A stretch of 49,116 nucleotides of DNA, from the NCBI GenBank assembly GCA_029259285.1, contig JAPDJB010000010.1, positions 1-49,116 of the forward strand, given 5' to 3'. The notes beneath the pieces are model-generated. The model did no database searches and had not been told where the DNA came from. It saw only the letters and a program-made list of their open reading frames with translations. This DNA comes from Candidatus Bathyarchaeota archaeon. GTDB taxonomy: Archaea; Thermoproteota; Bathyarchaeia; TCS64; B23. This document shows, in pieces, positions 1-49,116 of this stretch (position 1 is its first letter; each line of letters starts with the position of its first letter). Both the position numbers and the translations under genes were made by a program.

Positions 1-246
1 CGCAAGGAGATCTGAGGCTAGGAGGGGAGCCACGATCCCGAGGAAGGATGCGGAGAAGGCGTAGGGTAGACCGCCGAGACCATGGAGTATGGAGAAGGAG
101 CCCACCATGGAGAGGGTTGGAGCTAGGACGATGACTAAAAGCATGACCCCCATAGAGGGGAATGTGAAGAGATATCGATAATATCTCAGGATCCTGTCAG
201 AGGCTCTCCTACCAGCCCACGCCGCCAACCCTCTCCTTAGACTCAA
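1..246 (-). CDS. partial CDS: N-terminal part of a hydrophobic membrane protein that continues past the left window edge
   Basis: Own minus-strand translation. The frame is open from 246 (TTG) or 153 (ATG) down to position 1 and reads MGVMLLVIVLAPTLSMVGSFSILHGLGGLPYAFSASFLGIVAPLLASDLLA. It is strongly hydrophobic and is cut by the window edge, so it is absent from the ORF track. No family recognised. Confidence 0.35.
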   Translation of the reverse strand, partial: MSLRRGLAAWAGRRASDRILRYYRYLFTFPSMGVMLLVIVLAPTLSMVGSFSILHGLGGLPYAFSASFLGIVAPLLASDLLA

Positions 247-294
247 CTTGAGATCAAAGGAGAGATCAGCCCTCTTTAAAAACTCCTCCCCTTC

Positions 295-471
295 CTAGAG
301 AAAGTGTGGAAGTAGGGAGTGAGCCATCATGATGGCAACTATGAGGGCGATGGCAGCCGCCACCACTATCTCGGGGCTGATCTTAAGCCCGTGAGCCTCC
401 TCCTGGAAGAATCTGATTAGACCTGCACTCGCCGCAGGCATGACGCCTGATTCTCGACGCCTACGACCCAT
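295..471 (-). CDS. secG: preprotein translocase subunit Sec61-beta homologue (58 aa, below the ORF-track size cutoff)
   Basis: Own translation gives MGRRRRESGVMPAASAGLIRFFQEEAHGLKISPEIVVAAAIALIVAIMMAHSLLPHFL*. It has a basic N-terminus, the AGLIRFF..E...G.KI.P motif and a single C-terminal TM helix, as is typical of archaeal Sec61-beta. A TATA-like box lies about 27 nt upstream of the ATG. Confidence 0.7.
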   Translation of the reverse strand: MGRRRRESGVMPAASAGLIRFFQEEAHGLKISPEIVVAAAIALIVAIMMAHSLLPHFL

Positions 472-494
472 CCCAACTAGACTCTCCTAAAGGG

Positions 495-503
495 TATTAA
501 AAA
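495..503 (-). promoter_or_regulatory. TATA-like box (TTTTTAATA on the minus strand) for the Sec61-beta gene, spaced for a leaderless transcript
   Basis: The plus strand reads tattaaaaa at 495-503. The box centre is about 27 nt upstream of the ATG at 471, which matches archaeal TATA-to-TSS spacing. Confidence 0.4.
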
Positions 504-533
504 GGGTTTGTGGAAAAAGGGAGAGGCTGAGGC

Positions 534-1028
534 CTAATAACGCCTACGGCCTCTCCTACTCCGCCTATCTCTAGGGCTTCCCCCGCCTCGATCGGAGCTC
601 CTCCAATACTCGAAGCGCTTAGATGAGAGATTGTTGTCGAGATTGACCTCCCCTATGGGGGACTCCTCCATCACCTCGAAGCTGCCGAAGCGTCCAAGGG
701 CTAGACGCATGGAGCCTCTGAAGAGGTTGATGTAGGCGTTCCTTATGCTCAGCGTCTGCCCCACCTCCACCTGGTCGATGGCGTCATCCCAGAGGGTGAG
801 GTAGATGCTACCCGTCTCATCGCCGACGAGGGCCTCCGCCACCCGATGGGTTGACCGGTCGATCCTCGAAGAGACTTCACGTGGCTCGGTTATCGACACA
901 ACCTTGACGATGGTGTAGATGCGCCTCGAGTATCGGTTTAGATCCCCGATCTTAACAGGGGTCTGCTCCTCCTCCTCATATGCCGCCAAGCTTATACCTC
1001 TGCTCGTTTTGAGGTGAAGAGCGCTCAC
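534..1028 (-). CDS. OB-fold single-stranded nucleic-acid-binding protein (SSB/RPA-like) with an Arg/Gly-rich basic C-terminal tail
   Basis: 164 aa. The core (VVSITEPREV...ALVGDETGSIYLTLWDD...GQTLSIRNAYINLFRGSMRLALGRFG) looks like a single OB fold of the crenarchaeal-type SSB. GTG start. Tail: RSSDRGGGSPRDRRSRRGRRRY. Confidence 0.55.
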   Translation of the reverse strand: MSALHLKTSRGISLAAYEEEEQTPVKIGDLNRYSRRIYTIVKVVSITEPREVSSRIDRSTHRVAEALVGDETGSIYLTLWDDAIDQVEVGQTLSIRNAYINLFRGSMRLALGRFGSFEVMEESPIGEVNLDNNLSSKRFEYWRSSDRGGGSPRDRRSRRGRRRY

Positions 1029-1051
1029 CGTGGATATAAAGGTTGTGATGC

Positions 1052-4000
1052 CTACTTCAGAAATTCCGTTAGATCCACCTGCTGCCTCTTGGAGGGTTTC
1101 TCCCCCCTCTCGTCGACGGCCTCGGGGAAGAGGAGGGAGACCTCGTCGAGGATCAACTTAATTCTCTGGGCATAATAGTCGTCGAGGCCGTAGCGCTCTA
1201 CCAGCTTTCTAGCCGGCTCGATATACTTCTCTATTCCACCTCTATGAACCGTAAGCGTCAGCGAGCCTCCGCAGCGGGTGCAGACGCCTTTAAGTGGAGG
1301 CCTTCTAAACTTTGCGTTACACTTCACGCATCTAAACTTCTGGCTGGTGTAGGCTCTTAGGTTTCCGATGATGTCTTTGAGGAAGTGGCTTGTTAGAACC
1401 CCCTCAGCCACGACCTTAACGTCCACGGCCCTGATCCTCTCAGCCAATTCGAGTTGGCTCTCCAACTTTTCGATCATCGCCCCCAGACTCGTATAGGCTC
1501 CATGATGTGAGGAGTGATTGATGTTTGAACAGTCCTCGGTGAATCTAAAGCCCTCCACCTGGGCTTCACTCCCCAACCTCCGCCCTATGGTCTCTATCAA
1601 CGGCTCATAGAGGCTTGGGGGAGCCCTCCTCTCAGCCAGCCTATAAAGCTCCGGCGGATATCTAGGCATGACATCGACGTTATGGGCCTCCTTATCCACC
1701 TCACCTGGGTTTATGGTGGAGATTATGAATAGAGGTGCATCCATCAGCCCCCCGATCTGCTCAGGTAGATACTCCCTGGAGAAGTTCAACAGGGGATCCA
1801 AGGCCAGCATCACGGCGTCCTCATCGCCGTCACAGTTCCTACGCTTAGCCGCATGCCACAGTGGATGCGCATAGCACACCCTGGTCTTCGTATAACCTAT
1901 GATCCTACCCAGGACGGCGGCCGAGGTGTGCGGAGCCAGCCCAAGTATCAGATGTCCAATCAGATCCTCTCTACGCTCAGCCCTATAGTAGGACTCTAAG
2001 CCATAGACCCTTGTGAGGAGGCCGTCGATAAACTTGGAGACCTTTACGAGGTAGTCGCCGCACTCCTCAGGTAGGATTACATCCTGAGCCTTCAACTCCA
2101 GCAGCTGGTAGGGGGACTCAAGGGGCCTGCCATCGATGTCATGGGTGTAACCCAGCTCCCTCAACCTCTCGATGGAGGTGCCGATCTCTATAGGCTTGAA
2201 GTGGGTTAGAGGGGCGTCGGTGATGTCGAAGCGGATGGTTCCATCCCTAAAGACCGATAGATCATATTGGGCCCTTAGAACCACCTTCTCCAATGGCTCG
2301 GGTTGGCGATGGGCGTTCATCAGCCTCTTCACGCCCTTAATCCTCGGCGGCCTCCCACCTCCGATGTGCTTCAGGGCCTTATCAACGAGTTTAGCCACAT
2401 CTATCCTCATCGTCTTATAGGGAACGGTTCGAACATTGCAGTTTGGACAGGTCTCATCGGCCTTGAGGCTTCTACCACATCTGGGGCAGCTCCATCGGAT
2501 TTTGGTTTCCCCTCCACATTCTGGGCAGATAGCTCCGAAGATCCTTTCACCGCAGATGGGGCAGAGTCGGTCTATCACCTCTATCTCAACGGGTTTACCC
2601 CTCTCAGCCTTCAGTAGGTCTCTCTGTGGGCCTCCAGCCTCACCAATTGGGAAGAGGCCGTGGACATAAGGGGAGAGTTTACGCTCCTTAGCCTTCTCCG
2701 GCCTCCCCATCCTCGCGCCTAGGTAGATGCCGCTTTTATCCCTCACATCGAGTCCTGAGAGCATCCTGACCAGCTCTAGGGAGCTATCCGCCTCAGGCTT
2801 GAGTTCAGGGCTGCGGAGGGCTAGACATCGCTCTAATATCGGAGCCGCCTCCGTGAAGCGGAAGCCCCCTCCGGATCTGATGTGAGGTACTAGAAGCCGC
2901 TCCAGAAGCCCCTTCTCAAAGTCGTTCAGCTCAACCTCATAGGGGGAGGCGTCAGGCCATTTAGCCATCAAACCCTCTCTAAGCTGGAGGAGCTCCTCAA
3001 CAGAGACCTCAGACCACATATAGGTATATCTGGGATGGAGGGGGACACCTGCCTCCGCTAGGGCTATAGCCTCCCTAGGCGTGGGGACATAAGCCTTAGA
3101 CCTCAAGAACTCCTCCAGCCGTTCAGGGGGAAGGCCGCATCGATGACTTAGAGCCTCAAGGCCGAGGTCGCTGACTATCCTCTCCAGGTCTAGGAGCCAT
3201 TGATTCTCATCGTAGCCGACTGGTAGGAGCTCCTTATTGTTCTGGATGAGATCCCCCATCGCAACGAGGATGTCGCCTAGGAAGAGGATGCAATCAACGC
3301 GCTCCAGCAGCCTCTCAGCCTCCTCCTCGGTCTCAACCCTAACGACGGAGCCATCCCTCAACCTGACGACGGGCGGCTCTATGGAGTCGACGGGTGTGAC
3401 TACGGCAGACTTACCTGGGAAATCCATTCGCAGCTGGACGCCTGTAGTTAGGAACTTGTTGAGGAGGATCATCGATGCTGGATGTATGCCGACGGCGGCG
3501 AGACCGGTGTTCCTCGCACGCCCATATCTCAGCCTGAATCCTCCAGGGGTGTTGGGGAAGGAGAAGACGGGTCTCCCAACGATGATCTCCTCCATGAAGC
3601 TGGCTGAAGACTCCCTCGCCGAGGCAACCTTCAAATCTCCAAGCCACTCCCACCCATCGAGGTGGAGATGCTCACAGATGCCCATCAGCTTTCTAGCTCT
3701 GCCAACCACCCCATCGACGACGACGATGAGAGCTCCACCCCTCACTCTATTGGTCTCTACGCCAGGGACATCCCTGAAGGTGGAGACCTCGTAGCGGTCT
3801 GTAGCTACCCCCGTCACCTCTACGGGGAGATTGCGTATGGCGAACTCCAAGTCCTCGTCGGAGACATGGTATTGAAAGCGTCGAACCCTCCGCTCATAGA
3901 GGCGAACCTCTTCTACGAAGCGCTTCACAGCCTCCTCAGACGGCTTATATCGATCCAGGCCGAGGCGTCTCCGCACAAAGTCCGCGATGACGAGCGTCAA

Positions 4001-4459
4001 CGCCTGAGCCGTCCCACCCGCCGGCCTTATGGGCCCCGCGAAATAGACGGCTAAATAGCGGCTTCCATCCCTGTTACGCTTGATCCTGATCTCGGGTATC
4101 CCCTGGATCGGCGCGATGGTGACGCCTTCGGTGACGATTGCCAGCGCTGTTCTGATGGCCTGCTCCGCCGCTTGCTCCTGCTCTAGTCTTCCGAAGCGGC
4201 CATAGATGATCTCCTCAGCGATCTTGAAGGCCATCTCATAGCGATCCATCGACTCTAGCTCCCTGATCCTCTCAGCGATGCCTGGTGGGCCGACGAGCTT
4301 CTCAACCCTCTCAGCCATATCCTCCGTCAACTCGGACTCCGGCTTGGTGATGGGATCCAGGCCCTTCGCCCTTGCCCTTCCAGCTATCTCATAGAGGTGT
4401 TCAAGCTCCTCTCTAAGCCTTGAGTAGTAGGCCTCATACTCCTTGGAGAGCTTCAACAA
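1052..4459 (-). CDS. polC: DNA polymerase II (PolD) large subunit DP2
   Basis: 1135 aa, the expected size for DP2. Cys-cluster Zn modules are present (CPICGERIFGAICPECGG, CPRCG...CPNC, CVKCNAKFRRPPLKGVCTRCGG), along with GARMGRPEKAKERK and a conserved N-terminal helical region. No intein-sized insertion. TTG start, with a TATA-like TTCTATAAG (minus strand) at 4477-4485. Confidence 0.95.
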   Translation of the reverse strand: MLKLSKEYEAYYSRLREELEHLYEIAGRARAKGLDPITKPESELTEDMAERVEKLVGPPGIAERIRELESMDRYEMAFKIAEEIIYGRFGRLEQEQAAEQAIRTALAIVTEGVTIAPIQGIPEIRIKRNRDGSRYLAVYFAGPIRPAGGTAQALTLVIADFVRRRLGLDRYKPSEEAVKRFVEEVRLYERRVRRFQYHVSDEDLEFAIRNLPVEVTGVATDRYEVSTFRDVPGVETNRVRGGALIVVVDGVVGRARKLMGICEHLHLDGWEWLGDLKVASARESSASFMEEIIVGRPVFSFPNTPGGFRLRYGRARNTGLAAVGIHPASMILLNKFLTTGVQLRMDFPGKSAVVTPVDSIEPPVVRLRDGSVVRVETEEEAERLLERVDCILFLGDILVAMGDLIQNNKELLPVGYDENQWLLDLERIVSDLGLEALSHRCGLPPERLEEFLRSKAYVPTPREAIALAEAGVPLHPRYTYMWSEVSVEELLQLREGLMAKWPDASPYEVELNDFEKGLLERLLVPHIRSGGGFRFTEAAPILERCLALRSPELKPEADSSLELVRMLSGLDVRDKSGIYLGARMGRPEKAKERKLSPYVHGLFPIGEAGGPQRDLLKAERGKPVEIEVIDRLCPICGERIFGAICPECGGETKIRWSCPRCGRSLKADETCPNCNVRTVPYKTMRIDVAKLVDKALKHIGGGRPPRIKGVKRLMNAHRQPEPLEKVVLRAQYDLSVFRDGTIRFDITDAPLTHFKPIEIGTSIERLRELGYTHDIDGRPLESPYQLLELKAQDVILPEECGDYLVKVSKFIDGLLTRVYGLESYYRAERREDLIGHLILGLAPHTSAAVLGRIIGYTKTRVCYAHPLWHAAKRRNCDGDEDAVMLALDPLLNFSREYLPEQIGGLMDAPLFIISTINPGEVDKEAHNVDVMPRYPPELYRLAERRAPPSLYEPLIETIGRRLGSEAQVEGFRFTEDCSNINHSSHHGAYTSLGAMIEKLESQLELAERIRAVDVKVVAEGVLTSHFLKDIIGNLRAYTSQKFRCVKCNAKFRRPPLKGVCTRCGGSLTLTVHRGGIEKYIEPARKLVERYGLDDYYAQRIKLILDEVSLLFPEAVDERGEKPSKRQQVDLTEFLK

Positions 4460-4505
4460 GCTCTGGGATCCTCCCCTTATAGAATGCTATCCGCACCTCA
4501 TTTCC

Positions 4506-5264
4506 CTATCGGTGGGAGATTTTGGAGACGATCTCAGCTATACGCTCTCTCACCATCTCCGTCTCCTCTACGAGAGTTCCGGTGACGATGACATCGGCGC
4601 CTGACTCAGCTATCCTTCGGGCGGAGTCTCCATCCCTGATGCCTCCACCGACGATGAGTGGAATGGATAGATACCGCTTCACCATTCTAACCATCTCCAG
4701 TGGAACATGCCTCTTCGCCCCTGAGCCAGCTTCGAGATAGATGAAGCGCATCCCCAGGAGCTCTCCGGCGAGGCTATAGCCTACGGCGATCTCTGGGTGA
4801 TCATAGGGTATTGGCCTGGCCTGCCCTATGTATCCTGCGGCGCCTCCCTCTCCGACGATGATATAGCCCATTGGAATCGGCTCGATGCCATATTGCTTTA
4901 TGATACTCGCCGTCAGGGCTTGGACATCGATGAGGTAATAGGTGTTAGATGAGTTGAGGAGCGACATAAACCAGATGGCGTCGGCGTATCTGCTGACGCC
5001 GGATATATTATTTGGGAAGAGTATGACGGGAACTTTCACAGCCGTCTTGATGGCCTTCACAACCTCATCGAGATCGCTTTGGGAGGCGAGGGTTGAGCCG
5101 CCAACCATAATCGCGGCGGTTCCACCCTTCTCAGCCTCTCTCGCCACCTCCGCGAAATCCATCTCCACCCTCTCGGGATCGAGGAGAGTTAGATGAATTG
5201 TACCCTCCTCCTCGATCCTGTTAAGGAGGTACTCCTCAACGCGTCCTAGCCGCCACTTCCTCAT
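4506..5264 (-). CDS. geranylgeranylglyceryl phosphate synthase (GGGPS/PcrB family)
   Basis: Motifs seen: HLTLLDPE, IMVGGS, FIYLEAGSGA, LIVGGGIR. The ORF track starts at 5339, but family N-termini match MRKWRLGRVEEYLL, so the start is placed at 5264. Confidence 0.85.
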   Translation of the reverse strand: MRKWRLGRVEEYLLNRIEEEGTIHLTLLDPERVEMDFAEVAREAEKGGTAAIMVGGSTLASQSDLDEVVKAIKTAVKVPVILFPNNISGVSRYADAIWFMSLLNSSNTYYLIDVQALTASIIKQYGIEPIPMGYIIVGEGGAAGYIGQARPIPYDHPEIAVGYSLAGELLGMRFIYLEAGSGAKRHVPLEMVRMVKRYLSIPLIVGGGIRDGDSARRIAESGADVIVTGTLVEETEMVRERIAEIVSKISHR

Positions 5265-5499
5265 GTCCTTCCATCCCATAGTAGTTGTCAACGAAGAGAC
5301 AGTAGGCGTCGACGGGGGCCATATGTGGAGACATCTCAAAGGAGGCTGAGAGATTACAGAAGCCGCAGACTACGGTGACTCTCCCAAGCTTCTTATTCAT
5401 AGTAACCCTCACCGCGTTCTTCCCGCATCTGGGGCAGAGGAAGAAGACGGGCAGCTTCTTCTTCACGATCTTTACAACCTTTCTACGTCTCCGACCCAT
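5236..5499 (-). CDS. elf1: Elf1-like zinc-ribbon transcription elongation factor
   Basis: 87 aa with a basic N-terminus (MGRRRRKVVKIVKKK). The Zn ribbon is CPRCG...x...CGFC, followed by PVDAYCLFVD, which matches the eukaryotic Elf1 pattern F.CP.C....C..C....EPVDVY..W.D. Confidence 0.7.
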   Translation of the reverse strand: MGRRRRKVVKIVKKKLPVFFLCPRCGKNAVRVTMNKKLGRVTVVCGFCNLSASFEMSPHMAPVDAYCLFVDNYYGMEGHEEVAARTR

Positions 5500-5532
5500 C
5501 CCTCACACTCTCTCGACAGCCTCTGCTACTCC

Positions 5533-6339
5533 TCAGCTCAACTTTAAGATTAATGGGAGATGCCTCTTATGTTCATTCCGCTTAACCCTCTTTAAGACCT
5601 CCTCCACCTTTGATGGGGGGAAACCAAGATCCCTGGCGATCTCCTCAGCCCTCATACCACGCTCCCAGCCGTAGAGGATGAGATCTAGGTTCTCATAGCT
5701 AACGCCAAGCTCCCCCTCATCCGTTTGACCAGGCCAGAGGCCAGCCGTAGGCGTCTTCATCACGATATGCTCCGGAAGCCCAAGATACCTAGCAAGCTGC
5801 CTCACCTGGGTCTTGTATAGATCCGCGATGGGCATGAGGTCGACGCCTCCATCCCCATACTTGGTGAAATAACCCAACAGCCACTCAGTTTTATTGGTGC
5901 TGCCGATCACCATCATATCCAGCGAGTTGGCGAAGTGATAGGCTATAGCCATCCTAAGCCTAGCCTTCACATTTCCAAAGGGGATGAGAGCCTCGGGATC
6001 ATAGAGGGGGAGGACATCACGCATCACGTCGACGAGGGATGTGATTTCCACAACGTCACATGTGACGCCTAGACGCTTTGTGAGCTCCATCACATCACGG
6101 ACATCACGCTTAGAGGTTACGCCCCGTTCAGGCATGTTCACAGCCCTTACATTCTCAGCGCCTAAGGCTTTCACCGCTAACGTCAACGTGGTTGAGGAGT
6201 CGACGCCGCCACTGATGGCGACAACCCCACCCCTCAAACCGGCCTTCTCCATCTCTCCGGCTATGAAATCCACGATCCTATGCTCAACCTCCACTGGATC
6301 TATTCTTAGGGACTCCAACGTCAACATCCTACCTTTCAA
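5533..6339 (-). CDS. nadE: NH3-dependent NAD+ synthetase
   Basis: 268 aa with the PP-loop SGGVDSS. The rest is NadE-like (GSTNKTE, GYFTKYGDGGVD, PIADLYKTQV). Confidence 0.9.
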   Translation of the reverse strand: MKGRMLTLESLRIDPVEVEHRIVDFIAGEMEKAGLRGGVVAISGGVDSSTTLTLAVKALGAENVRAVNMPERGVTSKRDVRDVMELTKRLGVTCDVVEITSLVDVMRDVLPLYDPEALIPFGNVKARLRMAIAYHFANSLDMMVIGSTNKTEWLLGYFTKYGDGGVDLMPIADLYKTQVRQLARYLGLPEHIVMKTPTAGLWPGQTDEGELGVSYENLDLILYGWERGMRAEEIARDLGFPPSKVEEVLKRVKRNEHKRHLPLILKLS

Positions 6340-6410
6340 CGTTAAACTTCCATCTATTTAAAGCTAAAATTTATAGCCTCTTTGAAAGGGAGGGGCTTAA
6401 AATATTCTTA

Positions 6411-6905
6411 TTGATGTTGAATACAGAACTGTATTCAGAGGGAGACATCTTGGGCGAGCGGGATCAAGGAGGCATAAAAGATGCTAAAAACTCAATTTTT
6501 AGAGTTCTTAGGGATCCAATTATAAGGCTTCTCCTCAAATCCAGCAATTTAACACCTATTCAATTTGAAACTATGCTAATTGACGTTATAGGAAGAATGA
6601 ACCAGGAAAAAGTCCTTAGTTATGAGGAGAAAAGAAAATTGAGGAGTAAAACCGTGAGTAGGGGAGCTTTCATAAGAACTCTGAGCCAAGCCAGGGAGAG
6701 AGTGAAAGAGGCCATATACACGATTCTGCTCTTCAACTATCTTGGAATACTCGACAGTTCATTCTTTGAGGACTATCAACAACTCTTTGAGCGTTTGAGG
6801 GAATACCTCCAAGACATTGAAGATTCTGAGAAAACTAAAATAATCCTGAGACGGATTGAACATGAAATCAAGACGAGAATCGACGCCCTCATTCGATCGC
6901 TGTAA
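6411..6905 (+). CDS. AT-rich hypothetical protein with a possible sigma-r4/Tfx-like helix-turn-helix
   Basis: 164 aa ORF in a clearly AT-rich island between nadE and hypF. The segment KTVSRGAFIRTLSQARERVKEAI resembles the recognition-helix region of small HTH regulators. ATG at 6414 follows the TTG at 6411. Confidence 0.45.
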   Translation: MMLNTELYSEGDILGERDQGGIKDAKNSIFRVLRDPIIRLLLKSSNLTPIQFETMLIDVIGRMNQEKVLSYEEKRKLRSKTVSRGAFIRTLSQARERVKEAIYTILLFNYLGILDSSFFEDYQQLFERLREYLQDIEDSEKTKIILRRIEHEIKTRIDALIRSL

Positions 6906-6917
6906 TGTGATATCACG

Positions 6918-9245
6918 CTACATCACGTTTGCCAAGGCGATCACCGACTGACCGAGAGCGACGCCACCATCACCAGGGGGGACAAGGCCATGCCTCAGAA
7001 CCTCCAAGCCTCTCCGAGATAGATAATCAACGATATATTCGGTGATGAATTCATTTGCGAACACCCCTCCAGACAACGCAACCTTCCTCACGCCCTCCTC
7101 CTCCGCAATCCTAGAAGTTATTTCTGCGACTCCCTCAGCTAAATATCGCTGTCCAAAGGCCGCCACATCATATATGCGGTATTCATTTAATTTCTCAGAT
7201 AATTCAAGGAGAATATTTGAGGTTTTAAGGATATAAACGCCATTTTCCTCTGAAATCTCTATCGGAATCTTGATTCTATGAGGATCGCCCTTCGTAGCAG
7301 CAGCTTCTAACCTCATCGCTGGTTCACCCTCATAGGTTCTCCGATAACATAGACCGCAGAGCGCTGATATCGAGTCCAAGAAACGCCCAGAGCTGGAAGT
7401 CAACATCGCATCGGGCGATCTTGAGTGTCTGAGAATTAATTGGAATTCAGATTCACCATGGGGGAGGCCTCTCGATATGTGATTTTGTGTGATATCACGT
7501 ATCTCATCCTCTGAGGCGATCCTGCTGAGGGCTGCGATCAGCATTCTCAGGGGATAGAGAGTGCATAGGTCGCCTCCAGGCATTGGTAGATACTCTAGAT
7601 GTCCCTTTCTCTCGAAGGTTGAGTAATCCGCTAAAAGAATCTCTCCACCCCAGATAGCCCCATCTAGGCCGTATCCAACTCCATCTAGGGCTATACCTAT
7701 GAAGGATTCATCGGGGGGTAGACCATTCTCTGCTGCCGCGGAGGCTATGTGGGCGTGATGATGCTGTGACCTCACGATCTGGGTGTTGAAATCACGTGAC
7801 ATCTCCTCGGCGAGTTGTGATGTCATGTAGAGGGGATGGAGGTCACATCCTATCACATCTGGGTCACGTGTGACCTTCAATAGCTTCAAGAAATGGTGGA
7901 TGACCCCCCTCTCAAAGTCTAGAACCTCAAGGGTCGTTACATCTCCTAGATATTGGGTTAGGAAACATCTTCCATCAAGGGTTATGGCGGCTACATTTCG
8001 AAGCTCGGCTCCAAGGGAGATGGCAACTCCATGTTTAAAGGGCACCCTTATCGGGTCTGGGACGTAGCCCCTTGAACGGCGTAGGAAGACCGTTTTACCT
8101 CTTATGACTCGGAGAACGGAGTCGTCACATCTATTGACGATCTCCCTATTATGGAGTAGGAAGTAATCGGCGATGCCGTGGAGCTCCTTCAGGGCAGCAT
8201 CATTTGTTATACACATTGGTAGACCTGATCGATTGCCACTGGTCATTATTAGAGCCGGCTCATCTAGGTATTTGAAGAGCATTAGATGGATGCCCGTGTA
8301 GGGGAGCATCACTCCGACTCGGGAGAGGCCTGGGGCAACTAGCTCTGAGATGATGCCATCCCTCTTCCGTAGTAGAACTATCGGCTTCCTCCAAGACTTC
8401 AGTATGGCCTCCTCCTCCGGCGTAACCACTGCAAAGCGCTTTACAGCCTCTAGACTCGGCGACATGAGGGCGAAGGGCTGATATGGCCGATTTTTACGCT
8501 TTCTGAGTTCCATCACAACCTCATCATCGGTGGCTAATGCGGCTAAGTGGACTCCTCCGATTCCCTTGACGGCGATGATAAACCCCTCTAAGAGGAGTTC
8601 AGATACGGCTTTGAAGACGTCGCCGACCTCCATGGGTTCTCCGTTGGCGTCGTAGAGGGTCATTTTGGGGCCACAATAGGTGCAGGTTATCCCCTGGGCG
8701 TCGAAGCGTCGATTCATGGGATCATGATAGTCGCGCTCGCAGAGTTCGCACATCGGGAAATCAGCCATGTGGGTTCGCTCACGGTCGTAGGGGAGGGCTT
8801 TGATAGCTGTGAACCTAGGGCCGCACCAGGCGCAGGCGGTGAAGGGATAATTATACCATCTACTTGAGGGGTTCTCCATATCCTGAATACAGGCATCGCA
8901 GATGCCTATGTCAGGGGGGAAAATCCCTGAGAGGCGCCCCTCGATCTCCCTACTCCTCTCGATCTTAAACTCCCTAAATCGCCCCTTATAGGGTTGATAG
9001 GAGACGGTGATGTCTCTAATCTCCGAGACCGCTGGGGCGTCTCGCTCCACCTCCTGGATGAAGCGTTCTATGATGGATCTCTCCCCCTCAACCCTCACCT
9101 CGACGCCGGCGTCGCCTAGGTTTATCACATAGCCTCTGAGACCAAGCTTCACAGCCTTACGGTAGATGAAGGGCCTGAAGCCGACGCCCTGAACTCGCCC
9201 CTGGATATGGATGACCGCTTCCACCAGCCCAGGAGGTGGAGACAT
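6918..9245 (-). CDS. hypF: [NiFe]-hydrogenase maturation carbamoyltransferase HypF
   Basis: 775 aa. It has an acylphosphatase domain (VQGVGFRPF), two CxxC-x18-CxxC zinc fingers (CDAC...CAWCGPRF, CELC...CTYCGP), a YrdC-like region and the Kae1-like C-terminal domain with QHHHAH. Confidence 0.95.
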   Translation of the reverse strand: MSPPPGLVEAVIHIQGRVQGVGFRPFIYRKAVKLGLRGYVINLGDAGVEVRVEGERSIIERFIQEVERDAPAVSEIRDITVSYQPYKGRFREFKIERSREIEGRLSGIFPPDIGICDACIQDMENPSSRWYNYPFTACAWCGPRFTAIKALPYDRERTHMADFPMCELCERDYHDPMNRRFDAQGITCTYCGPKMTLYDANGEPMEVGDVFKAVSELLLEGFIIAVKGIGGVHLAALATDDEVVMELRKRKNRPYQPFALMSPSLEAVKRFAVVTPEEEAILKSWRKPIVLLRKRDGIISELVAPGLSRVGVMLPYTGIHLMLFKYLDEPALIMTSGNRSGLPMCITNDAALKELHGIADYFLLHNREIVNRCDDSVLRVIRGKTVFLRRSRGYVPDPIRVPFKHGVAISLGAELRNVAAITLDGRCFLTQYLGDVTTLEVLDFERGVIHHFLKLLKVTRDPDVIGCDLHPLYMTSQLAEEMSRDFNTQIVRSQHHHAHIASAAAENGLPPDESFIGIALDGVGYGLDGAIWGGEILLADYSTFERKGHLEYLPMPGGDLCTLYPLRMLIAALSRIASEDEIRDITQNHISRGLPHGESEFQLILRHSRSPDAMLTSSSGRFLDSISALCGLCYRRTYEGEPAMRLEAAATKGDPHRIKIPIEISEENGVYILKTSNILLELSEKLNEYRIYDVAAFGQRYLAEGVAEITSRIAEEEGVRKVALSGGVFANEFITEYIVDYLSRRGLEVLRHGLVPPGDGGVALGQSVIALANVM

Positions 9246-9317
9246 CCCAGAAAGATTTGGAGGAACCTATTTAAACCTCATAGATAGTTTAAGCTGCAAC
9301 TTAATTATAAGGCGTAA

Positions 9318-9995
9318 ATGCTATTAACTCACCAAAGAGATCATAAAACGAAAACTTTGAACCCGATAACCATTCTAAATGCAGCCTTTCTAACAATAAC
9401 TATATCAGCAGCAATAATATACTACAAAAAAATAAAAAGGATAAAAGAAGAATACGAGTCGAAAGAAAACGTTGTTAAAAGCATAGCTCTCGGAATAGCA
9501 GGAAATATCTATTCAAACATAAAAAACATAGAAAACACAATAATGAAACTGAGAACGGATATAAACGAAGCGCTGATTAAAAGCGAGAAAGCTCTTGAAA
9601 CATCAGAAACAACAAACCAAGACGTGGAGAAGATATTTAAAAGAATGGATGAAATTGAGAGAATGCTAATCGAGGTTAAGGAGAGAATAGTAAGGAAGCC
9701 AGTTAAAATAGAGGCTCCTATACCAATAGATGACAGAGAGATTTTAGATGGGCTGAATGATACGGAGTTGAAGATTTTAATGATTCTAGATGAATTGGAG
9801 GAGGGAACGGTTCCGGAGATTAAGAAAAGGATAAATAAGACAAGAGAACATACGGCAAGGATGCTTAAGAAGTTATATGATAAGGGATTCATCGATAGAA
9901 ATACTAGTTCCATCCCATATAGATATTATTTAAGAAAGGAAGTTAAGGAGATTATAAGGAGGAGAACAAAAGAGGCTAAAACCCTTAATGTTTAG
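9318..9995 (+). CDS. AT-rich hypothetical protein: N-terminal TM helix, coiled coil and C-terminal winged-HTH
   Basis: 225 aa. The hydrophobic segment is ILNAAFLTITISAAIIYY. A long Lys/Glu-rich helical region follows, then LNDTELKILMILDELEEGTVPEIKKRINKTREHTARMLKKLYDKGFI, which is MarR/ArsR-like. Confidence 0.55.
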   Translation: MLLTHQRDHKTKTLNPITILNAAFLTITISAAIIYYKKIKRIKEEYESKENVVKSIALGIAGNIYSNIKNIENTIMKLRTDINEALIKSEKALETSETTNQDVEKIFKRMDEIERMLIEVKERIVRKPVKIEAPIPIDDREILDGLNDTELKILMILDELEEGTVPEIKKRINKTREHTARMLKKLYDKGFIDRNTSSIPYRYYLRKEVKEIIRRRTKEAKTLNV

Positions 9996-10057
9996 TATAA
10001 AATAAGTTTAAAGGCGAGCAAAATTAATAAATTACATAAACCAATCTTAAAACACTA

Positions 10058-11527
10058 ATGGAGAACGTCAGCAAGATAATTAAAAGGATCACCGAATCTG
10101 GATTAATACTTACAAGTGATGGATTTGAATACATAAAAACCATAGACCCTAAAAGATTGAATGAAATCATGGATTCCGTTATTCAAGAGGCTCAGAGGAA
10201 AAATGTTTATTATATTGATGGAAGCTTTCTGGATAAATTCTTTGAGAGGAGGGAACCGATACAGAAGATCGAAGAAAAGCGGGAAATACGTTATGAGAGA
10301 ATTAAGCCTGAGATAATATATAGTTTACATCCTGAACCGTTAGGTGAAGTGGAGGGGTTTTTACGATATTTTAAAAGTAGATATAACAAAATATCTAAAT
10401 TATTTAGGAGGAGAGGGGATTTAAATAGGGTTGTTAAGACTGGGGAAATTTCTAAGCTGCCTATGAAAACGAGATTTAAGATTATTGGTATGGTTAGAGA
10501 TTTGATTGTTAGGAGGAGGAGATTATATCTAGATTTGGAGGATGATGAGGGATCTATAACTATAATTACGACGGAGGATGATGTTTTTAGGAAGGGGCTG
10601 ATGCTCCTTAAAGATCAGGTTGTTTGTGTAGATGTGATAAAACTGAGAGAGGATCTCTTCATAGCTAAGGATTTTATATGGCCAGATATAGCTACTAAAG
10701 TTAATAATAGAGCCAATAGAAAGGTTTTTGCGGTTTTTATATCTGATCTCCATGTGGGGAATACTCACTTTTTAGAGGGCTTGTTTAATGATTTTATTAA
10801 ATGGCTTAATGGGAGACTCGGCAGCGAATTTCATAAGGAGGTGGCTTCAAGGGTGAGATATCTGGTTATTGCTGGGGATCTTGTGGATGGTATAGGGGTT
10901 TATCCTAATCAGATTAATGAGCTTGAGATAAGGGACTTGTATGAGCAATACGAGGCTGCAGCAAGGTTGCTATCAAAGATACCTAGACATATAGAGATCA
11001 TCATTATACCTGGAAATCACGATGCTGTCGCCAAGGCGCTACCCCAACCTCCAATCCCAGAGGAGTATGCTAAGAAGCTCTATATGGATGAGCGAATTCA
11101 CATCCTCAGCAATCCCAGTTATATCAGCCTTGAAGGGGTTGAGGTTCTGATCTGCCATGGAAAGGCCTTAGACGACGTCCTCTCCAGCAAGCCTGGCCTC
11201 GACTTCCAGCATCCCGCTAAGGGCATGGAACTCCTATTGAGATGTAGACATTTAGCTCCCATCTATGGAGCCACCACGCCTATAGCCCCTGAGAGAGAAG
11301 ACCGCCTCGTCATAGAGCGTGTGCCGGATATTCTCCACATGGGTCACGTCCACATCCATCAGATCAGGAGGTATAGAGGTGTGACTCTCATCGCTTCCGG
11401 ATCCTGGCAGAGCCAGACCTCATATCAGCGTAGGCTTGACATAAAGCCGACACCAGGCATCGCCACGATCGTAGACCTGAGCAGCCTACAGACCTACACC
11501 ATGGACTTCAAGGCCCTAAGTGGCTGA
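10058..11527 (+). CDS. polB: DNA polymerase II (PolD) small subunit DP1
   Basis: 489 aa. Calcineurin-like phosphoesterase motifs are present (FISDLHVG, AGDLVDG, PGNHD, CHGK, HMGHVH) after an OB-like middle region. Confidence 0.9.
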   Translation: MENVSKIIKRITESGLILTSDGFEYIKTIDPKRLNEIMDSVIQEAQRKNVYYIDGSFLDKFFERREPIQKIEEKREIRYERIKPEIIYSLHPEPLGEVEGFLRYFKSRYNKISKLFRRRGDLNRVVKTGEISKLPMKTRFKIIGMVRDLIVRRRRLYLDLEDDEGSITIITTEDDVFRKGLMLLKDQVVCVDVIKLREDLFIAKDFIWPDIATKVNNRANRKVFAVFISDLHVGNTHFLEGLFNDFIKWLNGRLGSEFHKEVASRVRYLVIAGDLVDGIGVYPNQINELEIRDLYEQYEAAARLLSKIPRHIEIIIIPGNHDAVAKALPQPPIPEEYAKKLYMDERIHILSNPSYISLEGVEVLICHGKALDDVLSSKPGLDFQHPAKGMELLLRCRHLAPIYGATTPIAPEREDRLVIERVPDILHMGHVHIHQIRRYRGVTLIASGSWQSQTSYQRRLDIKPTPGIATIVDLSSLQTYTMDFKALSG

Positions 11528-12047
11528 GTCCCCGAGCGATTAGACCTGCAACCCTCAGAGGCTCAGGAATCCTACATATTAGAGCCGTCTCCTCTAGGAC
11601 TCTCCTAGCCCAACTCTTGGATGCCCCGATCACCTCGAAGAAGACTCGACAGCCCCGTATAACCAGATGCTCTATATCGCCTAGACGGGATATCACATCC
11701 CAGCGGAGTCTCCAATCCGAGAAGTTTTCCCTTAGAGCCTTGAAGATGGCTCTACTATCTGGATGCTTCTCGGCGTAGATGATGACCGGAACTCCAAAGG
11801 CCTCATGTAGCTTGAAGGGATCTATGATGTTGAAGCCAGCGAAGGTTACACCGCCGAGGATGAAGACATCAACAAGGCCGTCGACGATGCTGATCAGCTT
11901 GTCGGTGGCGTCTAGACCATCGATCTCGATGTCAACAAGGTGAACCCGAAGAATCTTGGAACCCTCCATAACTGCGCAGCAGAGGGGAACCCTATTAGGC
12001 TTTTGACCCCTCAGAAAACTTCCATCCTCAACTCCAGCGACATACAT
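11508..12047 (-). CDS. DUF99/UPF0215 family protein (endonuclease-V-like fold)
   Basis: 179 aa. Motifs VAGVEDGSF, IDGLDATD, GGVTFAGFNIID and GVPVIIY match the DUF99 signature as I remember it. Confidence 0.7.
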   Translation of the reverse strand: MYVAGVEDGSFLRGQKPNRVPLCCAVMEGSKILRVHLVDIEIDGLDATDKLISIVDGLVDVFILGGVTFAGFNIIDPFKLHEAFGVPVIIYAEKHPDSRAIFKALRENFSDWRLRWDVISRLGDIEHLVIRGCRVFFEVIGASKSWARRVLEETALICRIPEPLRVAGLIARGLSHLGP

Positions 12048-12048
12048 C

Positions 12049-12477
12049 TCAATACTTCAGGAGTCTACCATAAATCTCAGATTTGATGAGGAGATGAGGA
12101 TATATCGTATGGGGAGCCTCAACAACCCCAGAGTGAATTATTATACCGTTAATATAGCTTAAGGCCTCCTCGTCGACATCCTTCTCGAAGACGAGGTGGC
12201 CACTGTTCTCTATCTTGAAACTCCCCACCCTCTTCTTAAGAACGATGATGTCATTCTTCGAAAGGGAGATCTCGCCATTATTCCTCAATATGAAGCAGCC
12301 CTCATCCTCCTGCTGCTCGGTCTTTCTAACGCCGCCATTACCGTTAGACTCAAGGAACTGTTTTAGGGCAATGTTCATAAGGTCTGCAACCCTCTTACCG
12401 CTACGTTTAGCCATGGAGAATATCTGATGATACAGCTCCGTGTCCAACCCTCTGATGGAGACGGTCTTTTGTGGCAT
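12049..12477 (-). CDS. ribbon-helix-helix (CopG/Arc-like) N-terminal domain protein with an uncharacterised C-terminal domain
   Basis: The start is moved to M12 (MPQKTVSIRGLDTELYHQIFSMAKRSGKRVADLMNIALKQFLES, an RHH pattern). GGGGAG lies about 7 nt upstream. The track start at 12510 sits inside a perfect palindrome. Confidence 0.5.
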   Translation of the reverse strand: MPQKTVSIRGLDTELYHQIFSMAKRSGKRVADLMNIALKQFLESNGNGGVRKTEQQEDEGCFILRNNGEISLSKNDIIVLKKRVGSFKIENSGHLVFEKDVDEEALSYINGIIIHSGVVEAPHTIYPHLLIKSEIYGRLLKY

Positions 12478-12573
12478 CGGTAAACTCCCCAAATGTTTAC
12501 TTGTAAACATGTAAACAAAGAAGCTTATAAGCTTATCGGGATAATTATAATTGTAACAAGTGGTGTATGAAAC

Positions 12574-13209
12574 TTGATACTTGAGAAAGCAACTAAAAGT
12601 GATGTCTGCCGAATATTCTCACAAAATGAGAATAACTTAGACCGGATAGTGGATTTTTACAGAAGGTTATTATCTCCAAATGAGAGGAACAACCTAAGAC
12701 AGAAGATCGGTCATATCAGGGAGATATTGTCATTCAGTGAGAATATCTTTTCATCACAGTCGGTTGCCTTAATCTTCCTATACTTCTGCCTAAATGGAGC
12801 TGCAACGGCCTGGACTCTCCAAAGGGAGCTTCACATACCGGAGTCAACCGTCTACAGGGCTTTGAAGAAGTTGAGATCGCTGGGTGTCATCTATCCCGCC
12901 CTTAAGGTATCTAAGGTGAGGTATTCAAGGGGTGGCCCTAGGCCTATTGTATGGGCCATTGTCGGGGCATCCACCGAGGAGATCTCGAAGGCTTTGAGAC
13001 TTCACTTCAGAAGTTTAAGCCCGAAGTATTGTGTTGCTGAGAGGCTTGCCCAGACGATTCTAGATCGATACCTGAAGAATGGGCGTGAGATAACCTATAG
13101 GGAGATACTGGTCTTCGTGAAGGAGTTGAAGATCCCCTTCGAGAAGTATGATATAGCTGAGCTTATAGCCCAGTATCTCAACGAGATCGGGATTAAGGTC
13201 TGGAGATAG
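12574..13209 (+). CDS. hypothetical protein with a winged-HTH segment
   Basis: 211 aa, TTG start only. The segment WTLQRELHIPESTVYRALKKLRSLGVI is HTH-like. Lower G+C than its neighbours. Confidence 0.45.
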   Translation: MILEKATKSDVCRIFSQNENNLDRIVDFYRRLLSPNERNNLRQKIGHIREILSFSENIFSSQSVALIFLYFCLNGAATAWTLQRELHIPESTVYRALKKLRSLGVIYPALKVSKVRYSRGGPRPIVWAIVGASTEEISKALRLHFRSLSPKYCVAERLAQTILDRYLKNGREITYREILVFVKELKIPFEKYDIAELIAQYLNEIGIKVWR

Positions 13210-13566
13210 CTATATCTCCCTCAACTTCTCCTGCAGGGTTTTCAGCTCTCCATGCTCCTTGATCCTTATGGTTGTTCTAAGCCTAACGGGGAGACCTATT
13301 CTATGGAAGAAGTAGTATAGACTCTCCCCATCGATCTTATCTCTAAGTCTACCATCTCTTATCGCGGCTAAGAGCGCCTCCTCGATTTTGGGCATTATCT
13401 CGGGGTATTGCCTCCACGCGGCCCTATAGACCTCCCATGCCCTGCCCACGAAGAGCCTTCTCAAATCCTCCCTTGGGTCAGCCTCCTCTCTCCTGGGGGC
13501 TGTCATAATCCTCCGCTGGAGCTCCAGGAGCTTCTTCCTCTTCAGCTTCTCCAGCTCATCCTCCAT
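13210..13566 (-). CDS. PDCD5/TFAR19-family DNA-binding protein
   Basis: 118 aa. The N-terminus EDELEKLKRKKLLELQRR and the C-terminal RLRDKIDGESLYYFF...TIRIK pattern resemble archaeal PDCD5 homologues. Confidence 0.55.
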   Translation of the reverse strand: MEDELEKLKRKKLLELQRRIMTAPRREEADPREDLRRLFVGRAWEVYRAAWRQYPEIMPKIEEALLAAIRDGRLRDKIDGESLYYFFHRIGLPVRLRTTIRIKEHGELKTLQEKLREI

Positions 13567-13628
13567 AAGGCCTTCAGAGGGTAGAGGCGTCGCTCTTTTT
13601 AACCTTATCCCGCATAAGCCGAGATGAT

Positions 13629-14033
13629 ATGAGGATCCACTCCGAGGAGTATTGGTTCAATACCCGTGGAGAGTTCGATGTCGTAGACCTAACCCCCTGG
13701 CTAGATGAAGTCGCCTCCCGTTCAGGTATCAGGGAGGGCCTAATGCTGATCTACGCCGGCCACGCCACAGGGGTCATAATCCTAAATGAGTATGAACCCT
13801 CCCTAATAGAGGATGTAAAGGACTTTCTTAGGCGGCTAACCCCCTCAGACGGCGATTATAGGCATCCCATAAACGCCTTCTCCCACCTTAGATCGATGCT
13901 CCTAGAGCCTAGTAAGGTGATACCTATACATGGTGGCCGCCTCGGATTGGGGACTTGGCAGAGGGTCTACTGGATCGAGGCTGAGCGGAGGCCTCGCAGG
14001 AGGAGGGTTGAAGCCATGATAATAGGGGAGTGA
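13629..14033 (+). CDS. YjbQ/UPF0047 family protein (secondary thiamine-phosphate synthase-type)
   Basis: 134 aa. Matching segments: DLTPWL, LMLIYAGHATGVIILNEYEP, NAFSHLRSMLL and GRLGLGTWQRVYWIE. Confidence 0.75.
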   Translation: MRIHSEEYWFNTRGEFDVVDLTPWLDEVASRSGIREGLMLIYAGHATGVIILNEYEPSLIEDVKDFLRRLTPSDGDYRHPINAFSHLRSMLLEPSKVIPIHGGRLGLGTWQRVYWIEAERRPRRRRVEAMIIGE

Positions 14034-14089
14034 AATGAGTCAGTCATGAAGCTATAGTAAGCATTATCTCCCTTAACTTCCTCTAATAT

Positions 14090-16438
14090 TTGATGGCTCA
14101 GGGTTTCCGCCTCATAGGTGAAAGCACTCCGAGGATGGATGGCATAGCGAAGGTGACAGGTCAAGAGGTCTACTCCTCCGACATCCACTTCCCAAACATG
14201 CTTCATGCGAGAGTTCTGAAGAGTCCATATCCCCATGCGAGGGTGAAGCGCATCGACGTCTCAGAGGCTGAGAAGCTTGGAGCTATAGTTGTCACCTACA
14301 GGGAGGTCCCAGATGTGGTCTACTGTCCAAGGCTTGTCAGCACCCCTGAGGCCACCTATAAGGATTGGAGGGTTCTAACTGGTAGGCCCCTATACGTCGG
14401 TGACCCGATAGCTGCAGTGGCAGCGGAGTCTGAGGAGATGGCTCAGAGGGCCTTAGAGGCTATAGACGTTGAGTTCGAGGTGTTAGAGCCATCCTTCGAC
14501 CCCCTGGATTCGATGAGACCTGAGAAGACATCGATCCACGAGCGTATCATGTATATGGGTAAGGAGATAAAGATCGAGAATAACATCGCATGCACCATGG
14601 AGATAGAGCAGGGGGATGTTGAAAAGGGCTTCAGCGAGGCAGATGTGGTTCTGGAGAGGGAATATAGAACCAATCGGCGATATCACTGCCAATTGGAGCC
14701 TAAGACGGCTGTCGTTAGACCTGAACCCGATGGAGGGGTCACCATCTGGACGACGACTCAGTCGATACATAATACAAGGCTGCTGATCCATGAGATATTT
14801 GGCATACCGGCTGGGAAGATCAACGTCGTCAAGACGGCGCTTGGAGGAGCCTTCGGCTCAAGCATCCAGACCAATATCGTAGTCCCCATAGCCGTAGCCC
14901 TCGCCCTCAAAGCCCATAAGCCCGTCAGACTGGCATATACACGAGAGGAGGATCTCCACGAGCACTGCTCCTACCAGATGATCTTCAATCTCAAGCTTGG
15001 AGCAAAAAGGGATGGCAAGTTGACAGCCGGCAGTCTGGAGGCGATCCTGGATATCGGCGCCCACCAGATTCAGGCTTATCCCCTGTTAGGCTGCCTAGTC
15101 GGCTGGTGGGTATCCCTCTACAAGTTACCTAACCTCAGATATGTTGGGAAGGCGGTCTATACGAACAAGGTTCCAAGCTGCGCCATGAGGGGATTTGGAA
15201 ATCCACAGATAACCTGGGCCGTCGAGTCCATGATGGACGAGTTGGCTGAGGAGCTCGGCATCGACCCAGTTGAGTTCAAGCTCCTAAATCACGTCGGCCT
15301 CGGAGACCTATTCTGGGGTCAGGGGCCCACGGTTAAATCCATAATCAAGAGCTCTGGGGTGGAGGAGATCGTTCGACGTGGAGCTAAGCTGATCGGATGG
15401 GATAAACGGCCAAAGCCTGGGGAGCAGAGGGGGCGCTATCGGAGGGGTATAGGCTTCGGGAGGGGCTTCCACACCTCCAGCGCTGGAGGCCCTGTTCCAG
15501 GGACCGCCGTAGACTATACTGGGGCTATGCTGAAGGTCAACGAGGATGGGTCATTCGACTATATTACAGCCCTGATGGATTGTGGAGGCGGAACCCTCAC
15601 GGCTCATGCTAAGATAATAGCAGAGGAGATTGGGGTTCCACTTGAATGTATAAACATCGTTAGGTCCGACACCCAGACAACCCTATACGATGTATGCACA
15701 CATGCATCGAGAGGTGTCTATGCTGGTGGAATGGCGGCCTTACAGGTGGCGAGGGAGGTGAAGAGGAAGCTGTTAGAGTTGGCTGCAAGAGTTCTCGACG
15801 CCTACCCCCATGCGCTGAAGATTAGGCCTGATGAGGAGAGGAGTCAGGGAGTCATCTATGTCGAGGGCGTTGAGGGCAGGGAGATCACCATCGGCGAGTT
15901 GGCTTCCATGGCTAGGCATAAGAATTGGGGCACCATCGCAGCCGTCGCCAGCGTTAGACAGGGGAGTTGCCCACCCCATTTCACAGCCTACTTCGTGGAG
16001 GTTGAGGTGGATACGGAGACGGGTAAGGTGAGGCCGATAAGGGTTGTGGCCGGAGCCGATGTGGGGAGTGTCATAAACCCCAAGCTGGCTGAGGGCCAGA
16101 TACACGGCGGCTTCGCCATGGGCTGGAGCATGGCAATCCTAGAGGACACCCCCTACGACCCAGAGAACGGCGACCTGATGAATAGGGGCTTCATAAACAA
16201 CTATAAGCTGCCAACACCCGCCGACCTAGTTCCACCTGACAGATTCACGGTGTTCTTCGCCAACACCTATGAGCCAACTGGCCCCCTCGGAGCCAAGGGA
16301 ATAGGGGAGGGAGCCTTGAACCCCGTGGCGGGGGCGGTGGCGAATGCCATCTACAACGCCATCGGCATCCGCTTCTATGAGCTGCCGATCACGCCGATCA
16401 AAATACTTAAGGCACTGAGGGAGAGGGAGGGAGGATAG
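14090..16438 (+). CDS. molybdopterin-binding large subunit of an XDH/aldehyde-oxidoreductase-family molybdenum hydroxylase (copy 1)
   Basis: 782 aa. MRGFGNPQ and GAKGIGEGALNP are present. The form-I CO dehydrogenase loop (VAYRCSFR) is absent. Confidence 0.9.
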   Translation: MMAQGFRLIGESTPRMDGIAKVTGQEVYSSDIHFPNMLHARVLKSPYPHARVKRIDVSEAEKLGAIVVTYREVPDVVYCPRLVSTPEATYKDWRVLTGRPLYVGDPIAAVAAESEEMAQRALEAIDVEFEVLEPSFDPLDSMRPEKTSIHERIMYMGKEIKIENNIACTMEIEQGDVEKGFSEADVVLEREYRTNRRYHCQLEPKTAVVRPEPDGGVTIWTTTQSIHNTRLLIHEIFGIPAGKINVVKTALGGAFGSSIQTNIVVPIAVALALKAHKPVRLAYTREEDLHEHCSYQMIFNLKLGAKRDGKLTAGSLEAILDIGAHQIQAYPLLGCLVGWWVSLYKLPNLRYVGKAVYTNKVPSCAMRGFGNPQITWAVESMMDELAEELGIDPVEFKLLNHVGLGDLFWGQGPTVKSIIKSSGVEEIVRRGAKLIGWDKRPKPGEQRGRYRRGIGFGRGFHTSSAGGPVPGTAVDYTGAMLKVNEDGSFDYITALMDCGGGTLTAHAKIIAEEIGVPLECINIVRSDTQTTLYDVCTHASRGVYAGGMAALQVAREVKRKLLELAARVLDAYPHALKIRPDEERSQGVIYVEGVEGREITIGELASMARHKNWGTIAAVASVRQGSCPPHFTAYFVEVEVDTETGKVRPIRVVAGADVGSVINPKLAEGQIHGGFAMGWSMAILEDTPYDPENGDLMNRGFINNYKLPTPADLVPPDRFTVFFANTYEPTGPLGAKGIGEGALNPVAGAVANAIYNAIGIRFYELPITPIKILKALREREGG

Positions 16439-16439
16439 A

Positions 16440-17360
16440 ATGTATATCAACAAGTTAAACACCCATATAATACCATTCAAATTCGAGTATCACGCTCCGA
16501 AAAGCGTGGAGGAGGCTGTTGAGCTACTGTCACGTTATGGAGAGGAGGCAAGCATACTTGCAGGGGGTACCGACCTCCTCGTAAAGATGAAGCAGAGGGT
16601 GATCGAACCAAAACATATCATCGACATAAAGAGGATTAAGGATTTAACGGGGATAAGGGAGGAAGAGGATGGAATACATATAGGTGCGGCAACGAAGCTT
16701 AGAACCCTTGAAAGATCCAAGTTGATCGAGGAGAAGCTACCAGTTCTACACGAGGCAGTTATAACCATGGGGTCAGTTCAGATCAGGAATATGGCCACAA
16801 TAGGGGGAAACCTATGTAATGCAAGCCCAAGCGCCGACGCCGCAACCCCACTGCTCGCCCTGAACGCAGAGGCTAAAATCGTAGGCTCAGAAGGGGAGAG
16901 AATAATCCCCTTAGAGGAGTTCTTCATCGGTCCAGGGAAGACGGCTCTCAAGCCGGATGAGATGCTGGCCGAGGTGATATCCCCATACCTCCCAGAGAAT
17001 GCTGGGACATCATTCATGAAGATAGGTTGGACGGACTTCGACATCGCCACCGTAAACTTGGCGGTGATTTTAAAGCTGGAGGGCGAGGTAGTAGACGAAT
17101 GTAGAATCGCCCTTGGGGGGTGTGCACCAACCCCTATAAGGGTACATAAGGCCGAGGAGTTCCTAAGGGGAAAGAAACTTACAGATGAGGTGTTGGAGGA
17201 GGCGGCGAACATCGTTTCGGGGCATGTGAGACCTCGAGCCCGCTGGAGGAGGGCTCCACCAGAGTATAGGAGGGCTGTCTCAAGGGCGCTGACCATCGAT
17301 GCATTGACGATCGCTAGGAAGAGGATTGAGGGGCTGGAGGTGAATCGAGGTGAGGATTAG
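16440..17360 (+). CDS. FAD-binding medium subunit (CoxM/CutB-like), copy 1
   Basis: 306 aa. [12 protein letters not shown] and [14 protein letters not shown] are seen. It starts 2 nt after the large subunit. Confidence 0.9.
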
Positions 17361-17814
17361 ATTTAAGCTTAATGGGAGGGAGGTTGAGGCAGAGGTAGAG
17401 CCGAACACTCTCCTCCTCAATCTGCTGAGGGAGCAATTCCACCTAACTGGAGCGAAATATGGATGTGGAATAGGTGAATGTGGGGCGTGCACGGTTCTCC
17501 TCGACGGTGAACCCATCCTATCCTGCCTCACCCTAGCCGTGGAGGTCGATGGAAGGGAGGTAACAACCATAGAGGGCCTAGCCGGAGACGGGGAGCTCCA
17601 TCCACTTCAGAGGGCCTTCCTGGAGGAGGGAGCCGTCCAATGCGGCTTCTGCACTCCAGGGATGATACTCACAGCTAAGGCCCTACTCGAAGAGAATCCA
17701 AATCCATCGGAGGATGAGATCAGGGAGTATCTGAAGGGCAATCTATGTCGATGCACAGGGTATGTGAACATAGTTAAGGCTGTTAAGAAGGCGGCTGAGG
17801 AGATGGCGGGATGA
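17350..17814 (+). CDS. [2Fe-2S] small subunit (CoxS/CutC-like), copy 1
   Basis: 154 aa. [18 protein letters not shown] and CRCTGY are present. It overlaps the medium subunit by 11 nt. Confidence 0.9.
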
Positions 17815-18398
17815 GGCTCTCCGCCGTCATCCTGGCGGCGGGGAAGTCTGAGCGTATGGGGAGGAATAAGCTCCTAATAGAGTTCGGGGGGCGCCCCCTT
17901 CTAACTTGGGTTCTTGAGGCCGTTGAGGCCTCAAGGGTGGAGGAAGCCCTCGTCGTCCTCGGCCATGAACCCCAGGAGCTAAGGCCAATCCTAAGGGAAT
18001 ACGACGTCGAGGAGGTCTATAATCCAGATTATGAGCTTGGCATGACCACATCCTTTCAAGCTGGGCTGCGTAGAGCCTCTGGGGATGCCGCCTTCCTAAT
18101 CCTCGGCGACCAATTGGGTTTAAAGCCTGAACTCCTCGATGAGATGGCGAGGGTGATGGAGGGAGACCCTGAAGCCCTCCTCGTCAGCCCCATGTATCAG
18201 GGTCGGAGGGGGCATCCCGTCCTCTTCCATGAAACCCTCTTCCCCGAGATCCTAGCCCTTCCACCTGGCACCCCCATCAAGGTTGTCGTCGATCGATATG
18301 AGGATCATCATCGATATGTGGAGGGAGACCTCTGGTGCGTCTTCGACTTGGATACTCCTGAGGATGTTGAGAGGGCTAGACTCCTCTTCTCACCTTGA
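17811..18398 (+). CDS. mocA: MobA-like NTP transferase / molybdenum cofactor cytidylyltransferase
   Basis: 195 aa. [18 protein letters not shown] is the N-terminal nucleotide-binding motif. ATGA start/stop overlap with the preceding 2Fe-2S gene. Confidence 0.8.
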
Positions 18399-19158
18399 TT
18401 ATCTCCGCGATGATGCTGACGGCGATCTCCTCTGGGGTCTCAGCCCCGATCTCTATGCCTATCGGCCCCCTGATCCGCTTCAGCTCATCCTCCGTGAAGC
18501 CCTCCCCCCTCAGCTTCGCCTTATGCCTCTCAACCTTATGCCTGCTTCCAAGCAGCCCTATGTAGGCTGGATGTTTCCTCAGCATCACCCGTAGGGCTGG
18601 GATCTCATAGGGGGTTTCACCATGGACTATGGCCACGTAATCAGTCGGTCTAACCTCCAGTCGCTTAAGCTCCTCCTCGAAGGGGCCTGAATGTATCTCA
18701 GCGTAGGGAAATCGCTCCTCTGTGGCTGTTGGGGCGTCATCGACGACGACGACTTCGAAGCCCACCATATATGCGAGGTCTGCGAGGGGTTTAGCTATGT
18801 GTCCCGACCCTATGATGATGAGCCTTGGATCGGGCTGTATGACGTCGATGAAGACTTCAACCTCCCCTCCACACTCCGATTTTAGCGGCCTCATCCCCCC
18901 TCTGGGTTCTATGCCGAGGGCGAAGGATATGCTTCGGGGTCTTCCCTCCCTCATCGCCTTTAGGGCCTCTTCGATGATGATCCTCTCCATCTCGCTTCCA
19001 CCTATAGTTCCCATGGCGTTTCCCCCCTCGTCGACCAGCATTTTGGCTCCAACCTCCCTTGGGCCATACCCCCTCTTGGAGATGAGAATACAGAGGGCCG
19101 CCTTTCCCCCCGTCTTCAGAATTCGGTTTAGCTCCTCGAAGAGCTTGCTAGTCTTCAC
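18376..19158 (-). CDS. xdhC: XdhC/CoxI-family molybdenum-cofactor insertion accessory protein
   Basis: 260 aa. An XdhC N-terminal region is followed by a Rossmann-like IIIGSGHIAKPLA segment. Its 3' end overlaps the mocA 3' end by 23 nt (convergent). Confidence 0.8.
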   Translation of the reverse strand: MKTSKLFEELNRILKTGGKAALCILISKRGYGPREVGAKMLVDEGGNAMGTIGGSEMERIIIEEALKAMREGRPRSISFALGIEPRGGMRPLKSECGGEVEVFIDVIQPDPRLIIIGSGHIAKPLADLAYMVGFEVVVVDDAPTATEERFPYAEIHSGPFEEELKRLEVRPTDYVAIVHGETPYEIPALRVMLRKHPAYIGLLGSRHKVERHKAKLRGEGFTEDELKRIRGPIGIEIGAETPEEIAVSIIAEIIKVRRGV

Positions 19159-19627
19159 CCCTCAACCTCTCCGCCGCGTCGAGTATGGCCTTAACTATGT
19201 TCACATACCCTGTGCATCGACATAGGTTTCCGGCGATGGCTCTCCTCACCTCCCCCTCCGAGGGCTTCGGGTTTCTGCTCAGCAGCGAGTAGGCTGAGAT
19301 GAGCATTCCAGGGGTGCAGAAGCCGCATTGTATGGCTCCATCCTCGACGAAGGCCTCTATCAGCTCCCTCATAATGGGCTTATCCCTCAATCCCTCCAGG
19401 GTTTCGACGCTTCTCCCCTCCACGAGGGGGGCGAGCAGCAGACAGGAGTTCACGGGTCTTCCATCCAATAGAACGGTGCAGGCTCCACACTCGCCGACGT
19501 TGCATCCCCTCTTAACGCTCTTAACCCCCAGCTTCTCCCTTAAAAGGTCGAGTAGGGTCTCGTTATGCTCAGCTTCGCATTCGATCCACTCCCCATTCAG
19601 TTTAAATCTCAGCATCATGTCGCACAC
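19148..19627 (-). CDS. [2Fe-2S] small subunit, copy 2
   Basis: 159 aa. [18 protein letters not shown] and CRCTGY are present. Confidence 0.9.
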   Translation of the reverse strand: MCDMMLRFKLNGEWIECEAEHNETLLDLLREKLGVKSVKRGCNVGECGACTVLLDGRPVNSCLLLAPLVEGRSVETLEGLRDKPIMRELIEAFVEDGAIQCGFCTPGMLISAYSLLSRNPKPSEGEVRRAIAGNLCRCTGYVNIVKAILDAAERLRGED

Positions 19628-20484
19628 CTCCTCCAGGCTTTCAATAAGGCTCTACGGCTGAGAACTCTCGACATCTCCCTCCTATACCACGCTGAGGCCC
19701 TGACATCGTCGATGGGTCTAACCAGCCTGCCGCAGAGGGCTGAAACCTCCTCGATAAGCTCCTCGCTCAGCTCCTTACCCATCAGCCTCTCCTCAGCCTC
19801 CCCCATCCTTAGAGGCCTATCCGCCACGGCTCCCAGGGCGAGTCTCGCCACCCTACAGGTCTCGTCCTCCACCTCGATGTAGGCCGCCGCATTTACCAGG
19901 GCCAGGGTTACAGCCCTCCTACGTCCAATCTTCTCGAAGGCCGATCCAGCGCCCTGAGGCGGAGTCTTAAATCTCACCTCGGTTAGGAGTTCATCCTCGG
20001 CTAGGCTGTTCACCTTAGGCCCTGCGAAGACCTCTCCGATGGGGATCCATCTCCTCTCGTCTAGCGACCTGATCTCAGCCTCAGCCTCTAAGGCGAGGAG
20101 AGGCGGCCCGAGATCGGCTGCTGGAGATGCGTTACAGAGGTTGCCGCCTATGGTGCCTCTATTCCTTATCTGGGGGCTTCCCATGGAGGCGGCTGCCTCC
20201 CAGAGCGCCGGAGCCTTCGAGGCTATGAGTTCTGATGCCACTAGGTCGCTGAGGGTTGTGGTCGCCCCGATTCTGATGTAGCCCTCCTCCTCCCTGATGA
20301 AGTTCAGCTCTCCTATATGGCTGAGGTCTATGAGATGCTTGACATCGACCTCCACCTCCCTCATCAGCGGTATCAGATCGGTTCCACCGGCTATCGGCTT
20401 AGCCTTCTCCAGAGTCGCTAGGAGTTCCAACGCCTTCTCAAGGCTTTCGGGTCTGTGAACCCTGAATCTCGGCAGAGGCCTCAT
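19615..20484 (-). CDS. FAD-binding medium subunit, copy 2
   Basis: 289 aa. IAGGTDLIPLMR and [14 protein letters not shown] are present. Confidence 0.9.
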   Translation of the reverse strand: MRPLPRFRVHRPESLEKALELLATLEKAKPIAGGTDLIPLMREVEVDVKHLIDLSHIGELNFIREEEGYIRIGATTTLSDLVASELIASKAPALWEAAASMGSPQIRNRGTIGGNLCNASPAADLGPPLLALEAEAEIRSLDERRWIPIGEVFAGPKVNSLAEDELLTEVRFKTPPQGAGSAFEKIGRRRAVTLALVNAAAYIEVEDETCRVARLALGAVADRPLRMGEAEERLMGKELSEELIEEVSALCGRLVRPIDDVRASAWYRREMSRVLSRRALLKAWRRCAT

Positions 20485-22799
20485 GGCTTCTCCCCCCTAA
20501 GCGCCCTGTAGAGTCTCTCAGCCGTTATTGGAAGCGTCCTAAATCTTATGCCCGTGGCGTGGTAGACGGCGTTGGCTATGGCTGAGACTATGGAGATGAT
20601 CGCCGGCTCCCCAACGCCTTTAGCTCCGAAGGCTGAGTGTCTATAGGGCTTCTCAACGATGATTACGTCTGAGACCCTCGGCATATCCATGGATGAGGGG
20701 ATTACATAATCCTTGAAGTTCGGATTCAGAACCCGCCCCTCCTCCACGATGAGGTTCTCCGTCAATGCGAAGCCTAGGCCCTGGGCTATGGCGCCGTGGA
20801 TCTGCCCCTCGATCAACAGCGGATCTATGGCTCTGCCCACATCCATCGAGGGCCAGACCTCGACGACTTTAACCTCCCCCGTCTCTGGGTTGACCTCCAC
20901 CTCTGCGACGGTGGCTGCGAAGGTGTAGACGGGATAGGCCACTCCAAGCCCCGTCTCTGGGTCGAAGTATCTTCGGGGTGGAGCATAGAATCCATAGGCC
21001 GCCGGCGACACTCCCCGAATATACATCTCCCTCGCCAGCTCCCTGAAGCTGACGCTGTTCTCCGGTCTACGCCTGTCATAGGCCCTTCCATCCTTAAGCT
21101 CCACATCCCCCTCGTCGCAGCCCAGCATCTCCGAGGCCACCTTAACCATACGGCCCCTCAACCTCAACGCCGCATCGGCGGCCGCTGAGCCTCCGAGCAT
21201 GAGGCCCCTGCTCCCATGGGTTGGCCTCGCGTTAGGCGTCGAATCGGTGTCTGGCCCCTCAACCCTTATGGATTCGAGGGGGGCGCCGAGTATCTCGGCG
21301 ACGATCTTCGCATGGCCAAACTGTGATCCCTGCCCGAGTTCGCAGATGCCGGTTCTATAGGTGAAGGTTCCATCCTCGTTGAGGATGAGGGAGGCGGCCG
21401 ACCAGTCTGGGGCGCCTCTGCTGGTGCTTATTCCATGATGGGCGCAGGCCACCCCCAACCCCCTCAGCTTCCCTTCAATCCTCTTCACCTCTCCTCGTCT
21501 ATTCCACCAATCTGAGGCCTCCGCCACCCCTCTGAGACACTCCTCTATGCCGACGGAGTGATCTAGAAGCTGATTCGTTGTAGTCCTGGAGCCTGGCCTC
21601 AGGACGTTCCTCAGCCTGAACTCCAGGGGGTCGAGGCCCAGCTTCTCGGCTAGCATATCCATCTGAGACTCAACGGCGAAGTGCATCGCCACATCGCCGA
21701 ATCCCCTGAAGCTCCCTCCAAAGACCTTATTCGTGTAGACAGCCCTCCCATCGACGTGAACCGCCTCAACCTCGTAGGGGCCTGCGGCGTGCGCCGTCAT
21801 CCTCCAGAGCCAGAAGGGCGCCCTATTGGCGTAGGCTCCACAGTCGACGGTGATGTCGACCTCGGCAGCCGTCATCCTCCCCTCCGCGTCGGCTCCAGAC
21901 CTATACCTGATCCTAGCTGGATAACGCTTGACCGAGTAGGCCGCCGACTCATCTCGATCGAGGATGAGGGCCGCTGGCCTCCCCAGTTTCACCGCTGCGA
22001 GGGCTGCCTTGGCGCAGACCAGCGGCCCCATGTCGTCTTTCCCCCCGAAGGCGCCTCCGGTCAGGGCCTGGATGACCCTCACCTGGTTTAGGTTCCAGCC
22101 GAGGATCCCAGCCACCTTCTCCCTCACGAGGAAGGGGCTCTGCATCGTCCCGATGACCGTCACCTTATCGTGGCCCTCGGGTATGGCGTAGGCAGCCTCG
22201 GGTTCGATGTACATATGCTCCTGATAGGGGGTTTCATAGGTGTCCTCGACTATGGCCTCGGCCTTTGAGAATCCCTCCTCTATGTCTCCCTTCCTCACCC
22301 TAGTGGTGACGGCGATGTTGTCTTCGCCGCCGTGGATCCTCGGCGCATCCTCGCTCAGGGCCTCATCTATGGTGTAGACCGCCTGTAGCTCCTCATAGTC
22401 GATCTCCACGGCCTCAACGCCCTTGAAGGCTGCCTCCTCGTTCTCGGCGCAGACCAATGCTATTGGGTCGCCGACGTAGTGAACCTTAACATCGTTGAGA
22501 AACGGCTGATCTGGTAGCGCATACCCGATCTGGTTCTCGCCTGGTATGTCTCCCGCCGTGAGGACTGCGACGACACCTGGAATCTTCAAGGCCTCATCGA
22601 TGTTGATGCCTTTGATGAGGGCGTGGGGGAGGCTGCTCCTGACAACCTTGACCACGAGGGCGTCCCTCTCAACGTAGTCTGCCGTGAACTTCGCCCTCCC
22701 AAGAGCCTTATCGAGGGCGTCGAAGCGTCTTACACCCCTTCCGATGACTATGAACTCCCCCCTCTCGGCAAGCTCCTCTAAAATCTCCTCAGCCTCCAT
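20481..22799 (-). CDS. molybdopterin-binding large subunit of an XDH/aldehyde-oxidoreductase-family enzyme, copy 2
   Basis: 772 aa. GGSFRGFG and GAKGVGEPAI are present, and there is no CO dehydrogenase signature loop. Confidence 0.9.
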   Translation of the reverse strand: MEAEEILEELAERGEFIVIGRGVRRFDALDKALGRAKFTADYVERDALVVKVVRSSLPHALIKGINIDEALKIPGVVAVLTAGDIPGENQIGYALPDQPFLNDVKVHYVGDPIALVCAENEEAAFKGVEAVEIDYEELQAVYTIDEALSEDAPRIHGGEDNIAVTTRVRKGDIEEGFSKAEAIVEDTYETPYQEHMYIEPEAAYAIPEGHDKVTVIGTMQSPFLVREKVAGILGWNLNQVRVIQALTGGAFGGKDDMGPLVCAKAALAAVKLGRPAALILDRDESAAYSVKRYPARIRYRSGADAEGRMTAAEVDITVDCGAYANRAPFWLWRMTAHAAGPYEVEAVHVDGRAVYTNKVFGGSFRGFGDVAMHFAVESQMDMLAEKLGLDPLEFRLRNVLRPGSRTTTNQLLDHSVGIEECLRGVAEASDWWNRRGEVKRIEGKLRGLGVACAHHGISTSRGAPDWSAASLILNEDGTFTYRTGICELGQGSQFGHAKIVAEILGAPLESIRVEGPDTDSTPNARPTHGSRGLMLGGSAAADAALRLRGRMVKVASEMLGCDEGDVELKDGRAYDRRRPENSVSFRELAREMYIRGVSPAAYGFYAPPRRYFDPETGLGVAYPVYTFAATVAEVEVNPETGEVKVVEVWPSMDVGRAIDPLLIEGQIHGAIAQGLGFALTENLIVEEGRVLNPNFKDYVIPSSMDMPRVSDVIIVEKPYRHSAFGAKGVGEPAIISIVSAIANAVYHATGIRFRTLPITAERLYRALRGEKP

Positions 22800-22834
22800 C
22801 CTCCGTGATAGTGGGTTTCTCTCTATTTATCCTT

Positions 22835-23257
22835 TCACGCCTCGGGGATCACCTCTATGTCGCCATCCTTGAAGATGAGGATTTTCAATGGCTTTATGGT
22901 TTTGACGCCCCTGACGCAGCTTCCGGCTTTGAATCTTATCTCGTCGTATATCCTGGTGAAGTTGGCCCTCAGCTTAACACCCGCCTCATCGGCGGCGTCG
23001 ATGACCATTCTGGGGATGTCGACGAGATGTGTCTCGGGTGGAACCTCAACCGAGGAGGCGGCCACCAGCTCCCTATAGGCCTTCAAGGTCTCCTCAGCCA
23101 GCCTCAGATTCCTCTTAGCCCTCCGCTCTATTATGGAGATATTCTGCCTCGTCGTCCCAAGCCTCCTCGCCACCTCCTCCTGCGACAGGCCCTGAAGTCT
23201 AAGCCTCAAAACCTTGAGCTGACTCTCCGTCAGCAATCCGATCCTACGTCTAACCAT
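22835..23257 (-). CDS. tfx: Tfx-family DNA-binding transcriptional regulator
   Basis: 140 aa. LTESQLKVLRLRLQGLSQEEVARRLGTTRQNISIIERRAKRNL is a sigma-r4/LuxR-type HTH. The remainder is the Tfx C-terminal domain. Confidence 0.7.
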   Translation of the reverse strand: MVRRRIGLLTESQLKVLRLRLQGLSQEEVARRLGTTRQNISIIERRAKRNLRLAEETLKAYRELVAASSVEVPPETHLVDIPRMVIDAADEAGVKLRANFTRIYDEIRFKAGSCVRGVKTIKPLKILIFKDGDIEVIPEA

Positions 23258-23380
23258 CGTCGTGATCTACGCTTAGATATGTAAAACGATGTCGGTTTCC
23301 TGATGAAATCATATATGTTTGCAATATTCCCATAAATTTATAAAATGTAAACTAAATGTGTTCACAATCGAGGCATCTAT

Positions 23381-23923
23381 ATGAGGCGTGACTCCAGGGC
23401 CATCGCCCTCCTCGCGGTCTTGACGGCCCTACCAACAGCCCTTGGATACGTCCTAGGCCCATTAACTCACAGTCTCAACGCCATCTTAAGCCTCATTCCC
23501 TTCAATCCCGTTAGATTCTACTTAGGCTTCATGCCCCTCCTCATCTCGACTGTGCTGGCTAGGGCCTACCTCGGCAGGGGTGGAGCCATAGTTGAGGGGC
23601 TTCTACTCGCGATTACAGGCGTCCTCCTCCATCCAACTAAGCCGATCCCGATAATCCTATCGAAGGACATCCTCCTAGGCCTCGGCGTCGAGTTCTCACT
23701 CATCAGATCAAGCGATCTGAGGCTTATCCCCCTCCTCTCATCCAGCCTCCTAGGAGGATTAGGCCACTGCCTCCCATTCCTCCTCTTCACCTATCTTCGC
23801 CTAGGGTTTTTCTCCTCCTCCCTCTGGTTCGTCCCGAATATGCTTCTATCAGCCCTAATCGGAGGATATATCACGTATCTGATCCTGAGGAGGCTTCCAG
23901 CGGAGTCTTCCCTAAGAGCATAG
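23381..23923 (+). CDS. hypothetical polytopic membrane protein
   Basis: 180 aa with about 5 hydrophobic segments. No family recognised. Confidence 0.45.
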   Translation: MRRDSRAIALLAVLTALPTALGYVLGPLTHSLNAILSLIPFNPVRFYLGFMPLLISTVLARAYLGRGGAIVEGLLLAITGVLLHPTKPIPIILSKDILLGLGVEFSLIRSSDLRLIPLLSSSLLGGLGHCLPFLLFTYLRLGFFSSSLWFVPNMLLSALIGGYITYLILRRLPAESSLRA

Positions 23924-24484
23924 GGCGAGAAACCTTAGAATCCCATCAACTTCATGGGGTCTATGCATCAAAACCCTCTCAGCCCTTCCCCCTAGGAGCT
24001 TTAAAACCCTCTCCATCAGCTCTCCCCTACAGGTGTATATGGCTGCTCCCCCCCTCTTAAGCTCCTCAGCCACAGCCATAGCACCCCTATACAGCCCCCT
24101 CCTCATGGCTTCAACCCTCCCGAACTCATCGATGAATACGACGGCTCCCCCACACATCTCTCCAGCCGCCTCCTCCAGGATTTCATTCCCCCATCTGAAG
24201 GCTTCCGGCGAGAAGATGTAGTGGAGGCTCCCACAGCTGAGCCAGCCTCCCCCAGCCCTCTCGGGGACTCTGCATAGGGGGCGTCTCTCCATCGTTGAGG
24301 TGTTCAGTAGATCATAGCCGATGAGTTTCCCCTCCTCATAGACTCTCGGCGAGATGAGGCCTAGGACTTTAAGACCCTGATCTCTGATCTCCTTGGCTAA
24401 TCTGAGGCAGGTGGTGGTCTTCCCGCTTCCTATTGGGCCATATATTATGATGGCCCTCCCCCCTGGGCTGTCTCCCCTATCCAT
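23912..24484 (-). CDS. P-loop NTPase (THEP1/DUF2478-like)
   Basis: 190 aa. Walker A is GPIGSGKTT and Walker B-like is VVFIDEFG. Size and layout resemble THEP1-type nucleoside triphosphatases. Confidence 0.6.
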   Translation of the reverse strand: MDRGDSPGGRAIIIYGPIGSGKTTTCLRLAKEIRDQGLKVLGLISPRVYEEGKLIGYDLLNTSTMERRPLCRVPERAGGGWLSCGSLHYIFSPEAFRWGNEILEEAAGEMCGGAVVFIDEFGRVEAMRRGLYRGAMAVAEELKRGGAAIYTCRGELMERVLKLLGGRAERVLMHRPHEVDGILRFLALCS

Positions 24485-24516
24485 CTTTAATATGAGAGCG
24501 GGGTAGAGGTATAGCT

Positions 24517-25714
24517 GTGATGGAGGCCCTTAAGGGGCTGTCGCTGGAGGGGAATCTCCGAGTCCTCGCCCTCCAGACGATTCTCTCCCAGCTTGGCTTC
24601 GGCATGTTCTACGTCGTCTGGCAGCCCTATCTATTGTCGATGGGTATCCATCATCGAGTTGGGTTTGGCTCAGACCGTGATAAATCTCAGCTCCGCGGCT
24701 GGCTCCCTCCTCTGGGGCCTCCTCTCCGATGAGTTTGGGCGTAAATCCATCGTTGAGGCCTCATATCTATGCCGAGTTCTCTCCATGTTAGCCCTCCTCT
24801 CCTCCCATAATCCCCTATTCCTCTACCTCTTCGCCTTCCTCCTAGGATTCTCAGCCTACTATATGCAGGGGAATCCCGCTAGGAGCGCCTTGATCTCCGA
24901 GTCCGTGGAGAGGGGGCGAAGGGCGATGGCCATCAGCATCCTCCTATCCATCTCCCTCGCCACCTCAACGGTGGCCGCCTCAGCTGGAGGCTATATAGCC
25001 CTCAGAATCGGCTATCACATCATCTTCCATCTCTGCATCCTCTGCGACCTCCTCAGCATCCTCCTCATCTCCCTCTTCGTGGAGGAGACCCTGAGAGCTG
25101 AGCGGCGGGATGGACGTTGGATCAGCCGCCTAGGCGGCCGCCTTAAACCCCTCGGGGAGTTGACGCCGCTATACCTCATCGTCACCCTACAGGGGTTAGG
25201 CTACACAGCCGGTTATTCACTCCTCTACGGCCTCCTCGTCGATCACTATGGCTTCACAACCCTTCAGCTAGGCATGTTATCAACGGCCTTCAACATCGCC
25301 TGGGCCCTCTCATCGATTCCCATGGGGCATCTCTCAGATCGTCTAGGACGTAAGCCGCTTCTCCTCTCCTCCTGGGCGGCAGCCCTCACAACGGCTTTTG
25401 GCTTCATATACTCCAGGGGGTTCTGGGGCTTCCTCCTCTTCGAGATCGTCTCCGGCTTCGACCCCTCCATGTGGACGCCCGCATGGATCGCCTATATATC
25501 CGAGAAGACTAGTTCAGACACCCTCTCCTCAGCCCTTGGGAGCCTCACATCCTACTTCAGGATGGCTGGAATACCCGCCCCCTACATCGCATCGCTGCTA
25601 TACTCCAACTATGGCTTCAAGGCGCCGCTGATTCTCCACGCTATCCTATTGACGCTCACCCTGCCCCTACTGCTCAGCCTAGAGGAGCCGCCGCGTAATC
25701 CTCCCAAAACCTAG
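24517..25714 (+). pseudogene. MFS transporter with one reading-frame break near 24640-24650 (true frameshift or base-call error)
   Basis: The first TM segment is encoded in one frame (24517.., ...GFGMFYVVWQPYLLSMG). The rest is in the +1 frame (..VSIIELGLAQTVINLSSAAGSLLWGLLSDEFGRK.. to 25714). The two peptides join into a continuous MFS N-terminus at the atgggta G-run. Confidence 0.65.
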
Positions 25715-25848
25715 TTATTATCTAAAAATTTTGAGACATTTTAACAGTGAAGACGCAAATCAACCCCACCTCAACCCAATTCAAATCTAAATAATGCCTC
25801 AGCCATGTAACACAATCATAATATACTTCCAAAGCACCCATAATGAAT

Positions 25849-25989
25849 TGCCCAAGCAGGGGAGCACGCCGAGAATACATGCATCGAGGCGATGAGTCCA
25901 TCGGTCGAAACGGCTGAAGACCGGTGGGCGCCAAAGACATCGCCCCGATGGGCCGGACATGTATTCAAGGCTTAGACCCTGCTTGGGCA
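25849..25989. repeat. 141-nt imperfect palindrome / highly structured element (candidate ncRNA or MITE-like element)
   Basis: Perfect 13-bp terminal pairing: tgcccaagcaggg (25849-25861) with ccctgcttgggca (25977-25989). Nested perfect 9-bp pairing: gaatacatg (25873-25881) with catgtattc (25958-25966). Nested 7-bp pairing: ggcgatg (25888-25894) with catcgcc (25938-25944). Apical 9-bp hairpin: 25898-25906 with 25919-25927. Confidence 0.5.
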
Positions 25990-26359
25990 TTCTTCATTTT
26001 GGAGACCCTCCATCATCAAGCGTCCTCATACTCCCTTGGTAGATATCTCACCATGCCCAGTCCCGCCGTTCTCCCGCTGTGGGGTGCCCTTAACCACTAA
26101 GAAGCTTAGGGCCTCTCAATTCTCTCTATGAGATTCGATAGACGACGACTCACCTAGAGAACTGAAAGGAGGAAAGCTGAGTTCAGCAGGCATCTCATGG
26201 CTGAAATTTGAAAATTGAAAGTATAACAACGTTATAATTTTTTCAACATGTTAATGGAACCATTAACGATATCAGCTTCAGTCCAAACCATTCACAACAT
26301 AGACTAACCCACAAAACGAAGATGAAAACTCCCCTCTAAAAGCCCATAGAGAGCATAGA

Positions 26360-26436
26360 TGGTGGGGTCGGCCGGATTTGAACCGGCGACCACGTGGGCC
26401 CGAGCCACGCATCCCACCTAGCTGGACCACGACCCC
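26360..26436 (-). tRNA. tRNA-Pro (anticodon CGG), no intron, CCA encoded
   Basis: The minus strand reads GGGGUCGUGGUCCAGCUAGGUGGGAUGCGUGGCUCGGGCCCACGUGGUCGCCGGUUCAAAUCCGGCCGACCCCACCA. The acceptor stem is 7 bp (GGGGUCG/CGACCCC). The anticodon stem is CGUGG/CCACG with loop CU-CGG-GC. The T arm is GCCGG-UUCAAAU-CCGGC. Confidence 0.9.
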
Positions 26437-26465
26437 AGCAGCGTCTAAAACTCTAAAGGCCTCCC

Positions 26466-26473
26466 TTAAATTT
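26466..26473 (-). promoter_or_regulatory. TATA-like box (AAATTTAA) about 30 nt upstream of the tRNA-Pro 5' end
   Basis: The plus strand reads ttaaattt at 26466-26473, between the phoU stop (26475) and the tRNA. Confidence 0.4.
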
Positions 26474-26474
26474 C

Positions 26475-27500
26475 TTAATCCTTAATCTCCTCTCCGATCG
26501 TTAGGTTTAGGACTATCTCAGCTATGTCGCTCCCATATTCCGCCGTTCGCCTTATGCTCTCTATGATGAGTCTGAGGGCGGGGACATCCTCTGTGGGGGC
26601 ATGCTTTATGACCTTTTGAACCACCCCCGCCTCCATTTGACGCGTCTCCTCCGCCTTCTCGAAGACCCCATCGGCTGAGGCGTAATCCCCTTTGAAGAGG
26701 GCCTCTATGGCTTCCTCGAAGACCCTGAGCGCTGAGTCGCTCATAGCCTTTATCTCCCCCAGAAGCTCCCTGCTGAGATTCATGGGGGTCATCGTGAGGC
26801 TATTCTGGGCGATGTTAGCCGCGTGATCAGCCATCCTCTCTATGGACTTCGTGATCAGCCTATAGCCTAGACACTCCCTAGGCGAGGAGAGTCCAATCTC
26901 CCTCAGAACCCTCCCATCCGAGACAGCCATCTTCAACAGCCTTATGATGTAGAGGCCGAAGCGATCCACCTCATCATCCATCTCTATCACCTCCCTAGCC
27001 AGCTCTGGGTCATCATTCATCAACGCCGCAATGGCATCCCTATGCATCGAGGCCGCTATGACACTCATCCTCCTGAGGGCATCCTTCACCGAGAGCTCCC
27101 CATGGCCGACTAGAACCTGCAGCGTCAACTCCTGAGGCAGATCCGATAGAAGCTCGATTCCTAGAAGCTTCTTACGGATGAGGTCCTTGATGGCATATCT
27201 CTGCGTAGTGGCGATCCTCCTCTCAGGATTCCTCACCTGTATGACGTTATAGCCGACGAGGTAGGCTGAGACCACCCTCCTAACCAGGCTCTCAGGCGTC
27301 GTCTCCGATGAGATCTCTATGAGGATCTTCCTCTGACCCGCCTCCTCCTCCCTGAGGGGCTGGATGCAGAGGTTTTTCCCATCCCTATAGATGAGAACCC
27401 TGCTCCCCTTATCGAGGCCTAGATCCTCCACCCAGCGCTTCGGGAGGGAAACTATGTAGGTTGAACCCCCAGTCAGCTGTATTCTCCTTATCTCCTCCAT
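26475..27500 (-). CDS. phoU: phosphate uptake regulator: AbrB/SpoVT-like N-terminal domain fused to PhoU repeats
   Basis: 341 aa. The N-terminus GGSTYIVSLPKRWVEDLGLDKGSRVLI is AbrB-like, followed by two PhoU-like helical repeats. It is the last gene of the pst operon. Confidence 0.85.
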   Translation of the reverse strand: MEEIRRIQLTGGSTYIVSLPKRWVEDLGLDKGSRVLIYRDGKNLCIQPLREEEAGQRKILIEISSETTPESLVRRVVSAYLVGYNVIQVRNPERRIATTQRYAIKDLIRKKLLGIELLSDLPQELTLQVLVGHGELSVKDALRRMSVIAASMHRDAIAALMNDDPELAREVIEMDDEVDRFGLYIIRLLKMAVSDGRVLREIGLSSPRECLGYRLITKSIERMADHAANIAQNSLTMTPMNLSRELLGEIKAMSDSALRVFEEAIEALFKGDYASADGVFEKAEETRQMEAGVVQKVIKHAPTEDVPALRLIIESIRRTAEYGSDIAEIVLNLTIGEEIKD

Positions 27501-27559
27501 CGATATAAAGAGCTAAATAGAGTCATAAAAGGCTATAGAGCTTTAAACCGCTGATGCCC

Positions 27560-28318
27560 TCAGCCGAATCTCCCCTCGATGTAGTTTCTGGTCAGCTCCT
27601 CCCTGGGATTCTCGAAGATCTCCTCCGTCGAAGCCATCTCCACCAATCGACCCATGTAGAGGAAGGCCGTGTAATCTGCGATCCTCTTAGCCTGCTGAAG
27701 GTTGTGGGTGACTATCACCAGTGTGAGGTCATTCTTAAGTCTGGTTAACAGGCTCTCGATCCTGCTGGTTGATATGGGGTCTAGGGATGAGCAGGGCTCG
27801 TCGAGTAGGAGGACATCTGGGCCTACGGCCAGTGCCCTCGCTATGCAGAGCCTCTGCTGCTGACCTATAGATAGGTTGAAGGCTGAGTCTCTGAGCCTCT
27901 CCTTAACCTCGCTCCATAGGCCAGCCCTCTCAAGGGCCTCCTCGACGGCCTCATCTAGGATGGCTCTATCATCTATGCCTCTAACCCTAAGGCCGTAGGC
28001 GACGTTATCGTAGATCGACATGGGTAGGGGGTTGGGCTTTTGGAAGACCATCCCCACACGGCGTCTAAGCTCCGCTGGATCCATGTCGCTGTGATAGATG
28101 TCTCTGCCGTCGAGGAGAACTCTCCCCTCAACCCTCGCCCCCTCGATGAGCTCCACCATCCTGTTGAGAGACTTCAATAGAGTCGTCTTCCCACATCCCG
28201 ACGGCCCTATTATGGCTGTGATACGCCCCTCCGGTATCGCCAGCTTCACATCCTGTAGGACGTGGCTGTCGCCATACCAGACGTTTAGGGAGTTTGTTCG
28301 AATCTTGATCCTCACCAC
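27560..28318 (-). CDS. pstB: phosphate ABC transporter ATP-binding protein PstB
   Basis: 252 aa. Walker A is GPSGCGKTT, the signature is LSIGQQQRL and Walker B is LLLDEP. The N-terminal region is PstB-like. Confidence 0.95.
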   Translation of the reverse strand: MVRIKIRTNSLNVWYGDSHVLQDVKLAIPEGRITAIIGPSGCGKTTLLKSLNRMVELIEGARVEGRVLLDGRDIYHSDMDPAELRRRVGMVFQKPNPLPMSIYDNVAYGLRVRGIDDRAILDEAVEEALERAGLWSEVKERLRDSAFNLSIGQQQRLCIARALAVGPDVLLLDEPCSSLDPISTSRIESLLTRLKNDLTLVIVTHNLQQAKRIADYTAFLYMGRLVEMASTEEIFENPREELTRNYIEGRFG

Positions 28319-29142
28319 CTCTTCACACCCCTATATCTAAACCTCAGGATGAGGGCTGTCGAGTTCAGGGCTACAACCAGGAGGAAGAGAAGGAGGGAGA
28401 GGGCGAAGATAACCTCTAGGGGTGTGTCACCTGCCTTGGCGACGATGAGGATGTAGAGGTAGTAGGTGAGCGAGAGCACTGGATCAAGGGGAGACCTTGG
28501 AAGCCCCCTCATGGTGTAGAAGCAGGAGGTGAGGAGGATGGCCGCAGTCTCACCGGCTACCCTGCAGACTCCGAGGATGACTCCAGTGGCTATTCCAGGG
28601 GCGGCGGCGGGGAGGATGCATCTCGTTATCGTAGTCCACTTCGATGCTCCGAGGGCGAGGGAGGCCTCCCTGATGGACTTTGGAACCATCCTCAGGGCCT
28701 CTTGGCTGCTCCTCACGATTATGGGGAGCATCATACAGGCGAGGGTGAGCCATCCGGATAGGAGGGAGATGCCGAAGCCGAGGAGCTTTGAGAAGAGGGT
28801 GAAGCCGAAGAGGCCGTAGAGGATGGATGGAACCCCAGCGAGGTTCTCCACAGCCCTCTCCACCAACTCCGTGAACCAACTCCTCGGGGCATACTCGACG
28901 AGATATACGGCGGCCAGAACCCCGAGTGGTGCGGCGATGGCCGTCGCACCCGAGAATAGGAGGAGGGTTCCGATGACAGCCTCATAGACTCCTCCCCTCA
29001 GGATGCTGCTGGAGACGAATCTCCAGCTCAGACCTACTAGGCCATGATAGGTTATGAGTGATGTGAGGGCTATGATGGCCGCTAGGGGTATGAGGGATAA
29101 AGCCGATGTGACGTAAGGTGTGAGCCGCTCAATCCCCCTCAA
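28312..29142 (-). CDS. pstA: phosphate ABC transporter permease PstA
   Basis: 276 aa polytopic protein with an EAA-like loop (SIREASLALGASKWTTI). Its position in the operon also fits. Confidence 0.85.
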   Translation of the reverse strand: MRGIERLTPYVTSALSLIPLAAIIALTSLITYHGLVGLSWRFVSSSILRGGVYEAVIGTLLLFSGATAIAAPLGVLAAVYLVEYAPRSWFTELVERAVENLAGVPSILYGLFGFTLFSKLLGFGISLLSGWLTLACMMLPIIVRSSQEALRMVPKSIREASLALGASKWTTITRCILPAAAPGIATGVILGVCRVAGETAAILLTSCFYTMRGLPRSPLDPVLSLTYYLYILIVAKAGDTPLEVIFALSLLLFLLVVALNSTALILRFRYRGVKRW

Positions 29143-30032
29143 ATCCTCACCTCCCCCCTTGGAGCCTTCCTGATGAGGAGCCTAGCGGTATTGTTGACGA
29201 GGGCTGAGATGCATAGGAGAATGAGGGCTAGGGTGTAGAGGGCATGGTAGTGGAGGCCTCTGAACTCGGCCTCCCCCATCCCGATGGCGATGGCCGCCGT
29301 CATGGGATAGACCGGCGATAGGAGGCTCCAGGGTGGGTTCGGTATTGCGGCGACGCATCCCGAGGCCATCAGGACGGCTATAGTCTCCCCTATAGCCCTT
29401 CCGAAGGCGAGGAGGATCGAGGCGAATATCCCAAGCCTCGCAGCCGGTAGGACAACCCTCCAAAGGGTCTGCCATCGATCAGCCCCCAAGGCCAGGGAGG
29501 CCTCCCTATAGGCCATGGGAACCGATGAGATCGCCTCACTTGAGATGCTTATGATCGTCGGCAGAGTCATTATCGAGAGGATAAGAGATGCGGTTAGGGC
29601 TGTCCTGCCGAGGGGGAGATGGAAGACCGCTGCGATCCAGGGGGCGAGGAAGAAGTATGCGATGAAACCATAGATTATGGAGGGGATGGCGGCGAGGGTT
29701 TCAACAGCAGCCTCCATCACCTCCCCAATCCCTCGAGGCGCCACCTCCGATATGAAGATGGCCGAGGCGACTCCGATGGGGGTCGAGATGGCGAGGGCTC
29801 CAGCGGTCACTATGAGGGAGCCGTAGAGGAGGGGGAGAAGCCCATAGCGGTTGTATTCGGGCTGCCACCTCGCCCCAAGGAGGTATTGAGGCCTCAGGAG
29901 CATCCAAGCCCCCTCATGGATTGTGAAGACGAGGATTGAAGCGAAGATCAGGATTGAGGTGAGGGCTGAGGCGAGCGTCAGGGCTTCACCCCCCTCCCTC
30001 ACCTTCAAGAGGCGTTGGAAAAAGCTGGGCAT
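29139..30032 (-). CDS. pstC: phosphate ABC transporter permease PstC
   Basis: 297 aa polytopic protein with an EAA-like loop (AYREASLALGADRWQTL). It overlaps the pstA start by 4 nt. Confidence 0.85.
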   Translation of the reverse strand: MPSFFQRLLKVREGGEALTLASALTSILIFASILVFTIHEGAWMLLRPQYLLGARWQPEYNRYGLLPLLYGSLIVTAGALAISTPIGVASAIFISEVAPRGIGEVMEAAVETLAAIPSIIYGFIAYFFLAPWIAAVFHLPLGRTALTASLILSIMTLPTIISISSEAISSVPMAYREASLALGADRWQTLWRVVLPAARLGIFASILLAFGRAIGETIAVLMASGCVAAIPNPPWSLLSPVYPMTAAIAIGMGEAEFRGLHYHALYTLALILLCISALVNNTARLLIRKAPRGEVRI

Positions 30033-30037
30033 GGCGG

Positions 30038-30928
30038 CTACCCCAGGCTGATGAAGCCCTCCTCCTCGACGATCTCCTGCCCCTCGGGGCTGAGGATGAA
30101 ATCTATGAACTCCTCGATGAGGCTTCCAGGCTTCGGCTCCCCATCGGTCACGAGATATAGATATCTCATGATCGGATAGACTCCAGCCCTCACATTTCCC
30201 TCCGTCGGCTCATAGTGGGGCTTACCCTCAGCCTCGGCGAGTGGGAGGGGGACGACATCGGATGTGATGAACCCCATCCCTATATAGCCTATCGAGTATG
30301 GGGTCTTCGCAACGGCATCTCTCATCGCAGGATTTCCATGCTGGACGCTTGCGTCAGCCCTCACCTCAAATCCGAAGGGCTTAAGGCAGGCCTCCTCGAA
30401 GGTCTCACGGGTTCCGGAGCCTGGCTCCCTGGTGAAGACGACGATCTCCATGTGGGGTAGCCGTCCATCAACCTCATCCCAGTATCTGAGCTCCCCAGAG
30501 AAGATTCGGCCAACCATCTCCAGGGTCAGCTTTAAAGGTTCCCCGCCGAGGGACTCCACGACGCTTGGGTGGACGACGACGGCGACGGCGTCGAGGGCGA
30601 TCTCATGAAGCGTCAGCTCCACACCCCTCTCCTCAGCCCTCTTGATCTCCTCCTCCTTTGGAGGCCTTGAGGCCATGGCGATGTCGCATACTCCGTCGAT
30701 GAGGTTTGCATATCCGACTCCGCTTCCACCCCCTGAGACCCTCACCTCGACCCGTGGATTCTCCTCCATGTAGACCCTGGCGCAGTGCTCCACGATGGGT
30801 AGAACCGTCGTCGAGCCCATGATTACAAGTTTGCCACCCCTCTCACCCCATAGGAATCTGTAGCAGGAGCCTAGGAGGATTCCTAGAACTATGATCGCTC
30901 CAACTATAGCGATTACGGACTTCCTCAT
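30038..30928 (-). CDS. pstS: phosphate ABC transporter substrate-binding protein PstS
   Basis: 296 aa. It has an N-terminal TM/signal anchor plus GSTTVLPI and GGGSGVG motifs. It is the first gene of the operon. Confidence 0.85.
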   Translation of the reverse strand: MRKSVIAIVGAIIVLGILLGSCYRFLWGERGGKLVIMGSTTVLPIVEHCARVYMEENPRVEVRVSGGGSGVGYANLIDGVCDIAMASRPPKEEEIKRAEERGVELTLHEIALDAVAVVVHPSVVESLGGEPLKLTLEMVGRIFSGELRYWDEVDGRLPHMEIVVFTREPGSGTRETFEEACLKPFGFEVRADASVQHGNPAMRDAVAKTPYSIGYIGMGFITSDVVPLPLAEAEGKPHYEPTEGNVRAGVYPIMRYLYLVTDGEPKPGSLIEEFIDFILSPEGQEIVEEEGFISLG

Positions 30929-30974
30929 CGATTGAGGGGAAATATATGGTGGCTTAAATATTTTATCGCATTTT

Positions 30975-31000
30975 TATATAGAGATTATTGAGATTATATA
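30975..31000 (-). promoter_or_regulatory. tandem direct repeat GAGATTAT-T-GAGATTAT flanked by TATATA/ATA, upstream of pstS
   Basis: The plus strand reads tatata-gagattat-t-gagattat-ata at 30975-31000. TATA-like runs lie at 30954-30965 and 30971-30980 (minus strand), upstream of the pstS ATG at 30928. Confidence 0.3.
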
Positions 31001-31001
31001 G

Positions 31002-31712
31002 TTACTCCGGCCTCCACACGCCTATGTATATCCCCCTCCCATCGAGGATTGGGTGCTGAGCTCCTAGACAGCTTAGGCAGTAGGGCTTCCCATCCCTCAA
31101 ACCTGCTCGGCTCTCCATCACAAGCTCGCCGCATCCATGGCATCGGTGAGATGCGTAGATTGGGGCATAATCCGGCGCCTCGATGTGCATTCTCCTGATG
31201 ATGAACATCTTTGAGGCGGGTCTATGAAGCAGATCGAAGGCCTCCTCCTCCATCAACTCCATGAATCTAGCCCTCTCCTCATCTGACACCCTCTCCCTCT
31301 CAGCTACGATTCTCCTCCATAGCTCTCTAAGCTCAGGTCTCTCAGCTCTACGGGACTCCTCGAACTCTGGGTTCAGGGCCAGCCTGACAGCCTCACCGCT
31401 CCTCCTGGCGAGGGTGAAGGCGGTCTTCCCGAGGTCGAGGTATATGAGGGCGTTGTTTCCAAATGTGCATCCTGTTACGGCCTGGATGCCGTCGCTGAAG
31501 CAGTTATTCGTCTCAACTATCGCTAAAACCTCCTCCATTCCAACACTTCTAACCCCAAGCATCCTCACAGCGGTGTATCCGGCGACAACCCCGTAGGCTA
31601 GATATGGACAGTAGTGGCCGTGGAGTTCACCAGCCCTCCTAAGAAGACCCTCAAGGTCTCCAGCCTCTATTAGATGCTCTATCTCAGCCCTCGGAGACCT
31701 CCACCTCATCAC
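31002..31712 (-). CDS. FmdE-domain protein with a C-terminal zinc ribbon
   Basis: 236 aa. HGHYCPYLAYGVVAG and CFSDGIQAVTGCTFGN match the FmdE family. CHGCGE...CLSC is the C-terminal Zn ribbon. Confidence 0.75.
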   Translation of the reverse strand: MMRWRSPRAEIEHLIEAGDLEGLLRRAGELHGHYCPYLAYGVVAGYTAVRMLGVRSVGMEEVLAIVETNNCFSDGIQAVTGCTFGNNALIYLDLGKTAFTLARRSGEAVRLALNPEFEESRRAERPELRELWRRIVAERERVSDEERARFMELMEEEAFDLLHRPASKMFIIRRMHIEAPDYAPIYASHRCHGCGELVMESRAGLRDGKPYCLSCLGAQHPILDGRGIYIGVWRPE

Positions 31713-31801
31713 GGAATATTACCACATGAAACATTTTTAATACTAATCTCCGAGGCGTGGAGACGAAAGTTGTTTAAGGATTGGGAGGGTAGGGAGGCGG
31801 G

Positions 31802-32347
31802 ATGGAGCTTAGACGCTTCAAGGCTAGGGATGGAAGGGAGGTCATCCTCAGAACCCCAAGGTGGAGCGACCTCGACGACATGCTGGATTTCATAAACTCC
31901 CTCGTTGAGGAGGGGGCTGACATCAACATCTGCCAACCCTACACGAGGGAGGAGGAGGCGGAGTGGCTTGCAAACCTCCTGGCATCGATGGAGAAGGGGG
32001 AGAGGATATCGGTGGTGGCGGAGGTTGAGGGCCATGTTATAGGCCACGTCGAGATACGGATAGGGAGATGCTACGAAAGCCACACAGGGGTGTTAGGCAT
32101 AGCGGTGAAGAGGGGCTATAGGGATAGGGGTATAGGAACAGAGTTGATGAGGATGGCTGAGGAGTTGGCCAGGGAGAGGGGGCTAGGGATAATAACCCTC
32201 GCCGTCTTCTCCACCAACAGCAGGGCCATCCACGTCTATGAGAAGCTGGGATACAGGGTTGTAGGCCGAGTTGAGAGGGGCATCTATAAGGATGGACGCT
32301 ACATAGACAAACTCCTCATGGCTAAGGAGGTCGAGGAGACGTCTTGA
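31802..32347 (+). CDS. GNAT-family N-acetyltransferase
   Basis: 181 aa. Motif A is RGYRDRGIGTELMR, followed by a NSRAIHVYEKLGY tail. Confidence 0.85.
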   Translation: MELRRFKARDGREVILRTPRWSDLDDMLDFINSLVEEGADINICQPYTREEEAEWLANLLASMEKGERISVVAEVEGHVIGHVEIRIGRCYESHTGVLGIAVKRGYRDRGIGTELMRMAEELARERGLGIITLAVFSTNSRAIHVYEKLGYRVVGRVERGIYKDGRYIDKLLMAKEVEETS

Positions 32348-32418
32348 GACCTATGATTCGATGAGGTCTCATCCGAATCTTAAAATCGGCTTTCATCAAC
32401 CTCTATATCGGGGTTTAG

Positions 32419-32823
32419 ATGGGTGGGGTTTCAAGGGTGAGCATATCGCTGCCTCCGAAGATGCTGGAGGAGTTCGATAGGGTGATAGAGCGGTTGGGTT
32501 TGACGAGGTCTAAGGCAGTTCAGGTTGCTATGCGGGACTTCCTAACGGAGCATCGATGGGAGACGGCTGAGGGATCAGTGGCCGGAGCCATAACGCTGCT
32601 CTACGACCATAAGACCCGAGGCGTAGAGGAGGAGGTGACCGACATACAGCATGAGTTTAGGGATGTAATCAGCTCCACGACGCATGTCCACCTCGATGAG
32701 AGGAACTGCCTAGAGATCATCGCCGTCCGAGGCGATGTGGCCCGAATCAGGGAGCTCTATCGGAGATTGATGGCTCAGAGGGTTAAGCAGCTTAAGATCA
32801 GCATACTTGAGACGCAATTTTAA
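32419..32823 (+). CDS. nikR: NikR-family nickel-responsive regulator
   Basis: 134 aa. The N-terminal RHH is RVSISLPPKMLEEFDRVIERLGLTRSKAVQVAMRDFL. The C-terminal ACT-like domain carries His residues (LLYDHKTRG, QHEF, HVHLD). Confidence 0.85.
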   Translation: MGGVSRVSISLPPKMLEEFDRVIERLGLTRSKAVQVAMRDFLTEHRWETAEGSVAGAITLLYDHKTRGVEEEVTDIQHEFRDVISSTTHVHLDERNCLEIIAVRGDVARIRELYRRLMAQRVKQLKISILETQF

Positions 32824-32952
32824 TTAGAGTGCTGAACCTATCAGAAGGCTGGGCTCTGGGGGTGTATCATCCGGACTGGATTTAGGCCTTGAGGATTCCA
32901 CCGGCATCCCCAGCCCAGAGGCTAAAAAGGGGATTCTACGAGGTGAAGTTGG

Positions 32953-34071
32953 ATGAGTGGGGAGGAGATGATCGTCACCCCCTGGAAGGTTTCGGGGGAG
33001 ATAAACTATGAACGCCTCATGGAGCAGTTCGGGACTAAGCCGATAACAGAGGAGCTCCTAAGGAGGATGGAGAGGATCGCCGGCCAACTACATCTACAGC
33101 TTAGGAGGGGAATCTTCTTCTCCCATAGGGACTTCGACTGGTGGCTCAACATGTATGAAGATGGACAGCCTGTTGGCCTCTACACCGGTCGAGGCCCTTC
33201 TGGACCTTGCCATCTTGGGCATCTACTCCCCTGGTTCTTCACTAAGCATCTCCAGGATATCTTCGATGCCCATCTATACTTCCAGATGACGGATGATGAG
33301 AAGTATCTCATACATCCAGAGCTGACCCTCGATGACACCGTTGGCTACACCTATGAGAATGCATTAGACCTCATAGCAATAGGCTTCGATCCAGAGAAGA
33401 CGCATATAATCTCAAACGTAAACCACATCCATAGGCTGTATAGGTTGGCGCTTCAGGTGGCTAAGCACGTCACCTACTCGACGGTTAAAGCCATCTTCGG
33501 CTTCACAGACAGCGACAACATCGGCATCATCTGGTTCCCAGCTCTGCAGGCTGTTCCCTGCTTCATACAATCCGTCATCGAGGATCGAAACGTCGCCGTG
33601 TTGATACCCGCAGCCATAGATCAAGACCCCTACTGGAGGATGACTAGGGACATCGCCGAGAAGCTGGGGTTCTACAAGCCGGCTCAGATACATGCGAAAT
33701 TCCTACCAGGCCTCGGCAGAGGCGGAAAGATGTCCGCCTCCATGCCTGAGACAGCCATCTTCACCATCGACCCCCCAGAGATGGCAGCGAAGAAGATCAT
33801 GAACGCCTACACGGGGGGCAGAGCCACAGCCGAGGAGCAGCGCCGACTCGGGGGAGACCCATCAATATGCACCGTCTACGCATACTATTATTACCTCTTC
33901 GAGGAAGATGACAAAAGGCTGAGGGAATTGGAGCACCGCTGCAGATCGGGGGATCTCCTCTGCGGAGAATGTAAGGCTGAGTTAGCCGAGAGGGTTAAAC
34001 ACTTCCTAAAGGATTTTCAACGACGAAGGGAACGTGCGAGGAACCAATTAGATAAATTCTTTTTAGAGTAA
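32953..34071 (+). CDS. trpS: tryptophanyl-tRNA synthetase
   Basis: 372 aa. The N-terminus VTPWKVSGEINYERLMEQFG is typical of archaeal/eukaryotic-type TrpRS. HIGH-type motif is PCHLGHLLP and KMSKS-type motif is KMSAS. GGTGA lies 6-7 nt upstream of the ATG. Confidence 0.9.
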   Translation: MSGEEMIVTPWKVSGEINYERLMEQFGTKPITEELLRRMERIAGQLHLQLRRGIFFSHRDFDWWLNMYEDGQPVGLYTGRGPSGPCHLGHLLPWFFTKHLQDIFDAHLYFQMTDDEKYLIHPELTLDDTVGYTYENALDLIAIGFDPEKTHIISNVNHIHRLYRLALQVAKHVTYSTVKAIFGFTDSDNIGIIWFPALQAVPCFIQSVIEDRNVAVLIPAAIDQDPYWRMTRDIAEKLGFYKPAQIHAKFLPGLGRGGKMSASMPETAIFTIDPPEMAAKKIMNAYTGGRATAEEQRRLGGDPSICTVYAYYYYLFEEDDKRLRELEHRCRSGDLLCGECKAELAERVKHFLKDFQRRRERARNQLDKFFLE

Positions 34072-34090
34072 CTACCTAGAATTAATTGGG

Positions 34091-35086
34091 ATGAATAGTA
34101 TTAAAGAATATTATCCTACTTATCCGTTATCATTAAGAACTCCTCCTAAAAGTAAAACACGGCTTGGTACTAGAAATATTTATGTTGATGTACCCTGGCA
34201 GGCTTATGATTTTTTAATTTCAACTCTTTTTAAAGGAAGACATTCCGAATTGAAAAAGGAAGAAGTAAGGGATAGCTGGAATAAGTACGTACTAAAGTAT
34301 AAGAATGATCTTACTTTTCAAAATAAACCAATTATTTCTGTATACCTTACTTCATCGCCATTTTCAATAAGAAAATTTTTAATACTTAAAGTTAATTGGA
34401 ATCCCTTCATTAAATATTTGGAGGATAAAGCTAAAAGTTTAATAAAGTTAGTTATGATGGAAGGAAATAATATAATGATGGTATATCAGGATATTTGGTT
34501 CAATTTCTTGAAAATAATAAAGGAAATAAGAAGTAAATTTGAGCCATATATATTGGAGAATACATTTGAAAGTTTTAAGAAATTAATAACTATAACGGGA
34601 GATTATCCACAAATTGAAGAAACATTAATAGATCTTGAAGAATTGATAGATACAATTGAACGATCATTTGAAAAATATAGATATGTTCAGCTTTATACAA
34701 TAAAATTTAAAATGAATGTAAGAAATATACATAATTTAATAGAAGAATTAAATATAGTTGCAATTTATTTTGTTTTAAGAAATTTACTTGAAGACTTCAT
34801 CAGATTTTTTATATATTTGGATTTTGGTAATAGAATCGTTAAAAATCCAGATTTAGTATTATCGTCTATGTTTATTTACGATTATCAGGCACCTTTAAGT
34901 ATTTCACTTAAAAAATTTAGAATTTATTCCTTAAAAGAATTCAAGAGAGAATTCCATAAAAAATTTCTAAGAGCGGTAGATGAAATCTTAAGTAAGAATA
35001 ATGAAGTAATTTCTGTATTTGATATAACCGACAAGCTAATAAATATTAAAATGAGAGTATTAGGAATAAAAAAAAGGATCTTCTGA
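34091..35086 (+). CDS. AT-rich orphan protein; the frame probably continues to 35292 after a -1 shift at an A8 run
   Basis: 331 aa ORF that is strongly AT-rich compared with the flanking trpS and HIT genes. No family recognised. See the finding on 35050-35292. Confidence 0.55.
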   Translation: MNSIKEYYPTYPLSLRTPPKSKTRLGTRNIYVDVPWQAYDFLISTLFKGRHSELKKEEVRDSWNKYVLKYKNDLTFQNKPIISVYLTSSPFSIRKFLILKVNWNPFIKYLEDKAKSLIKLVMMEGNNIMMVYQDIWFNFLKIIKEIRSKFEPYILENTFESFKKLITITGDYPQIEETLIDLEELIDTIERSFEKYRYVQLYTIKFKMNVRNIHNLIEELNIVAIYFVLRNLLEDFIRFFIYLDFGNRIVKNPDLVLSSMFIYDYQAPLSISLKKFRIYSLKEFKREFHKKFLRAVDEILSKNNEVISVFDITDKLINIKMRVLGIKKRIF

Positions 35087-35322
35087 AAGACTTTTGTAAC
35101 GAATATAAATTAGATGATAAATATTTAGTTAATTTATATACTGCTTGCAGCAATATAATTCATAATCAATCTCCCTTACCATTTTTATCACCACTTGAAA
35201 TGATGTTTTTCAAATATTTTCTTAAGATGTTTGTAGAGACATTAAAAACTTTAACTATGAAATTTATAAATCTATACAGCAAAAGAGAATAAAATAAATC
35301 TCTTATCGAGAGGTGAAAAGAT

Positions 35323-35751
35323 ATGATGGGTTGCATCTTCTGCCGTATCATACGTCGGGAGGCTCCGGCTCACATCGTCTATGAGGATGAGCATACGCTT
35401 GCCTTCCTCGACATCAACCCCTGCTCCCCAGGTCATACGCTGATCATACCGAAGCTCCACGCCCAACGTCTGGAGGATCTCCCTGAAGAGGAGGCCATAG
35501 CTCTCTTTAGGACGCTTCACCGCCTCATAGAGCCGATACAACGGGCTGTGGGGGCTGATAGCACGACGATAGGCATAAACAACGGCCCTGAGAGTGGTCA
35601 GGAGGTGCCTCACATCCATATCCATGTCATACCCAGGTTCAGGGGTGACGGCGGAGGCATAATCCAGGGCGTCGCAAGGCTGTGGAGGAGGCCGACCAGG
35701 GGGGAGATGGAGAGGATAGCGAGGAGGATAAGAAATCTCGTGGGGACTTAA
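35323..35751 (+). CDS. HIT-family (histidine triad) nucleotide hydrolase
   Basis: 142 aa. CIFCRII is at the N-terminus and the histidine triad is HIHIHVIPR. GGTGA lies upstream of the ATG. Confidence 0.9.
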   Translation: MMGCIFCRIIRREAPAHIVYEDEHTLAFLDINPCSPGHTLIIPKLHAQRLEDLPEEEAIALFRTLHRLIEPIQRAVGADSTTIGINNGPESGQEVPHIHIHVIPRFRGDGGGIIQGVARLWRRPTRGEMERIARRIRNLVGT

Positions 35752-35804
35752 CTTATTCATGTAAGCTCTTAAAGCCCAGTCTCGAAGTTCTTCTAGGGGT
35801 TGGG

Positions 35805-36887
35805 ATGAGGCGTAAGGTGTTTAGGGGTATGGGTTGTAGGCAAGTCGGCCACAGCGGCCTCTGGGTCTCAGAGGTTGGCCTCGGCCTATGGAAGTGGGGT
35901 GACCCCTCCTACGATGGTTCAAAGGTTGGTGAGCATGAGGGCTTCAAGATTCTTGATCGAGCCTTAGAGTTTGGGGTCTTCTTCTGGGATACTGCTAACT
36001 CCTATAATTGGGGCTCTGGGAACTCTGAGAGGCTGATTGGACGCTATTTTGCCTCGAGGGGTCGCCGTGTCAGGGAGCAGGTGGTTCTGGCGACGAAGAT
36101 CGCTAATTCCGTTAGGGAGGAGCATGAGGAGAAGGCGGATTTCACGCCGAATCAGCGTGGGGCTTCGAGGCTGTATATACGCAGAGCCGTCGAGGGATGC
36201 CTCAGACGCCTCCAAACCGACTATATAGACCTCCTCTATGTCCACTATCCCGTCCTCGATGAGCAGGGTGAGTATGAGACTCCCTTAGAGGAGACCTGGG
36301 GAACCCTCGACGACCTCATCTCCGACGGCGTGGTCTACTATCTCGGCGTCTCAAATTACAACATCAGGCAGATAGAGGAGGCGAGGGAGGCGCTGAGGAA
36401 GGTTGCCAAGGATGCCTCCAGACGCATAGTGGCTGTTCAGAACCCCTACAACCTCTTGGAGAGGGATGGGGTATCGAAGGAGGAGGGCGTAGGCGAGGCT
36501 GAGTTTCTACGATATATCCGTGAGGCGGGTATAGGCCTAGTGCCCTACTTCCCCCTCGCAGCCGGCATGCTGACGGGGAAGTATAGAGAGGACAACGTCG
36601 AGAGGGTTGAGGGGCATATCATCGATGACAAGCTTCAGGACAGATACTTCACCGAGGCAAACTTCAGGGCTGTGGAGCTTCTTGAGGAGTTCGCTAAAAG
36701 GAAGGGCATAACGCTTCCGCAGTTGGCTATAGCCTGGCTCCTCAGCCATGAGGAGGTCTGCGGAGTCATCGCCGGAGTCACCAAGATGGAGCATCTTGAG
36801 GACAACGCCAAGGCGACGAGCATCGAATTGACGGAGGAAGACCTCAGGGAGATCGATGAACTGCTTGAGAGGGCTGGGGTTAGATGA
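35805..36887 (+). CDS. aldo/keto reductase
   Basis: The start is moved to MRRKVFRGMG... (35805). The track's upstream extension overlaps the HIT gene. GLGLWKWG, FWDTANSY, DLLYVHYP and GVSNY are AKR-type motifs. Confidence 0.85.
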   Translation: MRRKVFRGMGCRQVGHSGLWVSEVGLGLWKWGDPSYDGSKVGEHEGFKILDRALEFGVFFWDTANSYNWGSGNSERLIGRYFASRGRRVREQVVLATKIANSVREEHEEKADFTPNQRGASRLYIRRAVEGCLRRLQTDYIDLLYVHYPVLDEQGEYETPLEETWGTLDDLISDGVVYYLGVSNYNIRQIEEAREALRKVAKDASRRIVAVQNPYNLLERDGVSKEEGVGEAEFLRYIREAGIGLVPYFPLAAGMLTGKYREDNVERVEGHIIDDKLQDRYFTEANFRAVELLEEFAKRKGITLPQLAIAWLLSHEEVCGVIAGVTKMEHLEDNAKATSIELTEEDLREIDELLERAGVR

Positions 36888-36904
36888 CAGGGATTTAAAA
36901 ATCG

Positions 36905-37771
36905 ATGGAGACTAACATCACGATGGCTGAGAAACCCAACTATGGCTCTCCGACCTGGCATGTGGTCTCCAACGCCATGTTGGGGTCTGCCCTCATCCTC
37001 GTGGGGGTCATCGCCGGAGTCCGCTATTCACCTCTCCTATATCTGCTGATCATCCCCTCCATCTACTTCCTATGGTCGGCTTATGGTTGGAGTAGGGGAG
37101 GCTACCTGGAGGAGAGGCTGCGCATCAGGGAGGAGTTTATCAGGGCCGTCGGAGTTGGAGACGGTGAACGAATCCTCGACGTTGGAACGGGGTCGGGCTT
37201 CCTCGCCATAGGCTTCGCAAAGGCGATGAGGGAGGGGGAGGTGGTCGGCATAGACATCTGGATGCCCATGGGAGGCGGAACAACCATGGAGAACGCCTTG
37301 AGGAACGCCGAGATCGAGGGTGTCTCAGACAGGGTGGAGTTCAGGAGAGCTGATGCGAGGGAGATACCATACCCAGACGGCCACTTCGATAGGGTTGTGG
37401 CCAGCTTCACAATCCACATCATAAGGGATTGGCCGAGGGCGCTGAGGGAGATGGTTAGGGTTCTCAAGCCAGGGGGAGTCCTCGCCCTCTTAGAGCCTGG
37501 AAGGGGATGGGCATCTGGATGGAAGGTTGAGAGGGTTGTGGAGCATCTCAAGGAACTCAGCCTGAAACAGGTGAAGCTCCAACCCCTCACGATCAATTTT
37601 CCAAAGCGGAGGACGGTCTACCTCATCAAAGGTGTGAAGACAGGGGGAAGGAATGAACACCCCTCCATAATGGAGCTGGCGGGGAGATTTGAGGGAGCCG
37701 TGGATTATACGGGGGAGGTTAAGGAGGAGGTGGAGAGACTCTTCCTCCAACGACATGAGGAGACAAAGTAG
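36905..37771 (+). CDS. class I SAM-dependent methyltransferase with two N-terminal TM helices
   Basis: 288 aa. Motif I is ILDVGTGSGFLAIGFA and the post-I/II regions are present. Two hydrophobic segments sit at the N-terminus. Confidence 0.8.
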   Translation: METNITMAEKPNYGSPTWHVVSNAMLGSALILVGVIAGVRYSPLLYLLIIPSIYFLWSAYGWSRGGYLEERLRIREEFIRAVGVGDGERILDVGTGSGFLAIGFAKAMREGEVVGIDIWMPMGGGTTMENALRNAEIEGVSDRVEFRRADAREIPYPDGHFDRVVASFTIHIIRDWPRALREMVRVLKPGGVLALLEPGRGWASGWKVERVVEHLKELSLKQVKLQPLTINFPKRRTVYLIKGVKTGGRNEHPSIMELAGRFEGAVDYTGEVKEEVERLFLQRHEETK

Positions 37772-37807
37772 AGCAGCAGAGATTTAACGCTTAGAATCCA
37801 TATCACC

Positions 37808-38911
37808 GTGGTGGAAGCCTTGGAGATATATGAGATTCTCAGAGACCTAATGGAGGCTCCAGCCGTCACGGGCTTCGAGGATCAGCGTCGCCAGAGAATA
37901 ATCGAGTATTATAAGCGGTTCTGCGACTCCGTCTCGGTTGATGTCATCGGAAACGTCATCGGAACCCTCGGCGAAGGCGATAGGGCCGTGATGATCGCAG
38001 GCCACTACGACCAGATAGGGTTCATGGTCCGCTACATCGATGATAAGGGCTACATCCACTTCTCACCCGTCGGAGGCTGGGATCAAAGGGTTGTCTACGG
38101 TATCAGGGTTAGGGTCTGGATCGGCGATGGATTGGATGACTATCTCATAGGCGTCGTTGGAGCCAAGCCTGCTCACCTGGCTGAGCCTAAGGAGAGGGAG
38201 AAGGTTGTTGGGTTTAAGGATATGCGCATAGACATCGGCGTTGGGAGCCGAGAGGAGGCTGAGAGGCTGGGGGTCAAGCCTGGATGCCCAATCACGCCGG
38301 ATTCTACGCTGACAAGGCTGGGCAAAGGCGATGGAGACCTATTGGTCGGCCCAGCCTTCGACGACGTCTGCGCCGTAGCCTCCATGATCAAGGCCCTGGA
38401 GATCCTCGACGGCGAAGCCCCCGAAGGCTTGAAGGTGTATATGGTGGCGACGGTTCAGGAGGAGATAGGGCTGAGGGGTGCAACGGTCTCGGGATATAAC
38501 CTGAAGCCCTGGTGCGCCATAGCCTGCGACGTGACGCACGCAGTGGCTCCAGGCGTCGAAGCTGAGAGGGTGGGGGGCGTGGAGCTGGGGAAGGGCCCCG
38601 TCATCGCCGTGGGAGCAAACTTCACCAGACCCCTATGGGAGCTGATGATGAAGGTAGCCGAGGAGAAGGGGATTCCATATCAACGTGAGGGGATACCAGG
38701 CCGCAGTGGGACGGATGCCTGGGCCCTGCAGGTTGTGAGGGGTGGAACCATAACGGGGCTGATATCCATACCGAATAGGTATATGCATACGCCCAACGAG
38801 GTCATCTCCCTCAGCGACTTGGAGAATGTGGCCAAGCTGATGGCTGAAACCCTCAAGGTGCTGCCAGACAGCGATCTAAGGCATATAATAGAGGTTTATA
38901 AGAAGAGTTAG
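37808..38911 (+). CDS. M42-family aminopeptidase (TET/FrvX-like)
   Basis: 367 aa, GTG start. Metal-ligand context motifs are IAGHYDQIGF, AFDDVCAV, VQEEIGLRGA, ACDVTHA and RYMHTPNE. Confidence 0.9.
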   Translation: MVEALEIYEILRDLMEAPAVTGFEDQRRQRIIEYYKRFCDSVSVDVIGNVIGTLGEGDRAVMIAGHYDQIGFMVRYIDDKGYIHFSPVGGWDQRVVYGIRVRVWIGDGLDDYLIGVVGAKPAHLAEPKEREKVVGFKDMRIDIGVGSREEAERLGVKPGCPITPDSTLTRLGKGDGDLLVGPAFDDVCAVASMIKALEILDGEAPEGLKVYMVATVQEEIGLRGATVSGYNLKPWCAIACDVTHAVAPGVEAERVGGVELGKGPVIAVGANFTRPLWELMMKVAEEKGIPYQREGIPGRSGTDAWALQVVRGGTITGLISIPNRYMHTPNEVISLSDLENVAKLMAETLKVLPDSDLRHIIEVYKKS

Positions 38912-38913
38912 CC

Positions 38914-38939
38914 TCTTTTATTGATTTTTATCTTTATCT
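38914..38939 (+). terminator. oligo-T tracts between two convergent genes
   Basis: The sequence ctcttttattgatttttatctttatc directly follows the M42 stop. Archaeal termination commonly uses T-runs. Confidence 0.35.
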
Positions 38940-38949
38940 CCCTTTCTAC

Positions 38950-40044
38950 TTAGGTAGAGGGAAGTGTAAGTTGTCTAAACTCTTCTCTTCCCTTCCTCCT
39001 CTCGATTTTCATTTTTCTCTTTGATGATTTTTTGCTCTTTTCAAGTATTTCTAACATTGCTTGAAGTTCTCCTGTAATAGCTTCATAGATATCATCGAGC
39101 TTATTTTTCCAATCTTCTAATCCTAGCATTTCAAGAGAAACCTCATCAATTAATCTCTGAATTGGACTTCGATTCTTATATCTATTAAATAATGTATCAA
39201 CATTAAGTTTACTAATTTCATCAAAAACTTTTAAAGCCCTATTATAAATATTTTCAGATAACATTTCAAAATTTGGTATGTGAATTTGAGACCAAACTTG
39301 ATCTCCTTGAAAAGCTACCCATGCTCCTTCTGTTTCAACAGCAAATCCAATCAGTTGTAATAATGAAATACTACTATTTAGATATAAAGTTAAGAGCTTT
39401 GATTTATCTAGCCCAAAATCATCCGTTTGAACACAAATCATTGGAGCTGAAGGGCCAATAATTTTATTTTCTGAGAAGAAAGTTAGATAATATATGTTAG
39501 GAGAGGTTAATCTCGCTCTTCTAACTAATAAAATATTTCCAGCTAGATCATCATATGCCTTTTTTAAGTCTTCTATAGCTCTACGAAAGTTTGAAAGATT
39601 TGTGATACCGGCCACCTTTAAAAAATTATATGGTATAGCATTACCATTAATAAGTGCGAATTCTTCTTTTCCTGTTATATTAAAATGAGAAACACCAGCT
39701 GGAGATCTCAAGGAATAAATACAGCAATTCAAATTAATTTCACATATGCTATCCTTCTGTTTAATGGGACATATTTTAATTTTATTTTCCTTTATTTCTT
39801 TAATTATAAATGAAATTTTACCACGAGCCCCGTATCTAACTAAAAATAGTCTTCTGGCATAGTCTTCAACACCACGTGTAATGTATTGCCCTGGATTATA
39901 ATCTCTAAGAGAAATTAATCCTGAATTTTCAATGTCACCTATTGTTGGATGATTGGAAATATCATCTAATAAATCAAGGATTATATTCTGTGTTTTGAGA
40001 TTATTTAATCCAACTAATGGTTTTATATTTTTAATATGCTTCAT
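38950..40044 (-). CDS. AT-rich ORF (364 aa from the first Met); the C-terminal part resembles specificity/C-terminal domains of N6-adenine-methylase-type R-M enzymes; probably 5'-truncated
   Basis: The track ORF (508 aa) runs on into the antisense of the Lrp gene, and only codons from M145 (40044) onward are AT-rich. The segment KSKLLTLYLNSSISLLQLIGFAVETEGAWVAFQGDQVWSQIHIPNF recalls the LNS....F......G.....y....l..lPIP pattern of TaqI-like/type IIG C-terminal domains. This is from memory only. No methylase catalytic motif (NPPY/F) is present. Confidence 0.4.
   Translation of the reverse strand: MKHIKNIKPLVGLNNLKTQNIILDLLDDISNHPTIGDIENSGLISLRDYNPGQYITRGVEDYARRLFLVRYGARGKISFIIKEIKENKIKICPIKQKDSICEINLNCCIYSLRSPAGVSHFNITGKEEFALINGNAIPYNFLKVAGITNLSNFRRAIEDLKKAYDDLAGNILLVRRARLTSPNIYYLTFFSENKIIGPSAPMICVQTDDFGLDKSKLLTLYLNSSISLLQLIGFAVETEGAWVAFQGDQVWSQIHIPNFEMLSENIYNRALKVFDEISKLNVDTLFNRYKNRSPIQRLIDEVSLEMLGLEDWKNKLDDIYEAITGELQAMLEILEKSKKSSKRKMKIERRKGREEFRQLTLPST
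40022..40029 (+). promoter_or_regulatory. TATA-like box TTTATATT spaced for a leaderless Lrp transcript starting at ATG 40048
   Basis: The box centre is about 23-26 nt upstream of the ATG at 40048. It lies inside the AT-rich ORF on the opposite strand, so it could be fortuitous. Confidence 0.35.
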
Positions 40045-40047
40045 GTT

Positions 40048-40536
40048 ATGCGAAAAGGTCAGCTCGATGAGATCGACAAGGCAATTATCGAGAACATCCT
40101 GAAGGGCAAGACGCAGAGTGAAATTGCAGAGATGCTTGGAATAACACTCAGGACTGTTCAGAACAGGGTCAGAGCTTTGGAAGACAGTGGGTATCTCATA
40201 AAAATAAAGGAGGGGTACTGGAAGGCTAACTACCAGAAACTCGGCCTCAGCATGCTCACAGTGACCTTCATAGATCTGGACGTGGAGTCGAAGCCCAGAA
40301 TTGATGAGGTGATAGAGCACTTCAAAAAGCTGGACTACGTTGAGAACATACTTGAGCTCGTCGGCTCTGCTTATGACCTCTGCCTTGTCGTGAGATACAA
40401 GGACATTGCAGAGTTCAACAAGGAAAGAAGGAAGTTTATGGAGTGGTTTGTTAAAAATGGAATCGGAATCAACCATCTGAGTACCTACATCTCTTCAAAG
40501 TGTCACAAGGATCACAGGAGAACGATACTTGACTAA
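40048..40536 (+). CDS. Lrp/AsnC-type HTH transcriptional regulator
   Basis: MRKGQLDEIDKAIIENILKGKTQSEIAEMLGITLRTVQNRVRALEDSGYL is an AsnC-type HTH, followed by a small alpha/beta effector-like domain. The track start at 40036 adds four residues. Confidence 0.8.
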   Translation: MRKGQLDEIDKAIIENILKGKTQSEIAEMLGITLRTVQNRVRALEDSGYLIKIKEGYWKANYQKLGLSMLTVTFIDLDVESKPRIDEVIEHFKKLDYVENILELVGSAYDLCLVVRYKDIAEFNKERRKFMEWFVKNGIGINHLSTYISSKCHKDHRRTILD

Positions 40537-40542
40537 ACGCAC

Positions 40543-40548
40543 TTTTTT
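40543..40548 (+). terminator. T6 tract 7 nt after the Lrp stop codon
   Basis: acgcacttttttgc follows the TAA at 40534-40536. Confidence 0.4.
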
Positions 40549-40596
40549 GCAACTCAGCTGAACATTTTTATCGGTTGTTAATACATTTCAAAAAAG

Positions 40597-40604
40597 TTTT
40601 AAAA
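40597..40604 (+). promoter_or_regulatory. TATA-like box TTTTAAAA about 27 nt upstream of the CooC-like ATG (leaderless spacing)
   Basis: aaaagttttaaaactatg; the box centre is near 40600 and the ATG is at 40627. Confidence 0.45.
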
Positions 40605-40626
40605 CTATGTGTGAACAGTTGATGTA

Positions 40627-41355
40627 ATGAAGATACTCGTTTGCGGGAAGGGTGGGTGTGGTAAGAGCGTAATTTCAACCTTAATTGCAAAGGGGCTGGC
40701 TGCAAGAGGCAGGAAGGTCCTTGTTGTTGATGCTGATGAGTCAAACTATGGCATACACAGAAATCTTGGTGTTGAGCAGCCCAGAGACTTCATGGAGTGG
40801 CTTGGCGGGAAGGAAAAGGTAAGAGAAAAGCTGCTGAAGTTCATACAAGAGGATACGAGAATCGTTGAAGATGTGAGAATTGACATGCTGCCTGAGGACT
40901 TTGTTGAGAGGAAGAACGGTATCGCGGTGATGGCTATCGGCAAAATCCACGAGTTTGGCGAGGGCTGTGCCTGTCCGATGGGTGCTGTGGCAAGGGAGTT
41001 TCTGGAGTCCATCAAGCTTGAAGATGGCGAGGATGTTGTTGTTGACACCGATGCGGGGATAGAGCACTTTGGCAGGGGAGTTGAGGCTGGATGTGACGTT
41101 GTTGTGGTTGTTATTGAGCCCAGCTATGAGTCGATTAGACTTGCGGAGAAGATTGCCAGTATGGCCAGAAGCATCGGTAAGAGGGTTGTGAGGGTTGCGA
41201 ACAAGGTCGATGAGGAAGCTGCGGAATTGATAGAGGCCGATGCTTACGTTCCATACAGTCAGGAGATCTATCGAGCATGCCTTTTTGGAGAGGAAATTCC
41301 GCTGGTAGATGGTGCTGACAGAATCGTTGACAAAATTTTGGAGGTGGCGAAATGA
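40627..41355 (+). CDS. CooC/MinD-type P-loop ATPase (nickel-insertion accessory protein family)
   Basis: 242 aa. The deviant Walker A is CGKGGCGKS and a CxC-like metal motif is GEGCACP. The layout resembles CooC/AcsF-type ATPases. Confidence 0.75.
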
Positions 41356-42448
41356 GAAAACTGGTGGTGATCTTTGCACTCATTCTTGTTGCAGCACTTG
41401 TAGCTGGATGCGCCCAGAAGCAGGAGGAAAAAACCGAGACTGTGAAGGTGGTGGATTAGTAGGAAGGGAGGTTGAGGTGCCTGCAAAGGTCGAGAGGGTT
41501 GTTGCCATAGGTCCTGGAGCGTTGAGGCTGATTGTCTATCTCAATGCATCTGACATGGTTGTTGGGGTTGAAGACGCTGAAACCTCCTGGCCGGCGATGG
41601 GTAGGCCCTACAGAATGGCACATCCAGAGTTTGCCGAGATGAAGGTGATTGGGAAAGGTGGACCGAGTCCGACTCCTAACCCCGAGGCCATAGCTGCGGT
41701 AAAGCCGGATGTGATTTTTGCCTGTTATTTCGACAGCAGCAGGGCGAATGCACTGCAGGAGCAAACTGGTGTGCCTGTTGTGGTTTTGAGCTATGGAGAG
41801 CTGGGCAACTTCAGGGCTGAGGAGATATACGACTCCCTCAGGCTGGCGGGGAAGATCTTGGGGAAAGAGGAGAGGGCTGAGGAGATAATAAACTTCATCG
41901 AGTCGGCCTATGCCGATCTCTCCAGCAGGGTTGAAGATGTCCCTGACAGTGAGAAACCATCGGTCTTTGTTGGGGCGCTCGGTTTCAAAGGCGGGCATGG
42001 CATTGAATCCACACAGTGCAACTTCCCACCTTTCATGGCTGTGAAGGCTAAAAATGTCGCATGTGAGGCTGAGAAGAGTGGCCCCTTCTTCATAGACAAG
42101 GAGCAGCTTCTGGAGTGGGACCCGGATGTCATCTTCCTGGACGAGAACAACCTCCACTTGGTTCTCACGGATTACGAGAAGAACCCTGAGGTTTACAGAT
42201 CTTTGAAGGCCTTCAAGAACGGAGGGATCTACGGGATACTGCCATTCAACTACTACACCACCAACATAGAGACGGCAATTGCCGATGCGTACTTCATAGG
42301 CAAGGTTCTGTATCCCGATAAGTTTGCGGACATCGATCCGGCAAAGAAGGCAGATGAGATCTTCAAGTTCTTTGTCGGCAAGGAGCTCTACGCCGAGATG
42401 GCAGCGAAGTATGGCGGGTTTAAGAACATAGCAGATGCATTCACATGA
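41352..42448 (+). pseudogene. Fe-chelate/cobalamin-type ABC substrate-binding lipoprotein with a 1-nt frame break near 41456
   Basis: The ATG at 41352 encodes [35 protein letters not shown], a lipobox signal peptide. The mature domain ([25 protein letters not shown]...) continues in another frame to 42448. One extra T in gattag (to gatttag) would fuse them as ..[14 protein letters not shown].., the usual start of class III binding proteins. Confidence 0.75.
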
Positions 42449-43461
42449 TCGAGTACAGCAGAAGGCTGAGAAATGCGGAGATTTTGCTGATAGCAGTACT
42501 TGTTTCTTCCTTCTTATTTGCCCTCTTCATCGGCCCCTACGATCTCACACCTAAGGAGGTCATCGATGCATTGGTGACGGGAACTCCGCCTGTAATAAGG
42601 AGCGTCCGTCTGCCGAGGATTGTGACAGCACTGCTTGTTGGAGCAAGTCTTGCAGTTAGTGGGGCTGTTATGCAGTGCATCCTCAGGAATCCATTAGCTT
42701 CTCCTTTCACCCTCGGCATATCTCAGGGGGCCGCCTTTGGGGCGGCGTTTGCAATAATCTACTTGGGGGCGGGAGTGCTGCACAGGACGGGGGAGAGCCT
42801 AACAATCCTGAACCCCTACCTCGTCCCCTTCTTTGCCTTTCTCGGCTCGCTCATAAGTGTGTTCGTTATTTTAATGCTGTCCAAGCTCAGAAATTTAAGC
42901 CCTGAGGCCATGATTCTGGCGGGAGTTGCCATGGCCTCTCTTTTCCAGGCCGCAACGATGCTGATGCAGTACTTCACGGATGATGTAAAGGTGGCATCTG
43001 TCGTTTTCTGGACTTTCGGAGATATGGGCAGAACGACATGGATGGAGATCTTTCTGATCTTCCTTGCACTCTCATTCTGCCTCCTGTACTTTATTATGAG
43101 GAGGATGGACTACAACGCATTAACTCTGGCCGATGAAACTGCCATATCCCTCGGGGTCAACCCACAGAGGGTGAGGATGGAGAGCCTTCTGCTTGCATCC
43201 TTCTTAACGGCGATATGTGTCTCCTTTACCGGTATTGTGGGGTTTATCGGACTTGTTGCCCCGCACTCGATAAGGATAGCTGTTACGGGAGATTACAGAT
43301 ACCTCATCCCTCTCAGCACTGCTTTTGGGGCAGCTTTACTGCTCATAGCGGATACCTTCGGAAGGACGATCTTGATGACGGTGGCCATCCCTGTAGGTAT
43401 AGTGACGGCCTTTATTGGAGCACCCACCTTCATATATCTTCTCCTTAGAGGCTGGAGGTGA
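42445..43461 (+). CDS. FecCD-family ABC transporter permease
   Basis: 338 aa polytopic protein. [23 protein letters not shown] and [15 protein letters not shown] are FecCD/BtuC signatures. ATGA overlap with the upstream gene. Confidence 0.9.
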
Positions 43462-43465
43462 TCGC

Positions 43466-44209
43466 ATGTCAATCACTGTTAAAGGTTTGAGTTTTTCCTA
43501 CAACTCGAAACCCGTCTTGAAAAATCTGAGTTTCGATGTCAGGGCTGGAGAAGTTGTGTTTATTGTTGGACCAAATGGCAGCGGGAAGACGACCCTTTTA
43601 AAGTGCATCGCAGGGATACTGAAGCCAAGAGGGGCAGTATTAGTCGAGGGATTAAATCTTTCGGGCAAGGATCTGGCAAAAAGACTTGCATACGTCCCTC
43701 AGAGAAGTGACGTGGCATTCTTAACGGTTTTTGACATCATACTTCTCGGAAGGAAGCCGCACATGGGGTTTAGGCCGGGAAAGGAGGACTATGAAGTCGT
43801 GAGGGAGGTTATCACCCTGATGGACCTTGACGAACTTGCCTTCAGAAGGGTGGATGAGCTGAGTGGGGGAGAAGTGCAGAAGGTCATGATAGCCCGTGCC
43901 CTTGCACAGAAGCCGAGGATACTGCTGCTTGACGAGCCAACGAACAACCTGGATGTGAGAAACCAGATAGAGATAATGAGGCTGATCAGAAAAATTGCAA
44001 AGGAGAGCGGCATATCAGTGGTATCGACAATGCACGACCTAAATCTTGCATCACTTTATGCGGACAGGATTCTGATGCTGAAAGATGGGGAAATATTTGC
44101 CGAAGGTGGTCTGGAGGTCCTGACCAAGGAGAACATCAGGGCTGTGTACGGCATAGATGTGGAGGTTGTGCGGTTTAATGGGAAGGCTGTGATCCTGCCG
44201 GGTGAATGA
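43466..44209 (+). CDS. ABC transporter ATP-binding protein (FecE/BtuD/HemV-type)
   Basis: The start is moved to MSITVKGLSF (GGTGA 5 nt upstream). Walker A is GPNGSGKTT, the signature is LSGGEVQKV and Walker B is LLLDEP. Confidence 0.9.
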   Translation: MSITVKGLSFSYNSKPVLKNLSFDVRAGEVVFIVGPNGSGKTTLLKCIAGILKPRGAVLVEGLNLSGKDLAKRLAYVPQRSDVAFLTVFDIILLGRKPHMGFRPGKEDYEVVREVITLMDLDELAFRRVDELSGGEVQKVMIARALAQKPRILLLDEPTNNLDVRNQIEIMRLIRKIAKESGISVVSTMHDLNLASLYADRILMLKDGEIFAEGGLEVLTKENIRAVYGIDVEVVRFNGKAVILPGE

Positions 44210-45203
44210 AATGCTGGAGATCCCGGAACTGGCAGAGGAATTCGAGGAGATGATCAAAAGCTGGGGTGATGGGTTCAGAAAGATGCAGCTTTTGAGAGCG
44301 GCGATAAACCTGGGGCTGTTTGACAGGCTGAAAGAACCGAAGACTCCCAAAGAGCTGGAAATTGGAGATGAGAAGCTCACACGGATTGTACTTGAATGCT
44401 TGGCAACATTGGGCCTTGTTGAGAAGAGAGATGGCAGGTACACTCTGTCCAAGATCTCTGAAATCTTCCTGACCTCCGACTCACCCTACTCTCAGCTCAG
44501 GTGCTTGGACAAGCTCTTCTCAGATCTCGAAATGTGGACGGAGCTTGAGAGCATACTGAAAAAAGGCCCGATAAAGGTTGAAAGGGGCAAATTCTTCTCA
44601 GAATCTGTGATACACTCTATGGCCCAGCATGCACTTTTGGGTGAGCTCCAAAAAACTGTTGAAATTGTTTACGAGTACATTAAGACGGCAGAGCGTCTGC
44701 TGGATCTTGGGGGAGGGCACGGCCTGTACTCGATTGCCTTTACAAAGGTAAATCCCAGGCTTACAGCAGTTGTGTTTGACCTTCCGGAGGTTGTTGAAAA
44801 GGCGAGAGAGTACGTGCAGAGACACTCTGCCAGCAGAGTGGAATTTGTTGCGGGAGACTTCTTCGTCGATGATATCGGTGCTGGATACGATGTGGTGTTC
44901 TCGTCCTACAACCCGAGCGGTAAGAGCGTGTGGATGATCGACAAGATACGGAAGGCTCTAAATCCTGGCGGGATTTACATCAACAAGCAGTACTTCAAAA
45001 GCAACAGCAGGGGTATAGATCTCTGCGATCTTGAGTGGAACCTCTGGTGCTTTGGTGAAGTTGAGAAGGCTGAGAAAAAGTATACCTTCAGGAAGGATCT
45101 GGATATTGATGGATACATCAGAGAGCTTCTCAAAAGGGGCTTTGAAGTCCTCAAGGTTCTCGATTTTGGAGAAGTAAATATGATCGTTGCAAGGAAAAAG
45201 TAA
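44202..45203 (+). CDS. SAM-dependent methyltransferase with an N-terminal winged-helix dimerisation-type domain (O-methyltransferase family 2-like)
   Basis: 333 aa. An N-terminal wHTH-like region (LRAAINLGLFDRL...LATLGLVEK) is followed by motif I LLDLGGGHGLYS and DLPEVV. It overlaps the ATPase stop. Confidence 0.7.
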   Translation: MNEMLEIPELAEEFEEMIKSWGDGFRKMQLLRAAINLGLFDRLKEPKTPKELEIGDEKLTRIVLECLATLGLVEKRDGRYTLSKISEIFLTSDSPYSQLRCLDKLFSDLEMWTELESILKKGPIKVERGKFFSESVIHSMAQHALLGELQKTVEIVYEYIKTAERLLDLGGGHGLYSIAFTKVNPRLTAVVFDLPEVVEKAREYVQRHSASRVEFVAGDFFVDDIGAGYDVVFSSYNPSGKSVWMIDKIRKALNPGGIYINKQYFKSNSRGIDLCDLEWNLWCFGEVEKAEKKYTFRKDLDIDGYIRELLKRGFEVLKVLDFGEVNMIVARKK

Positions 45204-45229
45204 ATAACAGCCCCTCCCCAGTATGGCAG

Positions 45230-46219
45230 ATGCAGGATTTCAAGAAGCTCCCAACTGTCTTGACAGCTGAGGAGCTTATAGATAAAATCTTCAGACGTGC
45301 AGGGAAAGTCGAGGGTAGAAATCCGAAAGAGAGGGCTATAAACAAGCTTTCCACGATATCCAACGTCTCGAAGGACTACTTAAGGAAGATCGTCGAGGCC
45401 CATCCGAGCTACGATTCACTGCCGGACTTTTACCGCGAGATGGTGGATGTCGTTGTTGGGATTCGAAACCTCAAGAAGGCCCTTGCAGCTCTTAAATGGG
45501 CGGATGGTATGATTCAGAAAATCGTCAGCAAAAGCATAAGAGATGTGAAGAGTGGTAAGAACCCGGCAAGTGTTCTAAGATCCACGTACGGAAGAGTTGC
45601 CTCGGTCATAGAGCAGATCGATGAAGAGCTGAGGTTCCTCAACGATGCAAAAAACAGGATGAGGGAGATACCCGTTCTGCTCGACTTGCCCACACTGGTT
45701 GTTGCTGGTTACCCCAATGTTGGGAAGTCCTCTCTCGTGGCCAGAATTTCGACAGTTAAGCCCGAGGTTGCCAGCTACCCCTTCACGACCAAAAAGGTAA
45801 ATTTGGGCTTTGCAGAAATTGGTGGGAAGAGGGTTCAGATCATAGACACTCCCGGACTGCTTGACAGACCCCTCAGCAAGCGAAACGCCATAGAGAGGAG
45901 GGCAGTTCTGTGCTTAAAGCACTTGGCCGATGCCGTCATTTTCGTGATAGATCCGACAGAAACGTGTGGCTATCCTGTGGAGAGGCAGATTGCCCTGCTT
46001 GAAGAAATCAGGACCTACTTCCATCTGCCCGTGCTGGAGGTTTACAGCAAGGCAGACATGCACGATAGAAGGGACAAGCCGGCATACTCAGCCATAACTG
46101 GAGAGGGGATTGATGCCGTGCTTGAGGAAATAGAAAAAATGTTAAAAAAGATTTACTCGCAGACGTCCACAGTTATGGCGCCCTCAGGGCAAACCTCTAC
46201 ACAGGAGCAGCACTCCTGA
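45230..46219 (+). CDS. Nog1/Drg-like GTP-binding protein
   Basis: 329 aa. A NOG1-type N-terminal helical domain is followed by G1 GYPNVGKSS, G3 DTPGLLD and G4-like SKAD. The last roughly 22 codons are antisense to the ferredoxin gene. Confidence 0.85.
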   Translation: MQDFKKLPTVLTAEELIDKIFRRAGKVEGRNPKERAINKLSTISNVSKDYLRKIVEAHPSYDSLPDFYREMVDVVVGIRNLKKALAALKWADGMIQKIVSKSIRDVKSGKNPASVLRSTYGRVASVIEQIDEELRFLNDAKNRMREIPVLLDLPTLVVAGYPNVGKSSLVARISTVKPEVASYPFTTKKVNLGFAEIGGKRVQIIDTPGLLDRPLSKRNAIERRAVLCLKHLADAVIFVIDPTETCGYPVERQIALLEEIRTYFHLPVLEVYSKADMHDRRDKPAYSAITGEGIDAVLEEIEKMLKKIYSQTSTVMAPSGQTSTQEQHS

Positions 46220-46344
46220 CATTCATCAGGGTTTGCCGGATAGCTCTTTCCGTCGTCGTTGAACTCAAAAACTCCTCCAGGGCAGACAGAAATGCACTCT
46301 CCACATCCACTGCATTTGTCCTGATCCACCGTTATTTCAGCCAT
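46153..46344 (-). CDS. 2x[4Fe-4S] ferredoxin
   Basis: 63 aa with two CxxCxxCxxxCP motifs (CSGCGECISVCP, CQECCSCVEVCP). Confidence 0.85.
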   Translation of the reverse strand: MAEITVDQDKCSGCGECISVCPGGVFEFNDDGKSYPANPDECQECCSCVEVCPEGAITVDVCE

Positions 46345-46389
46345 TTAGCATCACCTCCAAGAGTCAATTTTCTGGTAGGAGGGAAGTAT

Positions 46390-47286
46390 TTAATTTTTTT
46401 GATTTTCCCTGTTTTCGAAAAAACTGTCAGCCATTCTGCGAATGAAGAGATTGGTGAATGCCGTTAGATTCGTAATGTGAGGCTGGACGGTTTTAATTAG
46501 CTCCAGTTTTTTGCTTTCGATACCAGAATAAAATGGTCTGATTCTTTCTGAAAACTCACCCTTCCCTTTCGACGCTTTGTAGCCTGTAACTATTGCATGA
46601 AGGGCGTTGATCATGCACCAGATTCTGAACAGATCCCTCATATCGCCAAGCCAGTGCTCAACCTTTCTTCCAACTTCTGCAGCTTTTCTGCACCCAATAC
46701 TGCAGGGATAGAATCCAGAGGTGAAGAATTGCGGCAGGGAAATAACTTCTGACTTTACAAAGGCGTCAAGAACGTCATCGAACAGTCCGCTCTCTATGCC
46801 CTCCAGTATCACCCTGCTCTCAGCAGGGAGGGAGGATTTATCTCTCTTGCTTCTAATGTAGCTTTCAGTGCAGCATTCCGGATATCCGAGCATTTTGCCC
46901 TCGATCCTTACCAGCCGTTCTCTTGCCTCTTCAAAGTCCACTGATCTATTCAAAGCTCTCATTTCAATTTCCCTCATCACATCGAACTCTCTCTCGCAGT
47001 CTCTGTGAACAAAAAACTGAATGTCAGGTGAGATCGTGGGCTTGCTTAAAATCCTGTTGATAAAAGCTATGTAAGGGTGAACCTTCAGCCCGCCGTTTAC
47101 AACCATCCTGTACTCTCTTGTGTTTTTCAGATGTTCAAGGATCTTGCTCTCGACTCTTTCCACGTTATTTGCCCTCAGCTCTTGTAAAACAAACTGCGAA
47201 GTAAATACCTGCTGGGGAAGCACACATTTAGCCACACCGCACTTTACTCTGGAGATCTCAAAAAACAGAACGGGATTTTCAAGCAT
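46390..47286 (-). CDS. hypothetical protein, DUF483-like (GYPECC motif)
   Basis: 298 aa Cys-containing protein (GYPECCTESY, YPCSIGC). The family call is from memory only. Confidence 0.45.
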   Translation of the reverse strand: MLENPVLFFEISRVKCGVAKCVLPQQVFTSQFVLQELRANNVERVESKILEHLKNTREYRMVVNGGLKVHPYIAFINRILSKPTISPDIQFFVHRDCEREFDVMREIEMRALNRSVDFEEARERLVRIEGKMLGYPECCTESYIRSKRDKSSLPAESRVILEGIESGLFDDVLDAFVKSEVISLPQFFTSGFYPCSIGCRKAAEVGRKVEHWLGDMRDLFRIWCMINALHAIVTGYKASKGKGEFSERIRPFYSGIESKKLELIKTVQPHITNLTAFTNLFIRRMADSFFENRENQKN

Positions 47287-47304
47287 AAAATAAAGAAAAA
47301 ACGT

Positions 47305-47538
47305 TTAACCTTCAGCCCTCTTCTTTTCAAGCTCCTCGATATGCTCCTTTGTCGAAACGTAGGTTGTGGAGCCAGAGGACCAGTATCCGGCTACACCCTC
47401 CTCAATAAGATCCTGCACGATCTTTCTTACAACCTTCTTGTCCATCTTCAGTATCTTTGCCAGTTCGGGTATTTTCCATGTCTTCTTTCCAAGCTGGCTA
47501 AGAACCTTCTGCTTGTCCTCCTCAGTATATTCCACCAT
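47305..47538 (-). CDS. dsrD: dissimilatory sulfite reductase-associated protein DsrD
   Basis: 77 aa winged-helix protein. Conserved segments are K.WKIPELAK and YWSSGSTTY. It lies directly downstream of dsrB, with GGTGA 7 nt upstream of the ATG. Confidence 0.85.
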   Translation of the reverse strand: MVEYTEEDKQKVLSQLGKKTWKIPELAKILKMDKKVVRKIVQDLIEEGVAGYWSSGSTTYVSTKEHIEELEKKRAEG

Positions 47539-47580
47539 TTTAGGTCACCTTAAAAAATTTTGAAAGAGTGTTTATAAGCT

Positions 47581-48678
47581 CTACCATCTGAACTGGGTTG
47601 TTGCTCTGAACTCGCTGTAGAAGTACGGCGTGATTCTGTAGTCGTCGATCAGGTGGGCAGTGAACTCAAGTCCGGTGAGTTCGAAGAACCTCTCCCAGCC
47701 GATCCTGTCAACCCACTCGATCAGTCTCTCGTGCTTGTTCGCATTGGCAGCCCAGGTCTCAAGAATTGTCTTGATGTACTTGACGAGTGTTGGCCACCTT
47801 GGCGGCTCGTTCGGTACCCACGGAACCACGACCTTTGAAAGCTCTGGCACACGGCGAGCATCTGAAACTTTACCTCCGACAAGGATTGCTGCTCCATCGT
47901 TTTCAGGATCGAACAGCGGCATTCCGGGGCACATTGTGTAGCAGTTGCCGCAGTACATGCACTTCTCAACATCGACCTTGATGGTCTTGTTCTTCATATC
48001 CGGCTTCAAAGCTCCAGTGGGACATGCTGCAACTGTTGACGGGATCTCACATGTTCTTCTCACGGCATCATCGTCAACGAGCGGTGGGGTTCTGTGAATA
48101 CCGACAATTGAGATGTCTGAAGCGTGAACAGCTCCGCACATGTTCGCACAGCATGCAAGGCTGATCCTGCACATCGCAGGTAGCTTGTGGTCTGTGAAGT
48201 AGTCGTAGAGTTCGTCCATGATTGACTTGACTATACCAGATGCGTCGATAGCTGGGGTGTGGCAGTGGACCCATCCCTGGGTGTGGACGATGTTTGTAAG
48301 GCCGTATTCTCCCTTACTGGCATCCCATGTACCACCGCACGGGAAGCCAACCCTCTCCCGCACTTCGTTTATCAGCTCGTCGATCTTGCTCTCATCGGTT
48401 ACGAAGAACTCAACGTTGTTTCTGCTCGTCCATCTCAGGTATCCATCAGAGTACTTGTCCGCAATATCACACAGCTCTTTCACGGTGTAGATGCTAACAA
48501 GTCTTGGAGTTCCGAATCTCACGACATAGATGACGTCTCCACTCTCCGCAACTCTCTTGATGACTCCTGGCTTCACAACTTCGTGGTACTTCCACTTTCC
48601 ATAGTTCTTCGCTATTACGGGATGAAGCAGGTCTCTAAAATATGGTGGTCCGAAATCCGTCTTAATATCGCCAAACAT
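47581..48678 (-). CDS. dsrB: dissimilatory sulfite reductase beta subunit
   Basis: 365 aa. Sirohaem/FeS cysteine clusters ([20 protein letters not shown]) and a ferredoxin-like insert ([18 protein letters not shown]) are present. It is adjacent to dsrA with no gap. Confidence 0.9.
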
Positions 48679-49116
48679 TTAGAACAACCCCCTCTTCTTC
48701 AACTCTTCAATATACGGCGATGGCTTCAGCTCCTCCTTCTCGAAGAACATGAACGGGTTGTTTCTCGGTGTTCTCACCATTCTGACATCTGCCTCTCTGC
48801 CGATGACCTTGAGGAACTCCTTCATTCCCTTTCTCCAGATCAGCTCTCCAACTCTCTCTCTGAACTTTCCTTCCTCGTCCCACCAGTCCCAGATCGCCTC
48901 AAGCATCTCCTTGATCTCGTCGTACGGCTTCTTTATCTCGATGAATGGCACTGCGACCCATCCAATGGTAGCACCCTCAACGAAGGGTGCCTTAGCACCG
49001 ATGAGGATCGTAGCTCCCCTCTCGTCTCCCGGTTTGAGGGCTTTGGGCATCTTGTTTATACAGTGCATACATCTCACACAGTTCTTGTTGTCGATTGTCA
49101 GTTCCTTGCCGTCCCA
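48679..49116 (-). CDS. dsrA: dissimilatory sulfite reductase alpha subunit, C-terminal 145 codons (5' part is outside the window)
   Basis: The frame is open to the window edge: [48 protein letters not shown]...[22 protein letters not shown]. From memory this closely matches the Archaeoglobus fulgidus DsrA C-terminus. Confidence 0.9.

Follow-up and report, generated by a model that had tools for sequence, protein, structure and literature searches.

An Archaeoglobus-type dsr locus on a Bathyarchaeia contig: probable origin in an assembly chimera

Phylogenies of dsrAB point to several inter-domain transfers of these genes, including into Archaeoglobus. The established cases of laterally acquired dsrAB in archaea are ancient and compositionally adapted, with two junctions. 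Here we analyzed a stretch of 49,116 nucleotides from Candidatus Bathyarchaeota archaeon (the window, which is an entire contig), in which a dsr locus likewise adjoins DNA of an unrelated lineage. In contrast to the established cases, this locus shows strain-level identity to its putative donor, and only one junction is seen. Among the five papers that matched a literature search, none reports Bathyarchaeia with dsrAB. Read literally, the contig would place dissimilatory sulfite reduction genes in Bathyarchaeia, with consequences for metabolic reconstruction, for surveys based on dsrAB and for what is inferred about gene transfer.

The dsrABD locus of Archaeoglobus fulgidus (PDB 3MM5) has the same dsrA-dsrB-dsrD order as the window, and its DsrB (3MM5_B) is ∼92% identical to that encoded here (identities counted by hand on the alignment). 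The window genes, however, come from an uncultured Archaeoglobaceae species (98.4–98.7% nucleotide identity to MAG contigs), and dsrA is incomplete. Another point of comparison is provided by the de Bruijn misjoins that give rise to chimeric contigs in short-read metagenomes. Like these, the window has flanks of differing taxonomy and composition, each of them native elsewhere, together with a short low-complexity stretch apparently shared at the join, a cut gene, a single junction and a low-coverage companion contig. It differs from the usual misjoin in that the shared stretch, at ∼22 nt, is shorter than the customary final k. The cut gene is homologous to the C-terminal third of Eco57I/MmeI-like (type IIG/IIL-like) N6-adenine DNA methyltransferases; the window copy, however, is entirely without the catalytic domain, and the C-terminal region that it keeps has no match in Pfam or PADLOC.

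Two blocks with different relatives

The initial annotation had suggested that the two parts of the contig be compared separately, by homology and by tetranucleotide and codon usage profiles. When this was done, the left part was found to match Bathyarchaeia and the right part Archaeoglobaceae, rather than one and the same genome. The left, Bathyarchaeia (TACK) block spans positions 1–38,911, as supported by nucleotide identity, tetranucleotides and Pfam matches. Nucleotide identity to four Bathyarchaeia MAG contigs (L001–L004) is 88–94% over 1–38,923, and similarity to these contigs ceases at 38,903–38,923. Elf1 and PolD had been noted in this block, correctly: Pfam matches locate the PolD large subunit DP2 (1052–4459, minus strand), Elf1 (5236–5499, minus strand; PF05129) and the PolD small subunit DP1 (10,058–11,527, plus strand). 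Also encoded here are a class I aminoacyl-tRNA synthetase of the W/Y family (32,953–34,071), HypF, two Mo-hydroxylase large subunits, an aldo-keto reductase and a methyltransferase.

The final gene held in common with the Bathyarchaeia relatives encodes an M42 glutamyl aminopeptidase (37,808–38,911, plus strand; PF05343, 268.8 bits), which is 93–95% identical at the amino acid level to the copies on L001–L004. Downstream of this gene, all four relatives have a different gene set, conserved among them, made up of a membrane-protein ORF and a 296-aa ORF; the longer loci add a 425-aa membrane ORF, a GNAT-like ORF and an ORF of ∼480 aa (these names come from translations only). The ∼480-aa product resembles class I aminoacyl-tRNA synthetases. 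Exact-protein look-ups of the M42 peptidase, the adjacent methyltransferase and Elf1 gave no match in any other assembly.

Over 9.1 kb, the right block (40,021–49,116) has the same gene order as contigs L081 (98.4% nucleotide identity) and L199 (98.7%); to five more native dsr contigs its identity is 98.4–98.65%. All ORF lengths are conserved with respect to the native contigs. Over 1,159 nt the block is 100% identical to L201, a contig that holds native Archaeoglobaceae upstream sequence. Pfam assignments give, from left to right, an Lrp/AsnC-like winged-helix regulator (40,048–40,536, plus strand; HTH_24 and related matches), a CooC/CbiA-like ATPase (40,627–41,355), an ABC importer (periplasmic binding protein ending at 42,448, FecCD at 42,445–43,461 and ATPase ending at 44,209), an O-methyltransferase (44,202–45,203) and a NOG1 GTPase (45,230–46,219). 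These are followed, on the minus strand, by a ferredoxin (46,153–46,344), DUF483 (46,390–47,286), dsrD (47,305–47,538), dsrB (47,581–48,678) and the 3' part of dsrA (48,679–49,116), which is cut by the contig end; the Pfam matches of the dsr genes are NIR_SIR and DsrD. The genes for DUF483, ferredoxin, NOG1 and the O-methyltransferase flank dsr in all 10 contigs examined among at least 23 with an identical DsrD. Judged by its dsrA-dsrB-dsrD order, its Archaeoglobus-type sequences and its conserved neighbours, the right block is an Archaeoglobaceae dsr locus. The gene order from Lrp to dsrA and the Archaeoglobus character of the Dsr proteins had both been read correctly, as Pfam, synteny with the Archaeoglobaceae contigs and the similarity of DsrB indicate.

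Lrp is the first Archaeoglobaceae gene of the block. L083 and L122 conserve the start codon previously assigned to it (ATG at 40,048), which supports that assignment. The exact Lrp protein is found on five other contigs (L199–L203), while exact-protein look-ups of DsrB and of a 166-aa version of Lrp returned nothing on record. Upstream of Lrp, L081 and L199 carry queC-queE-queD, and the short contigs L201–L203 share the same native intergenic sequence 5' of the gene. Every Archaeoglobaceae contig that extends upstream of Lrp (6/6) has native sequence there, with no methylase.

The abrupt switch described initially is real, in that homology, G+C content, tetranucleotides and GC3/RSCU all change. 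G+C is 0.55–0.60 across most of the first 38.9 kb, 0.30 at 38,924–40,020 and 0.49 at 40,021–49,116. With Bathyarchaeia references, the left block correlates in tetranucleotides at 0.97 and the right block at 0.49; with Archaeoglobaceae references, the corresponding values are 0.56/0.41 and 0.90/0.89. GC3 falls from 0.667 in the left block to 0.577 in the right, and the two correlate in RSCU at only 0.53. Neither in tetranucleotides nor in codon usage does the right block show adaptation to the left. Low G+C was considered as a marker of foreign DNA at the junction and rejected, because the left block holds other AT-rich islands (9.2–10.9 kb and 33.9–35.4 kb), both with Bathyarchaeia sequence on each side. 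AT-rich islands are also present in the relative L001.

The truncated methylase gene and the join

Between the blocks, on the minus strand, lies a remnant (38,950–40,041) that homologue alignment assigns to the N6-adenine DNA methyltransferases of an Eco57I/MmeI-like family. It comprises the last 364 codons (the 3' third) of a gene of ∼1,030 aa and has 30% G+C and a GC3 of 0.19. Its homologues, at 39–58% identity, align from query residue 2 and have ∼660 aa more on the N-terminal side; the ∼660 codons missing from the window include the catalytic NPPF domain. In the full-length homologue P0014, an N6_Mtase/Eco57I/MmeI_Mtase domain occupies residues 314–552. The remnant itself, which starts beyond the catalytic domain, has no methyltransferase match in Pfam or PADLOC. 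The initial annotation had described an AT-rich minus-strand ORF running into Lrp antisense, and one gene cut between a TACK block and an Archaeoglobus-type dsr block. This ORF does run in frame into Lrp antisense, and homology together with the truncated methylase fully supports that picture.

All named family members, and all those from GTDB genomes, are TACK archaea (Bathyarchaeia, Nitrososphaeria, Desulfurococcales and Vulcanisaeta), never Archaeoglobi. Further AT-rich islands inside the Bathyarchaeia block resemble the remnant, with r = 0.85–0.91 in tetranucleotides and r = 0.77 in RSCU. These relatives and this composition suggest that the remnant groups with the Bathyarchaeia side. The intact parental gene was not found in the collections searched. 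Exact-protein look-ups of the remnant (364-aa and 508-aa versions) found nothing on record, a single-protein scan of GTDB genomes found no relative, and a profile scan of JGI metagenomes found relatives at ≤58% identity only. When a full-length homologue was used as query, with its first 682 aa, the search recovered no fragment ending in KHIKNIKPLVGL, which would represent the missing 5' part.

Remnant and right block meet in an AT-rich stretch of ∼22 nt, TTTTATATTTTTAATATGCTTC (40,021–40,042), that appears to match the sequence of both parents. Read on the plus strand, it contains an Archaeoglobaceae TATA-like element and the 5' end of the region upstream of Lrp, and identity to the Archaeoglobaceae contigs L081, L199, L201, L202 and L203 begins exactly at 40,021. 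Its minus strand codes for a conserved motif of the methylase, K-H-I-K-N-I-K (AAG CAT ATT AAA AAT ATA AAA). In the methylase family this motif takes the form [KR][HY][IV]xN[LI]KP and follows F-[ILV]-x; the window instead has H-N-M at the preceding positions, and methylase homology therefore ends at codon 40,039–40,041. As the seven residues encoded by 40,021–40,041 match the family motif in register, and the DNA that encodes them is identical to that of Archaeoglobaceae, the parents appear to overlap across these positions. Distant methylase homologues have 15–17 of the 21 nt in common with the window. A stretch of ∼22 nt appears, from these alignments, to be common to both parent genomes.

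Two breakpoints had been considered, one at ∼40.0 kb and the other in the 38-bp spacer at 38,912–38,949, a convergent intergenic region between the stop codons of the M42 gene and the methylase remnant. We favour the former, as the breakpoint is probably at 40,021–40,042. The spacer is the less likely site: the gene ends on either side are both intact, the spacer is hypervariable even within L001–L004, and similarity to L001 extends to 38,923. The junction removes ∼660 methylase codons and leaves 27 nt of native sequence 5' of the Lrp start codon. No relevant tRNA, direct, inverted or att-like repeat, integrase or transposase was found at or to the right of the junction; the only tRNA in the window lies at 26.4 kb. 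A second junction is not seen, because the contig stops inside dsrA, 9.1 kb past the first.

Origin of the junction

The contig is best explained as an inter-genome assembly chimera between Bathyarchaeia and co-occurring Archaeoglobaceae, an artefact to which, on sequence evidence, we assign a probability of roughly 0.8. The flanks are assigned to different organisms by homology, the compositional signature changes at the same point, and both sides continue otherwise in relatives (with other genes after M42 in Bathyarchaeia, and with queC-queE-queD before Lrp in Archaeoglobaceae). A chimera is favoured because the right block matches, at strain level, DNA found in the native queCED-Lrp context, is compositionally unadapted and is joined at a ∼22-nt stretch that the parents appear to share, and because mobility signatures and a second junction are both lacking. 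In Guaymas enrichments at 70 °C, Archaeoglobus and Bathyarchaeia are found together and are similarly abundant (PMC10570749).

If the contig is a chimera, its first ∼40.0 kb would come from a Bathyarchaeia genome and stop within an AT-rich island, peculiar to the strain, in which a large methylase gene lies, and its last 9.1 kb would be a native Lrp-to-dsrA segment from a co-occurring Archaeoglobaceae population. The join would have formed where the DNA coding for KHIKNIK is identical, over ∼22 nt, to the opposite strand of the TATA/start region that precedes Archaeoglobaceae Lrp. The intact methylase gene would then also contain these ∼22 nt, and the join may have been made by a short-k de Bruijn step or by a tip- or gap-closing step at low coverage. 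The contig would thus exemplify the bridging of two genomes in assembly by a chance match of ∼22 nt, here between an archaeal promoter and an AT-rich motif within a coding sequence. Spotting such a probable misjoin prevents the face-value error, and the bin with this contig is flagged as contaminated from 40,021 on.

Other accounts of the contig place the boundary elsewhere or deny that there is an artefact. Were the spacer the true boundary, or were there two junctions, the methylase remnant would derive from the Archaeoglobaceae strain or from a third entity (a virus, a plasmid or another low-G+C archaeon), the latter making the contig a three-part chimera. Bathyarchaeia homology does stop at 38,923, and the nearest relative found for the remnant is just 58% identical; in addition, AT-rich DNA generally correlates in tetranucleotide space, which weakens the argument from composition. 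However, the intact gene ends, the variability of the spacer among the Bathyarchaeia relatives as well, the methylase-free native sequence upstream of Lrp in 6/6 Archaeoglobaceae contigs, the absence of Archaeoglobi among the named methylase relatives, and the comparable AT-rich islands within the Bathyarchaeia block and L001 all argue against such an arrangement, which we consider unlikely. That the contig represents a single ordinary genome, with the dsr block an old resident rather than an artefact or a recent arrival, is barely conceivable. We found no point in its support, and it is at odds with the 98.4–100% nucleotide identity that links the right block to Archaeoglobaceae, versus 88–94% between the left block and Bathyarchaeia, with the differing signatures on either side and with the truncated gene at the join.

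Of the two explanations put forward initially, assembly chimera and very recent transfer, it is the chimera that we favour; for transfer, no positive support was found. Chimeric contigs are far commoner than the chance capture of so recent an inter-phylum transfer. In a genuine event, a piece of Archaeoglobaceae DNA no shorter than 9 kb, with dsrABD on it, would have entered a restriction-modification methylase gene in a Bathyarchaeon, or in part of its population, via the ∼22-nt microhomology; we regard this as improbable. If true, dissimilatory sulfite reductase would have been caught crossing between phyla, into the TACK superphylum, in near real time, a slim prospect on present evidence. 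The identity stretch at the join could support homology-facilitated illegitimate recombination, and so might equally mediate a real event; both lineages co-occur in hot sediments as well as in enrichments (PMC10570749), and the same junction is present in a second assembled contig. Yet the right block is unadapted in composition and 100% identical over 1.16 kb to a contig with native Archaeoglobaceae context, its genes are housekeeping or dsr genes, with no mobility genes or att-like repeats found, and the contig has one junction rather than the two, in recipient DNA, that would bound an island. The failure of the M42 peptidase, methyltransferase and Elf1 look-ups to match any other assembly likewise lends the transfer no help.

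The second contig, L200 (ENA ERZ25515786), is 100% identical to the window across the junction, which would be reproducible if L200 stems from an independent read set. However, it is a SPAdes-style contig with a coverage of 2.24×, reaches just 33 nt into the methylase side and begins where a graph fork would be expected. Its opening 55 nt end at 40,042, the last base that the parents appear to share, and its start looks like a fork (vertex) in a k = 55 assembly graph. To cross a ∼22-nt join, a k = 55 contig therefore requires a read that spans the join or is itself chimeric, a contig carried over from a low k, or gap closing.

Two sequence origins within one contig

The window spans the entire contig (49,116 bp), and its G+C content is 0.55–0.60 over most of 1–38.9 kb, 0.30 at 38,924–40,020 and 0.49 at 40,021–49,116. 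The left block carries genes for the large and small subunits of PolD (1052–4459 and 10058–11527), an Elf1 zinc-ribbon protein (5236–5499; PF05129, 60.7 bits) and an M42 peptidase (37808–38911). The right block encodes, in order, an Lrp-like HTH regulator, a CooC/CbiA-like ATPase, a periplasmic binding protein, FecCD, an ABC ATPase, an O-methyltransferase, a NOG1 GTPase, a ferredoxin, DUF483, DsrD, DsrB and the C-terminal part of DsrA, whose gene is cut by the contig end. The gene list of the initial annotation was correct for both blocks, and its description of the Dsr proteins as nearly Archaeoglobus fulgidus-like holds: DsrB is ∼92% identical (by hand count on the alignment) to A. fulgidus DsrB (3MM5_B).

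Separate nucleotide comparison of the blocks bears out the proposed switch between two origins. Relatives of the M42 peptidase, at 93–95% amino acid identity, lie in four Bathyarchaeia MAG contigs that match the window at 88–94% nucleotide identity across shared genes, with similarity ending at 38,903–38,923. Downstream of M42 these contigs share another gene set that the window lacks altogether; judged by translation, it comprises genes for a membrane protein, a transporter-like membrane protein, a GNAT-like protein and a class I aminoacyl-tRNA synthetase, together with a 296-aa ORF. For the right block the matches are two Archaeoglobaceae contigs, with alignments that begin at exactly 40,021 and run to the end of the window: CBEUCM010000002.1 (L081) at 98.4% over 9,099 nt and JBMYCF010000128.1 of GCA_053993415.1 (L199) at 98.7%, with identical gene order and ORF lengths. 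In both, Lrp is preceded by queC, queE and queD rather than by any sequence of the window. The exact DsrD protein occurs on at least 23 contigs, with a native dsr neighbourhood in 10 of the 10 displayed, and five same-species contigs carrying it are 98.4–98.65% identical to the window in nucleotide sequence. A Logan contig (L201) is 100% identical over 1,159 nt (40,021–41,179), yet upstream of the 40,021 equivalent it has native Archaeoglobaceae intergenic sequence, unlike the window.

Composition agrees with homology, in line with the change in composition and codon preference described in the initial annotation. Against Bathyarchaeia references, the tetranucleotide correlation is 0.97 (left block) versus 0.49 (right block); against Archaeoglobaceae references, it is 0.56/0.41 and 0.90/0.89, respectively. 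The blocks also differ in GC3 (0.667 left, 0.577 right), and their RSCU values correlate at 0.53.

A truncated methylase gene and the junction

The minus-strand ORF at 38950–40044 gave no match in Pfam and PADLOC searches. Its homologues, at 39–58% identity, belong to a family of proteins of ∼1,030 aa, and the ORF corresponds to their C-terminal third. These proteins carry N6_Mtase/Eco57I/MmeI_Mtase domains at about residues 314–552 and an NPPF motif. All homologues align from residue 2 of this remnant and then reach ∼660 residues further N-terminally; hence the junction truncates the methylase gene, leaving it without the catalytic domain, in line with the earlier observation of an AT-rich ORF reading into Lrp antisense and of a gene cut there. 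The longer ORF of 508 aa is a by-product of the open antisense strand of Lrp, a strand that is open in L081 too. The family occurs widely (461 proteins at E ≤ 1e-20; JGI metagenome contigs L128–L198, P0014–P0133), and its conserved C-terminal region of ∼360 aa is matched by no Pfam or PADLOC model.

Family members that are named or come from GTDB genomes are all TACK (Bathyarchaeota/Bathyarchaeia, Nitrososphaeria, Nitrosopumilales, Desulfurococcales, Vulcanisaeta), with 0 from Archaeoglobi. The tetranucleotide profile of the remnant correlates with those of three AT-rich islands (9.2–10.9 kb, 33.9–35.4 kb and one in the Bathyarchaeia contig L001) at r 0.85–0.91, and its codon usage with that of the window's own islands at 0.77; the 33.9–35.4 kb island has Bathyarchaeia (L004-homologous) sequence on either side. 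We therefore place the remnant with the Bathyarchaeia block, with the caveat that AT-rich DNA tends to correlate generally.

In every Archaeoglobaceae contig, identity starts at 40,021, with TTTTATATTTTTAATATGCTTCATG…. The element TTTTATATTTT, 20–27 nt upstream of the Lrp start codon, is kept across three Archaeoglobaceae species (window 40021–40048; L081 2583–2610; L083; L122) and, given its position, probably serves as the TATA box for Lrp, whose transcript would be leaderless or have a short leader. The conserved start is ATG 40048, not ATG 40036. Read on the minus strand, 40,041–40,021 encodes K-H-I-K-N-I-K, followed by P-L-V-G. This stretch fits the methylase family motif [KR][HY][IV]xN[LI]KP[LI] in the correct register, while the three residues preceding it, H-N-M, deviate from the family pattern F-[ILV]-x. 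Methylase homology thus extends rightward to ∼40,041 and Archaeoglobaceae identity leftward to 40,021, so that ∼21–22 nt are claimed by both parents. By our rough estimate, foreign DNA would match five conserved motif positions in register by chance with a probability of ∼1e-6. Homologues at only 45–58% protein identity have 15–17 of these 21 nt in common, and most simply an identical ∼22-mer would be present in the intact methylase gene. A rough calculation gives a few common 21-mers expected by chance between two ∼2 Mb genomes, and more in AT-rich DNA.

Misassembly versus transfer

Among the sequences found, only one besides the window crosses the join: L200 (ENA ERZ25515786, NODE_11057_length_1334_cov_2.24), 100% identical to 39,988–41,321. 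It covers no more than 33 nt of the methylase side, has 2.24x coverage and may share a read set with the window. By default, metaSPAdes uses k = 21, 33 and 55, and each graph edge begins with a k-mer vertex. As the initial 55 nt of L200 run up to 40,042, which is inferred to be the last base common to both parents, its start fits a k = 55 fork with branches into the methylase 5′ part and Lrp, which is suggestive but not proof; we estimate the chance of a start within the predicted 4-nt range at roughly 3%. When three Bathyarchaeia proteins encoded in the window were looked up by exact match, no other assembly was returned. Such a result would be expected if L200 and the window share one assembly, because the index appears to omit the window's contig: even its own 364-aa remnant protein was unmatched.

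We consider the window to be an inter-genome misassembly (probability about 0.8), in which Bathyarchaeia and Archaeoglobaceae sequences would have been misjoined at a ∼22-mer common to methylase codons and the Lrp upstream region. Both parents were plausibly present in one sample, since Guaymas Basin enrichments at 70 °C are known to contain Archaeoglobus and Bathyarchaeia together in similar abundance (PMC10570749). A genuine and extremely recent transfer could have used the same ∼22-nt microhomology and would be notable if true, but it is unlikely: the right block shows strain-level identity to Archaeoglobaceae DNA in its native context and is compositionally unadapted, and the single junction destroys the methylase gene, removes almost all of the Lrp upstream region and comes without tRNA, repeat, integrase or transposase. 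The low coverage and fork-like start of L200 also weigh against transfer.

The initial annotation had left the breakpoint undecided between ∼40.0 kb, which the evidence favours, and the 38-bp spacer at 38,912–38,949, which is probably not the breakpoint. Both convergent genes that flank the spacer have intact ends, and its sequence is hypervariable even from relative to relative, as at an ordinary island boundary; a junction there, or a three-part chimera, is improbable. That the contig represents one ordinary genome is contradicted and has a negligible chance of being right. The original sequence observation was real and well described, but the dsr locus that it seems to place in a TACK archaeon is most probably no real biological feature, and 40,021–49,116 should be flagged as contamination in any bin containing this contig.

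AT-rich islands and other features

This Bathyarchaeia lineage seems typically to carry AT-rich islands that are specific to a strain. The island at 9201–10920 (G+C 0.35) holds a MarR/TrmB-type HTH gene (9318–9995) with weak Csa3/CARF-like PADLOC matches. The PolD small-subunit gene (10058–11527) has its 5′ half in this island, an unusually low G+C for part of a core replication gene. In or near the one at 33941–35420 (G+C 0.29) are ORFs of 331 aa (34091–35086, plus strand) and 162 aa (35272–35760, minus strand), both without Pfam or PADLOC match; at its place L004 has ∼1.1 kb of DNA that is unrelated and normal in G+C, between genes for a class I W/Y-family aminoacyl-tRNA synthetase and an aldo-keto reductase. 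In L001, the closest Bathyarchaeia relative, such an island lies at 5500–7000 (G+C 0.31–0.39), a few kb downstream of M42, and includes a lysine-rich ORF of 362 aa. Another strain-specific indel is a stretch of ∼800 bp that L001 has (268–1066) and the window lacks (at 35743–35792), just upstream of the aldo-keto reductase gene. Also encoded in the Bathyarchaeia block are two paralogues (14090–16438 and 20481–22799) of the molybdopterin-binding large subunit typical of the xanthine dehydrogenase/aldehyde oxidoreductase family. On the Archaeoglobaceae side, three short, independent contigs (L200, L201, L203) start within 33–47 nt upstream of 40,021, which suggests that assemblies repeatedly break in the AT-rich queD–Lrp intergenic region.
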